Part shown: positions 1 to 48,401 of the stretch, in pieces
Layout of the letters: each line of letters begins with the position of its first letter
How positions within the stretch are numbered: the first letter of the stretch is position 1
DNA from: Candidatus Altarchaeum sp.
GTDB lineage: Archaea; Altiarchaeota; Altiarchaeia; Altiarchaeales; Altiarchaeaceae
Reading direction: 5' to 3'
DNA length: 48,401 nt
Assembly (NCBI GenBank): GCA_018260615.1
Contig: JAGWDQ010000082.1
Coordinates: 1 to 48,401 of the forward strand
The notes under the pieces: generated by a model
What the model saw: only the letters and a program-made list of their open reading frames with translations
Told to the model about the DNA's origin: nothing
Database searches by the model: none
Translations under genes and position numbers: made by a program

Positions 1-47
1 TAATAAAAGTTTGATATTAAATGAATAATAAATTAAATTTAACAAAT

Positions 48-3000
48 TTAACTTTTTTCAACCCTATAAACATAAACTCCTTCATTATAAATTTCCTTTA
101 AAAAGTCGCACTTTATCGGATACTTTTCAATCACCAGGTCAGCGTTGTATTTTTCCAAAATTTGTTTTTTTGTATTGCAGTCACCCATGAAAAACGAATA
201 AACATCACTGTTTCTTTCTCCGGTTGTCGGAATATTTGCATGCGGCGTGATTGCGACAACATAATTTTTGCTGATTGGATATATCGTTTCTGAAATGTGA
301 GAGCGGGCAAATACGATATTATATTGTCCGAAATTTTTCTCAATCCATTTTATACCTTTATAATCGTCGTTGTCAATATCTTTATAAATTTTTGGCTTCA
401 AATCATAATAGCCGGCAAATACACTTCCGAAAATGAGAATGCCCATTACAAGTGTTACCGAAATAAATGCAATGCCTTTTTGCCTTTGATTGAAATTTGT
501 ATTTTTAAGCCGCATATATATAAATTTTATTATTGCATATAATCCGATTCCCGACAATACGGCAAGGCAGAGAAATGTCTCATAAAACAGGCGAATGCTT
601 CCCGTAAGCAGGTTGAACGGAGAATATTGTATTCCCATTAAGGAAGCAACAAATTTTCCAATCGGTTCCACATAAAGCGTTGATATTAAAAGCGTTAATC
701 CGAAAATCCATGCGAGCGGCAATAATGAATTAAATTTAGCGTCTTCTTTGTTTTTTATAAATTTGTAAATAAGGTATGCAAGTCCGACAATTGCCAGAAT
801 AAATGCGAGAGTTCCGTAAAAATTCGGTATAAAATTTGGCTCGCATATTCCTCTTTCGGCAGGGCATCCCCGGAAAACGATAAATTCCTTTAAAAAATAA
901 TTCAATGTTGCCTCAAAACTTCCCTTCCATAAAATTTTAAAAAAGTAAATAAACGAGAGAAAAGGCAGCGAAAAGAGCAAAATGTTTCCGAAAATTGCAT
1001 TTTTAAATTTCAAAATATTTGTTAAATTTATCTTTAAAATGTTTCTAATGCAGAATAATAACAGATAAACAATTATTACCGGATATATCCACGAAGCGGA
1101 CTGCGGATGGATTAGAGCAATTACTGATATAACTATAACCGAAAAGAACAGAAATATTGCCGAATTTCTTCTCATTCCTTCAATGTACAGATAAAAAAAC
1201 AGGAATATGAACATAAAATCCATACTTAAAGGGACAAAAAACCACACTCCTAAAATTCCAATTGTTGATTTTAACGATGCAAAGAAAAGGACTGACAATA
1301 TTCCTGCATAAAAATTTTTGGTTATTTTTCTGACAAGCAGGAAGAGCATTAGTCCTGCCAGCACGGCAAATATCGCGGGGAAAAATTTATAAAACAAGAC
1401 CGGATCCTGATTTGACAGGGTAAAAAACTCTGCCAAGAACACATGAAAGCCGATTTCGAGATCCATTTCACCGATGGGATATTTGTTATAATAAGGATCA
1501 ACATCCGGAATTGTCTGCGTATCCATAATCTGGACTGCTCTTGCTAAATGCTGCCATTCATCAGTATGGAAAGGATAATCATAATCGGAATGAATACCGT
1601 ACTGGAGGAAAAAGGTAAAGAGTAAAACAAATAACAGAATAGATAAATTTAAAATTTTTGTTTTGTTATTTTTAATATTGCCGGTGATTTCTTTAATCCG
1701 TTTTTTAGGTCTAAATTTAAAATTTTTAAATTCCTTTTCATTTTTGAAATAGTAAAATAATGCTCCAAACCAGACAAAAGAAAGAGCATACAGGACAATA
1801 AATAAAAGATTGAGCGGATATCCGAATTTGTTTAAAACAAAGATTCCCAAAATGTTCAAAGCGAGACCTAATCCGACTGACATCGGAATTCTTTCGGATA
1901 ATGGAATTCCTTTTTTTATTAATGTTACCGCAAATCCCGGCAGGAAAAATATGAGCATAGTAAAAATGAGCATAAATATTCCGATAATGAAACTCCATAC
2001 CGCAACATAGCCATCGTCTTTGCACACCTCATAATAACAGTTATTTGTTTTACATTCTCCGTCTCTTGAACATGCAAAATTTTCATCTTTTAAATTTTTG
2101 CATTTATTGTCTTTGTCGCAGTATTTTGCAGGAAGGCAGTCAAAATCAAAATTACATTCTTCTTTACTTTTATTCACTTCTTTTAATTTTATAGGGGATT
2201 TTTCATTGGTTTTTTCATTTTCAGGCAGAGGTAAATTTATTTTATCTCTTTCGGTTTTACATATTCCGTTTGAACATATTTTTGTTTTGCATTCCGAATC
2301 ATTCAAGCAGGGAAAACCAATCTCTTTTAAAGGTCTGCATTTGTTGTTTTCAATGTCACAATAATGGCAGGAATAACAATCGGAATGATTTTCACAGTAT
2401 CTGCTTTCTTTGCATAGTCCTTTAAAGCAGTTGTTTGTTTTACATTCGGAGTCATTTGAACAGGGTAAATCATTTGCTTTTAAATTTTTATATTCGGATT
2501 GGTAATTATAGTCCTTTTTAATTTCATCACCCGTTAAAACTCTATCGTAAATTTTTACCTCATCTATTGTGCCGTTGAAATGATATTCAACGCTGTTTGG
2601 CTCATATCCGATTGAAAAACCGCCGGGATTTTTTGTTAAATTTGCTATTCCCTGACAACTTGCAGATAAGTTTCCATTTAAATAAATACTTGCAGTTCCT
2701 GTTGAAGAATCATAAGTTCCGGCAATGTGGTTCCATTCACTTTTTATATTTCCTCCAACACATACAACATTCCATCCTCCTGCTTCCTCGGGAAGTCCTA
2801 TAAAGAATCCGACACTTCCATCCGGAAGAACTCCAAAAACATATACATAATTGGTATTACTTGCAGCAATTGTTCCAAGATAATTTGTAGATTCTTTTTT
2901 TACCCATGCTTCAATTGTTATGGTTCTTGAAATATTTAAAATTTCTTTATATAGGACATAAACATGTTCGCCATGTCCGTTAAATTTTAGTCCTTTGTTA

Positions 3001-3269
3001 TAAATTCCTTCAGTCCATTCTGCATTATAAATTATCCCATCATTACAGTTCCCTGACATATCAAGAGTAATATTTCCCTCACCTTCTTCAAAATCATAGT
3101 ATGCCACAAGTCCTTCTTCGTTATTAAATTTATCTGCATTAACCGGAGAGACAGAACAAAAAAAACAAACCAATATAAAGGAAGCAATTATATAAGGCCT
3201 TAAATATTCGGTTTTCCTCTGCATTTTAAAATTTTTATTGTTATTGTTAATAAATTTATTAACTAACAA
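48..3269 (-). CDS. Large secreted/membrane protein: signal peptide, LamG (ConA-like) domain, five Cys-rich repeats, multi-TM GT-C-like membrane domain
   Basis: 1073-aa ORF (TTG start; ATG ~15 codons in is an alternative). Hydrophobic leader ending PVNA-D; LamG hallmarks GLVAYYDFEEG...F.GTIDEVKIYDRVLT; repeats CxxDxECKTxxC; many TM segments with a luminal HTDEWQH loop. Confidence 0.75.
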   Translation of the reverse strand: MLVNKFINNNNKNFKMQRKTEYLRPYIIASFILVCFFCSVSPVNADKFNNEEGLVAYYDFEEGEGNITLDMSGNCNDGIIYNAEWTEGIYNKGLKFNGHGEHVYVLYKEILNISRTITIEAWVKKESTNYLGTIAASNTNYVYVFGVLPDGSVGFFIGLPEEAGGWNVVCVGGNIKSEWNHIAGTYDSSTGTASIYLNGNLSASCQGIANLTKNPGGFSIGYEPNSVEYHFNGTIDEVKIYDRVLTGDEIKKDYNYQSEYKNLKANDLPCSNDSECKTNNCFKGLCKESRYCENHSDCYSCHYCDIENNKCRPLKEIGFPCLNDSECKTKICSNGICKTERDKINLPLPENEKTNEKSPIKLKEVNKSKEECNFDFDCLPAKYCDKDNKCKNLKDENFACSRDGECKTNNCYYEVCKDDGYVAVWSFIIGIFMLIFTMLIFFLPGFAVTLIKKGIPLSERIPMSVGLGLALNILGIFVLNKFGYPLNLLFIVLYALSFVWFGALFYYFKNEKEFKNFKFRPKKRIKEITGNIKNNKTKILNLSILLFVLLFTFFLQYGIHSDYDYPFHTDEWQHLARAVQIMDTQTIPDVDPYYNKYPIGEMDLEIGFHVFLAEFFTLSNQDPVLFYKFFPAIFAVLAGLMLFLLVRKITKNFYAGILSVLFFASLKSTIGILGVWFFVPLSMDFMFIFLFFYLYIEGMRRNSAIFLFFSVIVISVIALIHPQSASWIYPVIIVYLLLFCIRNILKINLTNILKFKNAIFGNILLFSLPFLSFIYFFKILWKGSFEATLNYFLKEFIVFRGCPAERGICEPNFIPNFYGTLAFILAIVGLAYLIYKFIKNKEDAKFNSLLPLAWIFGLTLLISTLYVEPIGKFVASLMGIQYSPFNLLTGSIRLFYETFLCLAVLSGIGLYAIIKFIYMRLKNTNFNQRQKGIAFISVTLVMGILIFGSVFAGYYDLKPKIYKDIDNDDYKGIKWIEKNFGQYNIVFARSHISETIYPISKNYVVAITPHANIPTTGERNSDVYSFFMGDCNTKKQILEKYNADLVIEKYPIKCDFLKEIYNEGVYVYRVEKS

Positions 3270-3383
3270 ATTTAAATTTTGAATTAAAATTCTAATGTTT
3301 TGCGTTTTGAAAATTTATTTATTCTTTTTATTATTTATTTAATTATTTAATGGCAGATGTAATATAAATGTAATTTATTATAA

Positions 3384-4400
3384 TTGTTAGACAAAAAAAT
3401 GTACAAAAATAATACTATCGGAGTTGTTGTTCCCGCTTATAATGAAGAAAAATTAATTGAAGAAACACTGGGCGGCATTTTTAACTGCAAAACAGAGATT
3501 GATAAAATCTATGTTATTGATGATAAAAGCACGGATAAAACATTAGAAAAAATTAAGAAATTTAAAGAAGAGAACGATAAAAGCAACAAAATTTATATAA
3601 TACCTCATGAAAGGAATGGCGGTGTCGGAGCGGCGATATTTTCCGGATACAAACAGGCACTGAAAGACGGAACGGATATTGTAGTTGTCATGGCCGGAGA
3701 CCATCAGATGGATCCTTCGCAGCTTCCGAGAATGATTGAACCGCTCATTGCAGGAAGAGCGGACTACACAAAAGGAAACCGTCTTTTGGGCAGAGAATAC
3801 AGAAAAGGAATGTCAAAATGGAGATTCTTTGGAAATTCTTTACTTACATTGCTGACAAAAATTGCAAGCGGATACTGGCAAATTATGGATCCTCAAAACG
3901 GATATACTGCTATTTCCAGAAATTTACTTGAACGACTAAATTTAGACAATATTTATAAAAGCTACGGGTATTGTAATGATTTGCTGGTTAAGTTAAATAC
4001 ACTAAATGCAGTGGTTCTTGACATTTCCATGCCTGCAAGATACGGAAGAGAAAGGTCAGGAATAAATTACATAACCTATATCCATAAGGTCTCGTATCTT
4101 TTATTAAAGGACTTTTTCCTGCGGCTGATGATGAAATACGGTGTTTTAAGCTTCCATCCGCTGTTGGGTTTTTACATTTTTGGAATCATAATGACTCCTG
4201 CCGGACTGATACTGGCACTTGATGTTTTTTACGGTAAATTTATATCTCATGCTCCCGTCTCACAAAATTTTCCTTTGCTTGCGGCATTTCTCCTCATTAT
4301 AGGCATTCAGTTTATACTTTTTGCGATGTTATTTGATATGGAAATGGACCCAAGCAGGAAAAAAGAAGCGACTTTTGGAAAGAATAATGAGGAATTTTAA
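3384..4400 (+). CDS. GT2 glycosyltransferase (polyprenol-phosphate glycosyltransferase-like) with C-terminal TM helices
   Basis: VVVPAYNEE, VIDDKSTD, NGGVGAA, MAGDHQMDP motifs; two hydrophobic C-terminal segments. Confidence 0.9.
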   Translation: MLDKKMYKNNTIGVVVPAYNEEKLIEETLGGIFNCKTEIDKIYVIDDKSTDKTLEKIKKFKEENDKSNKIYIIPHERNGGVGAAIFSGYKQALKDGTDIVVVMAGDHQMDPSQLPRMIEPLIAGRADYTKGNRLLGREYRKGMSKWRFFGNSLLTLLTKIASGYWQIMDPQNGYTAISRNLLERLNLDNIYKSYGYCNDLLVKLNTLNAVVLDISMPARYGRERSGINYITYIHKVSYLLLKDFFLRLMMKYGVLSFHPLLGFYIFGIIMTPAGLILALDVFYGKFISHAPVSQNFPLLAAFLLIIGIQFILFAMLFDMEMDPSRKKEATFGKNNEEF

Positions 4401-4443
4401 AATTTTATAGAGAAAAAGGAATTTTTAAATAAATTTTACAAAA

Positions 4444-4630
4444 ATGACTGAAAAAAAGAAAAAGAAATTCAGGATGTTCAAAGAAGTCCCGGAAGATTAT
4501 GAACCACAAACAGAAATAGAAAAAAAGATATAGGGGTGCTTTTTTGAAAGCGGTCCCGGAATTATTATCATATAGAGTTGAAAAGGAAGATGGAACTGTT
4601 TATTATCGCAGAGTTGAGGTTTCTGATTGA
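4444..4630 (+). pseudogene. Putative antitoxin copy 1, frameshifted
   Basis: MTEKKKKKFRMFKEVPEDYEPQTEIEKKI*. An extra A (ATATAGGGG vs ATATGGGG in the other copies) creates TAG; the shifted frame continues GAFLKAVPELLSYRVEKEDGTVYYRRVEVSD*. Confidence 0.75.
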
Positions 4631-4708
4631 TATTTATTTATCTTTAAAAGAAATTTATAATAAAAATCAATAAAATAAAAATTAACAAAAACGGCCAAAA
4701 AAAAGAAA

Positions 4709-4864
4709 ATGGAATTTAAGGTCCCGGATGACTATGAACCGGATGATGAGAGGGTGAAGAAAATATGGGGTGCTTTTTTGAAGGCAGTCCCGGAATTATT
4801 ATCTTATAGAGTAGAAAAGGAAGATGGAACTGTTTATTATCGCAGAGTCAAACTTTCTGTTTGA
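4709..4864 (+). CDS. Putative antitoxin copy 2 (51 aa; upstream start degenerated to ACG at 4691)
   Basis: MEFKVPDDYEPDDERVKKIWGAFLKAVPELLSYRVEKEDGTVYYRRVKLSV*, translated by hand (below the ORF-track cutoff). Confidence 0.6.
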   Translation: MEFKVPDDYEPDDERVKKIWGAFLKAVPELLSYRVEKEDGTVYYRRVKLSV

Positions 4865-4933
4865 TCTTTGTCTTTCAAGAATGTTTTAATCTCATAAATT
4901 TAATTTATTAACCTAAAAGTAATATTTAGTGAA

Positions 4934-5107
4934 ATGACCAAAAAAAAGAAAAGGGAATTCAAGGTTCCGGATGACTATGAACCGGATGATGAAAGGGTGA
5001 AGAAAATATGGGGTGCTTTTTTGAAGGCAGTCCCGGAATTATTATCTTATAGAGTAGAAAAGGAAGATGGAACTGTTTATTATCGCAGAGTCAAACTTTC
5101 TGTTTGA
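4934..5107 (+). CDS. Putative antitoxin copy 3 (57 aa)
   Basis: MTKKKKREFKVPDDYEPDDERVKKIWGAFLKAVPELLSYRVEKEDGTVYYRRVKLSV*, translated by hand. Confidence 0.65.
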   Translation: MTKKKKREFKVPDDYEPDDERVKKIWGAFLKAVPELLSYRVEKEDGTVYYRRVKLSV

Positions 5108-5176
5108 TCTTTGTCTTTCAAGAATGTTTTAATCTCATAAATTTAATTTATTAACCTAAAAGTAATATTTAGTGAA

Positions 5177-5350
5177 ATGACCAAAAAAAAGAAAAGGGAA
5201 TTCAAGGTTCCGGATGACTATGAACCGGATGATGAAAGGGTGAAGAAAATATGGGGTGCTTTTTTGAAGGCAGTCCCGGAATTATTATCTTATAGAGTAG
5301 AAAAGGAAGATGGAACTGTTTATTATCGCAGAGTCAAACTTTCTGATTGA
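5177..5350 (+). CDS. Putative antitoxin copy 4 (57 aa), overlapping the PIN gene start by 41 bp
   Basis: Same protein ending KLSD*. A small gene overlapping the start of a PIN gene is the classic type II TA layout; antitoxin function is inferred from that layout only. Confidence 0.7.
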   Translation: MTKKKKREFKVPDDYEPDDERVKKIWGAFLKAVPELLSYRVEKEDGTVYYRRVKLSD

Positions 5351-5924
5351 TATTGGTATTGCAAGGGACCGTAATTCATCATATTTGATGAATTTAGCAT
5401 CAACAGGCAAGATAAAAATAGCAATTCCCGAGTATTCATTAGCAGAGGTAGATGGTAGAGTATCCTTTATTCTTCGCGAGCGAAAAAAGAAACTAAAAGA
5501 AAGCATAACTCTGATGAATGAACTTTCAAGAAGTGATTACAATAAGAAATATTCATCAGGTGCAATAGAGAATCTAAATATGCTTTTAAATCTCCTTGAC
5601 AAAGAAAAGAAATTTGTTGATGAGGCAATAAAAAGCATCCGGGATTTGTGTGTCGTGATCCCGCATACGCCTGAGATTCATATCAAAGCAGCGCTCAGGG
5701 ATTTAAGTTCAAAGCCGCCATTCAAGTTTAATGACTGCCAGATATATTTAGCAGCACTGGATTTTGCAGGTAAAAACAAAAATGACTGTAATATTATATT
5801 TTTAACAAAAGACAGAGAGGACTTTGACTATCCTGAAATCCATGATGAATTAAATGATAACAGAGTTAAGTTAATGTTTTCTTCCGGAGAATGTGTTAAA
5901 GAAGTTGTGGAGTTGATTGGCTAA
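5310..5924 (+). CDS. PIN-domain protein (VapC/DUF4935-like putative toxin RNase)
   Basis: PIN acidic motifs IIAESNFL, SLAEV, FNDCQIY, FLTKDREDF. Confidence 0.8.
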   Translation: MELFIIAESNFLIDIGIARDRNSSYLMNLASTGKIKIAIPEYSLAEVDGRVSFILRERKKKLKESITLMNELSRSDYNKKYSSGAIENLNMLLNLLDKEKKFVDEAIKSIRDLCVVIPHTPEIHIKAALRDLSSKPPFKFNDCQIYLAALDFAGKNKNDCNIIFLTKDREDFDYPEIHDELNDNRVKLMFSSGECVKEVVELIG

Positions 5925-5931
5925 ATTAAAC

Positions 5932-6189
5932 ATGAATCGTGATTTCACAATTAAAAAATAGAGGAAAGTTTGCAGTACAATAAAAGAAAATTATAAGACA
6001 TTAACTTTTGAGGAGTATTTAACCAGATCCAAAAATAAATTTATTATTTTAAGGCATGATGTTGACAGAATGCCTGAGAATGCACTAAAAACTGCAGAAA
6101 TTGAGCATGAATCCAGTATTAAATCAGCATACTACTTCAGAACAAACAAATCCGTCTTTAAACCGGAAATAATTAAAGGAATTGGTTAA
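5932..6189 (+). pseudogene. Deacetylase-like gene I, copy 1 (early TAG, 3' truncated)
   Basis: MNRDFTIKK*(TAG 5959-5961)RKVCSTIKENY...LRHDVDRMPENAL...KPEIIKGIG*; homologous to 7935, 9911, 13759 and 15666. Confidence 0.9.
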
Positions 6190-6222
6190 ATAATTATTTA
6201 TACTTTTCCTTTTAATTATTAA

Positions 6223-6256
6223 TACCTACATAAATTATACATAAAATCTGTAGGTA
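6223..6256. promoter_or_regulatory. Inverted repeat TACCTACA-N18-TGTAGGTA (possible operator), copy 1
   Basis: Perfect 8-bp inverted repeat around an AT-rich TATA-like spacer; identical to 14047-14080. Confidence 0.4.
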
Positions 6257-6378
6257 AATTCAGATATTTTCACGCATGTGAAATTGCAGGATTATGTAGT
6301 GGCTTTTTTAAAGCAAAGAAGATAAAATTAGTATAAATATTTTTTATCAAATATTTCTAAATTTAAAACAAATAAATA

Positions 6379-6428
6379 CCGAAAATCTTTGGGATTTTCA
6401 ATCTTTAAAAAATCGTCACGATTTTTAA
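6379..6428. repeat. Double-hairpin REP-like mini-element
   Basis: GAAAATC-tttgg-GATTTTC, linker AATC, TTTAAAAAATCG-tca-CGATTTTTAAA. Absent from the homologous intergenic region near 10900; same architecture as 10381-10425. Confidence 0.65.
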
Positions 6429-6486
6429 ATAACTGTATTTTTGTGAAAGGGAAATGTCCCGGTTGTTACTCTAAAATTTAAAAACA

Positions 6487-7911
6487 ATGAATCAAAAAGA
6501 ACTCCTTGAAATTATAGAAAAAGGTGAATCAGAAGAGAGAGAATTCAAAAAATCAACCGCCCAGTTAGAAAAGGGCATGAGAGCGCTCTGTGCTTTTTTG
6601 AACCACAAGGGCGGGGCAGTATATTTCGGAATTGATAATAAGACCCTGGTCGGACAGCAGGTCTCTGACCCCACCTTAAGATCAATATCTCAGAAAGTCA
6701 GGCAGAAGATAAAGCCGGAAATAACTCCGGAAATTACTGTTCATGGGGACGGCAGGGAGAAGATTATAAAAGTTGCAGTAAAAGAAGGACTTAATAAATT
6801 ACATTATCTTGACGGAGTTGCTTACAAAAGAGTCGGAACGGAAAATCCTCTAATTCCTCCCGAAGAAATTGAGAGAATTATCATGGAAAAGCGAAAAAAT
6901 ATCTGGGACTCTGAAATCTGCGAAGAAGCAAATTTGAAAGATATTGATGGGGAAAAAGTAAAATGGTTTTTGAGAACTGCAAAAATCAAAAGAGGTCTGA
7001 AGATACCTGAGAATACTCCCCTAAAAGAAGTGTTAACTAAACTAAAATTGCTCAAAAACAATAAGTTAACCAATTCTGCGGTGTTGTTATTTTCCAAAGA
7101 ATCAGAATTCCTGCAATCGGAAGTGAAATGTATAAGATTTTCAGGAAACGAATCTGTTAAACCATATATTGACTTTCAAACATTAGAAGGTAATGTTTTT
7201 GATCTGATAGATGAGGCAGAAAATTTTGTTCTCAGAAATATTAAAATGGCGATCTGGCTGGTCCCCGGACAAGTACAAAGAGAAGAAAAATACGAATACC
7301 CTCCGGATGCAATCAGAGAAGCAATAGCAAATGCGGTTGTGCACAGGGACTATGAATCCCCTTCAAAGGTTCAGGTCAGGATTTTTAATAATCGCGTGGA
7401 AGTGTGGAGTCCGGGGTTACTTCCAAAAGAAATATCAATTGAAGATTTGAAAAAAGAGCACAGGTCAGTTCCGCGCAATCCCCTTTTATTCAAGCAATTA
7501 TTTTGGGTTAAGTATGTTGAAGATGTTGGCGGCGGAACGGTTGACATGATAAACTGGTGTAAAGAGTGGGGGTTGCCGGAACCTGAATTTAAAATTATAA
7601 CAGGAGCATTGGTTGTAATTTTTAGATTGCCGCCGAATATAGAAGATCTGGAAAAGTTAGGACTAAATGAAAGGCAAAAAAAAGCAGTAGATTATGTAAC
7701 CAAACATACACACATAACAAATAAGGACTATCAACTGCTAAACAATACTACCCGATACACTGCCACAAGAGATTTTACAATTCTCGTTGATAAAGGAATT
7801 TTTAGAACAACTGGCGATGGTAGAAGAAATCTAAAATATATTTTGGTGCAAAATGCGTCAAAAATGCGTCAAAAAATGCGTCAAAAATCAAAAGCAGAAG
7901 GGGAATTGTAA
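6487..7911 (+). CDS. AlbA_2 (Schlafen-like) + HATPase_c_4 (RecG-C-like) + winged HTH protein, intact copy
   Basis: N-terminal GESEEREFKKS...CAFLNHKGGAVYFGID; YPPDAIREAIANAVVHRDY, VWSPG, PRNPLL, EDVGGGT; C-terminal LNERQ...ITNKDY...GDGRRNLKY. Confidence 0.9.
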   Translation: MNQKELLEIIEKGESEEREFKKSTAQLEKGMRALCAFLNHKGGAVYFGIDNKTLVGQQVSDPTLRSISQKVRQKIKPEITPEITVHGDGREKIIKVAVKEGLNKLHYLDGVAYKRVGTENPLIPPEEIERIIMEKRKNIWDSEICEEANLKDIDGEKVKWFLRTAKIKRGLKIPENTPLKEVLTKLKLLKNNKLTNSAVLLFSKESEFLQSEVKCIRFSGNESVKPYIDFQTLEGNVFDLIDEAENFVLRNIKMAIWLVPGQVQREEKYEYPPDAIREAIANAVVHRDYESPSKVQVRIFNNRVEVWSPGLLPKEISIEDLKKEHRSVPRNPLLFKQLFWVKYVEDVGGGTVDMINWCKEWGLPEPEFKIITGALVVIFRLPPNIEDLEKLGLNERQKKAVDYVTKHTHITNKDYQLLNNTTRYTATRDFTILVDKGIFRTTGDGRRNLKYILVQNASKMRQKMRQKSKAEGEL

Positions 7912-7934
7912 GGGGAATGAAATAATATTAAAAA

Positions 7935-8500
7935 ATGCCTGATTTCACAATCAAAAAATACTGGAAAGTTTGCAGTGCAATAAAAGAAAATTATGAGACA
8001 TTAACCTTTGAGGAATATTTAACCAAATCCAAAAACAAATTTATTATTTTAAGGCATGATGTTGACAGAATGCCTGAGAATGCTTTAAAAATTGCAGAAA
8101 TTGAGCATGAATCCGGCATTAAATCAACATACTATTTCAGAACAAACAAATCCGTCTTTAAACCGGAAATAATTAAAGGAATTGCTTCACTCGGACATGA
8201 AATTGGCTACCACTATGAATGTATGGATAAAGCCGCAGGAAATCCTGAGAAAGCAATAAAAATATTTGAGGACGAATTGAATAAATTCAGGAAAATCTGT
8301 GATGTCAAAACAATCTGCATGCACGGAAACCCATTAACAAAATACGATAACTGGGATTTATGGAAAAGCTCTGATTATAAAAAATTTGAAATTTTGGGTG
8401 AAGCATATCTTTCGCTGGGAAATGATATTGCTTACTTTTCAGATACGGGAAGAAACTGAGGAAATAAATATAAAGTTAAAGATTTTAATGTAAACCTAGA
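7935..8500 (+). pseudogene. Deacetylase-like gene I, copy 2 (most complete; TGG->TGA nonsense at 8457-8459)
   Basis: LRHDVD, GHEIGYHYE, CMHGN NodB-like motifs; ends DTGRN* where the other copies read DTGRNWGNKYKVKD, and the frame continues GNKYKVKDFNVNL. Confidence 0.85.
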
Positions 8501-8653
8501 TCGTAATATGAATAATAATAACAGTGAATATGAAAATTTTATTTGCTGCTTAATCACCATTTCACCGAAAAGAATGTATGATTTTAACATCCATACAATA
8601 AAAACTATAAATTTATATACAATAAATTTATCTGCATTATATTACTTTTTAAA

Positions 8654-9817
8654 ATGTCATTTACATTAAAAGCCGCAAAAGGGGATGATTTCATAAACAG
8701 AAAAGAGATAATTAATGAGATAGTCACAACTATTTCAGGTAACTCCAGGATTGGATTTGCATTGTATGGAAGCAGAAGAGTGGGTAAAACATCTATCTTT
8801 AAGGAAGTTCAAAGAAAACTTAAAAGCAATGAAGATATAGTCGTTATTTATTTTTCTGTATGGGAAGTGATGCCAAAAACAATAACAAACTTTGTGAGAT
8901 ATTTTTCAGATACTGTTCTTGAGGCATATAGATATAAAATACCTATTAAGCGCAGGGTTGTAGAACTTGTGAAATATCCTGTTGAAGTTATAAGAGATTA
9001 TTTAAGGGATGTTAAGATAAGTGCAAAAGTTATGGACGAGATTGAATTTTTACTTACCTTTGATGATAAAAAAGAGAAAAATTACGGTGACCTGATAAGG
9101 AGAGCATTTGATCTTCCTGAGAAATTAGCGGCTGAAACAAATACAAAATGTGTTATACTCATGGATGAATTTCCATCTATAGTGGATCTGAAAAATGAAT
9201 CAAAAATAGGACAGGATGTAATTGGAGTAATAAGGACACTGTATGAAGACCAGAAAAATACTGTTTTATGTGTTTCGGGTTCGATAAGAAAAACAATGGA
9301 AATTTCAGTTCTTTCTTCAATTTCTCCATTTTACAGGCAATTTATAGTGCGTGAAATAAAACCCCTGTCAAAAGATAATGTAGATGAGTTACTTAAGAAA
9401 AACTGTAGAAAAGAAATTGATGAAAAGGCATTAGAAAAAATTTTTGAGTTTACAAAAGGTATTCCCTTCTATGTTCAACTTTTGGGTAAAAGAATTGATG
9501 CGGTGGAATGCAATAAAATCACATGTCAAGAAATAAAGCAGGTTATAGCAGATACACTTGAGGAGGAAGGTGCAATTCTTTTTAATAGTGAATTTTTTAA
9601 TTTGAGTGCAAGGGAACAGAAAATTATAATCGCTATGTCAACAAAGAATTTACATTCTCCGGGGGATATCGCCAAAGAAACAAAAGAAGAAACAAGCACC
9701 ATATCCACATATCTTATATATCTCCAGGAAAAAGGATTTATAACAAAAAGGAGGAAAGGCATATATTCAATTGATGATTTGGTCTTTGAAAAATGGATTG
9801 CATGGAAATATGGATGA
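8654..9817 (+). CDS. Archaeal AAA ATPase (ATPase_2 family) with C-terminal winged helix
   Basis: FINRKE, Walker A GSRRVGKT, Walker B ILMDEFP, GIPFYVQ, C-terminal HTH-like segment. Confidence 0.85.
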   Translation: MSFTLKAAKGDDFINRKEIINEIVTTISGNSRIGFALYGSRRVGKTSIFKEVQRKLKSNEDIVVIYFSVWEVMPKTITNFVRYFSDTVLEAYRYKIPIKRRVVELVKYPVEVIRDYLRDVKISAKVMDEIEFLLTFDDKKEKNYGDLIRRAFDLPEKLAAETNTKCVILMDEFPSIVDLKNESKIGQDVIGVIRTLYEDQKNTVLCVSGSIRKTMEISVLSSISPFYRQFIVREIKPLSKDNVDELLKKNCRKEIDEKALEKIFEFTKGIPFYVQLLGKRIDAVECNKITCQEIKQVIADTLEEEGAILFNSEFFNLSAREQKIIIAMSTKNLHSPGDIAKETKEETSTISTYLIYLQEKGFITKRRKGIYSIDDLVFEKWIAWKYG

Positions 9818-9910
9818 AAATCAAAGACGATCCTCATAGGTGGGAGCAGTTTAATAGTAAGTGAATAATATGTCAGGAAATTGATAATACGAAGTTTATA
9901 GTAAAATAAG

Positions 9911-10712
9911 ATGCGTGATTATACAGTTGAAAAATATAGAGAACTATGCAGTGCAATAAATGAGAATTATAAAACTTTAACATTTAAAGAATATTTAAAT
10001 AATTCAAATTTTAAAGATAATTTTGTTATTTTAAGGCATGATGTTGACAGAATGCCTGAGAATGCTTTAAAAATTGCAGAAATTGAGCATGAATCCGGCA
10101 TTAAATCAACATACTATTTCAGAACAAACAAATCCGTCTTTAAACCGGAAATAATTAAAGGAATTGCTTCACTCGGACATGAAATTGGCTACCACTATGA
10201 ATGTATGGATAAAGCCGCAGGAAATCCTGAGAAAGCAATAAAAATATTTGAGGACGAATTGAAGAAATTCAGAGAAATCTGTGATGTTAAAACAATCTGC
10301 ATGCACGGCAATCCGTTAACAAAATACGATAACAGGGAATTAGGGAAAAAATATGATTTTAAAAGAATACTCACACATACTGAAACCTTCGGTTTCAATC
10401 TTTAAAAAACTACAAGTTTTTTAAAAAGCCACAAAGATACAGGGTAACTCTGCTCTTTGTGTCTTCGTGTCTCTGTGTGATTTTCAAATTCCAAAGGATT
10501 TGAAAATATCCGAACGAAGTGAGGTTAAAATAATAAAACGAACTTTCCTGTACGATAAAAAATTTGAAATTTTGGGTGAAGCATATCTTTCGCTGGGAAA
10601 TGATATTGCTTACTTTTCAGATACGGGAAGAAACTGGGGAAATAAATATAAAGTTAAAGATTTTAATGTAAACCTAAATAGTAATACGAATAAAGATATA
10701 GAACATAATTAG
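9911..10712 (+). pseudogene. Deacetylase-like gene I, copy 3, split by a ~190-bp insertion
   Basis: ORFs 9911-10405 and 10467-10712 give the N- and C-parts (...KYDN / KKFEILGEAYLS...) that are contiguous in copy 2; divergent 5' allele MRDYTVEKYREL. Confidence 0.9.
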
Positions 10713-10784
10713 TTGTTTATAAAATATGAATAAAAATTTTATTGCCGTAACTGTGGATATTGAAGACTGGTATCATATTCCTTC
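10026..10784 (+). repeat. 759-bp direct repeat, copy A (partner 15775-16533, offset 5749)
   Basis: No differences seen by eye from TTATTTTAAGG to CATATTCCTTC; ORF ends 10405/16154 and 10712/16461 share the 5749 offset. Confidence 0.9.
10365..10556. repeat. Hairpin-rich non-coding insertion (REP/MITE-like) in deacetylase copy 3; boundaries approximate
   Basis: Stems TGAAACC-ttc-GGTTTCA, TTTAAAAAACT-aca-AGTTTTTTAAA, CACAAAGA...TCTTTGTG, TTTTCAAAT(T)CC-aaa-GGATTTGAAAA; absent from copy 2. Confidence 0.7.
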
Positions 10785-10848
10785 AGTTACTGGTTCGCCA
10801 TTTTCAAAATTCAAAGATGTTGATGAATTTTTCAGTAAATGCATGTGA
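10726..10848 (+). pseudogene. 5' fragment (38 codons) of polysaccharide deacetylase II
   Basis: MNKNFIAVTVDIEDWYHIPSVTGSPFSKFKDVDEFFSK then CM*; same protein as the start of 16475-17386. Confidence 0.9.
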
Positions 10849-10965
10849 AATTGCAGGATTAGGTAGTGGATTTTTTATCAGATATTTCTAAATTTAAAAC
10901 AAATAAATAAATATATTTTTGTGAAATGAAAATATCTTGGTTGTTAGCCATAAAATTTAAATACG

Positions 10966-12385
10966 ATGGACCAAAAGCAACTCCTTGAAATTATAGAAGA
11001 AGGTGAGTCAGAGGGGGCGGAATTCAAAAAATCAACTGCCCAGTTAGAAAAGGGTCTGAGAGCAATATGTGCTTTTTTGAACCACAAGGGCGGGGCAGTA
11101 TATTTCGGAATTGATAATAAGACCCTGGTCGGACAGCAGGTCTCTGACCCCACCTTAAGATCAATATCTCAGAAAGTCAGGCAGAAGATAAAGCCGGAAA
11201 TAACTCCGGAAATTACTGTTCATGGGGACGGCAGGGAGAAGATTATAAAAGTTGCGGTAAAAGAAGGACTTAATAAATTATATTATTTAGATGGAGTTGC
11301 TTACAAAAGAGTCGGAACGGAAAATCCTATAAGCCCTCCGGAAGAAATTGAAAGAATTATTATGGAAAAGCGAAAAAACCGTTGGGGCGAACAAATCTAT
11401 CAAGATGCAATTCCGGAAGATTTAGATTGGGGAAAAAAGGTGGTTTCTGAAAGAAGGAAAGAAACTGAAGAGAATGAATATTCCTGAGAACTTGCCAATT
11501 GACGAGATTTTGACGAGATTAAATATGTTAAAAGACGGGGGATTAACAAATGCGTCCGTACTGCTTTTTAGCAAAGAACCAAAATTTATTCAGTCCGAAG
11601 TTAAATGCATTGTGCTCCCAACAACAGAGTTCGTAAAGCCATATGTAAGTTATCATTCTTATGAAGGAAATTTATTTGATCTGGTTGATAAACCACTGGC
11701 ATTTGTATTAGAAAACATTCACAGACCTTTATGGCTGGAATACGGAAAAGCAGCAGCAATAAATCCTTATGAAATTCCGGAAGATGCTGTACGAGAATGT
11801 ATTGTCAATGCAGTTGTTCACAGGGACTATGAATCCCCATCCAAAGTTCAGATAAGGATATTTCCCGACAGAGTTGAGATATGGAACCCGGGTAATTTGC
11901 CCTGCCAGTTAAAAATAGATGACTTGAAAAAACCACACCCCTCTTTACCAAAAAATTCGTTAATATTCAGACAATTTTACAGGGCAGGTTATGTAGAAGA
12001 TGTTGGAGGCGGAACCACAGACATAATACAATTATGTAAAGACAGTGAATTAGCAGAACCAAAATTTGAAGAGAAAATGGGTTATTTGATTGTGACAATA
12101 TATCGTTCTGTTTTGACAGAAAAACATCTTGACGATATGAATATCAGCGAAAGACAAAAAAAAGCAATTAATTATATGAAGACACACGGAAAAATTAAAA
12201 GAACAGAATACGAGAAATTACATGGATTATCAGAGAGGAGTGCTAACAGAGAATTAAAAGAGATGGTTATGAAAAAAATCGTCAAAAAAACAGGCAGGGG
12301 CCCCACAACTTTTTATGTTATGACGGGATATGGCGAGATATGGCGAGATATTGATTTGATTAAAAAAAGAAAGGGAAGCAGATAA
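10966..12385 (+). pseudogene. AlbA_2-HATPase-HTH paralogue 2, split by a frameshift near 11430
   Basis: ORFs 10966-11487 and 11474-12385 together align with 6487-7911; the +1 frame before 11474 reads RWFLKEGKKLKRMNIPEN vs KWFLRTAKIKRGLKIPEN. Confidence 0.85.
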
Positions 12386-12818
12386 CCGGACAATTGAAAC
12401 CCTGAAGCAGAAACACGAATCAACGCCATATAATCCTCTTTTGCTTGAGCATTTCTTTTGGGTCAAGTATGTTGAAGAGGTTGGAACAGGAACAAATAAA
12501 TTGATTGATTGGTGTAAAAGATGGGATTTACCTGAGCCGGATTTTGAATTTACAGGAACAAGTATTGTTGTAACATTCCGGAAATCTAAGCTTACAGATG
12601 AATATTTAAGTGCTCTGGAGTTAAATGAAAGACAAATAAAAGCAGTGGAGTATGTGAAAAATAACAAAGAGATAGACAACAAAACATATAGAAAACTGAA
12701 TGATATTGGAAAGGTTATATCCGCAAAAGAGTTAAATGATATGGTAATAAAAAAGATATTGAAGATCGCTGGTGAGGGCAGAGCAAGGAAGTATGTTTTG
12801 AACGATTTGAACGATTAA
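12384..12818 (+). pseudogene. Orphan C-terminal module (end of HATPase + HTH) of an AlbA_2-type paralogue
   Basis: Starts abruptly at NRTIETLKQKHES with no start codon; first ~139 bp near-identical to 13113-13251, then a different HTH tip. Confidence 0.8.
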
Positions 12819-12826
12819 TGAACGAT

Positions 12827-13531
12827 TATGCGCATTTTTGAACCACAATGGTGGGGCAGTATATTTAAGGGCACCGGAGTTACTGGAAAAATGATAGATT
12901 TTAAAGTAATAGATTTTACAATAACATCGCGATGGCGGCATGGATTGAAGCAGGAAAACTTCAACGACAGGAGAAATGGGACTATCCTCCCGACGCGATA
13001 AGAGAAGCACTTGCAAATGCGTTATGCCACAGAGAATATGAGACATCTTCTGCCGCACAAGTGAGGATATTTGATGATCGCATGGAATTCTGGAATCCCG
13101 GAATACTTCCAAATAACCGGACAATTGAAACGCTGAAGCAGAAACACGAATCGAAGCCATATAATCCTCTTTTGCTTGAGCATTTCTTTTGGGTCAAGTA
13201 TGTTGAAGAGGTTGGAACAGGAACAAATAAATTGATTGATTGGTGTAAAAGGTGGGGACTTCCGGAACCATTGTTTGAACTTATTGTCGATGACCTGGTT
13301 GTGACATTCAGAAAATATCAAATTACAGATGAAATTTTGAAAGAGCTAAATGAAAGGCAGAAAAAAGTAGTGGAGCATTTAAAAATTAATAAAAAAATAA
13401 CTCGTTTGGAGTATGTAACACTGACCGGGTGTTCGGAAAGAACTGCCTTTAGAGATATTGAAAATTTAATAAAAAAAGAATTCTTAATAAGAAAGGGCGA
13501 TGGGAGGAAAACATATTATGAGTTGTCATAA
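12827..13531 (+). pseudogene. Deletion-riddled AlbA_2-type paralogue (N-terminal scrap, mid scrap, intact C-terminal half)
   Basis: 12827-12870 reads CAFLNHNGGAVY; then KGTGVTGKMIDFKVID; ORF 12932-13531 has YPPDAIREALANALCHREY...LNERQ...GDGRKTYY. Confidence 0.8.
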
Positions 13532-13583
13532 ATGGCACGAATTGGGAAAAAAATATCCGGTGTAACGAACAACGCCGAAATGA

Positions 13584-13757
13584 GCCAAACAAGGAGATGA
13601 GCATAGTGAAATTATGGCGAAACATCCGTATGAGATGCCTCAAGAGGTGGTACGTGAAGCAGTCGTTAACGCACTTGTTCATAAACAATATACATTACTG
13701 TCTAAATTCAATGACCAGTTATACTCTTGCGAGATATTGCGAGATAAACAAAAATAA
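13584..13757 (+). pseudogene. Further AlbA_2-type remnant: HATPase motif joined to a 3' tail
   Basis: Frame of ATG 13614 reads MAKHPYEMPQEVVREAVVNALVHKQY, matching PYEIPEDAVRECIVNAVVHRDY; followed by TTGCGAGATA x2. Confidence 0.7.
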
Positions 13758-13758
13758 A

Positions 13759-14013
13759 ATGCGTGATTTCACAATTAAAAAATACTGGAAACTATGCAAC
13801 ACAATAAAAGAAAATTATGGAACATTAACTTTTGAGGGTTATTTAACCAAATCCAAAAACAAATTTATTATTTTAAGGCATGATGTTGACAGAATGCCTG
13901 AGAATGCTTTAAAAATTGCAGAAATTGAGCATGAATCCGGCATTAAATCAACATACTATTTCAGAACAAACAAATCCGTCTTTAAACCGGAAATAATTAA
14001 AGGAATTGGTTAA
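13759..14013 (+). pseudogene. Deacetylase-like gene I, copy 4 (3' truncated at KGIG*)
   Basis: MRDFTIKKYWKLCNT...KPEIIKGIG*; same breakpoint and downstream ~70 bp as copy 1 (offset 7824). Confidence 0.9.
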
Positions 14014-14046
14014 ATAATTATTTATACTTTTCCTTTTAATTATTAA

Positions 14047-14080
14047 TACCTACATAAATTATACATAAAATCTGTAGGTA
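14047..14080. promoter_or_regulatory. Inverted repeat TACCTACA-N18-TGTAGGTA just upstream of the ATPase B start
   Basis: Ends 7 bp before ATG 14088; identical to 6223-6256. Confidence 0.45.
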
Positions 14081-14087
14081 AATTAAA

Positions 14088-15623
14088 ATGTTTGTTAACA
14101 GAAAAAGAGAGATGGAGTTTTTAGAGAGGGTGGGCAAGCAGTTTGAACGCGGTGTAAAGGTTCCAATTGCAATAATCGGATTGAGAAGAATTGGCAAAAC
14201 AGAATTGATTCAAAAATTTCGTGCGAATAAATCAGAAATTTTAATGCCGTATATGAATCTGGAAGGAACAACATCATCACCGGAAACTTATGCACAGGAT
14301 TTTTATTTAGCGTTTTTGAAGGAGATATTGAGAACTAAAAAAATGAGATTTGAAGCAGTTGGTTCAAAAAGGGAACAGATAATTGCAATTTCGTCAAAGC
14401 TTGGAGAAGGAATATACTTTAAGTCCCGGGGATTGATAAGTGCCGTTGATTCAAGAGACTATAATGAACTTTTGAAGGTTTGCTTTTCCCTCCCGGAAGA
14501 AATTGCAGAGGAATTAAAAACGAAAGTTATGTTTTTTGTTGATGAGTTCCAGGAATTTGATGACTTAAACAATTATCGCTTTGGTGATGTTTTTAAGATA
14601 ATGCGTTCTGTTGTTGAGAAACAGAAGAATGTGCTTTATGTAATATCTGGTTCTGTTATCTCTTTCATGGAGCGTGTTGTTGGCGATCCGGCAAAACCGT
14701 TCTTTAATCAATTCAGGATACTAAAATTAAGATATTTTACAAAAGAGGACTCGATAAAACTGGTAAAATGTCTGTTAAAAGGGGTGGAAATTGATGAAAA
14801 GACCTCGCATGAAATATTTAAAAACACACTTGGACATCCATTCTACATAACCGCAATATGCGAAAGGATCGCTCTCGAATCCGCACTGGAAGTTGATGTG
14901 GATTTGGTCAGATACGCAACACTAAAGGAAATTTTAGATGTTAACGGAAAGATAAACATACTATTTAAATACATATTTGAAAATTCACTGCAAAAAGCAA
15001 ATAGAAAAGGGCATTTAAAGGAAATTTTGGTTTATTTGGCAGAAAATGAGGGAGCGACTCTAAGTGAAATTGCAAGATATTTAAATAAACCAAGCGGACA
15101 AGTGAGTAATTATCTTTCTTCGCTCTTACAGACCGACCTGATTTTTGGAAGCGAAAAAAAGTACTATTACAGGGACGCCATCTTTAAGTTCTGGATAGCA
15201 AAGACGCAACTTGGGAAAGATATTGGAATAAGCAGAGAGAAAAAAGCAACGGATGATTACATTTCAGAACTTGAAGAGAAGTATATGAGGGCATCAACAG
15301 AACTTGGAAGAGCAAAGGAATACGAATTTAAAGTCAAACTTGAAAAAGCACTTGGATTAAAACTTGATAATTACATAAGTGAAGACTGACAGATTGAATT
15401 TGATCTGATTGGAAAGAAAGGCAAAAGCATGCATATCATTGAGATTAAGTGGAGGAATAAAACAGTAGATTATGAAGATGTGCAGAACTTTCTAAATAAG
15501 GTTTCAAGATCCGGATTTAAAAATGCCAAACTATATTTTGTTTCAAAGACGGGATATACAAAAGAGGCAGAGGCGTTGATGAAAAAAGAAGACATAATTA
15601 TATTGGAAAATGACCGGGAGTGA
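14088..15623 (+). pseudogene. Archaeal AAA ATPase + wHTH + C-terminal PD-(D/E)XK (DUF234-like) nuclease, interrupted by one in-frame TGA at 15387-15389
   Basis: Walker A GLRRIGKT, Walker B FFVDEFQ. ORFs 14088-15389 and 15429-15623 are in the same frame; read-through gives ISED*QIEFDLIGKKGKSMHIIEIKW (E-x-D...E-x-K). Confidence 0.8.
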
Positions 15624-15665
15624 AATATATTCTAAAAACCTGACGATTAGGGTGACGATTATAAA

Positions 15666-16461
15666 ATGCGTGATTTCACAATTGAAAAATACTGGAAACT
15701 ATGCAACACAATAAAAGAAAATTATGGAACATTAACTTTTGAGGGTTATTTAACCAAATCCAAAAACAAATTTATTATTTTAAGGCATGATGTTGACAGA
15801 ATGCCTGAGAATGCTTTAAAAATTGCAGAAATTGAGCATGAATCCGGCATTAAATCAACATACTATTTCAGAACAAACAAATCCGTCTTTAAACCGGAAA
15901 TAATTAAAGGAATTGCTTCACTCGGACATGAAATTGGCTACCACTATGAATGTATGGATAAAGCCGCAGGAAATCCTGAGAAAGCAATAAAAATATTTGA
16001 GGACGAATTGAAGAAATTCAGAGAAATCTGTGATGTTAAAACAATCTGCATGCACGGCAATCCGTTAACAAAATACGATAACAGGGAATTAGGGAAAAAA
16101 TATGATTTTAAAAGAATACTCACACATACTGAAACCTTCGGTTTCAATCTTTAAAAAACTACAAGTTTTTTAAAAAGCCACAAAGATACAGGGTAACTCT
16201 GCTCTTTGTGTCTTCGTGTCTCTGTGTGATTTTCAAATTCCAAAGGATTTGAAAATATCCGAACGAAGTGAGGTTAAAATAATAAAACGAACTTTCCTGT
16301 ACGATAAAAAATTTGAAATTTTGGGTGAAGCATATCTTTCGCTGGGAAATGATATTGCTTACTTTTCAGATACGGGAAGAAACTGGGGAAATAAATATAA
16401 AGTTAAAGATTTTAATGTAAACCTAAATAGTAATACGAATAAAGATATAGAACATAATTAG
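15666..16461 (+). pseudogene. Deacetylase-like gene I, copy 5, split by the same ~190-bp insertion (about 16114-16305)
   Basis: ORFs 15666-16154 and 16216-16461; 3' part identical to copy 3. Confidence 0.9.
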
Positions 16462-16533
16462 TTGTTTATAAAATATGAATAAAAATTTTATTGCCGTAAC
16501 TGTGGATATTGAAGACTGGTATCATATTCCTTC
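15775..16533 (+). repeat. 759-bp direct repeat, copy B
   Basis: Matches 10026-10784. Confidence 0.9.
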
Positions 16534-17386
16534 GGTTACAGGTTCGCCGTTTTCAAAATTTAAGGATGTGGACGAATTTTTCAGCAAATGGGATAAAAGA
16601 TATGATTACCTGACTGAACCGACAAAAAGGGTCTTAAACATGCTTGATGAATTAAATATAAAGGCAACCTTTTTTGTTGTTGCAGATGTTGTCGAACATT
16701 ACCCCGGATTAGTCGAAGAAATAGCAGATAGGGGACATGAGATTGGATGTCATGGATTACATCACGCATGCAAGATACATCCAAAGACAAAGAAGCCATT
16801 AATGTCAACTGAGGAATTTGAAAAAAGAACACTGAAAGCAAGGAGAATACTTGAGAAAGCATCAGGCAAGGAAGTAATCGGATACAGATCACCAAATGCG
16901 TTCATTGGCGGCTGGATGCTTGATTCGCTGAAAAAATTGGGGTTTGAGTATGACTCCTCCGTGAGCAAAAATTCCCTTTACAATAAAACGGACTCCCAAC
17001 TTACCAATGTTACTACAGTACCATATCATCCAAAAAATGACTGTCTTGACGCTGAAATAAATGATCCGAAAAATAAGGGACTACAGGAGATTCCCTGGCC
17101 ATACTTTGATTTTATGGGATTTAAATTCCCAACTGCAGGCGGTCCAATGCTCAGGTTTTTAGGTTCGGGATACATTATGCTGGGATTAAAACAAAGTTTA
17201 AAAAGGAGCAGTACAGTTTTTTATTTTCATCCGATTGATATTTCAAATGAAAAATTCCCGAATATCGGTAAAGGAAGACCATTATATTGGATCATTAAAG
17301 GAGAAACCATTGAAAACAGAATTAAATATATATTAAAAAATACCAAAGCAAATTTTGGCTGTTGTAGTGAAATGCTGCAAATTTAA
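16475..17386 (+). CDS. Polysaccharide deacetylase II (NodB/CE4 with DUF3473-like C-terminus)
   Basis: TVDIEDWYH, KATFFVV, GHEIGCHG, GYRSPN, YDSS, FYFHPIDI. Confidence 0.9.
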   Translation: MNKNFIAVTVDIEDWYHIPSVTGSPFSKFKDVDEFFSKWDKRYDYLTEPTKRVLNMLDELNIKATFFVVADVVEHYPGLVEEIADRGHEIGCHGLHHACKIHPKTKKPLMSTEEFEKRTLKARRILEKASGKEVIGYRSPNAFIGGWMLDSLKKLGFEYDSSVSKNSLYNKTDSQLTNVTTVPYHPKNDCLDAEINDPKNKGLQEIPWPYFDFMGFKFPTAGGPMLRFLGSGYIMLGLKQSLKRSSTVFYFHPIDISNEKFPNIGKGRPLYWIIKGETIENRIKYILKNTKANFGCCSEMLQI

Positions 17387-17400
17387 ATATAAAATTTGAA

Positions 17401-18543
17401 ATGATAAATGTAAATATAATCGGAACAGGGAGAACAAAATTCGGGGTATTAGACAAAAATATTCCTGAATTAGCTTATGAAGCAATGTTAAAATCATTAG
17501 AAGACAGCACTCTTTCCATAACAGAAATTGACGCAATATATGTCGCGAATTTCTGTGCAGGCCCTTTTCAAAACCAATTACATTTAAACTCACTCATTTC
17601 AGGTCTTTTGCCAAAATCAGATATCCCCATAATACGAATAGAGACAGCATGTGCGTCAGGTAGTAGTGCTTTGTATCAGGCAATAATATCTTTAAACAAA
17701 TTTGAAAATATTATGGTTTTAGGTGTCGAAAAAATGACAGATACTGATAATTTGTCTGCTTCAAAGAATATTTCTGCAGCAGGGGACAAATTACTTGATC
17801 AGGATGAAGGGCTTTTATTCCCTGCAAATTATGCTTTAATTGCACAGCAGCATATGCTTACATACGGCACAACGCTTGATGATCTTGCTTTGGTTTCTCT
17901 TAAAAATCACAATAATGGGAACTTAAATGAACTTGCTCATTTTTATCATAAAAAAGTTGATATGGAGGTGATTAAAAATTCACCTGTTGTTTGCTCGCCC
18001 CTGCGGCTTTTTGACTGCAGTCCGGTAAGTGATGGTGCTGCTGCTGTAATTATATCAAGAAATAAAAAAACAGATAGAGACATAAAAATTGTGGCATCCA
18101 CAATGGCAACGGATACTATCTCTTTATGCCAGAGAAAAAATTTAACTTCGTTTAAGGCAGCAAAAATTGCGGCAAAAGAAGCTTACAAACAGGCAGATAT
18201 AAAACCTTCGGATATTGACATTGCAGAAGTTCATGACTGCTTTACTATATCTGAGTTGATTGCTATGGAAGATATTGGATTATGCAAAGAGGGTGAAAGT
18301 AAGTACATGATAAGAGAGAATAGGACAACCCTTCAGGGAGATATACCCATAAATACAGACGGCGGTTTAAAAGCGGATGGTCATCCGATAGGTGCAAGCG
18401 GACTTGCTCAGATTATAGAAGTAGTAACACAGTTGAGGGGAGAAGCGGGAAAAAGACAGGTTCAAGATGCGGAGATTGGTTTAACGCATAATATAGGAGG
18501 TATTGGTGGCACAGCGGTGATTCATATATTAAAAAGGGAGTAA
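17401..18543 (+). CDS. Thiolase, SCP2/archaeal type (acetyl-CoA acetyltransferase)
   Basis: Catalytic motifs ETACASG, EVHDCFT, GHPIGASG, THNIGG. Confidence 0.92.
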   Translation: MINVNIIGTGRTKFGVLDKNIPELAYEAMLKSLEDSTLSITEIDAIYVANFCAGPFQNQLHLNSLISGLLPKSDIPIIRIETACASGSSALYQAIISLNKFENIMVLGVEKMTDTDNLSASKNISAAGDKLLDQDEGLLFPANYALIAQQHMLTYGTTLDDLALVSLKNHNNGNLNELAHFYHKKVDMEVIKNSPVVCSPLRLFDCSPVSDGAAAVIISRNKKTDRDIKIVASTMATDTISLCQRKNLTSFKAAKIAAKEAYKQADIKPSDIDIAEVHDCFTISELIAMEDIGLCKEGESKYMIRENRTTLQGDIPINTDGGLKADGHPIGASGLAQIIEVVTQLRGEAGKRQVQDAEIGLTHNIGGIGGTAVIHILKRE

Positions 18544-18549
18544 AATAAA

Positions 18550-20148
18550 ATGTATCAAAAAACAGCACTGATTACTGGTGGAAATGACGGAATTGGTATA
18601 GCCGTTAGCAAGACACTTTTAGAGGGAGATTATAAAGTTATTATCATAGACAAAAATGTAAATAATGCTAATGAGATGGTCAAAGAGAATAAGAATATTT
18701 ATGTATTTCGCTGCGACATAACCAATGAAAAAGAAGTTACAGAAACATTTAAAAAAATCCGGGAAATTACAGATAACATAGATGTTTTAATCAACTCCGC
18801 AGGTATTGGCGCTTTTGGTGATTTCGATGAAATTGACATTAGTGTATTCAGAAAAGTTATGGATGTTAATTTTTTTGGAACTGTCCGTGTAATAAAAGAG
18901 TGCTTGCCTTCAATGATAAAAAACGAGAAGGGGCATATTATAAATATCTCCTCAATTTCCGGAAAGGTTGCACTTCCGGGCAGTTCTCCATACTGTTGCT
19001 CAAAATGGGCATTAGAAGGTTTTTCAGAATCCTTTAGAATAGAAGTAAATCACAAACATATCGGAGTTAGTGTGATTAACCCTGGAAATGTCAAAACAGA
19101 ATTTACTAAACATTCTCTTTTGTCAAAAGCAGCAAATAACAACCACCGTACATCAAAAGGTACTCCTGTGGATTTTGTGGTCAAAAAAGTCATGCAGGTT
19201 TTAGAAAAGCCAGCGCGAAATATTTACATCCCTTCAAAAATAGGATTGGGTGCGATTATTGATGCGATTTTTCCGTCAGTAATGGATCGTTTCTACTTCC
19301 ATTGTGCAAGAAAAACGAATGTGTGTTTAGACAATGCAAAAGTTGCGGTTGTAACTGGAGCGAGTTCAGGAATTGGAAACGCGGTGGCTTCTACTTTGTG
19401 TGCCAGAGGATTAACAGTAATCATGATCGCCAGAAACAAAGAAAAACTATTTAGTGCAGCAAAAGAGATATCTGCACTTGGGGGCAATCCTGTACCTTTT
19501 CCACTTGACATACGAGATTATGAAGCAGTAAAGCAGACAATTAAAAAGATCATAATGGATTTCGGACAGATAGATATACTTGTAAATAATGCAGGTTACT
19601 CTGTTAGTGGCAAAGTTGAGGATGTCCCTATTGAAAAATACATTTCAAATATGGAAACAAACTTTTTTGGAGGCATTCAAATCATTAAAGAGGTTTTGCC
19701 ATATATGAAACAAGAAAATAATGGACACATAATTAATGTACTCTCCACGAATGCAATAAGAGGGATTCCTAATCTGAGTTCGTATGGTGCAACAAAATTT
19801 GCTTTACGAGCATTCTCTCGATGCCTGGATAGAGAACTGGCAAGAAAAAATATTAACATCAAGGTTTCTGAAGTATTTCCTGCAAGTGTAGAAACTCCTT
19901 TTTTTGTTGAAAATGCTGATACTGTCAGTGGTGCGAGTACTTCCCCTATGCTTAAATTCAATAGAAATCTTTTATCTGCTGAAGAAGTAGCAAAAGAGAT
20001 TATTGTGTTGCTTGAAACTGGAAAAACAAGGAAATTTCTCCCATTGAAGAGCTATTTTCTGTTTGTTGGAAACACTATTTCACCATCACTTGTTGATTTA
20101 TTTTTCCTGAATCGTAAAAAATTAACCCAAACTAAAAATGGTTTTTAA
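18550..20148 (+). CDS. Tandem two-domain short-chain dehydrogenase/reductase
   Basis: Two complete SDR units: TGGNDGIG/INSAG/YCCSK and TGASSGIG/VNNAG/YGATK. Confidence 0.9.
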   Translation: MYQKTALITGGNDGIGIAVSKTLLEGDYKVIIIDKNVNNANEMVKENKNIYVFRCDITNEKEVTETFKKIREITDNIDVLINSAGIGAFGDFDEIDISVFRKVMDVNFFGTVRVIKECLPSMIKNEKGHIINISSISGKVALPGSSPYCCSKWALEGFSESFRIEVNHKHIGVSVINPGNVKTEFTKHSLLSKAANNNHRTSKGTPVDFVVKKVMQVLEKPARNIYIPSKIGLGAIIDAIFPSVMDRFYFHCARKTNVCLDNAKVAVVTGASSGIGNAVASTLCARGLTVIMIARNKEKLFSAAKEISALGGNPVPFPLDIRDYEAVKQTIKKIIMDFGQIDILVNNAGYSVSGKVEDVPIEKYISNMETNFFGGIQIIKEVLPYMKQENNGHIINVLSTNAIRGIPNLSSYGATKFALRAFSRCLDRELARKNINIKVSEVFPASVETPFFVENADTVSGASTSPMLKFNRNLLSAEEVAKEIIVLLETGKTRKFLPLKSYFLFVGNTISPSLVDLFFLNRKKLTQTKNGF

Positions 20149-21247
20149 ATGTGAAAAATGTAATCTGGCGTGGTATTATCCGGTTAAAAAATGTATTTAC
20201 TGTAAAGGAGTGGTTAAAGAATTAAAAGAAGAAAAATATAGAGTTAGAGGAATAACTGAAGTTTTTGTTCCATCTAAAGATCATTCTCAAGTGCCTTATT
20301 ATGATCTCCTTTTAGAAGATGAAAATGATAATTTGCATATCAAGAAATCATTTAAGAAGTATGAAATTGGAGATGTCATACTTACAGATAATAAAAAGAA
20401 AGAGGAACACATTAAAGAGAAAATTGGAGTTATAGGTACTGGTGTCACAGGAACCGGAATTGCTCAGGTTCTTGTTTCTGCCGGATTTGAAGTAATTTTA
20501 AAAAGTAGAACTCAAGAATCATTAGATAGTGCGATTCAGAAAATAGAGAGAGAACTGTTAAGAACAATGAGTGTTTCTGAAAAAAATAAAATTATTAAAA
20601 ATATTAAGCCAACGACTAATTTAGATGATTTGATAAATGCAGATATAATAATAGAATCAGTTACCGAAAATATAAATGTAAAAAAGCAGTTATTTAAGGA
20701 ATTGGATGAAATCCTGCCTGATAAAGCAATAATTGCAACAAATACTTCTTCTCTCTCAATTGATGAATTAGCATCTGCTACTGCAAGACCGGACAGATTT
20801 ATCGGGATGCATTTCTTTAATCCGGTACCTAAAATGTATTTACTTGAAATCGTTCGTGGAGAAAAAACATCCGATACGATAATTGACAAAATAACTAAAC
20901 TTGCAAAACAAATTAATAAAACACCAATAATTACAAAAAACAGCCCGTGTTTCATAGTCAACCGAATATTGGCAGCTTACCTGAATGAGGCAATATGGGA
21001 ACTTTACGAAGGAGTTGCATCAGCAGAGGATATTGATACTGCATCAAAACTCGGACTTAATCATCCAATGGGACCTCTTGCATTGGTAGATTTAATTAGT
21101 CTTGATATAGTCCTTGCCATCCTGAAAAGTTTGCATCAAAGAACCGGAGACAAAAAGTATTTGCCCTGCCCGCTCATAGAAGAAAAAGTTAAAGAAGGTA
21201 AATTAGGCAGAAAAACAAAGGAGGGGTTTTACAAATACATTACTTAA
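20138..21247 (+). CDS. Fusion: DUF35-like Zn-ribbon/OB-fold + 3-hydroxyacyl(butyryl)-CoA dehydrogenase
   Basis: N-terminal CEKC...CIYC followed by an OB-like segment (VPYYDLLLEDE); then GVIGTGVTGTGIAQ, ESVTE, ATNTSSL, HFFNPV, FIVNRIL, GLNHPMGPL. Confidence 0.85.
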   Translation: MVFKCEKCNLAWYYPVKKCIYCKGVVKELKEEKYRVRGITEVFVPSKDHSQVPYYDLLLEDENDNLHIKKSFKKYEIGDVILTDNKKKEEHIKEKIGVIGTGVTGTGIAQVLVSAGFEVILKSRTQESLDSAIQKIERELLRTMSVSEKNKIIKNIKPTTNLDDLINADIIIESVTENINVKKQLFKELDEILPDKAIIATNTSSLSIDELASATARPDRFIGMHFFNPVPKMYLLEIVRGEKTSDTIIDKITKLAKQINKTPIITKNSPCFIVNRILAAYLNEAIWELYEGVASAEDIDTASKLGLNHPMGPLALVDLISLDIVLAILKSLHQRTGDKKYLPCPLIEEKVKEGKLGRKTKEGFYKYIT

Positions 21248-21286
21248 AATAAATGTAAATTTAATTACTTAAATGGCGATTACAAA

Positions 21287-21805
21287 ATGTCTAAAAGAGA
21301 TAAAATAGCTTTTGAAGAAGCAGTTGCATGTTCAAATTCAAGTAACAAATTCACATATGCAATTAAATTTTTAAAGAATTGGCTTTTGGAACGCATTGCA
21401 TCCTCTTTTCCAATACCTTCATGGAGAACAAAATTACATAAAATGAGGGGTATAAAAATCGGAAAAGACGTTTACATAGGTTATGATGTGATATTTGACA
21501 GGATACATCCTGAACTGATAACAATTGAGGATTATGTTGAGATAGGCGACAGATGTATAATAAGCGCGCATTCAAGAGGTACATCACTTTTAAGGGAATT
21601 TTATCCGAGAACAACAGCGCCAGTGGTTATCAAAAAAGGAGTGTGGATCGCTCCGGGATGCATAATATTGCAGGGTGTGAGTATTGGGGAGTGTGCTGTT
21701 ATAGGTACTGGGGCAGTTGTTACTAAAGATGTTCCTTCGTGGAGTGTTGCAGTGGGAGTACCTGCAAACGTTATCAAAACCTTAAAAAATAATTTACGAT
21801 TATAA
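21287..21805 (+). CDS. Hexapeptide-repeat (left-handed beta-helix) acyltransferase
   Basis: IGKDVYIG; VVIKKGVWIAPGCIILQGVSIGECAVIGTGAVVTKDVP...GVPA. Confidence 0.9.
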   Translation: MSKRDKIAFEEAVACSNSSNKFTYAIKFLKNWLLERIASSFPIPSWRTKLHKMRGIKIGKDVYIGYDVIFDRIHPELITIEDYVEIGDRCIISAHSRGTSLLREFYPRTTAPVVIKKGVWIAPGCIILQGVSIGECAVIGTGAVVTKDVPSWSVAVGVPANVIKTLKNNLRL

Positions 21806-21811
21806 AAAAAG

Positions 21812-22966
21812 ATGAGCAATCAAAAAGTATGTACAAGATGTGTCATGGACACATCGGATCCTGATATTCAATTTGATGAAGATGGAGTATGCAATCATTG
21901 TAGAAAATATGAAAAAATAATGCATTGTAGAGTTTATTCTGATGAAGAAAAGCAGCAAAAACTTAAACATCTTGCAAATAAAATCAAAGAAGAAGGAAAA
22001 AATAAGGAATATGATTGTATTATAGGAGTTAGTGGAGGGGTTGATAGCACCATGGTCGCGTACACAGTTAAAAAAAAGTTGGGTTTGAGGCCGTTAGCAA
22101 TTCATTTAGATAATGGGTGGGACTCAGAGTTGTCAATAAAGAATATAGAAAAAATATGCAAGGTGCTTGATATTGATTTATTTACTCATGTGCTTGATTG
22201 GGAAGAATTTAAGAATATACAATTATCCTTCTTAAAATCATCTTTTATAAATGCTGAGATGCCAACAGATCATGCTATAATGGCGGTTCTTTTCCAGGTT
22301 GCTGATGAAAAAAGAATCCCTTACATCATTAACGGGTCTAATTTCACGACAGAAGGCATATTGCCTAATAGTTGGGTTTATGATGTTAGAGACTGGAAAT
22401 TTATTGAAGGGATCCATAGAAAGTTTGGTAAACTGAAATTAAAAACATTTCCTCATTATGGTTTAATAGATATGTTTTATTATCTTTTTATAAAAAGCAC
22501 AAAATTCGTTACAATTTTAGATTACATTGACTATAACAAAAAAGATGCAATGAAACTTATAGAAAAAGAACTAGGGTGGAAATATTATAGCGGGAAACAT
22601 TATGAATCAATATTTACTCGTTTTTACCAGGGATATATTCTTCCAAAGAAATTTAAAATAGATAAAAGAATAGCCCATTTATCTACGCTAATTTGTTCGG
22701 GTCAGATAACAAGAGAGGAAGCATTGGAAGAGTTAAAAAAAGATCCATATCCTTCCGAAGAAATGATGAAAGAGGACAAAGAGTATGTTATAAAAAAATT
22801 AGGGCTTACTGAAGAAGAGTTCGAAAAAATAATGTCGCTGCCAATTAAGACATTTGAAAGTTACCCTAATAATAGTTTTTTATTCAATAAATTAAAACTG
22901 CCACTTAGGATAGCATATAAATTTGGCTTGGTTCCTCCCATTGTATACTTTAGATATTGTGTTTGA
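21812..22966 (+). CDS. N-acetyl sugar amidotransferase (WbpG/WbuX/AglX-like)
   Basis: CTRCVMD...CNHC; PP-loop YDCIIGVSGGVDS; HLDNGW; GKHYES. Confidence 0.9.
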   Translation: MSNQKVCTRCVMDTSDPDIQFDEDGVCNHCRKYEKIMHCRVYSDEEKQQKLKHLANKIKEEGKNKEYDCIIGVSGGVDSTMVAYTVKKKLGLRPLAIHLDNGWDSELSIKNIEKICKVLDIDLFTHVLDWEEFKNIQLSFLKSSFINAEMPTDHAIMAVLFQVADEKRIPYIINGSNFTTEGILPNSWVYDVRDWKFIEGIHRKFGKLKLKTFPHYGLIDMFYYLFIKSTKFVTILDYIDYNKKDAMKLIEKELGWKYYSGKHYESIFTRFYQGYILPKKFKIDKRIAHLSTLICSGQITREEALEELKKDPYPSEEMMKEDKEYVIKKLGLTEEEFEKIMSLPIKTFESYPNNSFLFNKLKLPLRIAYKFGLVPPIVYFRYCV

Positions 22967-23013
22967 GTTAATACATATAAACCCATAAAACAAACAAATA
23001 AACAAAAACGATT

Positions 23014-23631
23014 ATGCTCACTATTATTGATTACGGAATGGGAAATGTAGGTTCAATTAAGAACATGCTAAAAAAAGCAGGATATAATTCAGTTATTACC
23101 TCGCAGATCTCTGAAATAAAAAATGCGACAAAGCTCATTTTACCGGGAGTTGGGTCATTTGATAATGGTATTAAACAGTTATTTAATTTAAATTTAACAG
23201 ATGTCTTAAATGAAAAGATATTAAATGAAAAAACCCCGGTCATGGGAATATGTCTTGGAATGCAGTTAATGACAAAAAACAGCGAGGAAGGAAAATTGTC
23301 AGGATTGGGATGGCTAAATGCAAAAACAATAAGATTTAATTTTAATCAGGATTATTCATTAAAAATTCCGCACATGGGATGGAATTCGGTGAAAATTGAA
23401 AAGAAAAGTAAAATCTTTCAGGACATGTATGACGGGGAAAACAGATTTTATTTTGTTCATTCGTATCATGTTCTTTGCGATAATCAGGAAGATATATTAA
23501 CAAGTACATTTTATGGTTATAACTTTACATCCGGTTTTGAAAGAGATAATATTATCGGAGTACAGTTTCACCCGGAAAAAAGTCATAAATTCGGTATGCA
23601 ACTTTTAAAAAGTTTCGCAAAGAATTTTTAA
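23014..23631 (+). CDS. HisH-like glutamine amidotransferase (glycan-modification paralogue, WbuY/AglY-like)
   Basis: IDYGMGNVGS, LPGVGSFD, GICLGMQ, FYFVHSY, QFHPEKS; located in a glycan operon. Confidence 0.9.
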   Translation: MLTIIDYGMGNVGSIKNMLKKAGYNSVITSQISEIKNATKLILPGVGSFDNGIKQLFNLNLTDVLNEKILNEKTPVMGICLGMQLMTKNSEEGKLSGLGWLNAKTIRFNFNQDYSLKIPHMGWNSVKIEKKSKIFQDMYDGENRFYFVHSYHVLCDNQEDILTSTFYGYNFTSGFERDNIIGVQFHPEKSHKFGMQLLKSFAKNF

Positions 23632-23644
23632 ATAATATATCAGA

Positions 23645-24415
23645 ATGTTAAATACAAGAGTAATACCGGTTTTACTACTAAGAAACAGAGGATTGGTAAA
23701 GACAGTTGAATTCAAAGAAGGAAAATATATAGGAGATCCGATAAACGCAGTTAAAATATTTAATGAAAAAGAGGTGGATGAGTTGATATTCCTTGATATT
23801 ACAGCAAGTAAAGAACAGAGAGAGCCCAATTTTGATTTAATTTATGATATTGCAACAGAGTGTTTCATGCCTTTTGGATACGGTGGTGGAATCAAAACAA
23901 TACAACACATAAAAAAACTCTTTTCATCGGGTGCAGAAAAAGCAGTTATAAACAGCTGTGCAATAGAAAATCCATCTTTCATCAAGGAGGCATCGGATTT
24001 TTTTGGCTCACAAAGTATTGTTGTTTCCATAGATGTTAAAAAGAGTTTAACGGGAAAATATAAAGTTTATGATAGCAGTAAAGATAAATTAACAGATTTA
24101 GACCCAGTGGATTTTTGCATTAAAATGGAATCATTGGGGTGCGGAGAAATTTTTTTAAATTCCGTCGAAAGAGATGGAATTATGAAAGGATATGATATAG
24201 AATTAATAGAAAAAGTAGCAAACGCAGTAAATATTCCAGTAATTGCCTGTGGGGGTGCAGGTAAACTTGAGGATTTCAGAGATGCTGTAAAACAAGGAAA
24301 TGCTTCAGCGGTTGCAGCAGGCAGTTTGTTTGTTTTTTACGGAAAACACAAAGCCGTCCTGATTAATTATCCTTCACAGGAAGAATTAGAAAAAATATTA
24401 GATCAAAAAAGATAA
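23645..24415 (+). CDS. HisF-like TIM barrel (WbuZ/AglZ-like)
   Basis: RVIPVLL, GDPINAVKIFNEKEVDELIFLDI, GYGGGI, ERDGIMKGYD, GGAG. Confidence 0.9.
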   Translation: MLNTRVIPVLLLRNRGLVKTVEFKEGKYIGDPINAVKIFNEKEVDELIFLDITASKEQREPNFDLIYDIATECFMPFGYGGGIKTIQHIKKLFSSGAEKAVINSCAIENPSFIKEASDFFGSQSIVVSIDVKKSLTGKYKVYDSSKDKLTDLDPVDFCIKMESLGCGEIFLNSVERDGIMKGYDIELIEKVANAVNIPVIACGGAGKLEDFRDAVKQGNASAVAAGSLFVFYGKHKAVLINYPSQEELEKILDQKR

Positions 24416-24420
24416 CAAAA

Positions 24421-25491
24421 ATGAAAATTTTAGTTGATATCGGACACCCGGCACATGTGCATTTATTCAAGAACTTTATATGGAACATGGAGAAAAAAGG
24501 ACATGAAATCTTGATAACTGCAAAAGATAAAGATGTTACGATTGAATTACTTGATAACTACGGATTTAAATACGAAATAGTTGGAAAATATGGAAAAAGT
24601 ACATTATCAAAAATTAAAGATATGATAAGCATAGATTATAAGATGTATAAAATTGCTAAAAAATTTAGACCTGATATTTTAACGGGGGTGTCGGCGGTTA
24701 ATGCAGCTCATGTGTCAGCATTATTAAGGAAGCCGTGTGTTGTTTTTGATGACACCGAGCATTCATCATTGGAACATAAATTATACGTTCCATTTGCAAG
24801 TGCAATTTGTACTCCATCCTGTTTCAAAAAAGATTTAGGAAAAAAGCAGATTCGTTTCAATGGCTTCAAAGAACTCGCATACTTGCATCCGAATTATTTT
24901 AAACCAAATTCCGCTATTTTGGATGAATTAAATTTAAGTAAGGATGATAAATTTATAATTGTAAGATTTATTTCATGGCAAGCAACACATGACATTGGAT
25001 ATAAAGGAATGAATTTGGAATCAAAAATTAGATTAGTTAAAGAAATGGAGAAATATGGAAAGGTCTTTATAACATCTGAATCTAAATTAGAAAAGGACTT
25101 TGAAAAATATAGAATTACAATTTCACCTGAAAAATTACATGATTTGCTTTATTATGCGACATTGTATATTGGCGAAGGGGGAACTACTTCAACAGAAGCG
25201 GCAATTCTTGGAACTCCCTCAATACTCATTGATTCCCAGGCAAAGTTTTGTGGAGTGCATAATGAACTGATGAATACATACGGCTTGCAGTTATATTATG
25301 ACTCTGACAAAAAAGAGGATGCCTTTAAGAAAGCAATTGAAATATTAGAAAATAAAAATTCAAAAAAGGACTGGCAAATAAAGAGAGAAAAAATGCTTAA
25401 AGACAAGATTGATGTAACAAAATTTATGGTTGACTTTATTGAGAATTATCCGGAAGGTCTTTATGAATATAAATGTAATTATTTAAAATAA
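24421..25491 (+). CDS. DUF354 family protein (GT-B-like fold)
   Basis: MKILVDIGHPAHVHLFKN, DDTEH, KELAYLHPNYFKP, EGGTTSTEAAILGTP. Confidence 0.85.
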   Translation: MKILVDIGHPAHVHLFKNFIWNMEKKGHEILITAKDKDVTIELLDNYGFKYEIVGKYGKSTLSKIKDMISIDYKMYKIAKKFRPDILTGVSAVNAAHVSALLRKPCVVFDDTEHSSLEHKLYVPFASAICTPSCFKKDLGKKQIRFNGFKELAYLHPNYFKPNSAILDELNLSKDDKFIIVRFISWQATHDIGYKGMNLESKIRLVKEMEKYGKVFITSESKLEKDFEKYRITISPEKLHDLLYYATLYIGEGGTTSTEAAILGTPSILIDSQAKFCGVHNELMNTYGLQLYYDSDKKEDAFKKAIEILENKNSKKDWQIKREKMLKDKIDVTKFMVDFIENYPEGLYEYKCNYLK

Positions 25492-25500
25492 TAATAAAGA

Positions 25501-25821
25501 ATGGAACACTTTATGAAAGATGATGCTCTGGGATATTTTGTACAGCGAATTCGTGAGCAGTTAGATAATAATCTTAAACGGATTATTTTATTTGGTTCGA
25601 AGGCTCGCGGAGATGATGTGGTGGGTTCTGACTATGACTGTCTGGTAATTGTAGACGCGGTTTCACGAAAAATCAATGATATTGTAGATAAAGTGGCAGG
25701 TGAAACCCTCTATCAATATAACACAGTATTTTCTGTAGTTCTCATCTCGGAAGAAAAATATAATCGTCAAATTTACAATCCACTCTTGATGAATATTAAC
25801 AAGGAGGGGACTATATTATGA
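25501..25821 (+). CDS. Minimal nucleotidyltransferase (MNT) antitoxin
   Basis: LFGSKARGD...SDYDCLVIV; 4-bp overlap with the HEPN gene. Confidence 0.85.
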   Translation: MEHFMKDDALGYFVQRIREQLDNNLKRIILFGSKARGDDVVGSDYDCLVIVDAVSRKINDIVDKVAGETLYQYNTVFSVVLISEEKYNRQIYNPLLMNINKEGTIL

Positions 25822-26264
25822 ACAAAAATAAAATTCTCATGGAACAATTGGAAACAATGATACGAAAGGCTGAACGTTCACTTGCTTCTGCCAAACGGCA
25901 GATTGAAGAAGGCGATTATGACTTTGCATCGTCTCGCGTTTACTATGCTGCTTTTTACGCGATGGAAGCCATTCTCCTGACTGAAAACATGGTGTTCTCC
26001 AAACATGGTGCCGTTATTGGTGCCTTTAACCAGCATTTCATCAAACCAGGTATTTTTCCAAAAGAATTCAGCAAGCTAATCACTCGTATTTTTCGTGAAA
26101 GGCACATCGGAGATTATGAATTTGATTTAAGTATCGGAGAGGATGAAGCAAAAGAAGATCTTGAGCATGCTGAAAGAATAGTGAAAAATATCACGAGTTA
26201 CTTAACCAGAGAAGGATTTATAGAGTACAAATTAGGGGCGGAAGAAAAAGAGGAAAACTTATAA
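25818..26264 (+). CDS. HEPN domain protein (MNT-HEPN pair)
   Basis: SRVYYAAFYA, KHGAVIGAF, RHIGDY. Confidence 0.85.
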   Translation: MNKNKILMEQLETMIRKAERSLASAKRQIEEGDYDFASSRVYYAAFYAMEAILLTENMVFSKHGAVIGAFNQHFIKPGIFPKEFSKLITRIFRERHIGDYEFDLSIGEDEAKEDLEHAERIVKNITSYLTREGFIEYKLGAEEKEENL

Positions 26265-26272
26265 AACAAAAA

Positions 26273-26911
26273 ATGATATCCTTAAATAGAGTAATGGTTT
26301 TAAGCCCGCACACCGATGATGGGGAAATCGGGGCCGGAGGTACAATAGCACGACTAATTGAAGAAGGAAAGGATGTTTATTATGTTGCATTTTCAAGTTG
26401 TGAGGAATCATTGCACAAGGGATTAAAAGATGACACTTTGAAAAAGGAATGTATTGAAGCAACTGGTCTTTTGGGAATTCCAAAGAAAAATGTCATTTTA
26501 CTTGATTATAAAGTCAGATATTTTTATCAGCACAGGCAGGAAATTCTGGATGAAATAATAAGACATAATAAAGAAATTTCACCCGATGTTGTTTTTGTTC
26601 CATCATTTTATGATACACATCAGGATCATCAGGTTATCTATAATGAATCATTGAGGGCATTTAAAAAAAGTGCTTCCATATTGGGATATGAGCATCCATG
26701 GAATAATCTATCCTTTACAACACACATATATTTTAAATTGGAGGAAAGACATATACAAAAAAAGATAAATGCTTTAAAATGTTATAAATCGCAGGACTTT
26801 CGGTCATATTTTGATGAAAAATATATAAAGGCGTCTGCTTATGCCAAGGGAGTTGAAGTAAATTTTCCTTATACCGAGACATACGAATTAATAAGATTAC
26901 TCATAAAATAA
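26273..26911 (+). CDS. PIG-L/LmbE family deacetylase
   Basis: LSPHTDDGEIGAGGTI, DTHQDHQ, YKSQ. Confidence 0.9.
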   Translation: MISLNRVMVLSPHTDDGEIGAGGTIARLIEEGKDVYYVAFSSCEESLHKGLKDDTLKKECIEATGLLGIPKKNVILLDYKVRYFYQHRQEILDEIIRHNKEISPDVVFVPSFYDTHQDHQVIYNESLRAFKKSASILGYEHPWNNLSFTTHIYFKLEERHIQKKINALKCYKSQDFRSYFDEKYIKASAYAKGVEVNFPYTETYELIRLLIK

Positions 26912-26918
26912 AATCAAC

Positions 26919-27605
26919 ATGACTATAATAGCAATACATCAGCCAAATTATATCCCGTGGACAGGATATTTTGATAAGATAGCAAAAAGCGACATTTTTG
27001 TTTTCTTTGATGATGTGCAACTGCCAAGGGGAAAGTCGTATGTAACAAGAAACCAGATTTTAGGAGTTAATGGTGTTATGTGGCTAACTGTTCCGGTAAA
27101 AAGTAAAAGCGAGATGATTAAAATAAATGAAACAGAAATTGTGCAAGGCAATTGGAACAAAAAACACTGGAAAAGTATAAATGTTTCTTATTGTAAAGCA
27201 GAATTCTTTAATTCATTTAACAATGAATTTGCAGAAATTTATCAAAAAAACCGGGCAAAAATTTGTGAACTAAATGTTGAATTAATAAAAAAAATTGCAA
27301 AAATTCTACAGATAAATACAAAGTTTGCATTCTCTTCCGAAGTTCCTGTTAAAAGTAACAGCCCTTCTGATAGAATAATTGAGATTGTAAAATATTTTAA
27401 TGCAGATATATATATCAGCGGAAAAGGTATGGGCTCACAAAGATATATTTCTGAAGAAGAGTTTAGAAAAAATAACATAACCTTGATATTTCATGAATTT
27501 AAACATCCTGTGTATAAGCAAACAACGTTGGGCTTTGTGCCAAATCTTTCAATAATTGACTTGCTTTTTAATGCCGGTGAAAAAGCAAAGGATTTTATTT
27601 TATAA
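26919..27605 (+). CDS. WbqC family protein
   Basis: AIHQPNYIPWTGYFDKI, DDVQ, WLTVPV, Y.SG.G, LSIIDLLFN. Confidence 0.9.
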   Translation: MTIIAIHQPNYIPWTGYFDKIAKSDIFVFFDDVQLPRGKSYVTRNQILGVNGVMWLTVPVKSKSEMIKINETEIVQGNWNKKHWKSINVSYCKAEFFNSFNNEFAEIYQKNRAKICELNVELIKKIAKILQINTKFAFSSEVPVKSNSPSDRIIEIVKYFNADIYISGKGMGSQRYISEEEFRKNNITLIFHEFKHPVYKQTTLGFVPNLSIIDLLFNAGEKAKDFIL

Positions 27606-27606
27606 G

Positions 27607-29445
27607 ATGTGCGGAATTTGCGGTTTTAACTGGAAAGATGAAAATTTGTGTAAGTTGATGGCGGATACATTAAAGCATAGAGGTCCTGATGATGAGGGAT
27701 TTTATTTTGATGAAAATGTAAGTTTAGGTCATAGAAGGTTGAGTATAATTGATTTGGAAAAAGGACATCAGCCGATTCACAATGAAGATAAATCAATATG
27801 GATAGTTTATAATGGTGAAATTTATAATTATTTAGAGTTAAGAAGGGACTTGGAAAATAAACACAAATTTTATACAAATTCAGATACTGAAGTAATTATT
27901 CACGCTTATGAGGAATATGGTTTTGATTGCCTGAATAAATTTAACGGAATGTGGGCATTTTGTATTTATGATAAAAATAAAAATTTGCTGTTTCTTTCAA
28001 GAGACAGATTCGGAGTAAAGCCACTTTATTATTTTTTTGATGGCAAAAATTTTATTTTTGCTTCTGAAATAAAAGCAATTTTGCAGCACAATATAAAAAG
28101 GACTCCAAATGAGGATCTTATTTTTGATTATCTTATGTATAACATTGTTGACCATACAGATGAAACATTTTTCAAAGAGATAAAAAAGATACCCAAAGGA
28201 CACATTGCTATTTTTGAGATAAAAGAAAAGGAATTAAAGATAGAAAGATACTGGACATTAAAATCTGGTAAAGAGAAAGAAGATAAAGAAAAGATAAGGA
28301 ACATTTTTTTGGACTCTATCAGGTTAAGATTGAGAAGTGATGTTCCTGTTGGCTCTTGCTTAAGTGGAGGTATTGATTCATCTTCAATCGTTTGCGCACT
28401 TGCAGGAATGATAGATAACAAAAATATCAAAACCTTCTCCGCGGTTTTTCCCGGAAAAGACATAGATGAAAGTGAATATATAAAAGAGGTTATTGAAAAG
28501 ACAAATATAAAGGCAAATTTTACATCACCATCCGGAAATGACTTAATGAAAGATATAATGAAACTTATATATTATCAGGAGGAGCCGTTTATAGGTCCTG
28601 AGGTTTATACTCAATTTAGAGTTATGGAACTTGCACATGAAAAAGGGTTAAAAGTTCTATTAGATGGGCAGGGCGGTGATGAAATATTAGCAGGATATGT
28701 ATACTTTTTTGGATATTATTTTAAGGAATTGCTAAAGAAAGGCAAAATATTAACATTATTAAGAGAAATTTATTCATATTACAAAAATCATAAGAGTTTT
28801 TACGGAATTGTAGCAATGTTGTATCTATTTTTACCTTATTTTTTTAAAACATACATATTTCAAAGGCGAAATAATTATATGGACAAATCCTTCATGAATA
28901 AGTATCAGAAAGAAAGCACATACTTAAAAGATCTTATTGATGCAAATTCACTGAATGATTCATTACTTAAGCATTTTGAGTATAAATTAGAACACCTTTT
29001 AAAATTTGAAGATAGAAATTCCATGGCGTTTTCTATTGAAACACGGCTTCCTTTTTTAGATTATCGCCTTGTAGAATATTTATTTTCTTTACCTTCCTCA
29101 TCAAAAATAAAGGGTGGTGAAACAAAATTCGTATTTAGAAACGCAATGGAAGGAATATTGCCTGATAAGATATTACAAAGGCAGAGTAAATTTGGATTTG
29201 AGACGCCTGGCAATGAATGGATTAAATTGCCTGAGATATCTGAATTTATAAGAAATATACTAAACAGCAAGTCCTTCAAGGAAAGAGGTTATTTTGATGT
29301 AAAATATATTAAAAAAATATTCAAAAATAAAAATAATCAAGGATTTGTAAAACATAATGGTGAAGTTATATGGAAAGTAATATTATTAGAATTATGGTTT
29401 AGAATGTTTATTGATAAACAAAATGAAAAATTCAAAGGAGTATAG
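27607..29445 (+). CDS. asnB: Asparagine synthase-like glutamine-hydrolysing amidotransferase (glycan amidation)
   Basis: True start MCGICG at 27607 (Ntn Cys at position 2); HRGPD, HRRLSIID, YNGEIYN, LSGGIDSS, LDGQGGDE, RLPFLD. Confidence 0.92.
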   Translation: MCGICGFNWKDENLCKLMADTLKHRGPDDEGFYFDENVSLGHRRLSIIDLEKGHQPIHNEDKSIWIVYNGEIYNYLELRRDLENKHKFYTNSDTEVIIHAYEEYGFDCLNKFNGMWAFCIYDKNKNLLFLSRDRFGVKPLYYFFDGKNFIFASEIKAILQHNIKRTPNEDLIFDYLMYNIVDHTDETFFKEIKKIPKGHIAIFEIKEKELKIERYWTLKSGKEKEDKEKIRNIFLDSIRLRLRSDVPVGSCLSGGIDSSSIVCALAGMIDNKNIKTFSAVFPGKDIDESEYIKEVIEKTNIKANFTSPSGNDLMKDIMKLIYYQEEPFIGPEVYTQFRVMELAHEKGLKVLLDGQGGDEILAGYVYFFGYYFKELLKKGKILTLLREIYSYYKNHKSFYGIVAMLYLFLPYFFKTYIFQRRNNYMDKSFMNKYQKESTYLKDLIDANSLNDSLLKHFEYKLEHLLKFEDRNSMAFSIETRLPFLDYRLVEYLFSLPSSSKIKGGETKFVFRNAMEGILPDKILQRQSKFGFETPGNEWIKLPEISEFIRNILNSKSFKERGYFDVKYIKKIFKNKNNQGFVKHNGEVIWKVILLELWFRMFIDKQNEKFKGV

Positions 29446-29450
29446 TAAAA

Positions 29451-30512
29451 TTGAAAATGGATGTTGATATAAAAAAATTAAAACAAAATAAAGAAATGTG
29501 GGATATATTTACAAGAAAAGAGGAATATAACTCAAAACATTTAGACCATTTTGAGATCCATAATTTGAAGAAAGGTAAATATATAACAAAACCAATCGTT
29601 TCAAAATTTTTAATTGAAAATAATTTAAAAATAAATTATCTGGAAAACAAAAAGTTTGCCGTATGTTTAACACATGATGTTGATGACATTTACCCTCCAT
29701 TACACCACACACTACTCTCATCACTTTATTGCATTAAAAATCTAAATTTTAAACAATTAAAAAAACAACTTTTCTGGAAGAATAGCGGAAAAGAATATAG
29801 TCCTTATAGAAATTTCAAAGAAATAATAGATTTAGAAGAAAAATACAGCGCAAAATCATCATTTTATTTTATGGCAACCAACAAGGATATAAAAAGATTT
29901 AGATATCATATTGAAGATTTAGAAAACGATTTGGGCTTTATTTGGGATAATGACTGCGAGATTGGGTTACATGGAGGGTATTATGCATATAATAATTTAG
30001 GGGAAATAAAAAAAGAAAAAGAGAGAATAGAAAAAGTTTTAGGTAAATCAGTTATTGGTTATAGGAATCATTACTTGATGTTCAAAATTCCAGATACATG
30101 GGAATTATTAGAAAAATGCGGATTCAAATACGATACGACAATGGGGTATAATTATGGCGTTGGTTTTAGAAATGGGATGTGTCATCCCTTTAAACCATTT
30201 AATTTGAATAGCAATAAGGAGATTGACATTTTAGAGATTCCCATGATTATTATGGACAGTGCTTTATTTAATGTTTCAATTTCAATTGAACAAACATGGG
30301 AAACTGTAAAGAACATCATAAACACGGTAGAAAAATGTAACGGTGTTTTGACTTTATCCTGGCACAGTGAAGTATTTAACTGGCCTTTTAGAGAAAACTG
30401 GAAGATACTATACGAGAAAATTTTAAAGTATTGTTATGAAAAGAATGCTTGGATGACAAGCGGAGAAGAAATCTATAGGTGGTGGAATAAAAATGAAGAA
30501 TCAAAAAACTAA
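29451..30512 (+). CDS. Polysaccharide deacetylase family protein
   Basis: LTHDVDD, EIGLHG, GYRNHYL, YDTTMG, GFRNG, LSWH. Confidence 0.85.
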   Translation: MKMDVDIKKLKQNKEMWDIFTRKEEYNSKHLDHFEIHNLKKGKYITKPIVSKFLIENNLKINYLENKKFAVCLTHDVDDIYPPLHHTLLSSLYCIKNLNFKQLKKQLFWKNSGKEYSPYRNFKEIIDLEEKYSAKSSFYFMATNKDIKRFRYHIEDLENDLGFIWDNDCEIGLHGGYYAYNNLGEIKKEKERIEKVLGKSVIGYRNHYLMFKIPDTWELLEKCGFKYDTTMGYNYGVGFRNGMCHPFKPFNLNSNKEIDILEIPMIIMDSALFNVSISIEQTWETVKNIINTVEKCNGVLTLSWHSEVFNWPFRENWKILYEKILKYCYEKNAWMTSGEEIYRWWNKNEESKN

Positions 30513-31662
30513 AGTATTAGTTACGGACGGTTTACAGAAGAACACTCTTGCAATTTTGAGAACCATGGGCAACAAATATGTAATCGGATGCACAAGTCAT
30601 TATCCAAAAATTCTGACCATTTGTTTTTATTCAAAATATTGTAAAATAAAACATGTTCTAAATACAGAAGTGAACAATATAGATGAATATGCCAAAGAAT
30701 TACTTGATATCATAAAAAAAGAGAATTACGAAGTTATACTCCCGGTAAGTATGCAAAGTTGTTTAGCAGTATCCAAATATAAAAAGGATTTTCTAAATCA
30801 CGCCCATACTTTAGTTCCAGATTATAATAGCATGATGAATGCTTATTACAAAGATAAAACTATTGATCTTGCTAATAAACTTAAAATACCTACTCCCGAA
30901 TCAAAAATTATCAATGAGCTAAACGATTTTCAAAATATAAAAACATTTCCAGTGGTAGTTAAGTCATCTGATGATTCTGGAGCGTTCATAAAATATTGTA
31001 ATGGCAAAAAAGAACTGCTGGAAAATTTCAGATATTTGAAGAAGATAAGTAAAACCCCCATAATTATGCAACAATATGTAAAAGGTTTTGGTTGCGGGTT
31101 TTATGGCATATATAACCACGGAAAATTAATAGCACATTTCATGCACAAAAGAATCAAGGAATTCCCCATAACTGGTGGACCAAGCGCTGTTGCAGAGTCA
31201 TATTTTGATGACAAATTATTTTATTATGGAAAAAAGCTTTGTGACGCTTTGAAATGGAACGGACCAATTATGGTTGAATTTAAATATGATATTGAACAAA
31301 ATGATTATAAGCTAATCGAAATAAACCCTAAATTGTGGGGTTCTTTGGATTTAACGATAAGTGCAGGTGTAAATGTCCCAGAAATACTTATAAAACTTGC
31401 GTTGAAAGAGAAAATTCCAGAGATACAAAAATATAAATATATAAAATATCGGTGGGTTTTCCCGGACGAGTTCAAAGTATTAATGTCAAACCCAACTTTT
31501 AGAAATATCAAAGAATTTTTACATAAAGACAAAGATACAAAAACAAACATTATATTGTCTGATCCTATTCCAACATTTATCCAAAATTTTAGAGGAATAA
31601 TTGAAGGAACACTTATAATTATGAATTCAAAAAGAAAATTTCCACATGGTAAAATAAAATGA
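30493..31662 (+). CDS. ATP-grasp carboxylate-amine ligase
   Basis: FPVVVK, QQYVKG, GPIMVEFK, LIEINPKLWGSL. Confidence 0.85.
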   Translation: MKNQKTKVLVTDGLQKNTLAILRTMGNKYVIGCTSHYPKILTICFYSKYCKIKHVLNTEVNNIDEYAKELLDIIKKENYEVILPVSMQSCLAVSKYKKDFLNHAHTLVPDYNSMMNAYYKDKTIDLANKLKIPTPESKIINELNDFQNIKTFPVVVKSSDDSGAFIKYCNGKKELLENFRYLKKISKTPIIMQQYVKGFGCGFYGIYNHGKLIAHFMHKRIKEFPITGGPSAVAESYFDDKLFYYGKKLCDALKWNGPIMVEFKYDIEQNDYKLIEINPKLWGSLDLTISAGVNVPEILIKLALKEKIPEIQKYKYIKYRWVFPDEFKVLMSNPTFRNIKEFLHKDKDTKTNIILSDPIPTFIQNFRGIIEGTLIIMNSKRKFPHGKIK

Positions 31663-32384
31663 TGCAGTTTGACTTCCATATACACTCTATGTACTCGTAT
31701 GACTCCATATCCAAGATACCTGACATAATAAAAAGGGCACGAATGAAAGGATTAAGTGGTATTGCCATTACTGATCATGAAACGATTAAGGGAGCAAAAA
31801 TCGCAGAGAAATACTCAAACGATGACTTTATAGTTATTGTGGGATGTGAAATTAATACGGAGATGGGAGACATAATCGGGTTATTTTTAAACGAAGAGAT
31901 AAAATCAAGGAAAAGTTTATCTGTGATTGACGAAATTAAAGGGCAGGAAGGAACAGTTGTACTTCCGCATCCGTTCAGAGGGCACAAGTGGAACTTAATT
32001 AGTAGCGATATTTTAGAAAATATCCGTATTATAGAGGGATTCAACAGTAGAAGCGAAAAAGAAGAAAATTTAAATGCAATACAACTTGCAGAAAAAAGGA
32101 AATTACCGATGATATCCGGGAGTGATGCACATTTAATACAAGAGATAGGTAACGCGATGACAATATTTTATGATGTAGAACTAAATAATGATAACATACG
32201 GAAAATTATAACAAATAACAAGATTAATAGAGAGTTAAATGGTGTTGAAACATCAATTTATCCAAAACTTATAAGTAGTTATGTTGGGGCAATTGATAAA
32301 AGGGGTTTGTATGGATTCTTTGAAAGGAGTATTTCATTACCTTATAAAGGAATTAATAAAATTATAAGAGATTACAAAAAATAA
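31659..32384 (+). CDS. PHP-domain metal-dependent phosphoesterase
   Basis: DFHIHS, AITDH, GCEI, PHPF, GSDAH. Confidence 0.9.
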   Translation: MMQFDFHIHSMYSYDSISKIPDIIKRARMKGLSGIAITDHETIKGAKIAEKYSNDDFIVIVGCEINTEMGDIIGLFLNEEIKSRKSLSVIDEIKGQEGTVVLPHPFRGHKWNLISSDILENIRIIEGFNSRSEKEENLNAIQLAEKRKLPMISGSDAHLIQEIGNAMTIFYDVELNNDNIRKIITNNKINRELNGVETSIYPKLISSYVGAIDKRGLYGFFERSISLPYKGINKIIRDYKK

Positions 32385-32385
32385 G

Positions 32386-33186
32386 ATGTTTTATAAAACT
32401 GATTTCAAATGTGATGATGAAGAAGAATTGCAGAGTAAACTAAATTACCTATATAATTATAAAAATGATGTGGGCACTAAAGTTTTACATAGAGATAGAA
32501 TAAATCTCTTCTGTTTATTAATGGAGAGATTAATAGAGCAGAATGTCATTGAATCTTTTGATTCGGCAATAGACATCGGTTGTAATGCAGGGGTATATTC
32601 AAAGATTATTTCAGATTTTGGATTTAAACATGTACTGGGAATTGACATTGTTGATGAAATGATTGAAAAAGCAAATGATTTTTTTGCATTTAGCAATAGT
32701 AAAAAGGTTTTAGAATATAAATTGTTAAACGCCGAAAATATAAATACAAATAAAAAATATGATTTCATCCTATGTACTGAAGTTATCGAACATACGAATA
32801 ATCCCTCCAAGGTGGTAGAAAATATTAAATGTATTTTAGCCCCCGGAGGCGTTGCAATTATCACATTGCCTAATAGTATCTCACTACCTTCTATCTTGAC
32901 TTTTTTGTATTATAAAATTAGAAATAAAGAAATGGATAAAATAATGGAACAACATCTAAATTATCCATTTTATAAATCAGTCAGAATTTTTAGAGATGAC
33001 AACTTCCGACTTATAGAAACAAGCGGCACTAATTTAATATTTAAAAATAGTCCATTTCTACGATTATTATATAAAACACCAATATTTGCAACTGTAAATA
33101 AAATCAATTTTTATTTATCCATATTATGGCCATTGAAATATTTTTCACAATTTTTCTTTATCGTAATAAAAAATGAACAAATATAA
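32386..33186 (+). CDS. Class I SAM-dependent methyltransferase
   Basis: IDIGCNAG, YDFILCTEVIEH, LAPGG. Confidence 0.85.
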   Translation: MFYKTDFKCDDEEELQSKLNYLYNYKNDVGTKVLHRDRINLFCLLMERLIEQNVIESFDSAIDIGCNAGVYSKIISDFGFKHVLGIDIVDEMIEKANDFFAFSNSKKVLEYKLLNAENINTNKKYDFILCTEVIEHTNNPSKVVENIKCILAPGGVAIITLPNSISLPSILTFLYYKIRNKEMDKIMEQHLNYPFYKSVRIFRDDNFRLIETSGTNLIFKNSPFLRLLYKTPIFATVNKINFYLSILWPLKYFSQFFFIVIKNEQI

Positions 33187-34402
33187 AAATTTAAATATGG
33201 CTAACAAGAATCTTTTAGTATTGGCAAACAGCTTTTATCATTCAAACTGCAAATCAATAGGAATATACAAAACACAAGTGGATGCAATTGCAGAAAATTT
33301 TAATAGAATTTATGTTATTGCTCCGACACCACATCTTCCGGAATTTTTTGGAAGATTTAAATGGATTCCACAAAGTTGGAAAAAGGGAATAAATCCTATT
33401 GATTATTCTTATGGGAACATATCTGTTTATTTTCCTAACTTTTTTATGCTGCCCATAAATTTTCTACGAGAAAAATATGCCGAAGGCGCATATAAGTCCG
33501 CATTAAAACTTATTTCAAAGGAAAATATAACTTTTGATATAATTCATGCACATTTTGTCTATTATGCAGGATATGTTGGTGCGAAATTGAAAGAGAAATA
33601 CAAAAAACCATTAATTATTACCGGGCACGGAGATGATGTTTATAGTTTGCCATTTAAATATAAACATTTTGAAAAGATGGCAAAATACGCTCTTGGTAAT
33701 GCAGATTATGTAACAACAGTAAGTAAGAGTAATTATGAAAAATTGATTGAGCTTGGGGTGGATAAGGAAAAGGTCACTGTGATTCCTAATAGTTATGATA
33801 AAAATATATTTAAGCCAATCCCGGAAGATTGTAAAGAGGGGTTAAATATTCCAAAAAACAAGAAGATTATTCTTTCTGTTGGTATGTTAGAAGAAATAAA
33901 GGGGCACGAATATTTGATAAAGGCGATGAGAAAAGTTATAGATAAGAGGACAGATGTTTTATCTATTATGGTTGGTAGCGGGCAATTGAAATCAAAATTA
34001 CAGAGATTAATAACTAACTTGAATCTTGATGATTATGTAAAATTAGTTGGTGCAAAACCACATAACGAAATTCCATTGTGGATGAATGCATGCGATTTAT
34101 TTGTTTTGCCGAGTTTAAATGAAGGAAATCCAACAGTGATGTTTGAATGCCTGGGCTGTGGAAAACCTTTTGTAGGAACAACTGTCGGTGGAATTCCTGA
34201 AGTAATAATAAATGACAAATTAGGTTATTTATGTGAGCCAAAAAGTCCGGATGAACTTGCAGAAAAAATTTTACTTGCGATGGAGCGAAAATGGGATAAA
34301 GAATATATTCTGGAATATGCTAAAAAATTCTCATCCGATGAGATAGCAAAGGAAACATTTAAAGTTTATGAAAAAGTAATTGCTAATGGAAAAGAAAAAT
34401 AA
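33173..34402 (+). CDS. GT4 glycosyltransferase
   Basis: IIHAHF, ITGHGDD, VIPNSYD, KGHEYLI, FVLPSLNEGNP, GGIPE. Confidence 0.9.
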   Translation: MNKYKNLNMANKNLLVLANSFYHSNCKSIGIYKTQVDAIAENFNRIYVIAPTPHLPEFFGRFKWIPQSWKKGINPIDYSYGNISVYFPNFFMLPINFLREKYAEGAYKSALKLISKENITFDIIHAHFVYYAGYVGAKLKEKYKKPLIITGHGDDVYSLPFKYKHFEKMAKYALGNADYVTTVSKSNYEKLIELGVDKEKVTVIPNSYDKNIFKPIPEDCKEGLNIPKNKKIILSVGMLEEIKGHEYLIKAMRKVIDKRTDVLSIMVGSGQLKSKLQRLITNLNLDDYVKLVGAKPHNEIPLWMNACDLFVLPSLNEGNPTVMFECLGCGKPFVGTTVGGIPEVIINDKLGYLCEPKSPDELAEKILLAMERKWDKEYILEYAKKFSSDEIAKETFKVYEKVIANGKEK

Positions 34403-36302
34403 TGAGTTGAGGGAAAAATGTATTCGTGAAAAAATAAAAGAAAATTTAGATTTGATTGCTGCATTAGGAGGAATTATTCTCGGAATTTTTATTATTTATA
34501 TGTCTCGTGTATATGGAATACACCAGGAGGATATCGGGGGAACGATTTTAATATCTTCATTATTATATGTCCTGTTGAGGAAAAGATTGCTTAAAGCAAA
34601 CGAAATTTTCAATTTCAAGCTAACAAAGAATTTTATATATTTCAATAACATTATCTTTTTCTTTGCTTTAAGTTTAAGCGTATTGCTGCTTTACAATACC
34701 CTTTATTCAAGACCTTTACTTTACTTTATACTCGTTACAGTAGCAATTTGCTCAATTGCTTTTGAAATTCTTTATTCTAACAAAAAACATTCAATAGCAA
34801 TTTTAATTAAAATTCTGCTAATTGGAATAAATTTATATGGAGGAATTTATTATGAATTTCCAGGAAATGTAGTTGGAATAGATACAAGAACGCATAATTT
34901 TATAACCGAGCAAACTATTAAAGAAGGATATATTATTCCGGGACAACCATATTTTAATTTTCCCATATTTCATACACTTGCGGCACAAATGAGTATTTTA
35001 ACTTCTTTAAATGTTTATGATTCAATCTTTTTATCAACAACCTTTTTGTTGGCTTTTTCCATTATCTTTATCTTTTTGCTTGGAAAAGAATTAATTAATA
35101 CAAACGCAGGGCTTTTAGCATCACTATTGTTTGTTTTTGGTGATTGGGTTATTGGCTATTCTCCTGCAATTCCAATGACGCTTGGATTTGTATTTTTTAC
35201 AATAATTTTATATTTGTTTATTAAATGTGTTCCAAAGTCGTTGTACAGAAGAATTATTATCTTTTTTTTATTTGTTGTTTTAATATTGACGCATACTGTT
35301 GCTGCATTTGCATTGCTTGTCACAGCAATATCTCTTTTTGTATTAAAAAATATAAATAAATACATAAATAATCTCTCTGCTAATAAATTTACAATTTTCC
35401 TTGGGACAACAATAATATTTGGAGTGATGCTTTTAGGTTACTGGATGTATGCTTTTGAGTGCCCAACATGTTCGTCATTTCTTGATTATTCCCTAAATGC
35501 TTTGATTACTGGCTTAACAAAGTACAGTGTATTTTCTGGAAATGAAGAACTTGCTACTGTTCAGGAAAAAATATCAACTTATGTTGCTGTCAATTATTTA
35601 GAATATATTCTTGATCATTTAGGATATTTGATGTTTTTGGGAATTGGAATAATTGGAGCATATATTTGGATTAAAGGCAAAGATGAATTCAAATTTCCGA
35701 TATCTGTTACTATGATTATCATTTTTGCGATCATCTACGGATTTTCTCTTGCTGGGGATACATCAATTATGCCAACAAGGTGGTTTATATTTGCATACCT
35801 AATTCTTGCCCTTGTTTTTGCTTATGGACTTTTTAAGTTAATAAATCTAATTAATAAAAGATTTGCAACAATTTCATTTTTAATTATAATTTTTTTAATG
35901 TCTTTTTTCATGATAACCTCAACAGTTTCAAATAGTGACAATCCTTTATATCACAAAGAGCATACAAATTTATGCGCATACAAGCAATCACAATTGCAGG
36001 GAATGTCAACATTCTATAAATTTTTTAATGGAACTTATGGAGAAATAAATCCCGGTCCATTAGGAACAATAAATCCTGATATATTATCTCAAGATTATAA
36101 TTTTAGCAAGGATAGAGGTAAGATGTATACAATATGGAAAGATGCATTTATTTATCCAAGATTATGGACAACATATTATGAAAGAGCAGGATCAGGTGCT
36201 CAATCATATATTCTTGATGGTGAATTTAAAATTAGAGTTGAATTAAACAGCAACGAAATTTATGATAATGGGGAGGTTTGGGGATATGTGATTAAAGATT
36301 AA
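34380..36302 (+). CDS. Polytopic membrane protein (GT-C/polymerase-like; function uncertain)
   Basis: 640 aa with about 13 hydrophobic segments, a loop GIDTRTH, and a soluble C-terminal tail ending IYDNGEV. Confidence 0.6.
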   Translation: MLMEKKNNELREKCIREKIKENLDLIAALGGIILGIFIIYMSRVYGIHQEDIGGTILISSLLYVLLRKRLLKANEIFNFKLTKNFIYFNNIIFFFALSLSVLLLYNTLYSRPLLYFILVTVAICSIAFEILYSNKKHSIAILIKILLIGINLYGGIYYEFPGNVVGIDTRTHNFITEQTIKEGYIIPGQPYFNFPIFHTLAAQMSILTSLNVYDSIFLSTTFLLAFSIIFIFLLGKELINTNAGLLASLLFVFGDWVIGYSPAIPMTLGFVFFTIILYLFIKCVPKSLYRRIIIFFLFVVLILTHTVAAFALLVTAISLFVLKNINKYINNLSANKFTIFLGTTIIFGVMLLGYWMYAFECPTCSSFLDYSLNALITGLTKYSVFSGNEELATVQEKISTYVAVNYLEYILDHLGYLMFLGIGIIGAYIWIKGKDEFKFPISVTMIIIFAIIYGFSLAGDTSIMPTRWFIFAYLILALVFAYGLFKLINLINKRFATISFLIIIFLMSFFMITSTVSNSDNPLYHKEHTNLCAYKQSQLQGMSTFYKFFNGTYGEINPGPLGTINPDILSQDYNFSKDRGKMYTIWKDAFIYPRLWTTYYERAGSGAQSYILDGEFKIRVELNSNEIYDNGEVWGYVIKD

Positions 36303-36371
36303 AACGAAAAAATAGGATATTAATTTATTCTGATTAATTTTAAATTAAATCAAAACATAATTAATAAACAA

Positions 36372-37637
36372 ATGGTATTAAAAATGAATATTTTAATGAT
36401 TGGACCATACAAGCCAAAAGTTGGCGGGGTTTCTCATGTAGTGCAAGCATTGGCAAAGCAATTTTCATCTGATCATAATGTATTTGTTGTAGATATAGGG
36501 GATGGAGGAGTGCGAAATGGATTTGGGTATTGGAAAGACTACAATATTGATGTCTATACAGAGCGGTTTTACCCTGTAAACTACTTATACTTACCAATTC
36601 AGATGATTATTCAAACAACAAAAAGAGCAATGTTACTACGGAAAAGGGCGGATTTATATCACACTCATGGAGAGTTTTACTCAGGTATTGGATTTATAGA
36701 TAAAAGAAAACCTCTGGTCCTGACGATGCATGGATATCCTGCACTCGAACAAGTAGCCAGCGGTAGAATAAAACCAAATTCAATTCAGTTTAAATTCATA
36801 ATGTGGGTGACAAAGAAGGTTGTGCAGAGGGCAGATGCTGTGATTGCTGTTGATTCCACATTAGAAAATTGGATTAGAACAAGTTTGGATTGTAATACAA
36901 ATAAATTATTTGTAGTGCCTAATGGAGTAGATACCAAAAAATTCGATTTTAATGGCATAAATTCTACAGAAATTGACAGAATTAGGAAAAATTATGGTTT
37001 GAAAGATAATCAGAAACTCATTGTTTGTATTAGAAGGTTTGCTCCCAAGAATGGAGTTGAAAATGTACTTGAGGGATTTATTGAATATCTGACCAGAAAT
37101 AAAGATTCAGATGCAGTTCTTTTATTGGGAGGGGGCGGACCATTGAAATCTGATTTTGAAAATAAGATAAAAAAACATAATCTTAAAAATAAGATCATAC
37201 TAGAAGATACTATACTTCACGACAATATTCCCTCATATTACAATGCAGCAGATATTATACTAAACTCTTTTACTCATATTCCTTTTGTTGAGGAGTTTCC
37301 AGTTCATAGTGTTAAAGAAGCATTGAAGAAAGGACGACCAATATGTACAAGTTTAACTACTGTAGAGGCCCTATCAATGGGTAAACCAGTAATATTATCG
37401 ACAGTTGGTGGAACATACAAAAGAGTTGATTTCAATGATTTTGGAGTTATAGTATCAGACAAAAACCCCAAAGAAATATCTGATGCAATAGAAAAAATTT
37501 TAGACAATTATGAAAAAGCAAAGGAGATGGGCATAAATGCCAGAGAATACATAGTGAACAATAGGGATTGGGCAGTTATAGCAAATAAAGTAATGAATGT
37601 TTATAATTTTGCAATAGAAAACCAAACAAAGAAATGA
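36372..37637 (+). CDS. GT4 glycosyltransferase
   Basis: GGVSHVV, LTMHG, VPNGVD, PKNGV, EALSMGKPVI. Confidence 0.88.
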   Translation: MVLKMNILMIGPYKPKVGGVSHVVQALAKQFSSDHNVFVVDIGDGGVRNGFGYWKDYNIDVYTERFYPVNYLYLPIQMIIQTTKRAMLLRKRADLYHTHGEFYSGIGFIDKRKPLVLTMHGYPALEQVASGRIKPNSIQFKFIMWVTKKVVQRADAVIAVDSTLENWIRTSLDCNTNKLFVVPNGVDTKKFDFNGINSTEIDRIRKNYGLKDNQKLIVCIRRFAPKNGVENVLEGFIEYLTRNKDSDAVLLLGGGGPLKSDFENKIKKHNLKNKIILEDTILHDNIPSYYNAADIILNSFTHIPFVEEFPVHSVKEALKKGRPICTSLTTVEALSMGKPVILSTVGGTYKRVDFNDFGVIVSDKNPKEISDAIEKILDNYEKAKEMGINAREYIVNNRDWAVIANKVMNVYNFAIENQTKK

Positions 37638-38701
37638 AAAAAATATGCATAGTCGTTGGAACAAGACCGGAAATAACAAAGTTATCGCCCTTAATTAGAG
37701 CGTTGAATAAGAATATTTATTGTCTTTTACATACGGGTCAACATTACTCCTATAATATGGATAAAGTTTTCTTTGATGAAATGAATATTAAAGAACCGGA
37801 AATTAAACTAAATACAATTTCTACGGGACATCAAGGTAAACAAACAGCTGAGATGATTGAAAAGATAGAGCAAAACCTCACAAAAAACGATTTTTCCGGA
37901 TTGATTGTATTAGGAGACACCAATAGCGGATTAGCAGGTGCATTAGTTGCTGCAAAACTTGGAATTCCAGTCATTCACATAGAAGCAGGTATGAGATCTT
38001 ATAACCGAAGAATGCCCGAAGAAATAAACCGGGTTGTCATGGATCATATTTCAGATTATTTATTTGTACCTTCTGTAGCCCAGAGAAAGATCCTATACTC
38101 AGAGGGTATCCGAAAAGGTGTTTATATAGTGGGGGATGTATCTTATGATTCATTAAAGGATAATATATTGATCGCAAGAAAGAAATCCTATATTTTGGAT
38201 AAATTACAACTCAAAAAAAGAGATTATTATCTTCTTACATTACATCGAAAAGAAAATGTTGATGACAAAAAAAGGTTAGCTAAACTTATATCGGGAATCA
38301 CTTCAATAAATGGTAAAATAATATATCCTATTCATCCTAGAACAAAAAATAATCTGGAATTGTTTAATTTGTTTGATAATTTAAAAAAAAGCAATGTGGA
38401 ATTGATTGAACCTTTAGGTTATCTGGATATGCTTAATCTTGAAGAAAATGCAAAAAAAATATTAACTGATTCGGGCGGGGTGCAAAAAGAAGCGTATTAT
38501 CTTGGCATACCCTGTATCACCTTGAGGATGGAAACTGAATGGATAGATACTCTTAAATGCCACAGAAATATTCTGGTTGGATCTGATAAAAACAAACTTT
38601 TAAAAGCAGTGATGACTAAACCAGTATACAAAAAAGTATATCTTAAAAAGAGCCCAACAAAAATCATTATATCAAATCTAAAATCATTAAAGTTAATTTA
38701 G
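37634..38701 (+). CDS. wecB: UDP-N-acetylglucosamine 2-epimerase (non-hydrolysing)
   Basis: GTRPEITK, HTGQHY, GDTNS, HIEAGMRS, PEEINR, TLHRKENVD, TDSGGVQKEA. Confidence 0.93.
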   Translation: MKKICIVVGTRPEITKLSPLIRALNKNIYCLLHTGQHYSYNMDKVFFDEMNIKEPEIKLNTISTGHQGKQTAEMIEKIEQNLTKNDFSGLIVLGDTNSGLAGALVAAKLGIPVIHIEAGMRSYNRRMPEEINRVVMDHISDYLFVPSVAQRKILYSEGIRKGVYIVGDVSYDSLKDNILIARKKSYILDKLQLKKRDYYLLTLHRKENVDDKKRLAKLISGITSINGKIIYPIHPRTKNNLELFNLFDNLKKSNVELIEPLGYLDMLNLEENAKKILTDSGGVQKEAYYLGIPCITLRMETEWIDTLKCHRNILVGSDKNKLLKAVMTKPVYKKVYLKKSPTKIIISNLKSLKLI

Positions 38702-38730
38702 AATTATTCGCACATTAAAAATAAGATAAC

Positions 38731-39822
38731 ATGGCCAAAAAAATAAAGTTACTGATGTTCGTGCCATACAGTATCCATCCAATGAATGCTGCACCTGCAA
38801 TAAGGGCATACAAACTGTATCATGCATTAAAAAAGATAGTAGATGTAACTTTGATTTCCCGCCCATCATACAATTTCATGCCGAATTATTCTAAAATAGG
38901 ATATTTAAACTTTTTATTATCATTATTTGGGCAGATGTCATCTGAAATAATTCAATTAATTAAAAAAAATAAAATAGATTATGTTTACATAGAAGCATTT
39001 GGTGCACCTTTGCATAGTTTTGATTATGTATTTTTAAATGCACTAAAAAAGAGAGACATACCCATATTTCCATTTATCATGGATACCTATTGGAAATACC
39101 CCGAAATATTTAAGCGAAATGCGCAATCAGATAAATATTGTCAGATGGAATACGGATGGTATCTTAAAAATGCTACGGCATTACTATTTCCAAGTGAAAC
39201 TATGGCAAATACTGTTAATTTTCCAGAAAAATTTGCTCTTCCGCCTGCTGGAGACCCATCAAGATGTTTAAATCAAAAATTACCAGATAATAAAAACATA
39301 ACATATATGGGAGAAATATCTCCCGCAATGGGAATTGATATCCTAATGAAATCTATAGAAATTGTGATCAAAAAACAGCCGGATGCGCAGTTCACTATTG
39401 TTGGTCATGAGAATAAAGAGCTTATGGTTAAATGTAAAAACAAAAATTACATAACTTTTATGATCAACAAGACATATAAAGACATTCCCAATATCCTGTC
39501 AGATACTTACGCAACTATTATCCCTCGTCAAGTAAACCCCTACAATGATTTTGCAATGCCTGTGAAATTATTAGATTACATGTCTTCTGGAAGACCCGTC
39601 ATTACAACAAATTGTCACGAAACGGCAAGATTTATACAAGAAAACAACTGCGGGATTATTACGGAGGACAACCCCAACAGTATTGCAAAAGGGATTTTAA
39701 AATTACTTGAAAATCGGGATTTAGCAGAGATATATGGCAAAAATGCGTTTTTAGCGATTAAAAATAAACATTCATGGAAACACCGGGCAGAAGAACTTGT
39801 AAAGATAATGGAAAAGTATTAA
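38731..39822 (+). CDS. GT4 glycosyltransferase
   Basis: PVKLLDYMSSGRPVIT C-terminal GT4 motif. Confidence 0.85.
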   Translation: MAKKIKLLMFVPYSIHPMNAAPAIRAYKLYHALKKIVDVTLISRPSYNFMPNYSKIGYLNFLLSLFGQMSSEIIQLIKKNKIDYVYIEAFGAPLHSFDYVFLNALKKRDIPIFPFIMDTYWKYPEIFKRNAQSDKYCQMEYGWYLKNATALLFPSETMANTVNFPEKFALPPAGDPSRCLNQKLPDNKNITYMGEISPAMGIDILMKSIEIVIKKQPDAQFTIVGHENKELMVKCKNKNYITFMINKTYKDIPNILSDTYATIIPRQVNPYNDFAMPVKLLDYMSSGRPVITTNCHETARFIQENNCGIITEDNPNSIAKGILKLLENRDLAEIYGKNAFLAIKNKHSWKHRAEELVKIMEKY

Positions 39823-39884
39823 TAATCTGTGAAAATCAGTTTAAAAAATAAAGAGTAAAATCAATATATTGAAAAATTATTAAA

Positions 39885-41012
39885 ATGAGGATTTGTTATA
39901 TTGCACACGCATGTAGTCCCCATGTTTATAGGTGGGCGGAATGGTTTACAAAAAGAGGGCACGAAGTCCACATTATTTCACCCGTATTGCCATCAGAAGT
40001 TCCGGATGAATTAAAAGATGTTTACCTTCATGAACTAAATTTTGATAATTATTCTTCATTCATAAAAATACTTCCATTCAAATCAATATGGTTAACTATA
40101 TTTTCATGTAGAAAAATTATAAAAGAAATTAAACCAGATATTGTCCAGGGGATTGATATAACTGATTTTGGTCTTCCAGCATTATTTTGTGGGGATTATC
40201 CAAATAGTGTTTCTGCGTGGGGTTCTGATGTGTTGATATATCCAAAGAGGTCAATGATAACTAGGTTAATTGTGAAATTCGTAGCGAAAAGAGCAGAGTT
40301 AATACATTCTTTTGCATATAATCTAACTGATGAATTAATTTCATTTGGAGCAGATAAAGAAAGGATATTTACTATTTCACCTACTATATGTATTGAAAAT
40401 TTTAATATTGCGGTGAATGGTTCAAAAATAAGGAAATCTTTGGGGTGGGAAAATAACCCTGTTGTGATAAGTGTAAGGGATTTTGCACCAGTTTATAATA
40501 TTGAGTGTTTAATCAATGCAGTACCTACCATAATCAAAGAGATTCCTGATGCTAAGTTTTTAATAAAAGGCATAGGTCCATTGGAAGATAAACTGAAAAA
40601 TATGATTAAAGAAATAGGAATTTCAGATAGTGTTAAAATCATGGGACATGTTCCATATAAAGAACTTCCAAAGTATCTTGCGTGCGCAGATGTTTATGTC
40701 TCAACCGCATTATCCGAGGGTTTAGGCATCGCAAACCTTGAATCAATAGCCTGTGGCATACCTGCTGTTTTAACTGATATAACATCAGATAGAAATTTAA
40801 TAAAAGCCGGTTTGAATGTGCATTTATTTCCAGTTAAAAATTCAAAAATTTTAGCTGAAAAAATAATTTATTTAATCAAGAATAAACAAAGAGAAGAGAT
40901 CAAAAAAGAGAATTTTGAAATCATTAAAGAGCATTATGATTTTGATAAAAACATGGAAAAGATTAAAAAATTATACGAAGATCTGATCGAAAAACACAAA
41001 AAAATGAAATGA
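39885..41012 (+). CDS. GT4 glycosyltransferase
   Basis: WGSDV, YVSTALSEGLGIANLESIACGIPAV. Confidence 0.88.
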   Translation: MRICYIAHACSPHVYRWAEWFTKRGHEVHIISPVLPSEVPDELKDVYLHELNFDNYSSFIKILPFKSIWLTIFSCRKIIKEIKPDIVQGIDITDFGLPALFCGDYPNSVSAWGSDVLIYPKRSMITRLIVKFVAKRAELIHSFAYNLTDELISFGADKERIFTISPTICIENFNIAVNGSKIRKSLGWENNPVVISVRDFAPVYNIECLINAVPTIIKEIPDAKFLIKGIGPLEDKLKNMIKEIGISDSVKIMGHVPYKELPKYLACADVYVSTALSEGLGIANLESIACGIPAVLTDITSDRNLIKAGLNVHLFPVKNSKILAEKIIYLIKNKQREEIKKENFEIIKEHYDFDKNMEKIKKLYEDLIEKHKKMK

Positions 41013-41632
41013 AAGCAAGTTTAATCATCCCCACATACAACGAAGAAAAAACGATAAAAGAAGTAATTGAAAAATCAAAAAAATATGTAGATGAAATCAT
41101 TCTTGTGGATGGTGCAAGTACAGATGACACATACAACATAATAAAAAACATAAATGACCAAAAAATCAAAATAATAAGGCACAAAAAAAGATTGGGCGTC
41201 ACACAAGCCAGAATAGACGGAATGGAAAAAGCAGAAAATGAGATTATAATATTCATGGACGCTGATGCGCAGCATAACCCCAAAGACATACTCAAACTTC
41301 TGAAAAAGATAGACCAATGCGATCTTGTTCTTGGCACAAGAGATGAACTTCCGAGATTGGGGGAAAGAATAATGGCTTATGTATGTAAAGTAAAGGATGC
41401 TACAACAGGGTTCAGGGCGTTTAAAAAAAGCAATCTTAAAGAAATCCTGAAAAAAGAAGAATATTGGGGTGCAGACACAATTTTAAGGGCAAAAAATGCA
41501 GGCCTTAAGGTATGTGAAGTGCCAATAGAAGTAAATAAAAGAATATACGGGAAAACAACACTCGCCGGCATCAATGTCTTTTTAAAAAGTTTGAGGTTTA
41601 TGATTAAATGGAGAATTCAAACATTTATATGA
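41009..41632 (+). CDS. GT2 glycosyltransferase (Dol-P-sugar synthase-like)
   Basis: IIPTYNEE, VDGASTD, FMDADAQHNP, DATTGFRAF. Confidence 0.9.
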   Translation: MKASLIIPTYNEEKTIKEVIEKSKKYVDEIILVDGASTDDTYNIIKNINDQKIKIIRHKKRLGVTQARIDGMEKAENEIIIFMDADAQHNPKDILKLLKKIDQCDLVLGTRDELPRLGERIMAYVCKVKDATTGFRAFKKSNLKEILKKEEYWGADTILRAKNAGLKVCEVPIEVNKRIYGKTTLAGINVFLKSLRFMIKWRIQTFI

Positions 41633-41668
41633 AAATTTAATTGATAAATACAAAAACAAACACAAAAA

Positions 41669-42661
41669 ATGAACTGGAAAAATAAAAAGGTCTTGGTTAC
41701 CGGAGCAGGCGGATTTATAGGAAGTCATTTAACTGAAAGATTAGTTGAATTAGGGGCAGATGTCTCTGCACTTGTAAGATATAATTCAAGAAATGACTGG
41801 GGAATGATTGAACTTTTTCCTGAGGAAACAAAGGAAAAAATAAATGTTATAACCGGAGATATAAAAGATAGTGATGCTATGAGATGGGCGGCAAAAGATG
41901 TTGATATTATTTTTCATCTTGCTGCACTTATACCGATTCCTTATTCCTATATTCACCCAAGGGAGTCAATTGAGACAAATACAATAGGAACACTGAATGT
42001 TCTTATGGCTGCAAAAGAAAATAATGTTGAAAGAATGATTCACACATCAACTTCCGAAACTTATGGAACTGCACAGTATGTCCCAATTGATGAAAAACAT
42101 CCATTACAGGGACAGTCGCCGTATTCAGCAAGTAAAATCAGTGCGGATAAAATCGCCGAATCATTTTATTTATCTTATGGGCTGCCCGTTGCGACTATTC
42201 GCCCGTTTAATACTTACGGACCAAGACAATCAGCAAGAGCTGTGATTCCAACAATTATAACTCAGGCATTAACAAAAAATGAAGTTTTCATTGGTTCAAA
42301 ACACCCGAGAAGGGATCTAACTTATGTATCAGATACTGTTGAGGGCTTTATTAAAATTGCTGAAGCAGATAAAAGTGTTTTAGGCGAAGTAATTAATATC
42401 GGCTCAAATTTTGAAATATCAATAGGTGATTTAGCAAATAAAATTGTCTCCTTAATTGATAAAAATATAAAAATTAAATTTGATGAATCAAGAGTGAGAC
42501 CAGAAAAAAGCGAGGTTGAACGACTTTGGGTTAATAATACAAAGGCAAAAAAAATGCTCGGATGGTGTCCAAACATTTCACTTGATGAAGGCCTAAAAAA
42601 GACAATTGACTGGATATCAGATAATCTTAGTAAATATAAAGCAAATATCTATAATGTGTAA
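41669..42661 (+). CDS. NDP-sugar 4,6-dehydratase (extended SDR, LegB-like)
   Basis: TGAGGFIGSHL, VRYNSR, HLAALIPIPYSY, TSTSETYG, YSASK, RPFNTYGPRQSARA. Confidence 0.88.
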   Translation: MNWKNKKVLVTGAGGFIGSHLTERLVELGADVSALVRYNSRNDWGMIELFPEETKEKINVITGDIKDSDAMRWAAKDVDIIFHLAALIPIPYSYIHPRESIETNTIGTLNVLMAAKENNVERMIHTSTSETYGTAQYVPIDEKHPLQGQSPYSASKISADKIAESFYLSYGLPVATIRPFNTYGPRQSARAVIPTIITQALTKNEVFIGSKHPRRDLTYVSDTVEGFIKIAEADKSVLGEVINIGSNFEISIGDLANKIVSLIDKNIKIKFDESRVRPEKSEVERLWVNNTKAKKMLGWCPNISLDEGLKKTIDWISDNLSKYKANIYNV

Positions 42662-42670
42662 TGTATAAAA

Positions 42671-43387
42671 ATGAAAGCAGTAATTTTAGCAGGTGGGAAA
42701 GGAACAAGGTTAAGACCATTTACTTATGCAATACCAAAACCTTTAATGCCAATTGGAGAACAACCAATAATTGAAATCATTTTAAGGCAGTTAAAGAATA
42801 ATGGTTTTAATGATATTATAATATCAACTGGCTATAAGGAAAATTTAATAAGGATGTTTCTTAATGGTGCAGATAAAAAGTACGGTTTAAATATTAAATA
42901 TTCAAATGAAAATGAACCGCTTGGAACGGTGGGTTCACTTTCACTCATCAGGGATGAATTAAATGAGGATTTTATTCTTATGAATGGAGATACCTTATGC
43001 ACAGTAAACTACAATGAACTTATGAAATATCACAAAAAATCTAACAATATGGCAACAATAACTCTTTGTAAAAAAGACATTAAAATTGACTTTGGCGTTG
43101 TCCAATTAGAGGGAAACAATAATATAGTTAATTACATTGAGAAGCCGACTCATTCGTATTTTGTAAGTATAGGGGTTTATGTTTTTAAACCGGATGTCTT
43201 AAAATATATTCCTGATGGAAGATTGGATTTTCCTGATTTAGTTAAGATTCTTATAAAAAACAATGAAAAAGTTGGAGGATATATTTTTGATGGTTACTGG
43301 CAGGATATTGGAAGGAGCGAGGATTATATGAAGGCTAATGAAGAGTTTGAAAAAATTTACGAAAAATTTGGCATTTGCGAAAAATAA
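42671..43387 (+). CDS. Sugar-phosphate nucleotidyltransferase (NTP_transferase)
   Basis: AVILAGGKGTRLRP, PKPL, EPLGTVG, MNGD, WQDIG. Confidence 0.92.
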   Translation: MKAVILAGGKGTRLRPFTYAIPKPLMPIGEQPIIEIILRQLKNNGFNDIIISTGYKENLIRMFLNGADKKYGLNIKYSNENEPLGTVGSLSLIRDELNEDFILMNGDTLCTVNYNELMKYHKKSNNMATITLCKKDIKIDFGVVQLEGNNNIVNYIEKPTHSYFVSIGVYVFKPDVLKYIPDGRLDFPDLVKILIKNNEKVGGYIFDGYWQDIGRSEDYMKANEEFEKIYEKFGICEK

Positions 43388-43395
43388 AAGAGAGA

Positions 43396-43412
43396 AAATT
43401 ATCAGATAATTT
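43396..43412. terminator. Palindrome in the 40-bp gap between convergent operons (possible terminator)
   Basis: AAATTATC-A-GATAATTT; AT-rich and short, so weak support. Confidence 0.25.
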
Positions 43413-43427
43413 CAGACAGATTCTATT

Positions 43428-44309
43428 TTATGAATGTCTATAAAAAAAATTTTCTATATAAAATAATGTGCTATCAACCACATTCCACGCAATCAGCACA
43501 ACGGAACCAAATTTTCTGCACACGGGATGCACCTTTCCGAGCATTTCTTTTATCTTCATTATTTCTAATGTGACTTTTCCAATTACAATTGTTCTTATTA
43601 TTTGAATTTTTAGCCAGAAAGGTTTTCCTCTTCTTTTGTATGTTTTTTTAATTATTTTTATATGACAATATCTAAGATTATCTTGCTCGTTTGGCAGTGA
43701 GTGTGTCCAACTATCTTCATGCACCCTGTATTTTACTAATGGTTTATTTATGTAACCTGCCTTAAATTTTTCAGAGATTCTTACCCACATATCCCAATCA
43801 TCTCTGCCATTAATAGATTCATCAAATAAATTAGCACACACTAAACATTCTCTTCTATGCATAACGGTGCTTTTGCATATATAATTGTTTTGTAGCAAAA
43901 GAAGATAATCAAATGGCTGGGATTTCGCTATTTTCAGAATTTTTTTATCATCTATTTGATAGTAATCAGAATATACTAAACCAGCATCAGAATGTTTATC
44001 TAAATATTTAACCTGAGTTTCAAGTATTTTGGGAAAGTATATATCATCTGCATCCAAGTATGCCAGATAATCTCCTTTTGCTATTTTTATTCCCTCATTT
44101 TGTGCTGACGCCTGTCCTTTATTTTCCTGTGATTTCCACCTTATTTTGTTACCATAACTCTTAAGTATCTTTGGAGTTTTATCTGTTGACCCATCATCAA
44201 TTACTATGATTTCAAAATCCTTAAATGTCTGATTTAATACGCTGTCTATCGCTTCATGAATAGACTTTTCAGCATTATATGCAGGAATTATAACACTAAC
44301 TTTGACCAT
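43428..44309 (-). CDS. GT2 glycosyltransferase
   Basis: SVIIPAYN, IDDGSTD, YLDADD, DWDMW. Confidence 0.9.
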   Translation of the reverse strand: MVKVSVIIPAYNAEKSIHEAIDSVLNQTFKDFEIIVIDDGSTDKTPKILKSYGNKIRWKSQENKGQASAQNEGIKIAKGDYLAYLDADDIYFPKILETQVKYLDKHSDAGLVYSDYYQIDDKKILKIAKSQPFDYLLLLQNNYICKSTVMHRRECLVCANLFDESINGRDDWDMWVRISEKFKAGYINKPLVKYRVHEDSWTHSLPNEQDNLRYCHIKIIKKTYKRRGKPFWLKIQIIRTIVIGKVTLEIMKIKEMLGKVHPVCRKFGSVVLIAWNVVDSTLFYIENFFYRHS

Positions 44310-44342
44310 TCTTATTGATTTTTAAGTATTGAGATTTTAAAA

Positions 44343-45218
44343 TTACGAAATTCTTATCCACTTATCAGGAATTAAATCAAATGTATCTCTTTTTTCGTCT
44401 TTAAACCATTTCTTAGGTGCCAACACAATTTTGTTTGAATTATTTGAAAGCCATGCCCCCCACCAACCAAAGGAACTATTAGAAATTATGAAATGTTTGC
44501 AGTTTGACATCAGCCGTAAATCTTCATAGTCCTTTCCGATGTTCCATGTAACATAGTCCATTGGAAAATTGAATTTCAAGTTCTTTTTTGTCCATTCATT
44601 ATCATCAGAAAATATAAAAAAATATGGATTCTTTACTTTTTCTTCAATTATATTTACACATTTTTTATAGTACTCAAGCCCACATGTTCCGTGAATCTCG
44701 GCATGAATTGGATTTGTAACATAGTCCCCTCTTCTTACATGAACTGCTACAGAATTACAACTTTTAATTTTTTCAAGCAATTCTTCATTCTTTTTATCTA
44801 TTGGAATTTTTACAGAAAATTCCTTTCTTATCACATCTTCAATATTTTTAAAATATTTTTCTGTCTGCCAGTATCCTTCCAAATATATATTTTTTAATTT
44901 AAATACTTCCGGATCAAATTTAAACTCTTTTTTTTCAGTATAATAATAATAGATTTTTGAAGAAGGAATAATTTTTTTAAAAATTTTTGAAATAAATATT
45001 TTTTGTTTAAATCTTTTAATTTCTTTTGGAGTTGCAATATTTTCAACGATGTTTAAATGATGCAATTCATATTTTCTTTGTGTATATGATGGATTAAGCA
45101 ACTCAAATCCAGTTATATCCATCTTAAATTCCACTTTATTAACAATGGACAGACATCTTGCAATTGCATACTGAAACATTTGATTTCCCAAACCGCCGAT
45201 TAATCTTGTTATTATCAT
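44343..45218 (-). CDS. GT11 alpha-1,2-fucosyltransferase family protein
   Basis: GGLGNQMFQYA, EGYWQ, VHVRRGDY, FSDD, NSSFGWWGAWL. Confidence 0.92.
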   Translation of the reverse strand: MIITRLIGGLGNQMFQYAIARCLSIVNKVEFKMDITGFELLNPSYTQRKYELHHLNIVENIATPKEIKRFKQKIFISKIFKKIIPSSKIYYYYTEKKEFKFDPEVFKLKNIYLEGYWQTEKYFKNIEDVIRKEFSVKIPIDKKNEELLEKIKSCNSVAVHVRRGDYVTNPIHAEIHGTCGLEYYKKCVNIIEEKVKNPYFFIFSDDNEWTKKNLKFNFPMDYVTWNIGKDYEDLRLMSNCKHFIISNSSFGWWGAWLSNNSNKIVLAPKKWFKDEKRDTFDLIPDKWIRIS

Positions 45219-45226
45219 TGTAATTT

Positions 45227-46082
45227 TTACAAATTTAATCTTCTAGATATTGCCATGTAGTTAGTTGTTATAAAAATTTCATATGTCTCTTTATATGTTT
45301 CTATGGGATAAAGTCCATCCTTTAAAATTCTGTATATTTTGTAGCAGGGATTCAATAAGTAGAAAAAATCCTGAAAATATGTTCTTGAGTCAATATTGCA
45401 ACCACCAAACTCAAACTGAATGAAGTCAATAGAATTTGAACTGATCAAATTTTTAGCTCCATTCAAGACCTTTAATTCATGACCTTCAACATCCAGTTTA
45501 AGCAAATTTATATGTTCAATTCTTGCATCCTTACAAAAATTATCTAATGTTTTAAGACAAATTTTTTCTTTCTGGTTCATACTGATACTGAAATGATCAA
45601 GTCTGCGTTTATATATTGACGCTAAACCTGACCCTTCTGCATTGGAATATAATACATTTGATTCCTCTTTATCACCAAACCCAAAATTAAATAGTTCAGC
45701 ATTTGAATGTTTTGATAAATTATTGAATAATTTCTCAAATGTTTTTTTTTGAAGGTTCAAAGCAAGACACTTTGATATTATTTCCTAATATGGAAATTGC
45801 AGCAGATGACCAATCACCAATATTGGCACCCACATCAAAAATAATTGGTTGTTTATCTTTTTTTAAATATTTACTGATATAATTTAGTACATAGAGTTCG
45901 CCACTATTGCCGACTCCGGCACCCCCACCAATATTCATGCCTTCTAAGGACAGCCCATGCAACTGTTCCCATGATGATTGAGAAATATGTTTTTGTTTCA
46001 ATACATATTTAATGAATTTCATAATTACATTTTCTGTCCATGCTTCAATCTTAGATTGACTTTGGGTTCCAAATATCGTCAT
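45227..46082 (-). pseudogene. FkbM-family methyltransferase split by a +1 frameshift in an A9 tract
   Basis: N-part FDVGANIG...FEPSKKNI*; C-part LKLDVEGHE...QFEFG. T9 at 45742-45750; eight A restores FEPSKKTFEKL. Confidence 0.88.
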
Positions 46083-46789
46083 TTTAATATTTGTTTAAAT
46101 TTTGATATAATCTTACTTATAATGGATTCCTTAAACATTTCATGTGTTTTGAAAGTAGGTGTCTGCGGTTTTTCGGCGTTTAGTCCCATTGCGTTCATCC
46201 ATGCACCAAATAACCTGCCGGATTCATCTTTGGCTTCATAGTTTGCCATATAATCAATGATGTCTTTTTCAGCATCGGCATCCGTTTTAATTTTATTATC
46301 CTTGATTCCAGTAAAGCGAATACTTGGCCATCGCTTTATAATTTCATATTCGTATTTATTGAAACCAACAATAGAAAACATCCACTTCAGTTTTTCCACA
46401 TCAAAACCATCGTAGTGGGTTCCAAACTGGATGGTATCCTGCGGACCATATAAATGTCTAAACCAGAACTGCTGCTCCTTTGGACTCTTTGATTTTTTAA
46501 GCATCTCTACAGTAGCCCAGAATTCAGGAACAAGGATTGTTAGTTTCCCGCCATCCGGCTTAAGCCATTTATAAAATTTACGAAGCTGCATGATAGCAAC
46601 ATGTCGTGGAAAATGCTCAAAAACCGCAATCATCAGAATTTCATCTATTGAATTATCAGGATATTCAAGATCCTCAATTTTAGAGTAGATGTCTGCTTTT
46701 ATGTCATCATAGCATAATTCATCTCTTGGACCATCTACATTAATCCAGCCCTCCATATAATTATGTCCGCAGCCGAGGTGTAGTTTCAT
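46079..46789 (-). CDS. Class I SAM methyltransferase (Methyltransf_11-like)
   Basis: LHLGCG...GWINVD, AVFEHF, LKPDGG. Confidence 0.8.
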   Translation of the reverse strand: MKLHLGCGHNYMEGWINVDGPRDELCYDDIKADIYSKIEDLEYPDNSIDEILMIAVFEHFPRHVAIMQLRKFYKWLKPDGGKLTILVPEFWATVEMLKKSKSPKEQQFWFRHLYGPQDTIQFGTHYDGFDVEKLKWMFSIVGFNKYEYEIIKRWPSIRFTGIKDNKIKTDADAEKDIIDYMANYEAKDESGRLFGAWMNAMGLNAEKPQTPTFKTHEMFKESIISKIISKFKQILK

Positions 46790-48323
46790 TTTTTCGTTTT
46801 AAAATTTTTTTAAATAAATTTGGAATTACATGGAAAATATATTTTTTTATTTTGTTTTTCATTAACCTAAAAATATTTGGTTGAGTATTTCTAAACAAAT
46901 TCTCATCCAGATGAACTATTTTTCCATGTTTCCCTATTTCGCCAGATTTAAGTCGTATTGGGTGGTTTTTCATGTTACTAAACCAAACATTTCTGCCTTT
47001 ACTGCTCATAATGTAGTCAACATCTTTATTATTTATTAAATTAAGAAATGGAATCAATATTTGTAATGCGAGCAAAGAAGTTTTGTCTTTTTTATTCTCC
47101 CTTACCCAGTAAGATTCATGTCCGTAACGGTGAAAATAAAAAGAATTAGGCATAACCACCATTTTAGAACCTGTTGCTAATTGACGAAAGCCAAATCCCC
47201 AAGCATCTAATGCTCCAGCAAACTCAGGATACCCTCCAGATCTAACCCAGCTTTCTTTAGTGAACATGTAGTTTCCACTTGCAACCGGTGTTATAGAACC
47301 TGATAAACAGTCAGCCCAGGTTATCGACCCTTCTCTAAATATCCATTTATGAGTTATTTTGCCTTTATTTTCCTTAAAATAATGAAGTTCCTGAAAAGCG
47401 GCGATATCTGCACCAGAATTAAGCATATATGCTTTAAGTTTATGAATGCTACCCGGAACCAAAAGGTTATCTGAATCCAGACAAAATAAAATAGAATTTT
47501 GAGCAGTTTCCACTGCCGTATTTCTCGCTGCAGCACCGCCTTTATTCCATTTATGATCAACAATTTTTATAAAAGAATATTTTATTCTCAAGTTGTCCAA
47601 AACATTTTTAGTATCATCTGTTGAACCATCATTTGTAACCACTATCTCATCACCTTCTCCAAAATTTCCATTGAATATAGATTCTACAGATTCTTCAATG
47701 GTTGTAGCACAATTATACGCCGGGATGAAAAAACTGACATTTAACTTCTTTTTCTCCACCCACCAAACGCCTTCGCCCTCTTCATGAATTTCCCAGTCAA
47801 ATCTTCTGAAGAATTCATCTATTGCTTGTTTAACACCGGGATGATTGGGGTGTGCATAATCATGACCTCCTATAACTCCACCAACCCGAACCTTAGGAAA
47901 CCAAGTGCATAGATCCTCCCAAACGCCCTTGTAAGAGTGGTCTGCATCAATATATATGAAATCGACTTTTGTAGATATATCATTTACAGCGTCTTTCGAC
48001 AATTTTCTTATGTGCTGATATCGGTCACCAAATGTGGTCAATCGTTCAAGAGTAAATGTATAAAGTTGATCAAATTCTTCTTGTGGTAGATTCATAGGAT
48101 CTTCATATCCATTCATATGCAAATAGGGATCTATACCATACAATTTATCTATAGTAGTTGTTTTTAACATTGTCTCTGAATGACCGCCAAATGCAACTCC
48201 AATTTCCACACCTATTTTTAATTTTTTTCTTTCAATGATCTTACTAAATAGACCGTAAGCGGGTCCCCATCCAGCATCTGCTTCAGACGCATGTTTTTTA
48301 ATTTTTTCTGTTAAAGAGTTCAT
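46761..48323 (-). CDS. Fusion: class I methyltransferase (Methyltransf_24-like) + GT2 glycosyltransferase
   Basis: N-half GVEIGVAFG, IYIDADHSY, GGVIGGHDY; C-half FFIPAYN, NDGSTD, ARNTAV, LDSDN. Confidence 0.85.
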   Translation of the reverse strand: MNSLTEKIKKHASEADAGWGPAYGLFSKIIERKKLKIGVEIGVAFGGHSETMLKTTTIDKLYGIDPYLHMNGYEDPMNLPQEEFDQLYTFTLERLTTFGDRYQHIRKLSKDAVNDISTKVDFIYIDADHSYKGVWEDLCTWFPKVRVGGVIGGHDYAHPNHPGVKQAIDEFFRRFDWEIHEEGEGVWWVEKKKLNVSFFIPAYNCATTIEESVESIFNGNFGEGDEIVVTNDGSTDDTKNVLDNLRIKYSFIKIVDHKWNKGGAAARNTAVETAQNSILFCLDSDNLLVPGSIHKLKAYMLNSGADIAAFQELHYFKENKGKITHKWIFREGSITWADCLSGSITPVASGNYMFTKESWVRSGGYPEFAGALDAWGFGFRQLATGSKMVVMPNSFYFHRYGHESYWVRENKKDKTSLLALQILIPFLNLINNKDVDYIMSSKGRNVWFSNMKNHPIRLKSGEIGKHGKIVHLDENLFRNTQPNIFRLMKNKIKKYIFHVIPNLFKKILKRKNETTPRLRT

Positions 48324-48329
48324 TTTAAT

Positions 48330-48401
48330 TCATTTAATTCTTGAATCAGTCCATTCCAAAATTTCGTTACCCGCAAACTTCAATAGATGCCAATATTTTT
48401 T
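48330..48401 (-). CDS. Probable 3' end of an upstream gene cut by the window edge
   Basis: Open frame KKYWHLLKFAGNEILEWTDSRIK* ending 6 bp before the next start; too short to assign. Confidence 0.35.
   Translation of the reverse strand, partial: KKYWHLLKFAGNEILEWTDSRIK

Follow-up and report, generated by a model that had tools for sequence, protein, structure and literature searches.

Deacetylase gene fragments alternating with accessory genes in Candidatus Altiarchaeum: a probable stack of recombination scars beside a surface-glycan cluster

How archaea without visible integrases or transposases gain accessory and defence-type genes, in chromosomes that are tightly packed, is poorly understood. 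The question takes a concrete form at a locus of a Candidatus Altiarchaeum MAG (148 contigs, 87% complete), where five copies of the start of one gene stand in a row with accessory genes between them: what placed these genes here, and by what kind of recombination? The window analysed is the entire contig C82, 48,401 nt in length. The source organism of the array is a groundwater archaeon. Throughout, the repeated gene is called deac1, its five 5' parts c1 to c5, and the second deacetylase gene downstream deac2.

Repeat finding, a five-way alignment, self-BLAST and domain calls confirmed the same-strand alternation of deacetylase copies with PIN, AlbA_2 and archaeal-ATPase genes that a preliminary description of this DNA had proposed. 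All five copies lie on the + strand, with starts at 5932, 7935, 9911, 13759 and 15666. The reported 141-bp core was recovered at the same positions (6044-6184, 8044-8184, 10026-10166, 13868-14008 and 15775-15915); it does not differ among four of the copies, and c1 has an identity of 94-95% to them (135-136 matches over 143 positions of this segment). Copies c3 and c4 match exactly over at most 141 nt as well (10026/13868), and c2 and c3 share an exact match of 238 nt (from 8044/10026). The cargo domains had also been called correctly: PIN_12, AlbA_2 with HATPase_c_4, ATPase_2, and ATPase_2 with wHTH and Mrr_cat.

All features of the array are on the + strand. It is preceded by about four tandem 243-nt units (4437-5399; period 243, 3.5 copies, 91% matches), each made up of a 57-aa small ORF, which overlaps the PIN start, as the antitoxin of a type II toxin-antitoxin pair would, but matches no family, and the first ~18 codons of the PIN gene. 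The full PIN gene continues from the last unit only and encodes an intact PIN_12-domain protein of 204 aa (5310-5924; PF16289, E 5e-16). Copy c1 (5932-6187, start at 5932 or 5938) comprises nt 1-253 of deac1 only, with a TAG at codon 10, and runs into a remnant of the ATPase B upstream region including the first two ATPase B codons (6188-6269); taken together with c1, this remnant is 93% identical to its counterpart at 14012-14093. There follows an AlbA_2 upstream module (6274-6486), which has the same left end as at 10841 and holds an interspersed hairpin repeat of ~60 nt (6373-6433), and then the first AlbA_2 plus HATPase_c_4 protein, intact at 474 aa (6487-7911). Copy c2 (7927-8515) extends from nt 1 to ~581 and has no MITE. 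The ATPase A unit (8516-9902) consists of a 138-nt upstream region and an intact ATPase_2 plus wHTH gene of 387 aa (8654-9817). Copy c3 (9903-10841) begins with 115 nt of a divergent allele, carries a MITE-like insert at ~10365-10554, and runs into deac2 at -29, of which it retains codons 1-38 (10726-10841). The region behind c3 had been described as AlbA_2 paralogues; AlbA_2 sequence is indeed present there, as a second upstream module with one gene (AlbA_2 #2) frameshifted into 173-aa and 303-aa ORFs (10842-12385) and as debris (12386-13753) with three orphan C-terminal fragments (12441-12818, 12932-13531 and 13614-13757) and a 40-nt N-terminal piece (12827-12866). Copy c4 (13754-14011) spans nt -5 to 253 and is 99.2% identical to the c5 start. 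It is followed by the ATPase B unit (14012-15660), a 76-nt upstream region and an ATPase_2 plus wHTH plus Mrr_cat nuclease gene (14088-15623) that is split by an in-frame TGA (15387-15389). Copy c5 (15658-16442), with a MITE-like insert at ~16114-16303, is again joined to deac2 at -29, this time to the intact gene (16475-17386; Polysacc_deac_1 plus DUF3473), which is the first live gene of the glycan cluster.

This anatomy resolves into three nested structures of the form target copy, insert, target copy, all with a common left border 5-8 nt before the deac1 ATG. The duplicated target measures 258 nt where ATPase B is the insert, ~590 nt for ATPase A and 936 nt for AlbA_2 #2 with its debris. 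None of the five deac1 copies is a live gene. Copies c1 and c4 are cut at the identical breakpoint, nt 253; c2 has a TGA (8457-8459) in place of a conserved Trp codon; two of the five (c3 and c5) carry the MITE-like insert; and the last ~60 codons of deac1 are absent from all of them. Decay affects c1 to c5, AlbA_2 #2 and ATPase B. A reading of TGA as Trp, at the conserved Trp site of c2 and the in-frame codon of ATPase B, was considered and rejected, since an intact 511-aa form of ATPase B (P0138) has Gly at the window's in-frame TGA codon, translation with table 11 gives normal long ORFs throughout the window, and TGA serves as the stop codon of other genes.

The copies are also mosaics. Over nt 1-110, c3 is 74-75% identical to c2, c4 and c5, and so not nearer to them than to the CCXY outgroup (76-80%); over nt 111-253, c2 to c5 are mutually 99-100% identical and the outgroup reaches only 81%. 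Identity thus steps from ~75% to 100% at nt ~81-115. From the first base of the core onwards c3 and c5 are identical over exactly 759 nt (10026-10784 and 15775-16533), part of which may reflect repeat collapse in what is probably a short-read MAG. On the 5' side of this tract identity is ~75%. On its 3' side, in deac2 codons 20-37 (18 codons), all eight differences are synonymous, where a synonymous share of 19% is expected for random changes, so that the two versions must have diverged as live, separately evolving alleles. Copies c4 and c5 are 99% identical. They read KFVIL/MPDNAL in the strain represented by a 53,323-nt contig of another public assembly and KFIIL/MPENAL in the window; c2 and c3 read KQEII in two other strains, and all window copies KPEII. 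This co-variation of copies within strains indicates concerted evolution.

We consider it probable (roughly 60%) that the array represents recombination scars stacked on the upstream flank of the surface-glycan cluster, formed by serial homology-anchored insertion and later modified by gene conversion and decay. The ancestral order would have been AlbA_2, deac1, glycan genes, beside which the cell's own recombination would have inserted accessory genes one after another. On one side, homologous pairing within deac1 (and deac2) would have anchored the incoming DNA; on the other, an illegitimate join would have formed within the copy already present, its position being nt 253, the Asn-rich linker (near nt 585) or codon 38 of deac2. 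Such one-sided insertion would leave a truncated deac1 start to the left of each new gene, and the resulting structure would be an "insertion with long target duplication". At least some of the incoming DNA would have carried diverged deac1 and deac2 alleles of other lineages, and both the identity of the 141-bp core and the 759-nt tract would result from later exchange among the tandem copies by gene conversion. The array would also have decayed, acquiring nonsense codons, a frameshift and a MITE insertion and losing the 3' end of deac1. Two observations fit this scenario less well. The identical breakpoint of c1 and c4 counts against it and calls for a further event, for example duplication of a unit or its re-integration. 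The AlbA_2 cassette, for its part, has one left end at both 6274 and 10841; this hints at a discrete unit and would not be expected if the joins were purely illegitimate.

The preliminary description, which our results support in part, had cast the deacetylase gene as a homology landing pad in an integron-like array. The mosaics and the 759-nt tract do identify it as a substrate for homologous recombination, but no live landing gene is left. Nor is an integron-like nature supported: the spacers between cargo stop and next deac1 ATG measure 7, 23, 93 and 42 nt and contain no attC-like site in common, and there is no platform. In agreement with the preliminary description, Pfam scans of ORFs of at least 110 aa detected no integrase or transposase domain in the window, and a six-frame search of the whole genome with PF00589 gave a single match (C79:140-625). 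The window contains no tRNA or Rfam element, no inverted repeat of 30 nt or more was found except for one junction palindrome, and the unit ends, left or right, share no motif. For the suggested coupling of receptor variation to defence cargo we found no evidence; the cargo fits no complete PADLOC system, with partial matches at the domain level to pAgo-associated and SIR2-associated systems (AlbA_2) and to the candidate PDC-S27 (ATPases), and none for PIN.

Other assemblies bear on the stability of the array. The 53,323-nt contig, which is not identical to the window in sequence, has at least four copies; it carries c2-, c3- and c4-like copies together with ATPase B, the exact PIN protein of the window, and the same truncated form of c4 (P0136, ending GIG*). 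A 38,805-nt contig probably carries c2- and c3-like copies. The assumption of strain-specific cargo is therefore not supported, and the array appears fixed at strain level. Synteny does vary at a larger scale: the position behind the GT2 gene differs across the genus, and the sister species (G002) has, at the same place, short scars of the same genes and a different toxin gene (TumE). Of the turnover expected among relatives, the variation across the genus was thus observed, but not any turnover between strains. An AlbA_2 gene remnant also precedes deac1 in CCXY groundwater contigs, which makes the AlbA_2-deac1 adjacency probably ancestral. An intact 265-aa deac1 allele (P0131) occurs in a related population, and the protein P0003, described below, would fit an empty site for the ATPase B unit; both count in favour of serial insertion. 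Scars of the same type recur nearby, in the 243-nt units with their PIN start and on contig L034, where a fragment with DUF354 codons 1-37 precedes the deac2 block. When 40 relatives were searched at the DNA level with the deac1-deac2 segment, the matches were mostly to the interspersed repeat inside c3 and c5. A literature search on Altiarchaeales in connection with gene conversion or tandem arrays returned nothing relevant.

A possible though clearly less favoured alternative is that the array works as a recombinase-free cassette system, in which homologous recombination releases units of cargo plus deac1 start as circles that can integrate again at any deac1 copy, whether in the cell of origin or in a different one. 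The deac1 start fragment would then act as a portable att-like homology site; that RadA-type recombination of adjacent copies forms the circles, and that these can return to any Altiarchaeum deac1, we regard as a tentative proposal. Several findings are in line with it. One protein (P0003) joins the ORF upstream of c4 to an uncut copy, as an empty site of the ATPase B unit would, and recombination between c4 and c5 would leave exactly this form; the hint is at protein level, and P0003 could instead have arisen where the assembler crossed the 231-nt repeat of c4 and c5, and be no real allele. The junction of deac1 nt 253 with the ATPase B upstream region is seen twice, at c1 and c4, with 93% identity, and the left end of the AlbA_2 cassette is common to two contexts. 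A sixth unit, ordered deac1 3' remnant, AlbA_2, deac1 5' remnant, lies on another contig (C70), and the sister species keeps a piece of a second ATPase B copy. Against a cassette system, units with new cargo did not turn up, strain-level turnover is not seen because the 53-kb and probably the 38.8-kb contig share copies and cargo with the window, and selection for a working system is not evident because many of the parts are pseudogenes.

The genome as a whole contains 133 low-copy local direct-repeat pairs, of which 54 border at a gene start or end, where ~22 would be expected, and this abundance, besides being in line with our preferred reading, bears on two further explanations, both of which we judge improbable. 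The first invokes a dedicated insertion machinery acting genome-wide, perhaps hairpin-linked, that leaves long target duplications at gene starts and ends and has hit this site repeatedly. The enrichment at gene termini agrees with it, as do the hairpin repeats in the AlbA_2 upstream module, c3 and c5; yet the left ends of the three cassette types have no motif in common, the mosaicism indicates ordinary homologous recombination, and the searches gave no candidate enzyme. In the second, nothing was imported: one genome duplicated and deleted its own segments, and the resulting paralogues diverged in place. Tandem amplification is clear in the 243-nt units, c4 and c5 are 99% identical, and local duplications are numerous in the genome. 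In-place divergence fails, however, to account for cargo genes that are mutually unrelated or for a c3 whose 5' end is as diverged as the gene of another lineage and whose remainder is identical to the other copies, and eight out of eight synonymous differences in a dead fragment are impossible by neutral decay. Least probable is an assembly artefact, in which strain variants of one locus were stitched together serially: although the MAG is in 148 contigs and exact repeats of 231-759 nt exceed the usual k-mer sizes, the four distinct junctions between deac1/deac2 fragments and cargo upstream regions are unique sequences that must exist in the reads, c2-, c3- and c4-like copies and ATPase B occur together on one non-identical contig, and the sister species has scars of the same genes at the same place.

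Serial homology-anchored insertion, our preferred reading, has counterparts in the literature. Insertion with long target duplication (Nobusato et al. 2000, as cited in Furuta, Abe and Kobayashi 2010, PMC2853133) was described for bacterial restriction-modification genes; with an insert below 20 kb, direct repeats above 30 bp, no mobility gene and a single-copy empty site in a related genome as criteria, no archaeal case passed the screen of PMC2853133. The array has inserts of 1.4-2.9 kb, repeats of 258, ~590 and 936 nt and no mobility gene; on the empty site, P0003 and P0131 give protein-level hints. Like the bacterial cases it consists of gene units of 1-3 kb flanked by direct repeats that are target copies, far exceeding the target duplications of transposons. 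It differs from the bacterial cases in having duplications of 258-936 nt, several of them nested at one gene, in its PIN, AlbA_2 and ATPase cargo, and in repeats that combine diverged alleles as mosaics. Homology-facilitated illegitimate recombination (de Vries and Wackernagel 2002; Prudhomme et al. 2002; cited in PMC5361080 and PMC3240628) similarly adds foreign genes without a site-specific recombinase, through a homology anchor on one side and an illegitimate end on the other. A homologous anchor with donor-derived sequence up to the crossover is visible here in the identity step and in the tract end with its eight synonymous differences. The process is known to have been demonstrated by experiment in only a few bacteria; the present case is read from scars in an uncultivated archaeon. 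Orphan arrays formed by sequential displacement at Rhs, CDI and T6SS effector-immunity loci (Jackson et al. 2009; Kirchberger et al. 2017, PMC5361080) share the alternation of conserved-gene fragments with variable conflict-type modules, built up insertion by insertion and later transferred between strains through homologous recombination. In those loci, however, conserved part and variable module form one toxin gene, paired with immunity genes, with older modules pushed downstream; here the repeat comes from the 5' end of a gene for an unrelated sugar-modifying enzyme and ends up dead, and each cargo gene stands on its own. With integrons (IntI, attI, attC), including archaeal ones, the array has in common a same-strand row of single-gene units at one place, but it lacks an integrase, attI and attC-like folded sites, and its units are bounded by coding-sequence copies of variable length.

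The locus provides a readable record of several insertions at one gene, with duplicated gene starts of differing length, and sequence evidence that diverged alleles were brought in and the copies then homogenised. Insertion with long target duplication would thereby be extended from bacterial restriction-modification genes to an archaeon and to other kinds of cargo, at a visible cost, the destruction of the anchor gene. Should circles and re-integration prove real, they would constitute a recombinase-free analogue of cassette exchange, and a portable homology site, if true, would allow such exchange without an integrase and account for the many gene-end duplications in Altiarchaeum genomes. 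At present the array is chiefly a fossil record in good preservation, and no working integron-like device.

The deac1 gene itself has no Pfam deacetylase match and no sequence match in PDB, its best NCBIfam match (PdaB, E 2e-6) is far under the cut-off, and a search of other genomes' contigs returned as sole matches distant relatives at 44-60% identity. A structure model of the intact relative P0131 (pLDDT 85.5) was compared using Foldseek, and most of the best-ranked matches were CE4 enzymes, e.g. 2vyo (TM 0.61 on target), 7fbw and 5jmu; the scores are weak yet consistent, and the model points to a CE4 fold for deac1.

The window comprises the entire contig C82 of a MAG (148 contigs, 87% complete) and, according to domain scans, holds mostly a same-strand surface-glycan cluster of glycosyltransferases, sugar-nucleotide enzymes, an acyl-CoA module and amidotransferases. 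The names carried by near-identical proteins assign the contig to Candidatus Altiarchaeum / Altiarchaeales. Between a GT2 gene (3384-4400) and the second deacetylase gene deac2 (16475-17386, + strand), the first live gene of the glycan cluster, repeat finding, alignment and self-BLAST recovered five 5' copies (c1 to c5) of a CE4-like deacetylase gene, deac1, all on the + strand and starting at 5932, 7935, 9911, 13759 and 15666. The 141-bp core reported in the preliminary description (6044-6184, 8044-8184, 10026-10166, 13868-14008 and 15775-15915) is exact in c2 to c5 and 94-95% identical in c1. Domain scans placed a PIN_12 gene upstream of c1 and, among the copies, an AlbA_2/HATPase_c_4 gene (AlbA_2 #1, 6487-7911), an archaeal ATPase_2-wHTH gene (ATPase A, 8654-9817), a second AlbA_2 gene with debris (AlbA_2 #2, within 10842-12385) and an ATPase_2-wHTH-Mrr_cat nuclease gene (ATPase B, 14088-15623). 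These cargo genes belong to conflict-associated families; PADLOC models did not match them to any complete known defence system. The deac1 family is large (proteins of ~255 aa; at least 7,971 relatives scored, many of them from Methanosarcinales), has no Pfam model and gives only sub-threshold matches to the NCBIfam models PdaB and PdaA. The predicted model of P0131, an intact close relative (pLDDT 85.5), found its best matches among CE4/NodB-fold deacetylases, on which basis “deacetylase” may be called a fair but weak name.

To judge from their reading frames, all five deac1 copies are dead. Codon 10 of c1 is TAG, and c1 and c4 both end at the same breakpoint, nt 253, from where both continue into the same 82 nt that are found 5' of ATPase B. 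Copy c2 has a TGA at the position of a Trp in its relatives and ends within an Asn-rich linker. In c3 (10365-10554) and c5 (16114-16303) a ~190-nt composite, MITE-like insert truncates the reading frame, which ends in FGFNL-stop; at least three families of short interspersed repeats make it up, with more than 100 matches in this genome and many in the genus relatives G001-G003. The last ~60 codons of deac1 are absent from all five copies and from elsewhere in the MAG. Part of the cargo is decaying as well: AlbA_2 #2 carries a frameshift followed by three orphan C-terminal fragments, and ATPase B is interrupted by an in-frame TGA at a codon that reads Gly in the intact 511-aa form of another assembly.

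The copies form three nested structures, in each of which an insert is flanked on both sides by the same stretch of deac1, with a common left border 5-8 nt 5' of the deac1 ATG. The repeated stretch measures 258 nt around the ATPase B unit (c4/c5, 99.2% identity), ~590 nt around ATPase A (c2/c3) and 936 nt around AlbA_2 #2 and its debris (c3/c5), the last including the MITE-like insert and 38 deac2 codons. Presence or absence of the MITE-like insert and the linker among the copies suggests an order of events: ATPase A would have been inserted first; the MITE-like insert would then have arrived and deac1 lost its 3' end, before AlbA_2 #2 and lastly ATPase B were added.

Several copies are mosaics. 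Nucleotides 1-110 of c3 share 74-75% identity with c2, c4 and c5 and 76-80% with outgroup contigs, and are thus no nearer to the other copies than to the outgroup; c3 also starts in the two-codon-longer form seen in other lineages. Over nt 111-253, in contrast, c3 is 99-100% identical to c2, c4 and c5, the outgroup standing at 81%. Copies c3 and c5 are exactly identical over 759 nt, a figure that repeat collapse during assembly may have inflated. In the 18 codons of the deac2 fragment that follow this tract they differ at 8, and all 8 differences are synonymous, where random change would give only 19%. Such a pattern is impossible for a dead fragment, and the two versions must therefore have evolved apart as functional alleles, each in its own lineage, before they were joined.

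Exact protein look-up in public contigs placed parts of the array in other assemblies also. A 53,323-nt contig of another public assembly carries c2-, c3- and c4-like copies and an intact ATPase B, each recorded on that contig only, and the c4-like copy shows the same “GIG-stop” truncation as c4. A c5-like copy is recorded on two contigs, of which the 53,323-nt contig is the longer. The PIN protein, the small ORF product, AlbA_2 #1 and ATPase A very probably occur there too in identical form, since each has records on two to four contigs, the longest being this one. A further contig, of 38,805 nt, probably has c2- and c3-like copies as well as AlbA_2. Within a strain the copies resemble each other: c4 and c5 read KFVIL/MPDNAL in the 53-kb strain vs KFIIL/MPENAL in the window, and c2 and c3 read KQEII in both other strains vs KPEII in all window copies. 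In the 53-kb strain the start of the c5-like copy is of the c2 type. This co-variation reads as concerted evolution by gene conversion, which would account for the identical core in this genome. Because several copies and their cargo co-occur elsewhere with non-identical sequences, the array cannot be explained as a quirk of a single assembly; the occurrence of the cargo with deac1 copies in other assemblies also speaks against the earlier suggestion that it is strain-specific.

In the sister species G002 the LamG and GT2 genes are likewise present, but the region behind them (contig C83, 2600-3713) contains only short pieces of ATPase B (40 codons), ATPase A (50 codons) and the deac1 3' end, and then a TumE-family toxin pair (a 113-aa ORF and the toxin gene). 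With this different content the site is variable across the genus, and the G002 state appears to be mostly one of collapse. In the groundwater contig L034 (CCXY01000414.1, 623-1900) deac1 runs at its end into part of another, diverged deac1 start, after which come a 37-codon DUF354 start fragment and the deac2-thiolase block, while in G002 DUF354 directly follows deac1. The 8-kb block from deac2 to HisF therefore also has the appearance of an earlier insertion of this type, by which a gene start was duplicated. A sixth unit, at the end of contig C70 (9900-11600) and adjoining Hdr-like genes, combines two short deac1 remnants of internal/3' origin with an intact AlbA_2 gene (457 aa), followed by 85 nt from the start of deac1; the contig ends 99 nt past this piece. 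Across the 2.2 Mb of the genome, 133 low-copy direct-repeat pairs were found (at least 60 nt, at least 85% identity, 0.25-12 kb apart), of which 54 (~41%) have a border at one of the two ends of a gene that remains complete, compared with ~22 (~17%) under random placement. Contigs C104, C60 and C84 are the richest in such pairs.

We consider serial insertion anchored by deac1/deac2 homology, followed by gene conversion and decay, the probable origin of the array (roughly 60%). Incoming DNA would have been anchored at one end by homology in deac1 or deac2 and joined illegitimately at the other, leaving long target duplications as in insertion with long target duplication (PMC2853133); gene conversion among the copies and decay would have come afterwards. 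Such a process would be akin to homology-facilitated illegitimate recombination and to the sequential displacement by which T6SS and Rhs arrays have been proposed to form (PMC5361080). A live cassette system, whose units would be excised as loops when two copies recombine and would integrate again at other copies, seems unlikely, even though it fits the C70 unit, P0003 (the ORF upstream of c4 joined to an uncut deac1 copy), the double use of the junction between deac1 nt 253 and ATPase B, and the AlbA_2 cassette with a single left end in two contexts. An integron is rejected: scans of the window ORFs of at least 110 aa revealed no integrase, a six-frame PF00589 search of the genome matched only contig C79, spacers of 7-93 nt are in most units too short to hold attC-like sites, and the unit ends share no motif. 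Of the “integron-like” array with a “homology landing pad” only the landing pad holds, and that in part, in that homology in deac1/deac2 would anchor insertion; the proposed coupling to receptor variation found no support. The array is real and well documented, a variant, in an archaeon, of a rearrangement of known type. It is largely a record undergoing decay, not a working device, and it is informative on gene uptake by these genomes.

Beside the array, positions 4437-5399 hold ~4 tandem 243-nt units, each with a 57-aa ORF and the first ~18 codons of the PIN gene, which continues in full only from the last unit. The 57-aa ORF matched no known family; exact look-up found the identical protein in other assemblies too. 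By their PIN starts, these units would be scars of the same type. Further along (25501-26264), genes for an MNT-type nucleotidyltransferase (106 aa) and a HEPN protein (148 aa) are packed closely between DUF354 and a PIG-L gene, whereas in the related contig L036 the PIG-L homologue directly follows DUF354; the pair looks like an insertion without flanking duplication. In G003, three tandem GT2 copies with a period of 1460 nt fill a 3.6-kb contig (C103, 41-3542), which may be a real amplification or an assembly loop. A 40-60-nt AT-rich module lies upstream of both AlbA_2 genes (6339-6446 and 10869-10928) and also 5' of unrelated genes (C53, 36282-36341; C22, 6334-6390), one of them encoding a 696-aa protein that has a hydrophobic stretch at its N-terminus; the module may be a promoter or leader that these genes share. 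Over their first ~480 nt (6487-6972 and 10966-11460) the AlbA_2 genes are 85-92% identical to AlbA_2 genes on contigs C79, C99 and C23 and the remainder is far more diverged, which suggests that these paralogues recombined within their conserved 5' part.

What the first reader, a model, noticed from the sequence alone, without database searches (positions are those of the whole stretch)
17401..21805. Self-contained acyl-CoA supply module (thiolase, double SDR, DUF35-HBD, acyltransferase) inside a glycan operon
Seen: four tightly coupled genes (gaps 6, -11 and 39 bp) between a polysaccharide deacetylase and the sugar amidotransferase trio, all with intact catalytic motifs. Established: thiolase makes acetoacetyl-CoA from 2 acetyl-CoA; 3-hydroxyacyl-CoA dehydrogenases and some SDRs reduce it to (S)- or (R)-3-hydroxybutyryl-CoA; N-(3-hydroxybutyryl) groups occur on bacterial O-antigen and nonulosonate sugars; hexapeptide enzymes transfer acyl-CoA to sugars. 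Inference: a dedicated pathway that makes a hydroxyacyl-CoA and installs it on an archaeal surface glycan, perhaps by deacetylate-then-reacylate editing. I do not know of such a module being described.
Basis: partly seen in the sequence, partly recalled or inferred. Interest (0 to 1): 0.8.

Follow-up and report, generated by a model that had tools for sequence, protein, structure and literature searches.

The report
Hydroxybutyryl-CoA supply cassette in glycan operon
Inside a surface-sugar operon of an uncultivated groundwater archaeon sits a small, horizontally spread gene cassette that most likely makes its own 3-hydroxybutyryl-CoA on a thiolase with a tethered reductase and uses it, not acetyl, to decorate a sugar; this is untested by experiment and I found no paper describing it.

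Summary
The four genes, their spacing and their flanks are as described. The thiolase (17401-18543) is a second copy, apart from the scattered housekeeping thiolase, DUF35 and HMG-CoA synthase. The 3-hydroxybutyryl-CoA dehydrogenase (20138-21247) carries a 92-residue N-terminal 4-Cys zinc-ribbon/OB domain. Pfam misses this domain, but it folds like DUF35, and a model with controls docks it on the thiolase (0.90 against 0.00).

I compared 13 lineages in Archaea and Bacteria:
- Thiolase plus fused dehydrogenase are always adjacent.
- 8 lie in clear glycan loci, 9 have an acyltransferase within two genes, and 8 have a de-N-acetylase-family gene within two genes.
- The anammox lineage uses the pair outside glycan loci.

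The genome shows no dehydratase or beta-oxidation genes, so 3-hydroxybutyryl-CoA looks like an end product.

Two points are weaker:
- The double SDR is an ORF-sized indel, absent from most cassettes and also found in a glycan locus without the pair. Its role is open.
- The acyltransferase resembles O-acetyltransferases more than sugar N-acyltransferases, so N- versus O-acylation is unresolved.

This scan has found the same cassette before on other DNA. I rate it a new variant of known thiolase/DUF35 scaffolds.

The parts
16475..17386 (+). CE4 polysaccharide de-acetylase (Polysacc_deac_1 + DUF3473). It has no signal peptide or membrane helix at its start, so it is probably cytoplasmic.
   Evidence: Pfam PF01522 at 3e-20 and PF11959. 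The sequence starts directly with the CE4 motif. Nearest solved structure is H. pylori PgdA, 3qbu. A CE4 or PIG-L gene lies within two genes of the cassette in 8 of 13 lineages.
17401..18543 (+). Dedicated SCP-x/archaeal-type acetoacetyl-CoA thiolase, the genome's second copy.
   Evidence: NF004720 scores 453 against 420; the M. thermolithotrophicus equivalog scores 413, below its cut-off of 600. Best solved structures are 7yvy and 6esq_A, E 5e-82. It is 47-48% identical to the genome's other thiolase but 59-89% to cassette thiolases. C84, HDCF and GHP are invariant.
18550..20148 (+). Tandem double SDR (two classical SDR domains). An accessory gene; substrate unknown.
   Evidence: It is a clean ORF-sized indel relative to L007. 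It is present in the 98% relative L053, lies divergently beside the cassette in L054, and sits in a glycan locus without the cassette in L056.
20138..20413 (+). N-terminal 92-residue truncated DUF35-like domain (4-Cys zinc ribbon + OB fold), followed by a flexible K/E-rich linker (residues 85-92).
   Evidence: C5, C8, C19 and C22 are invariant. AF2 pLDDT is 82. The top 18 Foldseek hits are all DUF35 chains (6ok1_D E 2.4e-3, TM 0.58). VIA-align gives Z 6.1-5.4 to the same set over residues 1-91. Atlas feature hits are zf-ChsH2 clusters at 0.90. The complex model with the thiolase scores 0.90 against 0.00. Linker pLDDT is below 50.
20414..21247 (+). 3-hydroxybutyryl-CoA dehydrogenase domain (3HCDH family; the (S)-specific class).
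   Evidence: PF02737 at 3e-59 and PF00725 at 3e-33. Best solved structures are the Clostridium Hbd entries 4r1n and 4kue, E 6e-75. It is the only true 3HCDH in the genome. The end of beta-2 reads Ser-Arg where Clostridium Hbd has Asp.
21287..21805 (+). Small hexapeptide-repeat (left-handed beta-helix) acyltransferase, the candidate hydroxybutyryl transferase.
   Evidence: PF00132. A coherent subfamily (38-86% identity, invariant H95) travels with the cassette in L007, L014, L015, L016 and L054. Nearest solved relatives are LacA/Maa/SACOL2570 O-acetyltransferases at about 1e-14, and sugar N-acetyltransferases at about 1e-9.
21812..24415 (+). WbuX / HisH / AglZ-HisF2 sugar amidotransferase trio (acetamidino formation). 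Context, not part of the cassette.
   Evidence: NCBIfam TIGR03573, TIGR01855 and NF038364, all above cut-off.
24421..25491 (+). DUF354 protein (GT-B-like), a recurrent neighbour of the cassette.
   Evidence: PF04007. Also lies next to the cassette in L007, L014 and L015.
26273..26911 (+). PIG-L family de-N-acetylase, the second candidate amine-generating enzyme of the operon.
   Evidence: PF02585 at 1e-19. A PIG-L gene directly precedes the thiolase in L009.
29451..30512 (+). Protein with no Pfam family. A lead only: it resembles clusters automatically named 'polysaccharide deacetylase family'.
   Evidence: No Pfam hit. Atlas features score 0.98-0.96 to such clusters. Homologous stretches lie beside the cassette in L015 and L017.

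Best explanation
The conserved core is a cassette of a thiolase, a DUF35-like::3-hydroxybutyryl-CoA dehydrogenase fusion and an acyltransferase. A de-acetylase often accompanies it.

Proposed mechanism:
1. The thiolase condenses two acetyl-CoA to acetoacetyl-CoA, an unfavourable reaction.
2. The dehydrogenase is held on the thiolase by its N-terminal zinc-ribbon/OB domain through a flexible linker of about 8 residues. It reduces the product at once to (S)-3-hydroxybutyryl-CoA and so pulls the condensation. It probably uses NADPH.
3. No dehydratase or beta-oxidation enzyme was found in the assembly, so 3-hydroxybutyryl-CoA is an end product.
4. The co-travelling hexapeptide acyltransferase transfers it to a sugar of the surface glycan made by this operon.
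5. In this window the acceptor amine, if the link is an amide, would come from the cytoplasmic CE4 (or PIG-L) de-acetylase, because the operon has no sugar aminotransferase.

Shown here: gene content, conserved catalytic residues, DUF35-like fold, synteny across 13 lineages, patchy distribution.
Supported by a model only: docking of the domain on the thiolase.
Inferred: reaction direction, stereochemistry, cofactor, donor use by the acyltransferase, N- versus O-linkage, and the acceptor sugar.

The double SDR is an accessory whose substrate I cannot assign.
For: Genes, spacing and family assignments.

The thiolase is an extra copy:
- It is a second paralogue, 47-48% identical to the genome's other thiolase. 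The housekeeping thiolase, a canonical DUF35 and HMG-CoA synthase lie on other contigs.
- The window's dehydrogenase is the genome's only true 3HCDH.

The N-domain is DUF35-like:
- Four cysteines are invariant.
- The AF2 model has pLDDT 82.
- The top 18 Foldseek hits are all thiolase-partner DUF35 chains: 6ok1, 5m3k, 7pxp, 6esq, 6htj, 3irb, 9vbt. VIA-align gives Z 5.4-6.1 over residues 1-91.
- Atlas feature and structure hits agree.

Docking model:
- ipSAE is 0.90 in all three runs; the best of three controls is 0.00.
- The runs agree in at least 98% of contacts, and the partner's pLDDT is at least 86.
- That mark was reached by 58 of 80 solved complexes and 2 of 110 mismatched pairs.
- Similar complexes are already solved, so the pass may reflect likeness only.
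- Interface residues of the domain are somewhat more conserved than the rest (0.76 against 0.63). The two thiolase paralogues are 30% identical at the interface against 47% overall.

The full-length model has two confident domains joined by a linker of pLDDT below 50.

Synteny:
- The thiolase lies directly upstream of the fusion in every full-length relative that has upstream sequence.
- A hexapeptide or GNAT/FemAB acyltransferase lies within two genes in 9 of 13 lineages.
- A CE4 or PIG-L gene lies within two genes in 8 of 13.
- 8 of 13 are clear glycan loci, including one beside AglB/STT3 and one with PIG-L plus an LpxD-like acyltransferase.

No onward pathway: crotonase, MaoC, FabA/Z and acyl-CoA dehydrogenase were not found in the 87.5%-complete genome.

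Distribution and direction:
- The domain was not found in 40 related genomes, while cassette thiolases of Bacteria and Archaea intermix. That fits an accessory, transferred glycan-variation module.
- Ser-Arg replaces the NAD-specifying Asp in 20 of 22 family members, which fits a reductive, biosynthetic direction.

Precedent for DUF35-mediated channelling from thiolases: bioRxiv 10.1101/2024.07.05.601840, PMC12960953, PMC2954200.
Against: - There is no biochemical or glycan-structure evidence at all.
- The acyltransferase is closest to LacA/Maa/WcaF-type O-acetyltransferases and passes no NCBIfam cut-off. It could simply use acetyl-CoA, or it could O-acylate.
- CE4 enzymes usually act on polymers outside the cell. 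A cytoplasmic role is inferred only from the lack of a signal sequence.
- In anammox Planctomycetota the same gene pair lies in a housekeeping context, followed by an HMG-CoA-reductase-like gene. The pair is therefore not intrinsically tied to glycans.
- The same N-domain fused to DUF362 sits in what looks like a lipid cluster in CPR bacteria.
- The domain fails the Pfam DUF35 models. Fold-match scores are modest (E about 2e-3, Z about 6).
- The double SDR sits between thiolase and dehydrogenase and is unexplained.
- The genome is incomplete, so absences are provisional.
- The lineages were found by homology to the fusion and are not fully independent.
Confidence: 0.6

Rival explanations
1. 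The logic is the same (in-locus acyl donor for glycan acylation) but the product differs. One option: the double SDR is an (R)-specific acetoacetyl-CoA reductase, so this lineage installs (R)-3-hydroxybutyryl, or both enantiomers. Another option: the thiolase accepts a longer or branched primer, so the group is a C5-C6 3-hydroxyacyl.
For: The C-terminal SDR half is most similar to ketoacyl reductases, (3R)-hydroxyacyl-CoA dehydrogenase (2et6) and 3-hydroxybutyrate dehydrogenases. The gene is wedged exactly between thiolase and dehydrogenase, and it again neighbours the cassette in L054. Both D- and L-3-hydroxybutyryl amides are known on bacterial glycans (my own knowledge; a D-form example is cited in PMC3628348).
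Against: The double SDR is absent from most cassettes. It also occurs in a glycan locus with no thiolase or dehydrogenase, which points to a sugar or other substrate. Its NCBIfam hits are generic SDR models. Nothing in the data points to a longer primer.
Confidence: 0.15
2. The thiolase/dehydrogenase pair is not coupled to the acyltransferase. The acyltransferase is an ordinary acetyl-CoA-dependent O-acetyltransferase. The pair either runs in the catabolic direction (3-hydroxybutyrate or acetoacetate to acetyl-CoA, feeding acetylation) or supplies some other pathway.
For: The acyltransferase's best solved relatives are O-acetyltransferases. Anammox genomes use the pair without any glycan gene. 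Thiolase and Hbd reactions are reversible (established).
Against: Adjacency of the pair to acyltransferases recurs in 9 of 13 lineages, across hexapeptide, LpxD-like and GNAT/FemAB types. That is hard to explain without a shared substrate. The window holds no CoA-transferase or ligase to activate free 3-hydroxybutyrate. Ser-Arg at the cofactor site suggests NADPH and a reductive direction. The tether makes most sense for pulling the unfavourable condensation.
Confidence: 0.12
3. The block is a piece of an ACP-independent fatty-acid, lipid or storage pathway. That would be either a Sulfolobus-type thiolase/DUF35/ketoacyl-CoA reductase synthase or oligo/poly-hydroxybutyrate synthesis, lying in the glycan operon only by chance.
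For: Thiolase + DUF35 + SDR-type reductase is the front end of the S. acidocaldarius complex (bioRxiv 10.1101/2024.07.05.601840). The sister form of the domain (DUF362 fusion) lies in a cluster with FabG-, FabA- and FabK-like genes and a PlsC-type acyltransferase in a Nealsonbacteria genome.
Against: No MaoC, FabA/Z or crotonase dehydratase and no acyl-CoA dehydrogenase was found in this genome. No enoyl reductase or PHA synthase gene is in the window. The glycan context is conserved across lineages.
Confidence: 0.04

Closest known systems
Archaeal acetoacetyl-CoA thiolase / HMG-CoA synthase / DUF35 complex (Methanothermococcus thermolithotrophicus, PDB 6esq/6et9)
   Same: The thiolase is of the same type (6esq_A, E 5e-82). 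A zinc-ribbon/OB DUF35 module is predicted to sit on the thiolase. The logic is the same: pull the unfavourable condensation by coupling it to the next enzyme (as summarised in bioRxiv 10.1101/2024.07.05.601840).
   Different: The downstream enzyme is a 3HCDH-family reductase, not HMG-CoA synthase. The DUF35-like module is covalently fused to that enzyme, is shortened (no N-terminal extension) and falls below the Pfam models. The genomic setting is a glycan operon, not the mevalonate pathway. The genome keeps a separate housekeeping set.
Sulfolobus acidocaldarius fatty-acid synthase complex (KT Saci_1121 / DUF35 Saci_1120 / SDR reductase Saci_1104 / MaoC dehydratase; bioRxiv 10.1101/2024.07.05.601840)
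   Same: A thiolase/DUF35 pair recruits the ketoacyl-CoA reductase so that the product is channelled. It is ACP-independent, CoA-based chemistry.
   Different: There the DUF35 is a free protein and the reductase is an (R)-type SDR. Here the tethered reductase is an Hbd-type enzyme. No dehydratase or enoyl reductase was found here, so the chain stops at C4-OH.
ChsH1-ChsH2(DUF35)-Ltp2 and Shy(DUF35)-Sal steroid side-chain aldolase complexes (PDB 6ok1, 9myr; PMC12329534)
   Same: This is a precedent for a DUF35 domain covalently fused to a partner enzyme and docking onto an SCP-x thiolase-fold protein. 6ok1_D is the best structural match of the N-domain.
   Different: In those complexes the DUF35 sits at the C-terminus of a MaoC hydratase, and the thiolase-fold partner is a retro-aldolase in catabolism. 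Here the domain is N-terminal, the partner is a dehydrogenase, and the thiolase keeps Cys84 and the HDCF and GHP motifs.
Clostridial Thl-Hbd and PHB PhaA-PhaB routes from acetyl-CoA to 3-hydroxybutyryl-CoA
   Same: The two reactions are the same. The dehydrogenase domain is closest to Clostridium Hbd (4r1n/4kue, E 6e-75).
   Different: Those enzymes are free-standing, use a different (type II) thiolase, and feed fermentation or storage. Here the reductase is tethered, the thiolase is SCP-x type, there are no onward enzymes, and the locus is a glycan locus.
Bacterial N-(3-hydroxybutyryl) amino-sugar modules, e.g. Acinetobacter baumannii QhbA/QhbB (WeeI/WeeJ) for UDP-QuiNAc4NHb (PMC3628348)
   Same: An acyltransferase encoded in the locus is predicted to put 3-hydroxybutyryl instead of acetyl on an amino sugar of a surface polysaccharide.
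   Different: Those loci, as described in that paper, encode an aminotransferase plus an acyltransferase but no dedicated thiolase/reductase supply. The window has no aminotransferase and instead has de-acetylases. Its acyltransferase belongs to a different hexapeptide subfamily.
LpxC/LpxD step of lipid A synthesis (de-N-acetylate, then N-acylate with a 3-hydroxyacyl group); my own knowledge
   Same: The editing logic matches the one proposed here. One relative (L009) even pairs a PIG-L de-acetylase with an LpxD-domain acyltransferase directly around the thiolase/fusion pair.
   Different: LpxD uses long-chain (R)-3-hydroxyacyl-ACP. Here the donor would be a C4 CoA ester. The window's acyltransferase is not LpxD-like.

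Membership tests
DUF35 (Pfam zf-ChsH2 PF12172 + OB_ChsH2_C PF01796) | Match to the Pfam models above their cut-offs | tested here: not met
   Residues 1-101 give no PF12172 or PF01796 hit even at E <= 1. The genome's free-standing DUF35 passes both models. A profile of the domain against PDB sequences gives only 6htj at E 0.23. hhalign to the own DUF35 gives probability 4.7%. A profile search of 1.84 billion representatives returns only 130 proteins, not the large canonical family.
DUF35 (Pfam zf-ChsH2 PF12172 + OB_ChsH2_C PF01796) | Four-cysteine rubredoxin-like zinc ribbon followed by an OB fold | tested here: met
   C5, C8, C19 and C22 are invariant in 22 sequences. The predicted fold (pLDDT 82) matches DUF35 chains over residues 1-91 in Foldseek (top 18 hits) and in VIA-align (Z 5.4-6.1). 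Atlas hits are zf-ChsH2 clusters.
DUF35 (Pfam zf-ChsH2 PF12172 + OB_ChsH2_C PF01796) | N-terminal extension ahead of the zinc ribbon, as in solved DUF35 proteins | tested here: not met
   The domain starts at residue 1 with the ribbon. Aligned ranges in the solved chains begin at residues 16-45, or at 208 in ChsH2.
DUF35 (Pfam zf-ChsH2 PF12172 + OB_ChsH2_C PF01796) | Binds an SCP-x-type thiolase-fold partner | tested here: inconclusive
   The complex model scores 0.90 against a best control of 0.00, with at least 98% contact agreement and partner pLDDT at least 86. This supports binding but does not show it. Similar complexes are solved, so the pass may reflect likeness.
3-hydroxyacyl-CoA dehydrogenase family (3HCDH; Hbd/HAD) | N-terminal NAD(P)-binding and C-terminal domains above Pfam cut-offs, with the catalytic His-Glu pair and Ser/Asn | tested here: met
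   PF02737 scores 200 bits and PF00725 scores 115 bits. S204, H225, E237 and N275 are invariant. It aligns end to end with Clostridium Hbd. It falls below the NCBIfam Hbd cut-offs (346 against 408), so it is a divergent subfamily.
Archaeal-type (SCP-x-like) acetoacetyl-CoA thiolase | Family model above cut-off, with the nucleophilic Cys and the HDCF and GHP motifs | tested here: met
   NF004720 scores 453 against 420. C84, H278-D-C280-F and G-H328-P are invariant. The mevalonate-pathway equivalog NF053570 is not met (413 against 600), which fits a paralogue with another role.
Sugar N-acyltransferases of the NeuD/PglD/WlbB/QdtC class | Match to TIGR03570 above cut-off, or closest similarity to solved members | tested here: not met
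   TIGR03570 scores 48.6 against 160.8. WlbB, QdtC and PerB match at only about 1e-9 to 1e-8, behind O-acetyltransferases.
LacA/Maa/WcaF-type hexapeptide O-acetyltransferases | Family model above cut-off; catalytic His in the loop after the third coil | tested here: inconclusive
   The best solved relatives belong to this class (3ftt, 3srt, 1kqa; 1e-14 to 1e-12), and H95 is invariant. However, every NCBIfam model is far below its cut-off (WcaF family 65 against 192), and an N-acetyltransferase (DapH, 3cj8) scores equally well.
Sulfolobus-type archaeal fatty-acid synthase | Thiolase/DUF35 plus SDR reductase plus MaoC dehydratase plus enoyl-CoA reductase | tested here: not met
   MaoC, FabA/Z and crotonase were not found in the 87.5%-complete genome. 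The enoyl reductase was not searched for.
WbuX/WbuY/WbuZ sugar amidotransferase trio (context of the finding) | All three NCBIfam models above cut-off, in adjacent genes | tested here: met
   TIGR03573 scores 300.6 against 203.2, TIGR01855 scores 232.8 against 105.4, and NF038364 scores 380.7 against 310.

The most novel reading that the evidence does not exclude
The cassette is a minimal, self-driving two-enzyme channelling machine: a thiolase with a covalently tethered reductase, held by a stripped-down DUF35 dock. It has spread horizontally between Archaea (Altiarchaeota, Micrarchaeota and others) and Bacteria as a plug-in that edits surface glycans. Together with a cytoplasmic de-N-acetylase and a dedicated acyltransferase it swaps N-acetyl for N-(S)-3-hydroxybutyryl. 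This would be a lipid-A-like 'deacetylate then reacylate' step applied to archaeal glycans. The same dock, fused to other enzymes (DUF362), would serve ACP-free lipid synthesis in CPR bacteria.
Probability: 0.3. Interest if true: 0.7.

Novelty: new variant of a known kind. Interest (0 to 1): 0.55.

Why it matters
If correct, four things follow:
- It shows a new way in which the thiolase/DUF35 scaffold principle is used, so far known for mevalonate, archaeal fatty acids, steroid side chains and Friedel-Crafts acylases. Here the dock is fused to the next enzyme, and the product is a donor for glycan decoration.
- It predicts a chemical feature, a hydroxybutyryl group, on the surface of an uncultivated groundwater archaeon that forms biofilms. 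This can be tested by mass spectrometry.
- It gives annotators a rule: a thiolase plus a dehydrogenase of about 365 residues with an N-terminal CxxC...CxxC, sitting in a sugar locus, is not 'fatty-acid degradation'.
- The two-enzyme unit is a compact, possibly NADPH-driven route to (S)-3-hydroxybutyryl-CoA that may be useful in pathway engineering.

Tried and rejected
- Pfam on the N-terminal 101 residues gave only chance-level hits (DUF1287, OB_RNR_2nd).
- A profile against PDB sequences and hhalign against the genome's own DUF35 were too weak to use alone.
- PF08540 as a probe for archaeal HMG-CoA synthase is uninformative, because the control misses M. jannaschii. I replaced it with NF003274.
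- The sigma-70 promoter and terminator scan of 15500-25600 did not differ meaningfully from shuffles and does not apply to an archaeon.
- The word-indexed search restricted to residues 1-92 found only the dehydrogenase fusions, 29 proteins. The exhaustive profile search and the genome scan were needed to see the DUF362 fusions.
- The careful maximum-likelihood tree did not finish. Only the quick tree with a single outgroup is available, so I make no claim about monophyly or the direction of transfer.
- Literature searches for a thiolase/dehydrogenase supply in glycan loci, or for hydroxybutyryl groups on archaeal glycans, found nothing relevant. The library is limited, so this is not proof that the module is undescribed. 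The PNAS paper on the 6esq complex is not held.
- I considered the double SDR as a core member of the module and rejected that.
- I considered PHB or fatty-acid synthesis and rated it unlikely.

Full report
**1. What is in the sequence**

The four ORFs are exactly as reported: 17401-18543 (380 aa), 18550-20148 (532 aa), 20138-21247 (369 aa) and 21287-21805 (172 aa), with gaps of 6, -11 and 39 bp. Pfam and NCBIfam identify them as follows:
- An SCP-x/archaeal-type thiolase (NF004720, 453 bits against a cut-off of 420).
- A tandem double SDR.
- A 3HCDH-family 3-hydroxybutyryl-CoA dehydrogenase whose catalytic part begins at residue 95.
- A hexapeptide-repeat acyltransferase.

Upstream lies a CE4 de-acetylase with a DUF3473 tail (16475-17386). 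Downstream lies the WbuX/HisH/AglZ-HisF2 amidotransferase trio, with all three models above cut-off. The same strand continues to about 43387 with DUF354, a nucleotidyltransferase/HEPN pair, PIG-L, WbqC, AsnB, ATP-grasp, PHP, a methyltransferase, four GT4 and one GT2 glycosyltransferases, UDP-GlcNAc 2-epimerase, a 4,6-dehydratase-like enzyme and a sugar nucleotidyltransferase.

**2. The N-terminal domain of the dehydrogenase**

Residues 1-92 have no Pfam match. About twenty homologues of roughly 365 residues (52-98% identity) share the domain, with four invariant cysteines (CxxC...CxxC) and a conserved stretch after them.
- An AlphaFold model of the domain (pLDDT 82) matches thiolase-partner DUF35 proteins only, in its first 18 Foldseek hits: ChsH2 6ok1, PhlB 5m3k, BbsA 7pxp, the M. 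thermolithotrophicus DUF35 6esq, Trf 6htj, SSO2064 3irb and MucB 9vbt. The best is E 2.4e-3 with TM 0.58.
- A Foldseek-independent search ranks the same set first, at Z 6.1-5.4 over residues 1-91. These scores are modest, but the matches cover the whole domain and all come from one family.
- The ESM Atlas points the same way.

The domain begins directly with the ribbon, so it lacks the N-terminal extension of solved DUF35 proteins. A profile search of 1.84 billion representatives finds only 130 proteins, always with the domain at the N-terminus, and does not reach canonical DUF35. I therefore call it a truncated, divergent DUF35-like dock, not a Pfam DUF35 member. In the full-length model it is joined to the dehydrogenase by an eight-residue K/E-rich linker of low confidence.

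**3. Does it dock on the thiolase?**

A complex model of the thiolase alignment with the domain alignment scored 0.90 in three runs, against 0.00 for the best of three controls. The runs agreed in at least 98% of contacts, and the partner's pLDDT was at least 86. This mark was reached by 58 of 80 solved complexes and by 2 of 110 mismatched pairs. The model supports binding but does not show it. Thiolase/DUF35 complexes are solved, so the pass may come from likeness.

The predicted interface uses the conserved stretch of the domain (residues 37-50 and 65-70). Conservation there is 0.76 against 0.63 elsewhere. The window's thiolase and the genome's other thiolase are 30% identical at the interface against 47% overall. 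That is weakly consistent with each thiolase having its own partner.

**4. A dedicated copy with no onward pathway**

The genome (2.2 Mb, 87.5% complete) has a second thiolase next to gyrA, a canonical free DUF35 and an HMG-CoA synthase on three other contigs. That is the housekeeping mevalonate set.

The window's dehydrogenase is the only true 3HCDH in the genome. Crotonase, MaoC, FabA/Z dehydratases and acyl-CoA dehydrogenase were not found. Within the limits of an incomplete assembly, 3-hydroxybutyryl-CoA would be a dead end unless it is used as an acyl donor.

The dehydrogenase domain is closest to Clostridium Hbd (E 6e-75). That class makes the (S) enantiomer (established knowledge). At the end of strand beta-2 it has Ser-Arg where Hbd has the NAD-specifying Asp, and 20 of 22 family members do the same. 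From that I infer a preference for NADPH and hence a reductive direction.

**5.

I combined look-ups of homologues with a scan of 185,579 species genomes using the domain profile. I annotated the loci by tblastn and Pfam. This gave 13 lineages with the full fusion:

| # | Lineage (loci) |
|---|---|
| 1 | This window and its 98% and 80% relatives (L053, L007) |
| 2 | L009 |
| 3 | L011 |
| 4 | L013 |
| 5 | L014 |
| 6 | L015 |
| 7 | A Cloacimonadota MAG (L016) |
| 8 | An Altiarchaeota MAG (L017) |
| 9 | Desulfocapsa (L023) |
| 10 | Micrarchaeota (L030/L052) |
| 11 | L054 |
| 12 | Nitrospirota (L026/L028/L051) |
| 13 | Anammox Planctomycetota (L018/L050, L019, L020) |

Findings across these lineages:
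- In every one the thiolase lies immediately upstream of the fusion.
- Eight lie among glycosyltransferases, flippases, Wzy, sugar-nucleotide enzymes or the AglB oligosaccharyltransferase (lineages 1-5, 9-11).
- Three show the cassette with acyltransferases only, on short or unannotated flanks (6-8).
- One lies beside MBOAT, SGNH and epimerase genes (12).
- The anammox lineage is in a housekeeping context and is followed by an HMG-CoA-reductase-like gene (13).
- An acyltransferase lies within two genes in 9 of 13. It is a small hexapeptide type as here, LpxD-like in L009, and GNAT/FemAB-like in L011 and L017.
- A CE4 or PIG-L gene lies within two genes in 8 of 13.

The small acyltransferase forms its own subfamily that travels with the cassette (38-86% identity, invariant His95).

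The domain was not found in 40 related genomes (3 of the same genus, 37 of the same class). Meanwhile the window's thiolase is 59-89% identical to cassette thiolases from both domains of life. The cassette therefore behaves as an accessory, transferred module. The lineages were found through homology to one protein and are not fully independent, and no matched random control was run.

**6.

(a) The double SDR.
- Against the 80% relative it is a clean indel of exactly one ORF between the thiolase stop and the dehydrogenase start.
- It is present in the 98% relative.
- It is absent from the other cassettes except L054, where a 62% homologue sits divergently next to the CE4 gene.
- A 42% homologue lies in a glycan locus with a CE4-DUF3473 gene but no thiolase or dehydrogenase.
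- Its two halves are generic classical SDRs. The second half is nearest to ketoacyl reductases and 3-hydroxybutyrate dehydrogenases.

It is therefore a glycan-locus accessory of unknown substrate. It could be an (R)-specific acetoacetyl-CoA reductase, or it could just as well act on a keto-sugar.

(b) The acyltransferase. It is closest to LacA/Maa/WcaF-type O-acetyltransferases (about 1e-14), ahead of sugar N-acetyltransferases (about 1e-9). It passes no NCBIfam cut-off. The choice between N- and O-acylation, and the donor itself, remain open.

In favour of the 'deacetylate then reacylate' idea:
- The CE4 protein has no signal sequence.
- The operon encodes no sugar aminotransferase.
- L009 shows a PIG-L/LpxD-like pair around the same two genes.

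**7. Comparison with what is known**

DUF35 proteins are known scaffolds between SCP-x-type thiolases and a following enzyme:
- HMG-CoA synthase in methanogens.
- The SDR reductase and MaoC dehydratase in the S. acidocaldarius fatty-acid synthase (bioRxiv 10.1101/2024.07.05.601840).
- Friedel-Crafts acylases (PMC12960953).
- Steroid aldolases, where DUF35 is fused to a hydratase (6ok1; PMC12329534).

In-locus acyltransferases predicted to add N-3-hydroxybutyryl to amino sugars are known in Acinetobacter (PMC3628348), without a dedicated donor supply. What is different here is the fusion of a shortened dock to an Hbd-type reductase, and its use as a private acyl-donor source inside glycan loci. 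I found no paper on this in the library, which is limited.

The scan itself has reported the same cassette on other genomes several times. Those notes agree with this reading but are not independent evidence. Earlier notes name the genome Candidatus Altiarchaeum; I did not verify that.

**8. Verdict**

- Best explanation (confidence 0.6): a tethered thiolase-reductase pair makes (S)-3-hydroxybutyryl-CoA, which the co-travelling acyltransferase puts on a sugar of this operon's glycan.
- Novelty: a new variant of a known kind.
- Interest: 0.55. The case is coherent, testable and undescribed in the literature I could search. It extends known principles and rests entirely on sequence, models and synteny.

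Noticed in passing
L042:3341-13572 (Nealsonbacteria complete genome CP179887.1); also L024, L027, L029, L031-L036, L038-L049: The same truncated DUF35-like domain is fused to DUF362 (PF04015) instead of the dehydrogenase. This occurs in CPR/Patescibacteria, Saccharibacteria, Woesearchaeota and Methanosarcinales MAGs. In L042 it sits with an SCP-x thiolase, a FabG-like SDR, a FabA-like+FabK-like fusion, a second FabK-like gene, a PlsC-type acyltransferase, a FakA/DegV fusion and a CarS-like gene. This looks like an ACP-independent, thiolase-based lipid cluster in bacteria that are said to lack fatty-acid synthesis.
   Followed up: partly
L050:8863-12680; L020:6860-10480; L019: In anammox Planctomycetota (Anammoxibacter, Scalindua) the thiolase/fused-dehydrogenase pair is followed by a 453-aa HMG-CoA-reductase-like gene. 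The context is housekeeping, with no glycan genes. This is a different, unexplained use of the pair.
   Followed up: partly
window 25501-26264: A nucleotidyltransferase/HEPN pair (toxin-antitoxin-like) is inserted between DUF354 and PIG-L inside the glycan operon. It is present in the 98% relative L053 and absent from the 80% relative L007.
   Followed up: no
L007:11670-12823: In the 80% relative the WbuX amidotransferase gene is split into 317-aa and 66-aa ORFs, a probable frameshift. Its AsnB gene is also split near its end.
   Followed up: no
window 29451-30512; L015:6220-7815; L017:4210-5706: A protein with no Pfam family recurs next to the cassette in three lineages. By Atlas features (0.96-0.98) it resembles clusters automatically named 'polysaccharide deacetylase family'. 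It may be a third de-acetylase type linked to the cassette.
   Followed up: partly
L015:100-945: One relative carries a second, unfused 281-aa 3-hydroxyacyl-CoA dehydrogenase and a second hexapeptide acyltransferase just upstream of the thiolase/fusion pair.
   Followed up: no
L051:3130-8732: In Nitrospirota the pair lies next to an MBOAT protein and an SGNH/GDSL protein. That is the gene pair typical of polymer O-acylation systems, and it hints at O-hydroxybutyrylation there.
   Followed up: no
window 5300-16470: The region upstream of the operon is a repetitive array of AlbA_2/HATPase_c_4, archaeal ATPase_2 and PIN genes with short unannotated ORFs between them. Other first-reader notes describe it as a cassette array with dead de-acetylase copies. 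I did not examine it.
   Followed up: no

What the first reader, a model, noticed from the sequence alone, without database searches (positions are those of the whole stretch)
20138..21247. DUF35 scaffold fused to 3-hydroxyacyl-CoA dehydrogenase: a re-wired thiolase metabolon
Seen: an ~85-aa CxxC...CxxC + OB-like domain fused N-terminally to a complete HBD. Established: in archaea DUF35 bridges thiolase to HMG-CoA synthase so that the endergonic condensation is pulled forward by channelling acetoacetyl-CoA. Inference: here DUF35 tethers a reductase instead, pulling the same reaction towards 3-hydroxybutyryl-CoA, a natural swap of the downstream partner. No HMG-CoA synthase is present in the window.
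Basis: partly seen in the sequence, partly recalled or inferred. Interest (0 to 1): 0.7.

Follow-up and report, generated by a model that had tools for sequence, protein, structure and literature searches.

The report
Thiolase-docking domain fused to hydroxybutyryl-CoA dehydrogenase
An archaeon's surface-sugar gene cluster encodes a reductase carrying a small built-in docking domain for a thiolase encoded two genes upstream, so the pair most likely makes its own 3-hydroxybutyryl-CoA to decorate a cell-surface sugar; this is a new variant of a known enzyme-scaffolding principle.

Summary
ORF 20138-21247 (369 aa) has an ~85-residue four-cysteine zinc ribbon plus OB domain, a ~10-residue disordered linker and a complete 3-hydroxyacyl-CoA dehydrogenase.

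- **DUF35 likeness.** No Pfam DUF35 model detects the N-terminal domain. Its predicted fold matches only DUF35 proteins over its full length. A profile-profile alignment to canonical DUF35 is in register, but it is a stripped-down, divergent form.
- **Thiolase link.** An archaeal-type thiolase lies directly upstream of the fusion in every related locus with upstream DNA. A complex model scores 0.90 against 0.23 for the best control. Like complexes are solved, so this shows likeness, not proven binding.
- **Context.** All loci examined are glycan clusters with a deacetylase and an acyltransferase. The genome keeps a separate housekeeping thiolase, DUF35 and HMG-CoA synthase elsewhere.
- **Other fusions.** The same domain is also fused to an SDR ketoreductase and to DUF362.

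Most likely the pair is a tethered thiolase-reductase unit supplying (S)-3-hydroxybutyryl-CoA for sugar acylation.

A non-covalent thiolase/DUF35/reductase complex was reported in Sulfolobus in 2024, so this is a new variant. This scan found the same cassette earlier in several other genomes.

The parts
16475..17386 (+). CE4-type polysaccharide deacetylase (Polysacc_deac_1 + DUF3473), directly upstream of the thiolase
   Evidence: Pfam E 3.1e-20 and 3.1e-10. A CE4, PIG-L or GDSL (de)acylase sits beside the thiolase/fusion pair in most related loci.
17401..18543 (+). Archaeal/SCP2-type acetoacetyl-CoA thiolase, dedicated paralogue
   Evidence: Thiolase_N + Thiolase_C_1. NCBIfam PRK06064 scores 453 bits, above its cut-off. 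6esq_A thiolase E 4.6e-82. The ETACASG Cys and the HDCF motif are kept. It is 46% identical to the housekeeping thiolase on contig C81.
18550..20148 (+). Fusion of two classical SDR domains (532 aa); lineage-specific insertion between thiolase and fusion gene; role unknown
   Evidence: adh_short twice, E 1e-108. The halves are 30% identical and both carry YxxxK. It is absent from the otherwise collinear cluster of an 80%-identical relative, L047.
20138..20392 (+). Minimal DUF35-like docking domain (residues 1-85): 4-Cys zinc ribbon + OB barrel
   Evidence: Invariant Cys. AF2 pLDDT 86. Foldseek's top hits are all DUF35 members. VIA Z 5.3-6.2 over 83-90 residues. hhalign E 1.4e-4. Complex model 0.90 against 0.23.
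20393..20419 (+). Lys/Glu-rich flexible linker (residues 86-94)
   Evidence: pLDDT below 50 at 85-91/92 in both models. Length and sequence vary among homologues.
20420..21247 (+). 3-hydroxyacyl-/3-hydroxybutyryl-CoA dehydrogenase domain (residues 95-369)
   Evidence: 3HCDH_N and 3HCDH matched end to end. PRK05808 E 1.1e-103. Clostridial Hbd structures E about 6e-75. S204/H225/E237/N275 are invariant. The beta2 end is K-S-R where clostridial Hbd has R-D-I.
21287..21805 (+). Left-handed beta-helix (hexapeptide) acyltransferase, the candidate user of the acyl-CoA
   Evidence: Hexapep E 1.5e-13. A hexapeptide, LpxD-like or GNAT/FemAB-like transferase is annotated or detected beside the pair in the window, L014, L016, L017, L018, L047/L048, the P0011 locus and L051. 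Loci L021-L029 were not checked for it.
21812..24415 (+). WbuX-type N-acetyl-sugar amidotransferase with HisH- and HisF-like partners (context: amino-sugar tailoring)
   Evidence: TIGR03573 scores 300.6 bits, above its cut-off. GATase and His_biosynth.
26273..26911 (+). PIG-L family de-N-acetylase (context)
   Evidence: Pfam E 1.1e-19.

Best explanation
The gene encodes a two-part protein. A minimal, divergent DUF35-type zinc-ribbon/OB domain is joined by a short flexible linker to an (S)-specific 3-hydroxybutyryl-CoA dehydrogenase.

Proposed mechanism:
1. The small domain docks onto the loop/cover region of the dedicated archaeal-type thiolase at 17401-18543.
2. This holds the reductase next to the thiolase, so acetoacetyl-CoA from the unfavourable condensation of two acetyl-CoA is reduced at once, probably with NADPH.
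3. The product, 3-hydroxybutyryl-CoA, is a private acyl donor. The adjacent hexapeptide acyltransferase would put it on a sugar of the cell-surface glycan, plausibly on an amine freed by the neighbouring deacetylase.

Shown by the sequence and tools: domain architecture, fold, conservation, gene linkage and glycan context. Inferred: physical docking (model only), channelling, NADPH use, product stereochemistry, and the sugar as acceptor.
For: **Fold.**
- The Foldseek hits at ranks 1-18 for the domain model are all DUF35 proteins. They include PhlB 5m3k_B, ChsH2-DUF35 6ok1_D, BbsA 7pxp_A, Trf 6htj_B, the M. thermolithotrophicus DUF35 6esq_F and 3irb, with E 3e-3 to 4e-2 and TMq 0.48-0.59.
- Apart from one partial match (1oxu_A, 72 residues), only DUF35 chains align over both sub-domains, at Z 5.3-6.2 over 83-90 residues. 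Plain OB proteins cover only residues 30-86.

**Sequence.** hhalign against 24 canonical DUF35 proteins, including this genome's own, gives E 1.4e-4. The two CxxC pairs, the PY motif and the final IG motif are in register.

**Linkage.** In all 10 HBD-type loci with upstream DNA, a full-length thiolase ORF ends at or overlaps the fusion's start; in an eleventh, L017, the thiolase ORF is cut by the contig end. The same holds in L047 and the P0011 locus.

**Docking model.**
- ipSAE is 0.90 (three runs, 0.90-0.91) against 0.23 for the best control. In the tool's calibration this mark was reached by 58 of 80 solved complexes and 2 of 110 mismatched pairs.
- The runs agree in at least 98% of contacts and the partner's pLDDT is at least 86.
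- Predicted interface residues of the domain are more conserved than the rest (0.77 against 0.59, Mann-Whitney p 0.0014).
- Thiolases linked to this domain share interface motifs ([DE]Q.[EQ]G[LM].FP and SP.V.SPLR) that the genome's housekeeping thiolase lacks.

**Modularity.** The same domain is fused to an unrelated FabG-like SDR ketoreductase, again right after a thiolase in a glycan cluster. It is also fused to DUF362 near thiolases.

**Glycan context.**
- The + strand run from 16.4 to 43.4 kb is a sugar-tailoring and glycosyltransferase cluster.
- Related loci carry DegT aminotransferases, deacetylases, acyltransferases, flippases and Wzy.
- N-(R)- and N-(S)-3-hydroxybutanoyl amino sugars are known in bacterial surface glycans (PMC3726653, PMC9676051).

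**Separate housekeeping set.** The genome has its own thiolase (C81), canonical DUF35 (C80) and HMG-CoA synthase (C68).

**Precedent.** The S. acidocaldarius thiolase/DUF35 pair binds an acetoacetyl-CoA reductase.
Against: - Neither Pfam DUF35 model matches the domain, even at E up to 10 on the isolated domain or up to 1 in the genome search.
- A profile of the family reached no canonical DUF35 among 1.84 billion representatives.
- The hhalign probability is only 53%. Z about 6 is in a range where common small folds also score (note).
- The domain lacks the N-terminal helix segment and the C-terminal extension. These are the most conserved parts of canonical DUF35.
- The complex pass may reflect likeness to solved thiolase/DUF35 complexes, not binding by this copy.
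- In this window the thiolase and the fusion gene are separated by a double SDR of unknown role. It could itself act on acetoacetyl-CoA.
- The acyltransferase's donor and acceptor cannot be read from sequence; its nearest structures are O-acetyltransferases.
- No glycan structure is known for this organism.
Confidence: 0.7

Rival explanations
1. The tethered thiolase-reductase pair serves central carbon or energy metabolism (a butyrate-type, polyhydroxybutyrate or carbon-fixation route or fatty-acid synthesis) and merely happens to lie in a glycan region.
For: Thiolase plus Hbd is the first half of the clostridial butyrate and reverse beta-oxidation routes (established knowledge). A thiolase/DUF35/reductase complex serves fatty-acid synthesis in S. 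acidocaldarius.
Against: None of the 29 window ORFs scanned matched a crotonase, MaoC dehydratase, enoyl-CoA reductase, PHA synthase or CoA-transferase. The cassette is embedded in glycan clusters in every locus examined, across unrelated phyla. Only 2 of 61 genomes of the organism's own phylum carry it, which does not fit a core pathway.
Confidence: 0.08
2. The N-terminal domain is a generic zinc-ribbon/OB module, for nucleic-acid binding, regulation or self-assembly, that does not dock on the thiolase. The fold likeness to DUF35 is convergent or irrelevant.
For: Pfam DUF35 models fail. Small OB proteins score as high as DUF35 members over the OB part. One DUF35-fold protein, Trf, is described as a translation factor (PMC6996347).
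Against: Linkage to a thiolase holds in every related locus checked, whatever the fused partner. The most conserved surface coincides with the predicted thiolase interface. Linked thiolases have their own interface signature. Only DUF35 proteins match the whole two-part architecture.
Confidence: 0.07
3. The module makes a different or further-processed acyl group. The thiolase may condense another acyl-CoA, or the inserted double SDR may convert the product (the opposite stereoisomer, an oxidised or reduced derivative), so the transferred group is not simply (S)-3-hydroxybutyryl.
For: The 532-aa double SDR sits between thiolase and fusion in this lineage only. Its halves differ at the cofactor-specificity position. 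The thiolase's chain-length preference cannot be read from sequence.
Against: The ancestral and most widespread arrangement is thiolase directly followed by the fusion, with no SDR. The dehydrogenase is closest to C4-specific clostridial Hbd.
Confidence: 0.12
4. The pair works in the degradative direction, oxidising 3-hydroxybutyryl-CoA and cleaving acetoacetyl-CoA, for example to recycle acyl groups removed by the deacetylases.
For: Both reactions are reversible, and thiolysis is the favoured direction thermodynamically (established knowledge). Deacylases are adjacent.
Against: Deacetylases release free acids, not CoA esters, and none of the window ORFs scanned matched a CoA ligase or transferase. 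The Ser-Arg in place of the NAD-specifying Asp points to NADPH and a biosynthetic direction. An acyltransferase is annotated or detected beside the pair in most loci where neighbours were read.
Confidence: 0.03

Closest known systems
[quoted passage not shown] 2018, cited through PMC12960953)
   Same: Same class of thiolase (6esq_A E 4.6e-82). A zinc-ribbon/OB protein of the same fold (6esq_F among the top fold hits). Same logic of pulling the endergonic condensation by handing acetoacetyl-CoA to the next enzyme.
   Different: The downstream enzyme is a reductase, not HMG-CoA synthase. The scaffold is covalently fused to it. It lacks the N-terminal and C-terminal conserved segments of canonical DUF35 and is not seen by the Pfam models. 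The pathway context is glycan tailoring, not mevalonate. The genome keeps a separate canonical set.
Sulfolobus acidocaldarius fatty-acid synthase assembly: ketothiolase/DUF35 (Saci_1121/1120) + SDR acetoacetyl-CoA reductase (Saci_1104) + MaoC dehydratase (bioRxiv 10.1101/2024.07.05.601840)
   Same: A thiolase/DUF35 unit physically recruits an acetoacetyl-CoA reductase, shown by SEC and co-elution.
   Different: There the DUF35 is a free-standing canonical protein. The reductase is an (R)-specific NADPH SDR bound non-covalently. A dehydratase and an enoyl reductase complete a chain-elongation cycle. Here the reductase is of the 3HCDH family, is fused to the docking domain, and none of the window ORFs scanned matched a dehydratase or enoyl reductase.
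ChsH2(DUF35)-Ltp2 steroid aldolase (PDB 6ok1) and P. fluorescens HMGS-DUF35 fusion (PMC12960953)
   Same: Precedents for a DUF35 domain covalently fused to a pathway enzyme and docking it on a thiolase-fold partner. 6ok1_D is among the best fold matches (Z 6.0 over 87 residues).
   Different: In ChsH2 the DUF35 domain lies in the C-terminal part of the protein (6ok1_D aligns at chain residues 208-304); per the literature it follows a MaoC hydratase and the partner is an aldolase. In the Pseudomonas protein the fused HMGS unit lacks its catalytic residues and is proposed to be inactive. Here the domain is N-terminal, minimal, and fused to an intact dehydrogenase.
Clostridial Thl/Hbd pair and bacterial 3-hydroxybutanoyl-sugar pathways (for example Acinetobacter psaG/H, lgaH/I, qhbC; E. 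coli O103 / Salmonella O55 3-hydroxybutanoyltransferase)
   Same: Same chemistry: acetyl-CoA to acetoacetyl-CoA to 3-hydroxybutyryl-CoA, with the dehydrogenase closest to clostridial Hbd. Known surface glycans carry N-(R)- or N-(S)-3-hydroxybutanoyl groups.
   Different: Clostridial Thl and Hbd are separate, untethered enzymes with a type II thiolase. In the two Acinetobacter papers consulted, the gene modules listed for 3-hydroxybutanoyl sugars name no thiolase or reductase. A built-in thiolase-reductase supply unit turned up in none of the literature searches.

Membership tests
DUF35 (Pfam PF12172 zf-ChsH2 + PF01796 OB_ChsH2_C) | Significant match to the family's profile HMMs | tested here: not met
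   Neither model hits in the whole protein, the isolated domain at E up to 10, or the six-frame genome search at E up to 1, which finds only the canonical copy on C80. The family profile reached no canonical DUF35 in 1.84e9 representatives.
DUF35 (Pfam PF12172 zf-ChsH2 + PF01796 OB_ChsH2_C) | Rubredoxin-like four-Cys zinc ribbon followed directly by an OB barrel | tested here: met
   C5, C8, C19 and C22 are invariant. AF2 model pLDDT 86. The Foldseek hits at ranks 1-18 are all DUF35 proteins. Whole-domain alignments reach Z 5.3-6.2 over 83-90 residues.
DUF35 (Pfam PF12172 zf-ChsH2 + PF01796 OB_ChsH2_C) | Detectable sequence homology to canonical members by profile-profile comparison | tested here: inconclusive
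   hhalign probability 53%, E 1.4e-4, 77 columns in register, with low alignment diversity (Neff 2.6). Profile against PDB gives only a weak zinc-ribbon match to 6htj, E 0.25.
DUF35 (Pfam PF12172 zf-ChsH2 + PF01796 OB_ChsH2_C) | Conserved N-terminal segment (W-R...R-Y-N-L-x-G) and C-terminal extension (F-R...G-x-x-G-x-I-x-Y-G-x-K-F) of the archaeal scaffold proteins | tested here: not met
   The domain aligns to residues 21-108 of the 132-aa canonical protein. Both terminal segments, invariant in alignment A3, are absent.
DUF35 (Pfam PF12172 zf-ChsH2 + PF01796 OB_ChsH2_C) | Encoded next to, and binding, a thiolase-fold enzyme of the SCP2/archaeal class | tested here: met
   Gene linkage is met in all related loci with upstream DNA. 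In this window the thiolase lies one gene further upstream. Binding itself is not measurable here. The complex model supports it (0.90 against best control 0.23; mark reached by 58 of 80 solved complexes and 2 of 110 mismatched pairs; at least 98% contact agreement; partner pLDDT at least 86), with the caveat that like complexes are solved.
3-hydroxyacyl-CoA dehydrogenase family (PF02737 + PF00725; Hbd/HADH type) | Both domains matched end to end above the curated cut-offs | tested here: met
   200.4 bits (cut-off 22) and 114.7 bits (cut-off 22.1). Clostridial Hbd structures E about 6e-75.
3-hydroxyacyl-CoA dehydrogenase family (PF02737 + PF00725; Hbd/HADH type) | Catalytic Ser / His-Glu dyad / Asn and the GxGxxG dinucleotide motif | tested here: met
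   G100, G102, G105, S204/S205, H225, E237 and N275 are invariant in 25 homologues. Assigning them to catalytic roles rests on established knowledge of HADH.
3-hydroxyacyl-CoA dehydrogenase family (PF02737 + PF00725; Hbd/HADH type) | Acidic residue at the end of beta2 that specifies NAD(H) | tested here: not met
   K-S-R stands where clostridial Hbd has R-D-I. Ser occurs in 21 of 25 and Arg in 22 of 25 family members. From this, a preference for NADPH is inferred, not shown.
Archaeal thiolase/HMG-CoA synthase/DUF35 mevalonate-entry complex | HMG-CoA synthase as the third partner, usually co-encoded | tested here: not met
   None of the scanned window ORFs is an HMG-CoA synthase. The genome's archaeal-type HMG-CoA synthase match is on contig C68.
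Archaeal fatty-acid synthase assembly (S. acidocaldarius type) | MaoC-type dehydratase and enoyl-CoA reductase completing an elongation cycle | tested here: not met
   No MaoC, crotonase or MDR-type enoyl reductase domain was found among the window ORFs scanned, or in the related loci whose gene tables were read.

The most novel reading that the evidence does not exclude
The ~85-residue domain defines an unannotated family of portable thiolase-docking tags, about 130 clusters at 50% identity. Evolution has fused it repeatedly to unrelated enzymes: a 3HCDH-type reductase, a FabG-type SDR, DUF362 and at least one unknown domain. Each fusion is paired with its own co-adapted thiolase. This would give small-genome archaea and CPR bacteria that lack fatty-acid metabolism a private, channelled source of C4 acyl-CoA for surface-glycan decoration. 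It would also mark DUF362 as a new enzyme acting on a thiolase product.
Probability: 0.45. Interest if true: 0.65.

Novelty: new variant of a known kind. Interest (0 to 1): 0.5.

Why it matters
- **A natural channelling design.** Thiolase condensation is thermodynamically uphill. How cells pull it forward is a practical issue for engineered butanol, PHB and reverse beta-oxidation pathways. A natural covalent tether of the reductase to the thiolase would be a ready-made design to copy and test.
- **A wider reach for DUF35.** The finding extends the DUF35 scaffolding principle to glycan decoration. It also shows that a minimal form, invisible to current domain models, was missed by genome mining based on PF01796 (as in PMC12960953).
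- **A testable prediction.** It predicts 3-hydroxybutanoyl-decorated surface glycans in poorly known lineages (Altiarchaeota-like archaea, DPANN, CPR) and gives a gene marker for them.

Tried and rejected
- **Direct sequence searches with the N-terminal domain found no DUF35.** Pfam gave only a sub-threshold DUF1287 hit. phmmer against PDB sequences gave only a chance CtkA hit, E 2.3. The profile against PDB gave weak zinc-ribbon hits only, DnaJ E 0.23 and 6htj E 0.25.
- **The profile against 1.84e9 representatives did not bridge to canonical DUF35.** It also gave about six spurious hits to giant repeat proteins sharing a TYYFNVLVKDEAGN-like hairpin.
- **The Voegeli 2018 paper is not held.** I therefore could not compare the predicted interface with the published thiolase-DUF35 contacts.
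- **Literature searches found nothing on this fusion.** I searched for DUF35 with 3-hydroxybutyryl-CoA dehydrogenase, and for thiolase genes in 3-hydroxybutyryl O-antigen clusters.
- **The hexapeptide transferase cannot be typed from sequence.** N- or O-acylation and the acyl donor remain open; its nearest structures are galactoside and maltose O-acetyltransferases and DapD-type N-acetyltransferases.
- **The double SDR matches only generic SDR models.** I considered it as the true acetoacetyl-CoA reductase of the module. I rejected it as a core part because an 80%-identical relative has the same cluster without it.
- **A core-metabolism reading was considered and set aside.** The grounds are context and the 2-of-61 distribution in the phylum.
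- **Not done:** a thiolase phylogeny with outgroups.


Full report
**Observation.**

ORF 20138-21247 on the + strand encodes 369 residues. The first ~85 residues carry C5-x2-C8 and C19-x2-C22 followed by a beta-rich stretch. Residues 95-268 and 272-367 match the two domains of 3-hydroxyacyl-CoA dehydrogenase end to end (E 2.9e-59 and 2.9e-33). The closest solved relatives are clostridial 3-hydroxybutyryl-CoA dehydrogenases (E about 6e-75).

Full-length homologues of 52-98% identity exist in metagenomes. In 25 of them the four cysteines and T40, S46, P53, Y54, L58, D61 and K70 are invariant. The N-terminal piece is therefore a conserved domain, and the start codon is right.

One detail differs from the finding's wording. 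In this window the thiolase (17401-18543) is separated from the fusion gene by a 532-residue protein made of two SDR domains (18550-20148).

**Is the N-terminal domain DUF35-like?**

Direct sequence searches say no:
- Pfam's two DUF35 models miss it in the whole protein and in the isolated domain.
- A six-frame search of the genome with these models finds only a canonical 132-residue DUF35 on contig C80.
- A profile of the family, run against 1.84 billion representative proteins, finds only 132 clusters and none of the very numerous canonical DUF35 proteins.

Structure says yes:
- An AlphaFold2 model (pLDDT 86) gives a zinc ribbon followed by a small barrel.
- The Foldseek hits at ranks 1-18 in the PDB are all DUF35 proteins: PhlB, the ChsH2 DUF35 domain, BbsA, Trf, the Methanothermococcus scaffold protein, 3irb and MucC (E 3e-3 to 4e-2, TMq 0.48-0.59).
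- In the second-look alignment, apart from one partial match (1oxu_A, 72 residues), only these align over both sub-domains (Z 5.3-6.2, 83-90 residues). Ribosomal and other small OB proteins cover the barrel alone. Z values near 6 are not decisive on their own, as the tool's note says.
- A profile-profile comparison with 24 canonical DUF35 proteins gives E 1.4e-4 (probability 53%). Both CxxC pairs, the PY motif and the closing IG motif are in register.

The alignment also shows what is missing. The domain corresponds to residues 21-108 of the canonical protein. It lacks the N-terminal and C-terminal segments that are invariant in the canonical family. I read it as a stripped-down, divergent DUF35-type domain. 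It works like one, but by the family's own models it is not a recognised member.

**Link to the thiolase.**

The thiolase at 17401-18543 is of the archaeal/SCP2 class that is known to work with DUF35. It scores 453 bits on NCBIfam PRK06064, E 4.6e-82 to 6esq_A and E 1e-48 to BbsB. It keeps the nucleophilic Cys and the HDCF motif.

I fetched 29 genome loci through the domain's most conserved peptide and further loci through exact protein look-ups:
- In all ten HBD-type loci with upstream DNA, a full-length thiolase ORF ends at or overlaps the fusion's start; in an eleventh, L017, the thiolase ORF is cut by the contig end.
- The same holds for L047 and the P0011 locus.
- L047 is from an 80%-identical relative. 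It has the same gene order as the window but no double SDR, so that gene is a lineage-specific insertion into an ancestral thiolase-fusion pair.

A complex prediction of the thiolase with residues 1-92, both given as alignments, scored 0.90 in three runs against 0.23 for the best of three controls. In the tool's calibration this mark was reached by 58 of 80 solved complexes and 2 of 110 mismatched pairs. The runs agree in at least 98% of contacts, and the partner's pLDDT is at least 86. Thiolase/DUF35 complexes are solved, so the pass may reflect likeness only.

Two independent observations fit the model:
- The predicted interface residues of the domain (13-14, 37-50, 54, 56, 58, 65-70, 77) are more conserved than the rest (0.77 against 0.59, p 0.0014).
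- All thiolases linked to this domain share motifs in the predicted contact region, [DE]Q.[EQ]G[LM].FP and SP.V.SPLR. The genome's housekeeping thiolase has different residues there.

**Modularity.**

The 132 clusters carrying the domain break down as follows:

| Fused partner | Clusters |
|---|---|
| Dehydrogenase (HBD type) | 31 |
| DUF362 | 41 |
| Short: fragments or stand-alone | 39 |
| No partner matched (six of them giant repeat proteins; one of ten scanned is SDR-fused) | 21 |

One of the 'other' clusters is fused to a FabG-like SDR ketoreductase. That SDR fusion again follows a thiolase directly, in a glycan cluster with a hexapeptide transferase. Two unrelated ketoreductase families carrying the same tag in the same context is the strongest comparative argument that the tag's job is to bring a reductase to the thiolase.

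**Context and purpose.**

The + strand genes of the window from 16.4 to 43.4 kb form a glycan tailoring and assembly cluster:
- a CE4 deacetylase;
- a hexapeptide acyltransferase;
- a WbuX amidotransferase with HisH/HisF-like partners;
- DUF354, a PIG-L deacetylase and WbqC;
- an asparagine-synthase-like enzyme, an ATP-grasp protein and a methyltransferase;
- several GT1/GT4 and GT2 glycosyltransferases;
- a UDP-GlcNAc 2-epimerase, a 4,6-dehydratase-type epimerase and a nucleotidyltransferase.

The related loci, from Altiarchaeota, Micrarchaeota, Cloacimonadota, Nitrospirota, a Desulfocapsa and unclassified MAGs, are also glycan clusters. Next to the pair there is nearly always a deacylase (CE4, PIG-L or GDSL). 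In most loci where neighbours were read there is also an acyltransferase (hexapeptide, LpxD-like or GNAT/FemAB-like), often with a DegT aminotransferase.

None of the window ORFs scanned, nor any gene table read for the related loci, shows a crotonase, MaoC dehydratase, enoyl reductase or PHA synthase.

The genome has a separate housekeeping thiolase (46% identical), canonical DUF35 and HMG-CoA synthase on three other contigs. Only 2 of 61 species genomes of its phylum carry the domain. The cassette is therefore an accessory, mobile part of glycan clusters.

N-(R)- and N-(S)-3-hydroxybutanoyl amino sugars are well known in bacterial capsules and O-antigens (PMC3726653, PMC9676051).

I therefore infer that the pair supplies 3-hydroxybutyryl-CoA to the adjacent acyltransferase. 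The acceptor is plausibly an amine freed by the deacetylase. The dehydrogenase family predicts the (S)-isomer. The K-S-R at the end of beta2 stands where clostridial Hbd has R-D-I and is conserved in 21-22 of 25 homologues. It predicts NADPH, which fits biosynthesis. Both are inferences.

**Comparison with what is known.**

- **Archaeal thiolase/HMG-CoA synthase/DUF35 complex.** It shares the thiolase class, the fold of the small protein and the logic.
- **Sulfolobus acidocaldarius.** Its thiolase/DUF35 pair was shown in 2024 to bind an SDR acetoacetyl-CoA reductase and a dehydratase. A DUF35-mediated thiolase-reductase assembly is therefore already established, though non-covalent and for fatty-acid synthesis.
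- **Covalent fusion of DUF35 to a pathway enzyme.** This is known in ChsH2 (6ok1) and in a Pseudomonas HMGS-DUF35 protein.
- **What is new here.** The new features are the minimal, unannotated form of the domain, its N-terminal fusion to an intact 3HCDH-type reductase (and elsewhere to an SDR or DUF362), and its recruitment to glycan clusters.

I found no paper describing this fusion. Mining by PF01796, as in PMC12960953, would miss it. I rate it a new variant of a known kind.

**Organism.**

Primase and gyrase genes, the archaeal-type HMG-CoA synthase match and the small phylum (61 species genomes) point to an archaeon. Close homologues come from a groundwater metagenome (CEG12445 and others). 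A 59%-identical copy of the domain lies in a MAG titled Candidatus Altiarchaeota. An Altiarchaeota affiliation is likely but was not tested.

**Earlier notes of this scan.**

A first-reader note on the same stretch (e1-5531913) and follow-up reports on at least five other genomes reached the same reading. I reached it from my own tests before reading them. They are not independent evidence.

**Verdict.**

The purpose is refined to private 3-hydroxybutyryl-CoA supply for glycan acylation. Binding, channelling, cofactor, stereochemistry and acceptor all need experiments.

Noticed in passing
window 18550-20148 (+): A 532-aa protein made of two classical SDR domains (30% identical halves, both with YxxxK; the first has Asp and the second Arg at the end of beta2). 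It is inserted between the thiolase and the fusion gene. It is absent from the otherwise collinear cluster of an 80%-identical relative (L047). Its role is unknown.
   Followed up: partly
L019-L045 (e.g. L020:5983-7449, L039:5974-7047, L038:1473-2945): The same docking domain is fused to DUF362 (same Pfam clan as LarA's DUF2088; function unknown). This occurs in Patescibacteria/Saccharibacteria, Nanoarchaeia, Woesearchaeota and Methanosarcinales MAGs. The short form (~350 aa) has a thiolase a few kb upstream in about two thirds of loci and an SDR gene nearby in most. The long form (~490 aa) is flanked by two thiolase genes.
   Followed up: partly
L051:5001-5996 and L052:3690-4685 (protein P0324): The docking domain is fused to a FabG-like SDR ketoreductase, directly after a thiolase in a glycan cluster with a hexapeptide transferase. 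This parallels the HBD fusion and probably gives the opposite stereoisomer.
   Followed up: partly
window 25501-26264 (+): A minimal nucleotidyltransferase/HEPN pair (106 and 148 aa, overlapping genes) sits in the middle of the glycan operon. The relative L047 has no such pair between DUF354 and PIG-L.
   Followed up: no
window 21812-24415 (+): A WbuX-type N-acetyl-sugar amidotransferase with HisH- and HisF-like genes, the set associated with acetamidino sugars. From memory, it resembles the Methanococcus maripaludis flagellin N-glycan genes; this was not checked.
   Followed up: no
G000 contigs C81:8335-9513, C80:6054-6452, C68:36315-37340: The housekeeping thiolase, canonical DUF35 and HMG-CoA synthase of this genome lie on three different contigs, next to unrelated genes. 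They are not in one operon.
   Followed up: partly
proteins P0249, P0342, P0361, P0363, P0372, P0376: Giant repeat proteins (1250-4976 aa) match the domain profile through a repeated TYYFN(V/I)LV(K/Q)D..GN hairpin motif, with up to 27 stretches. I judged this a spurious resemblance to the VPYYDLLLEDENGN strand-turn-strand.
   Followed up: partly
window 29451-30512 and 34380-36302 (+): Two sizeable ORFs (353 and 640 aa) inside the glycan cluster have no Pfam match at E up to 1e-4.
   Followed up: no
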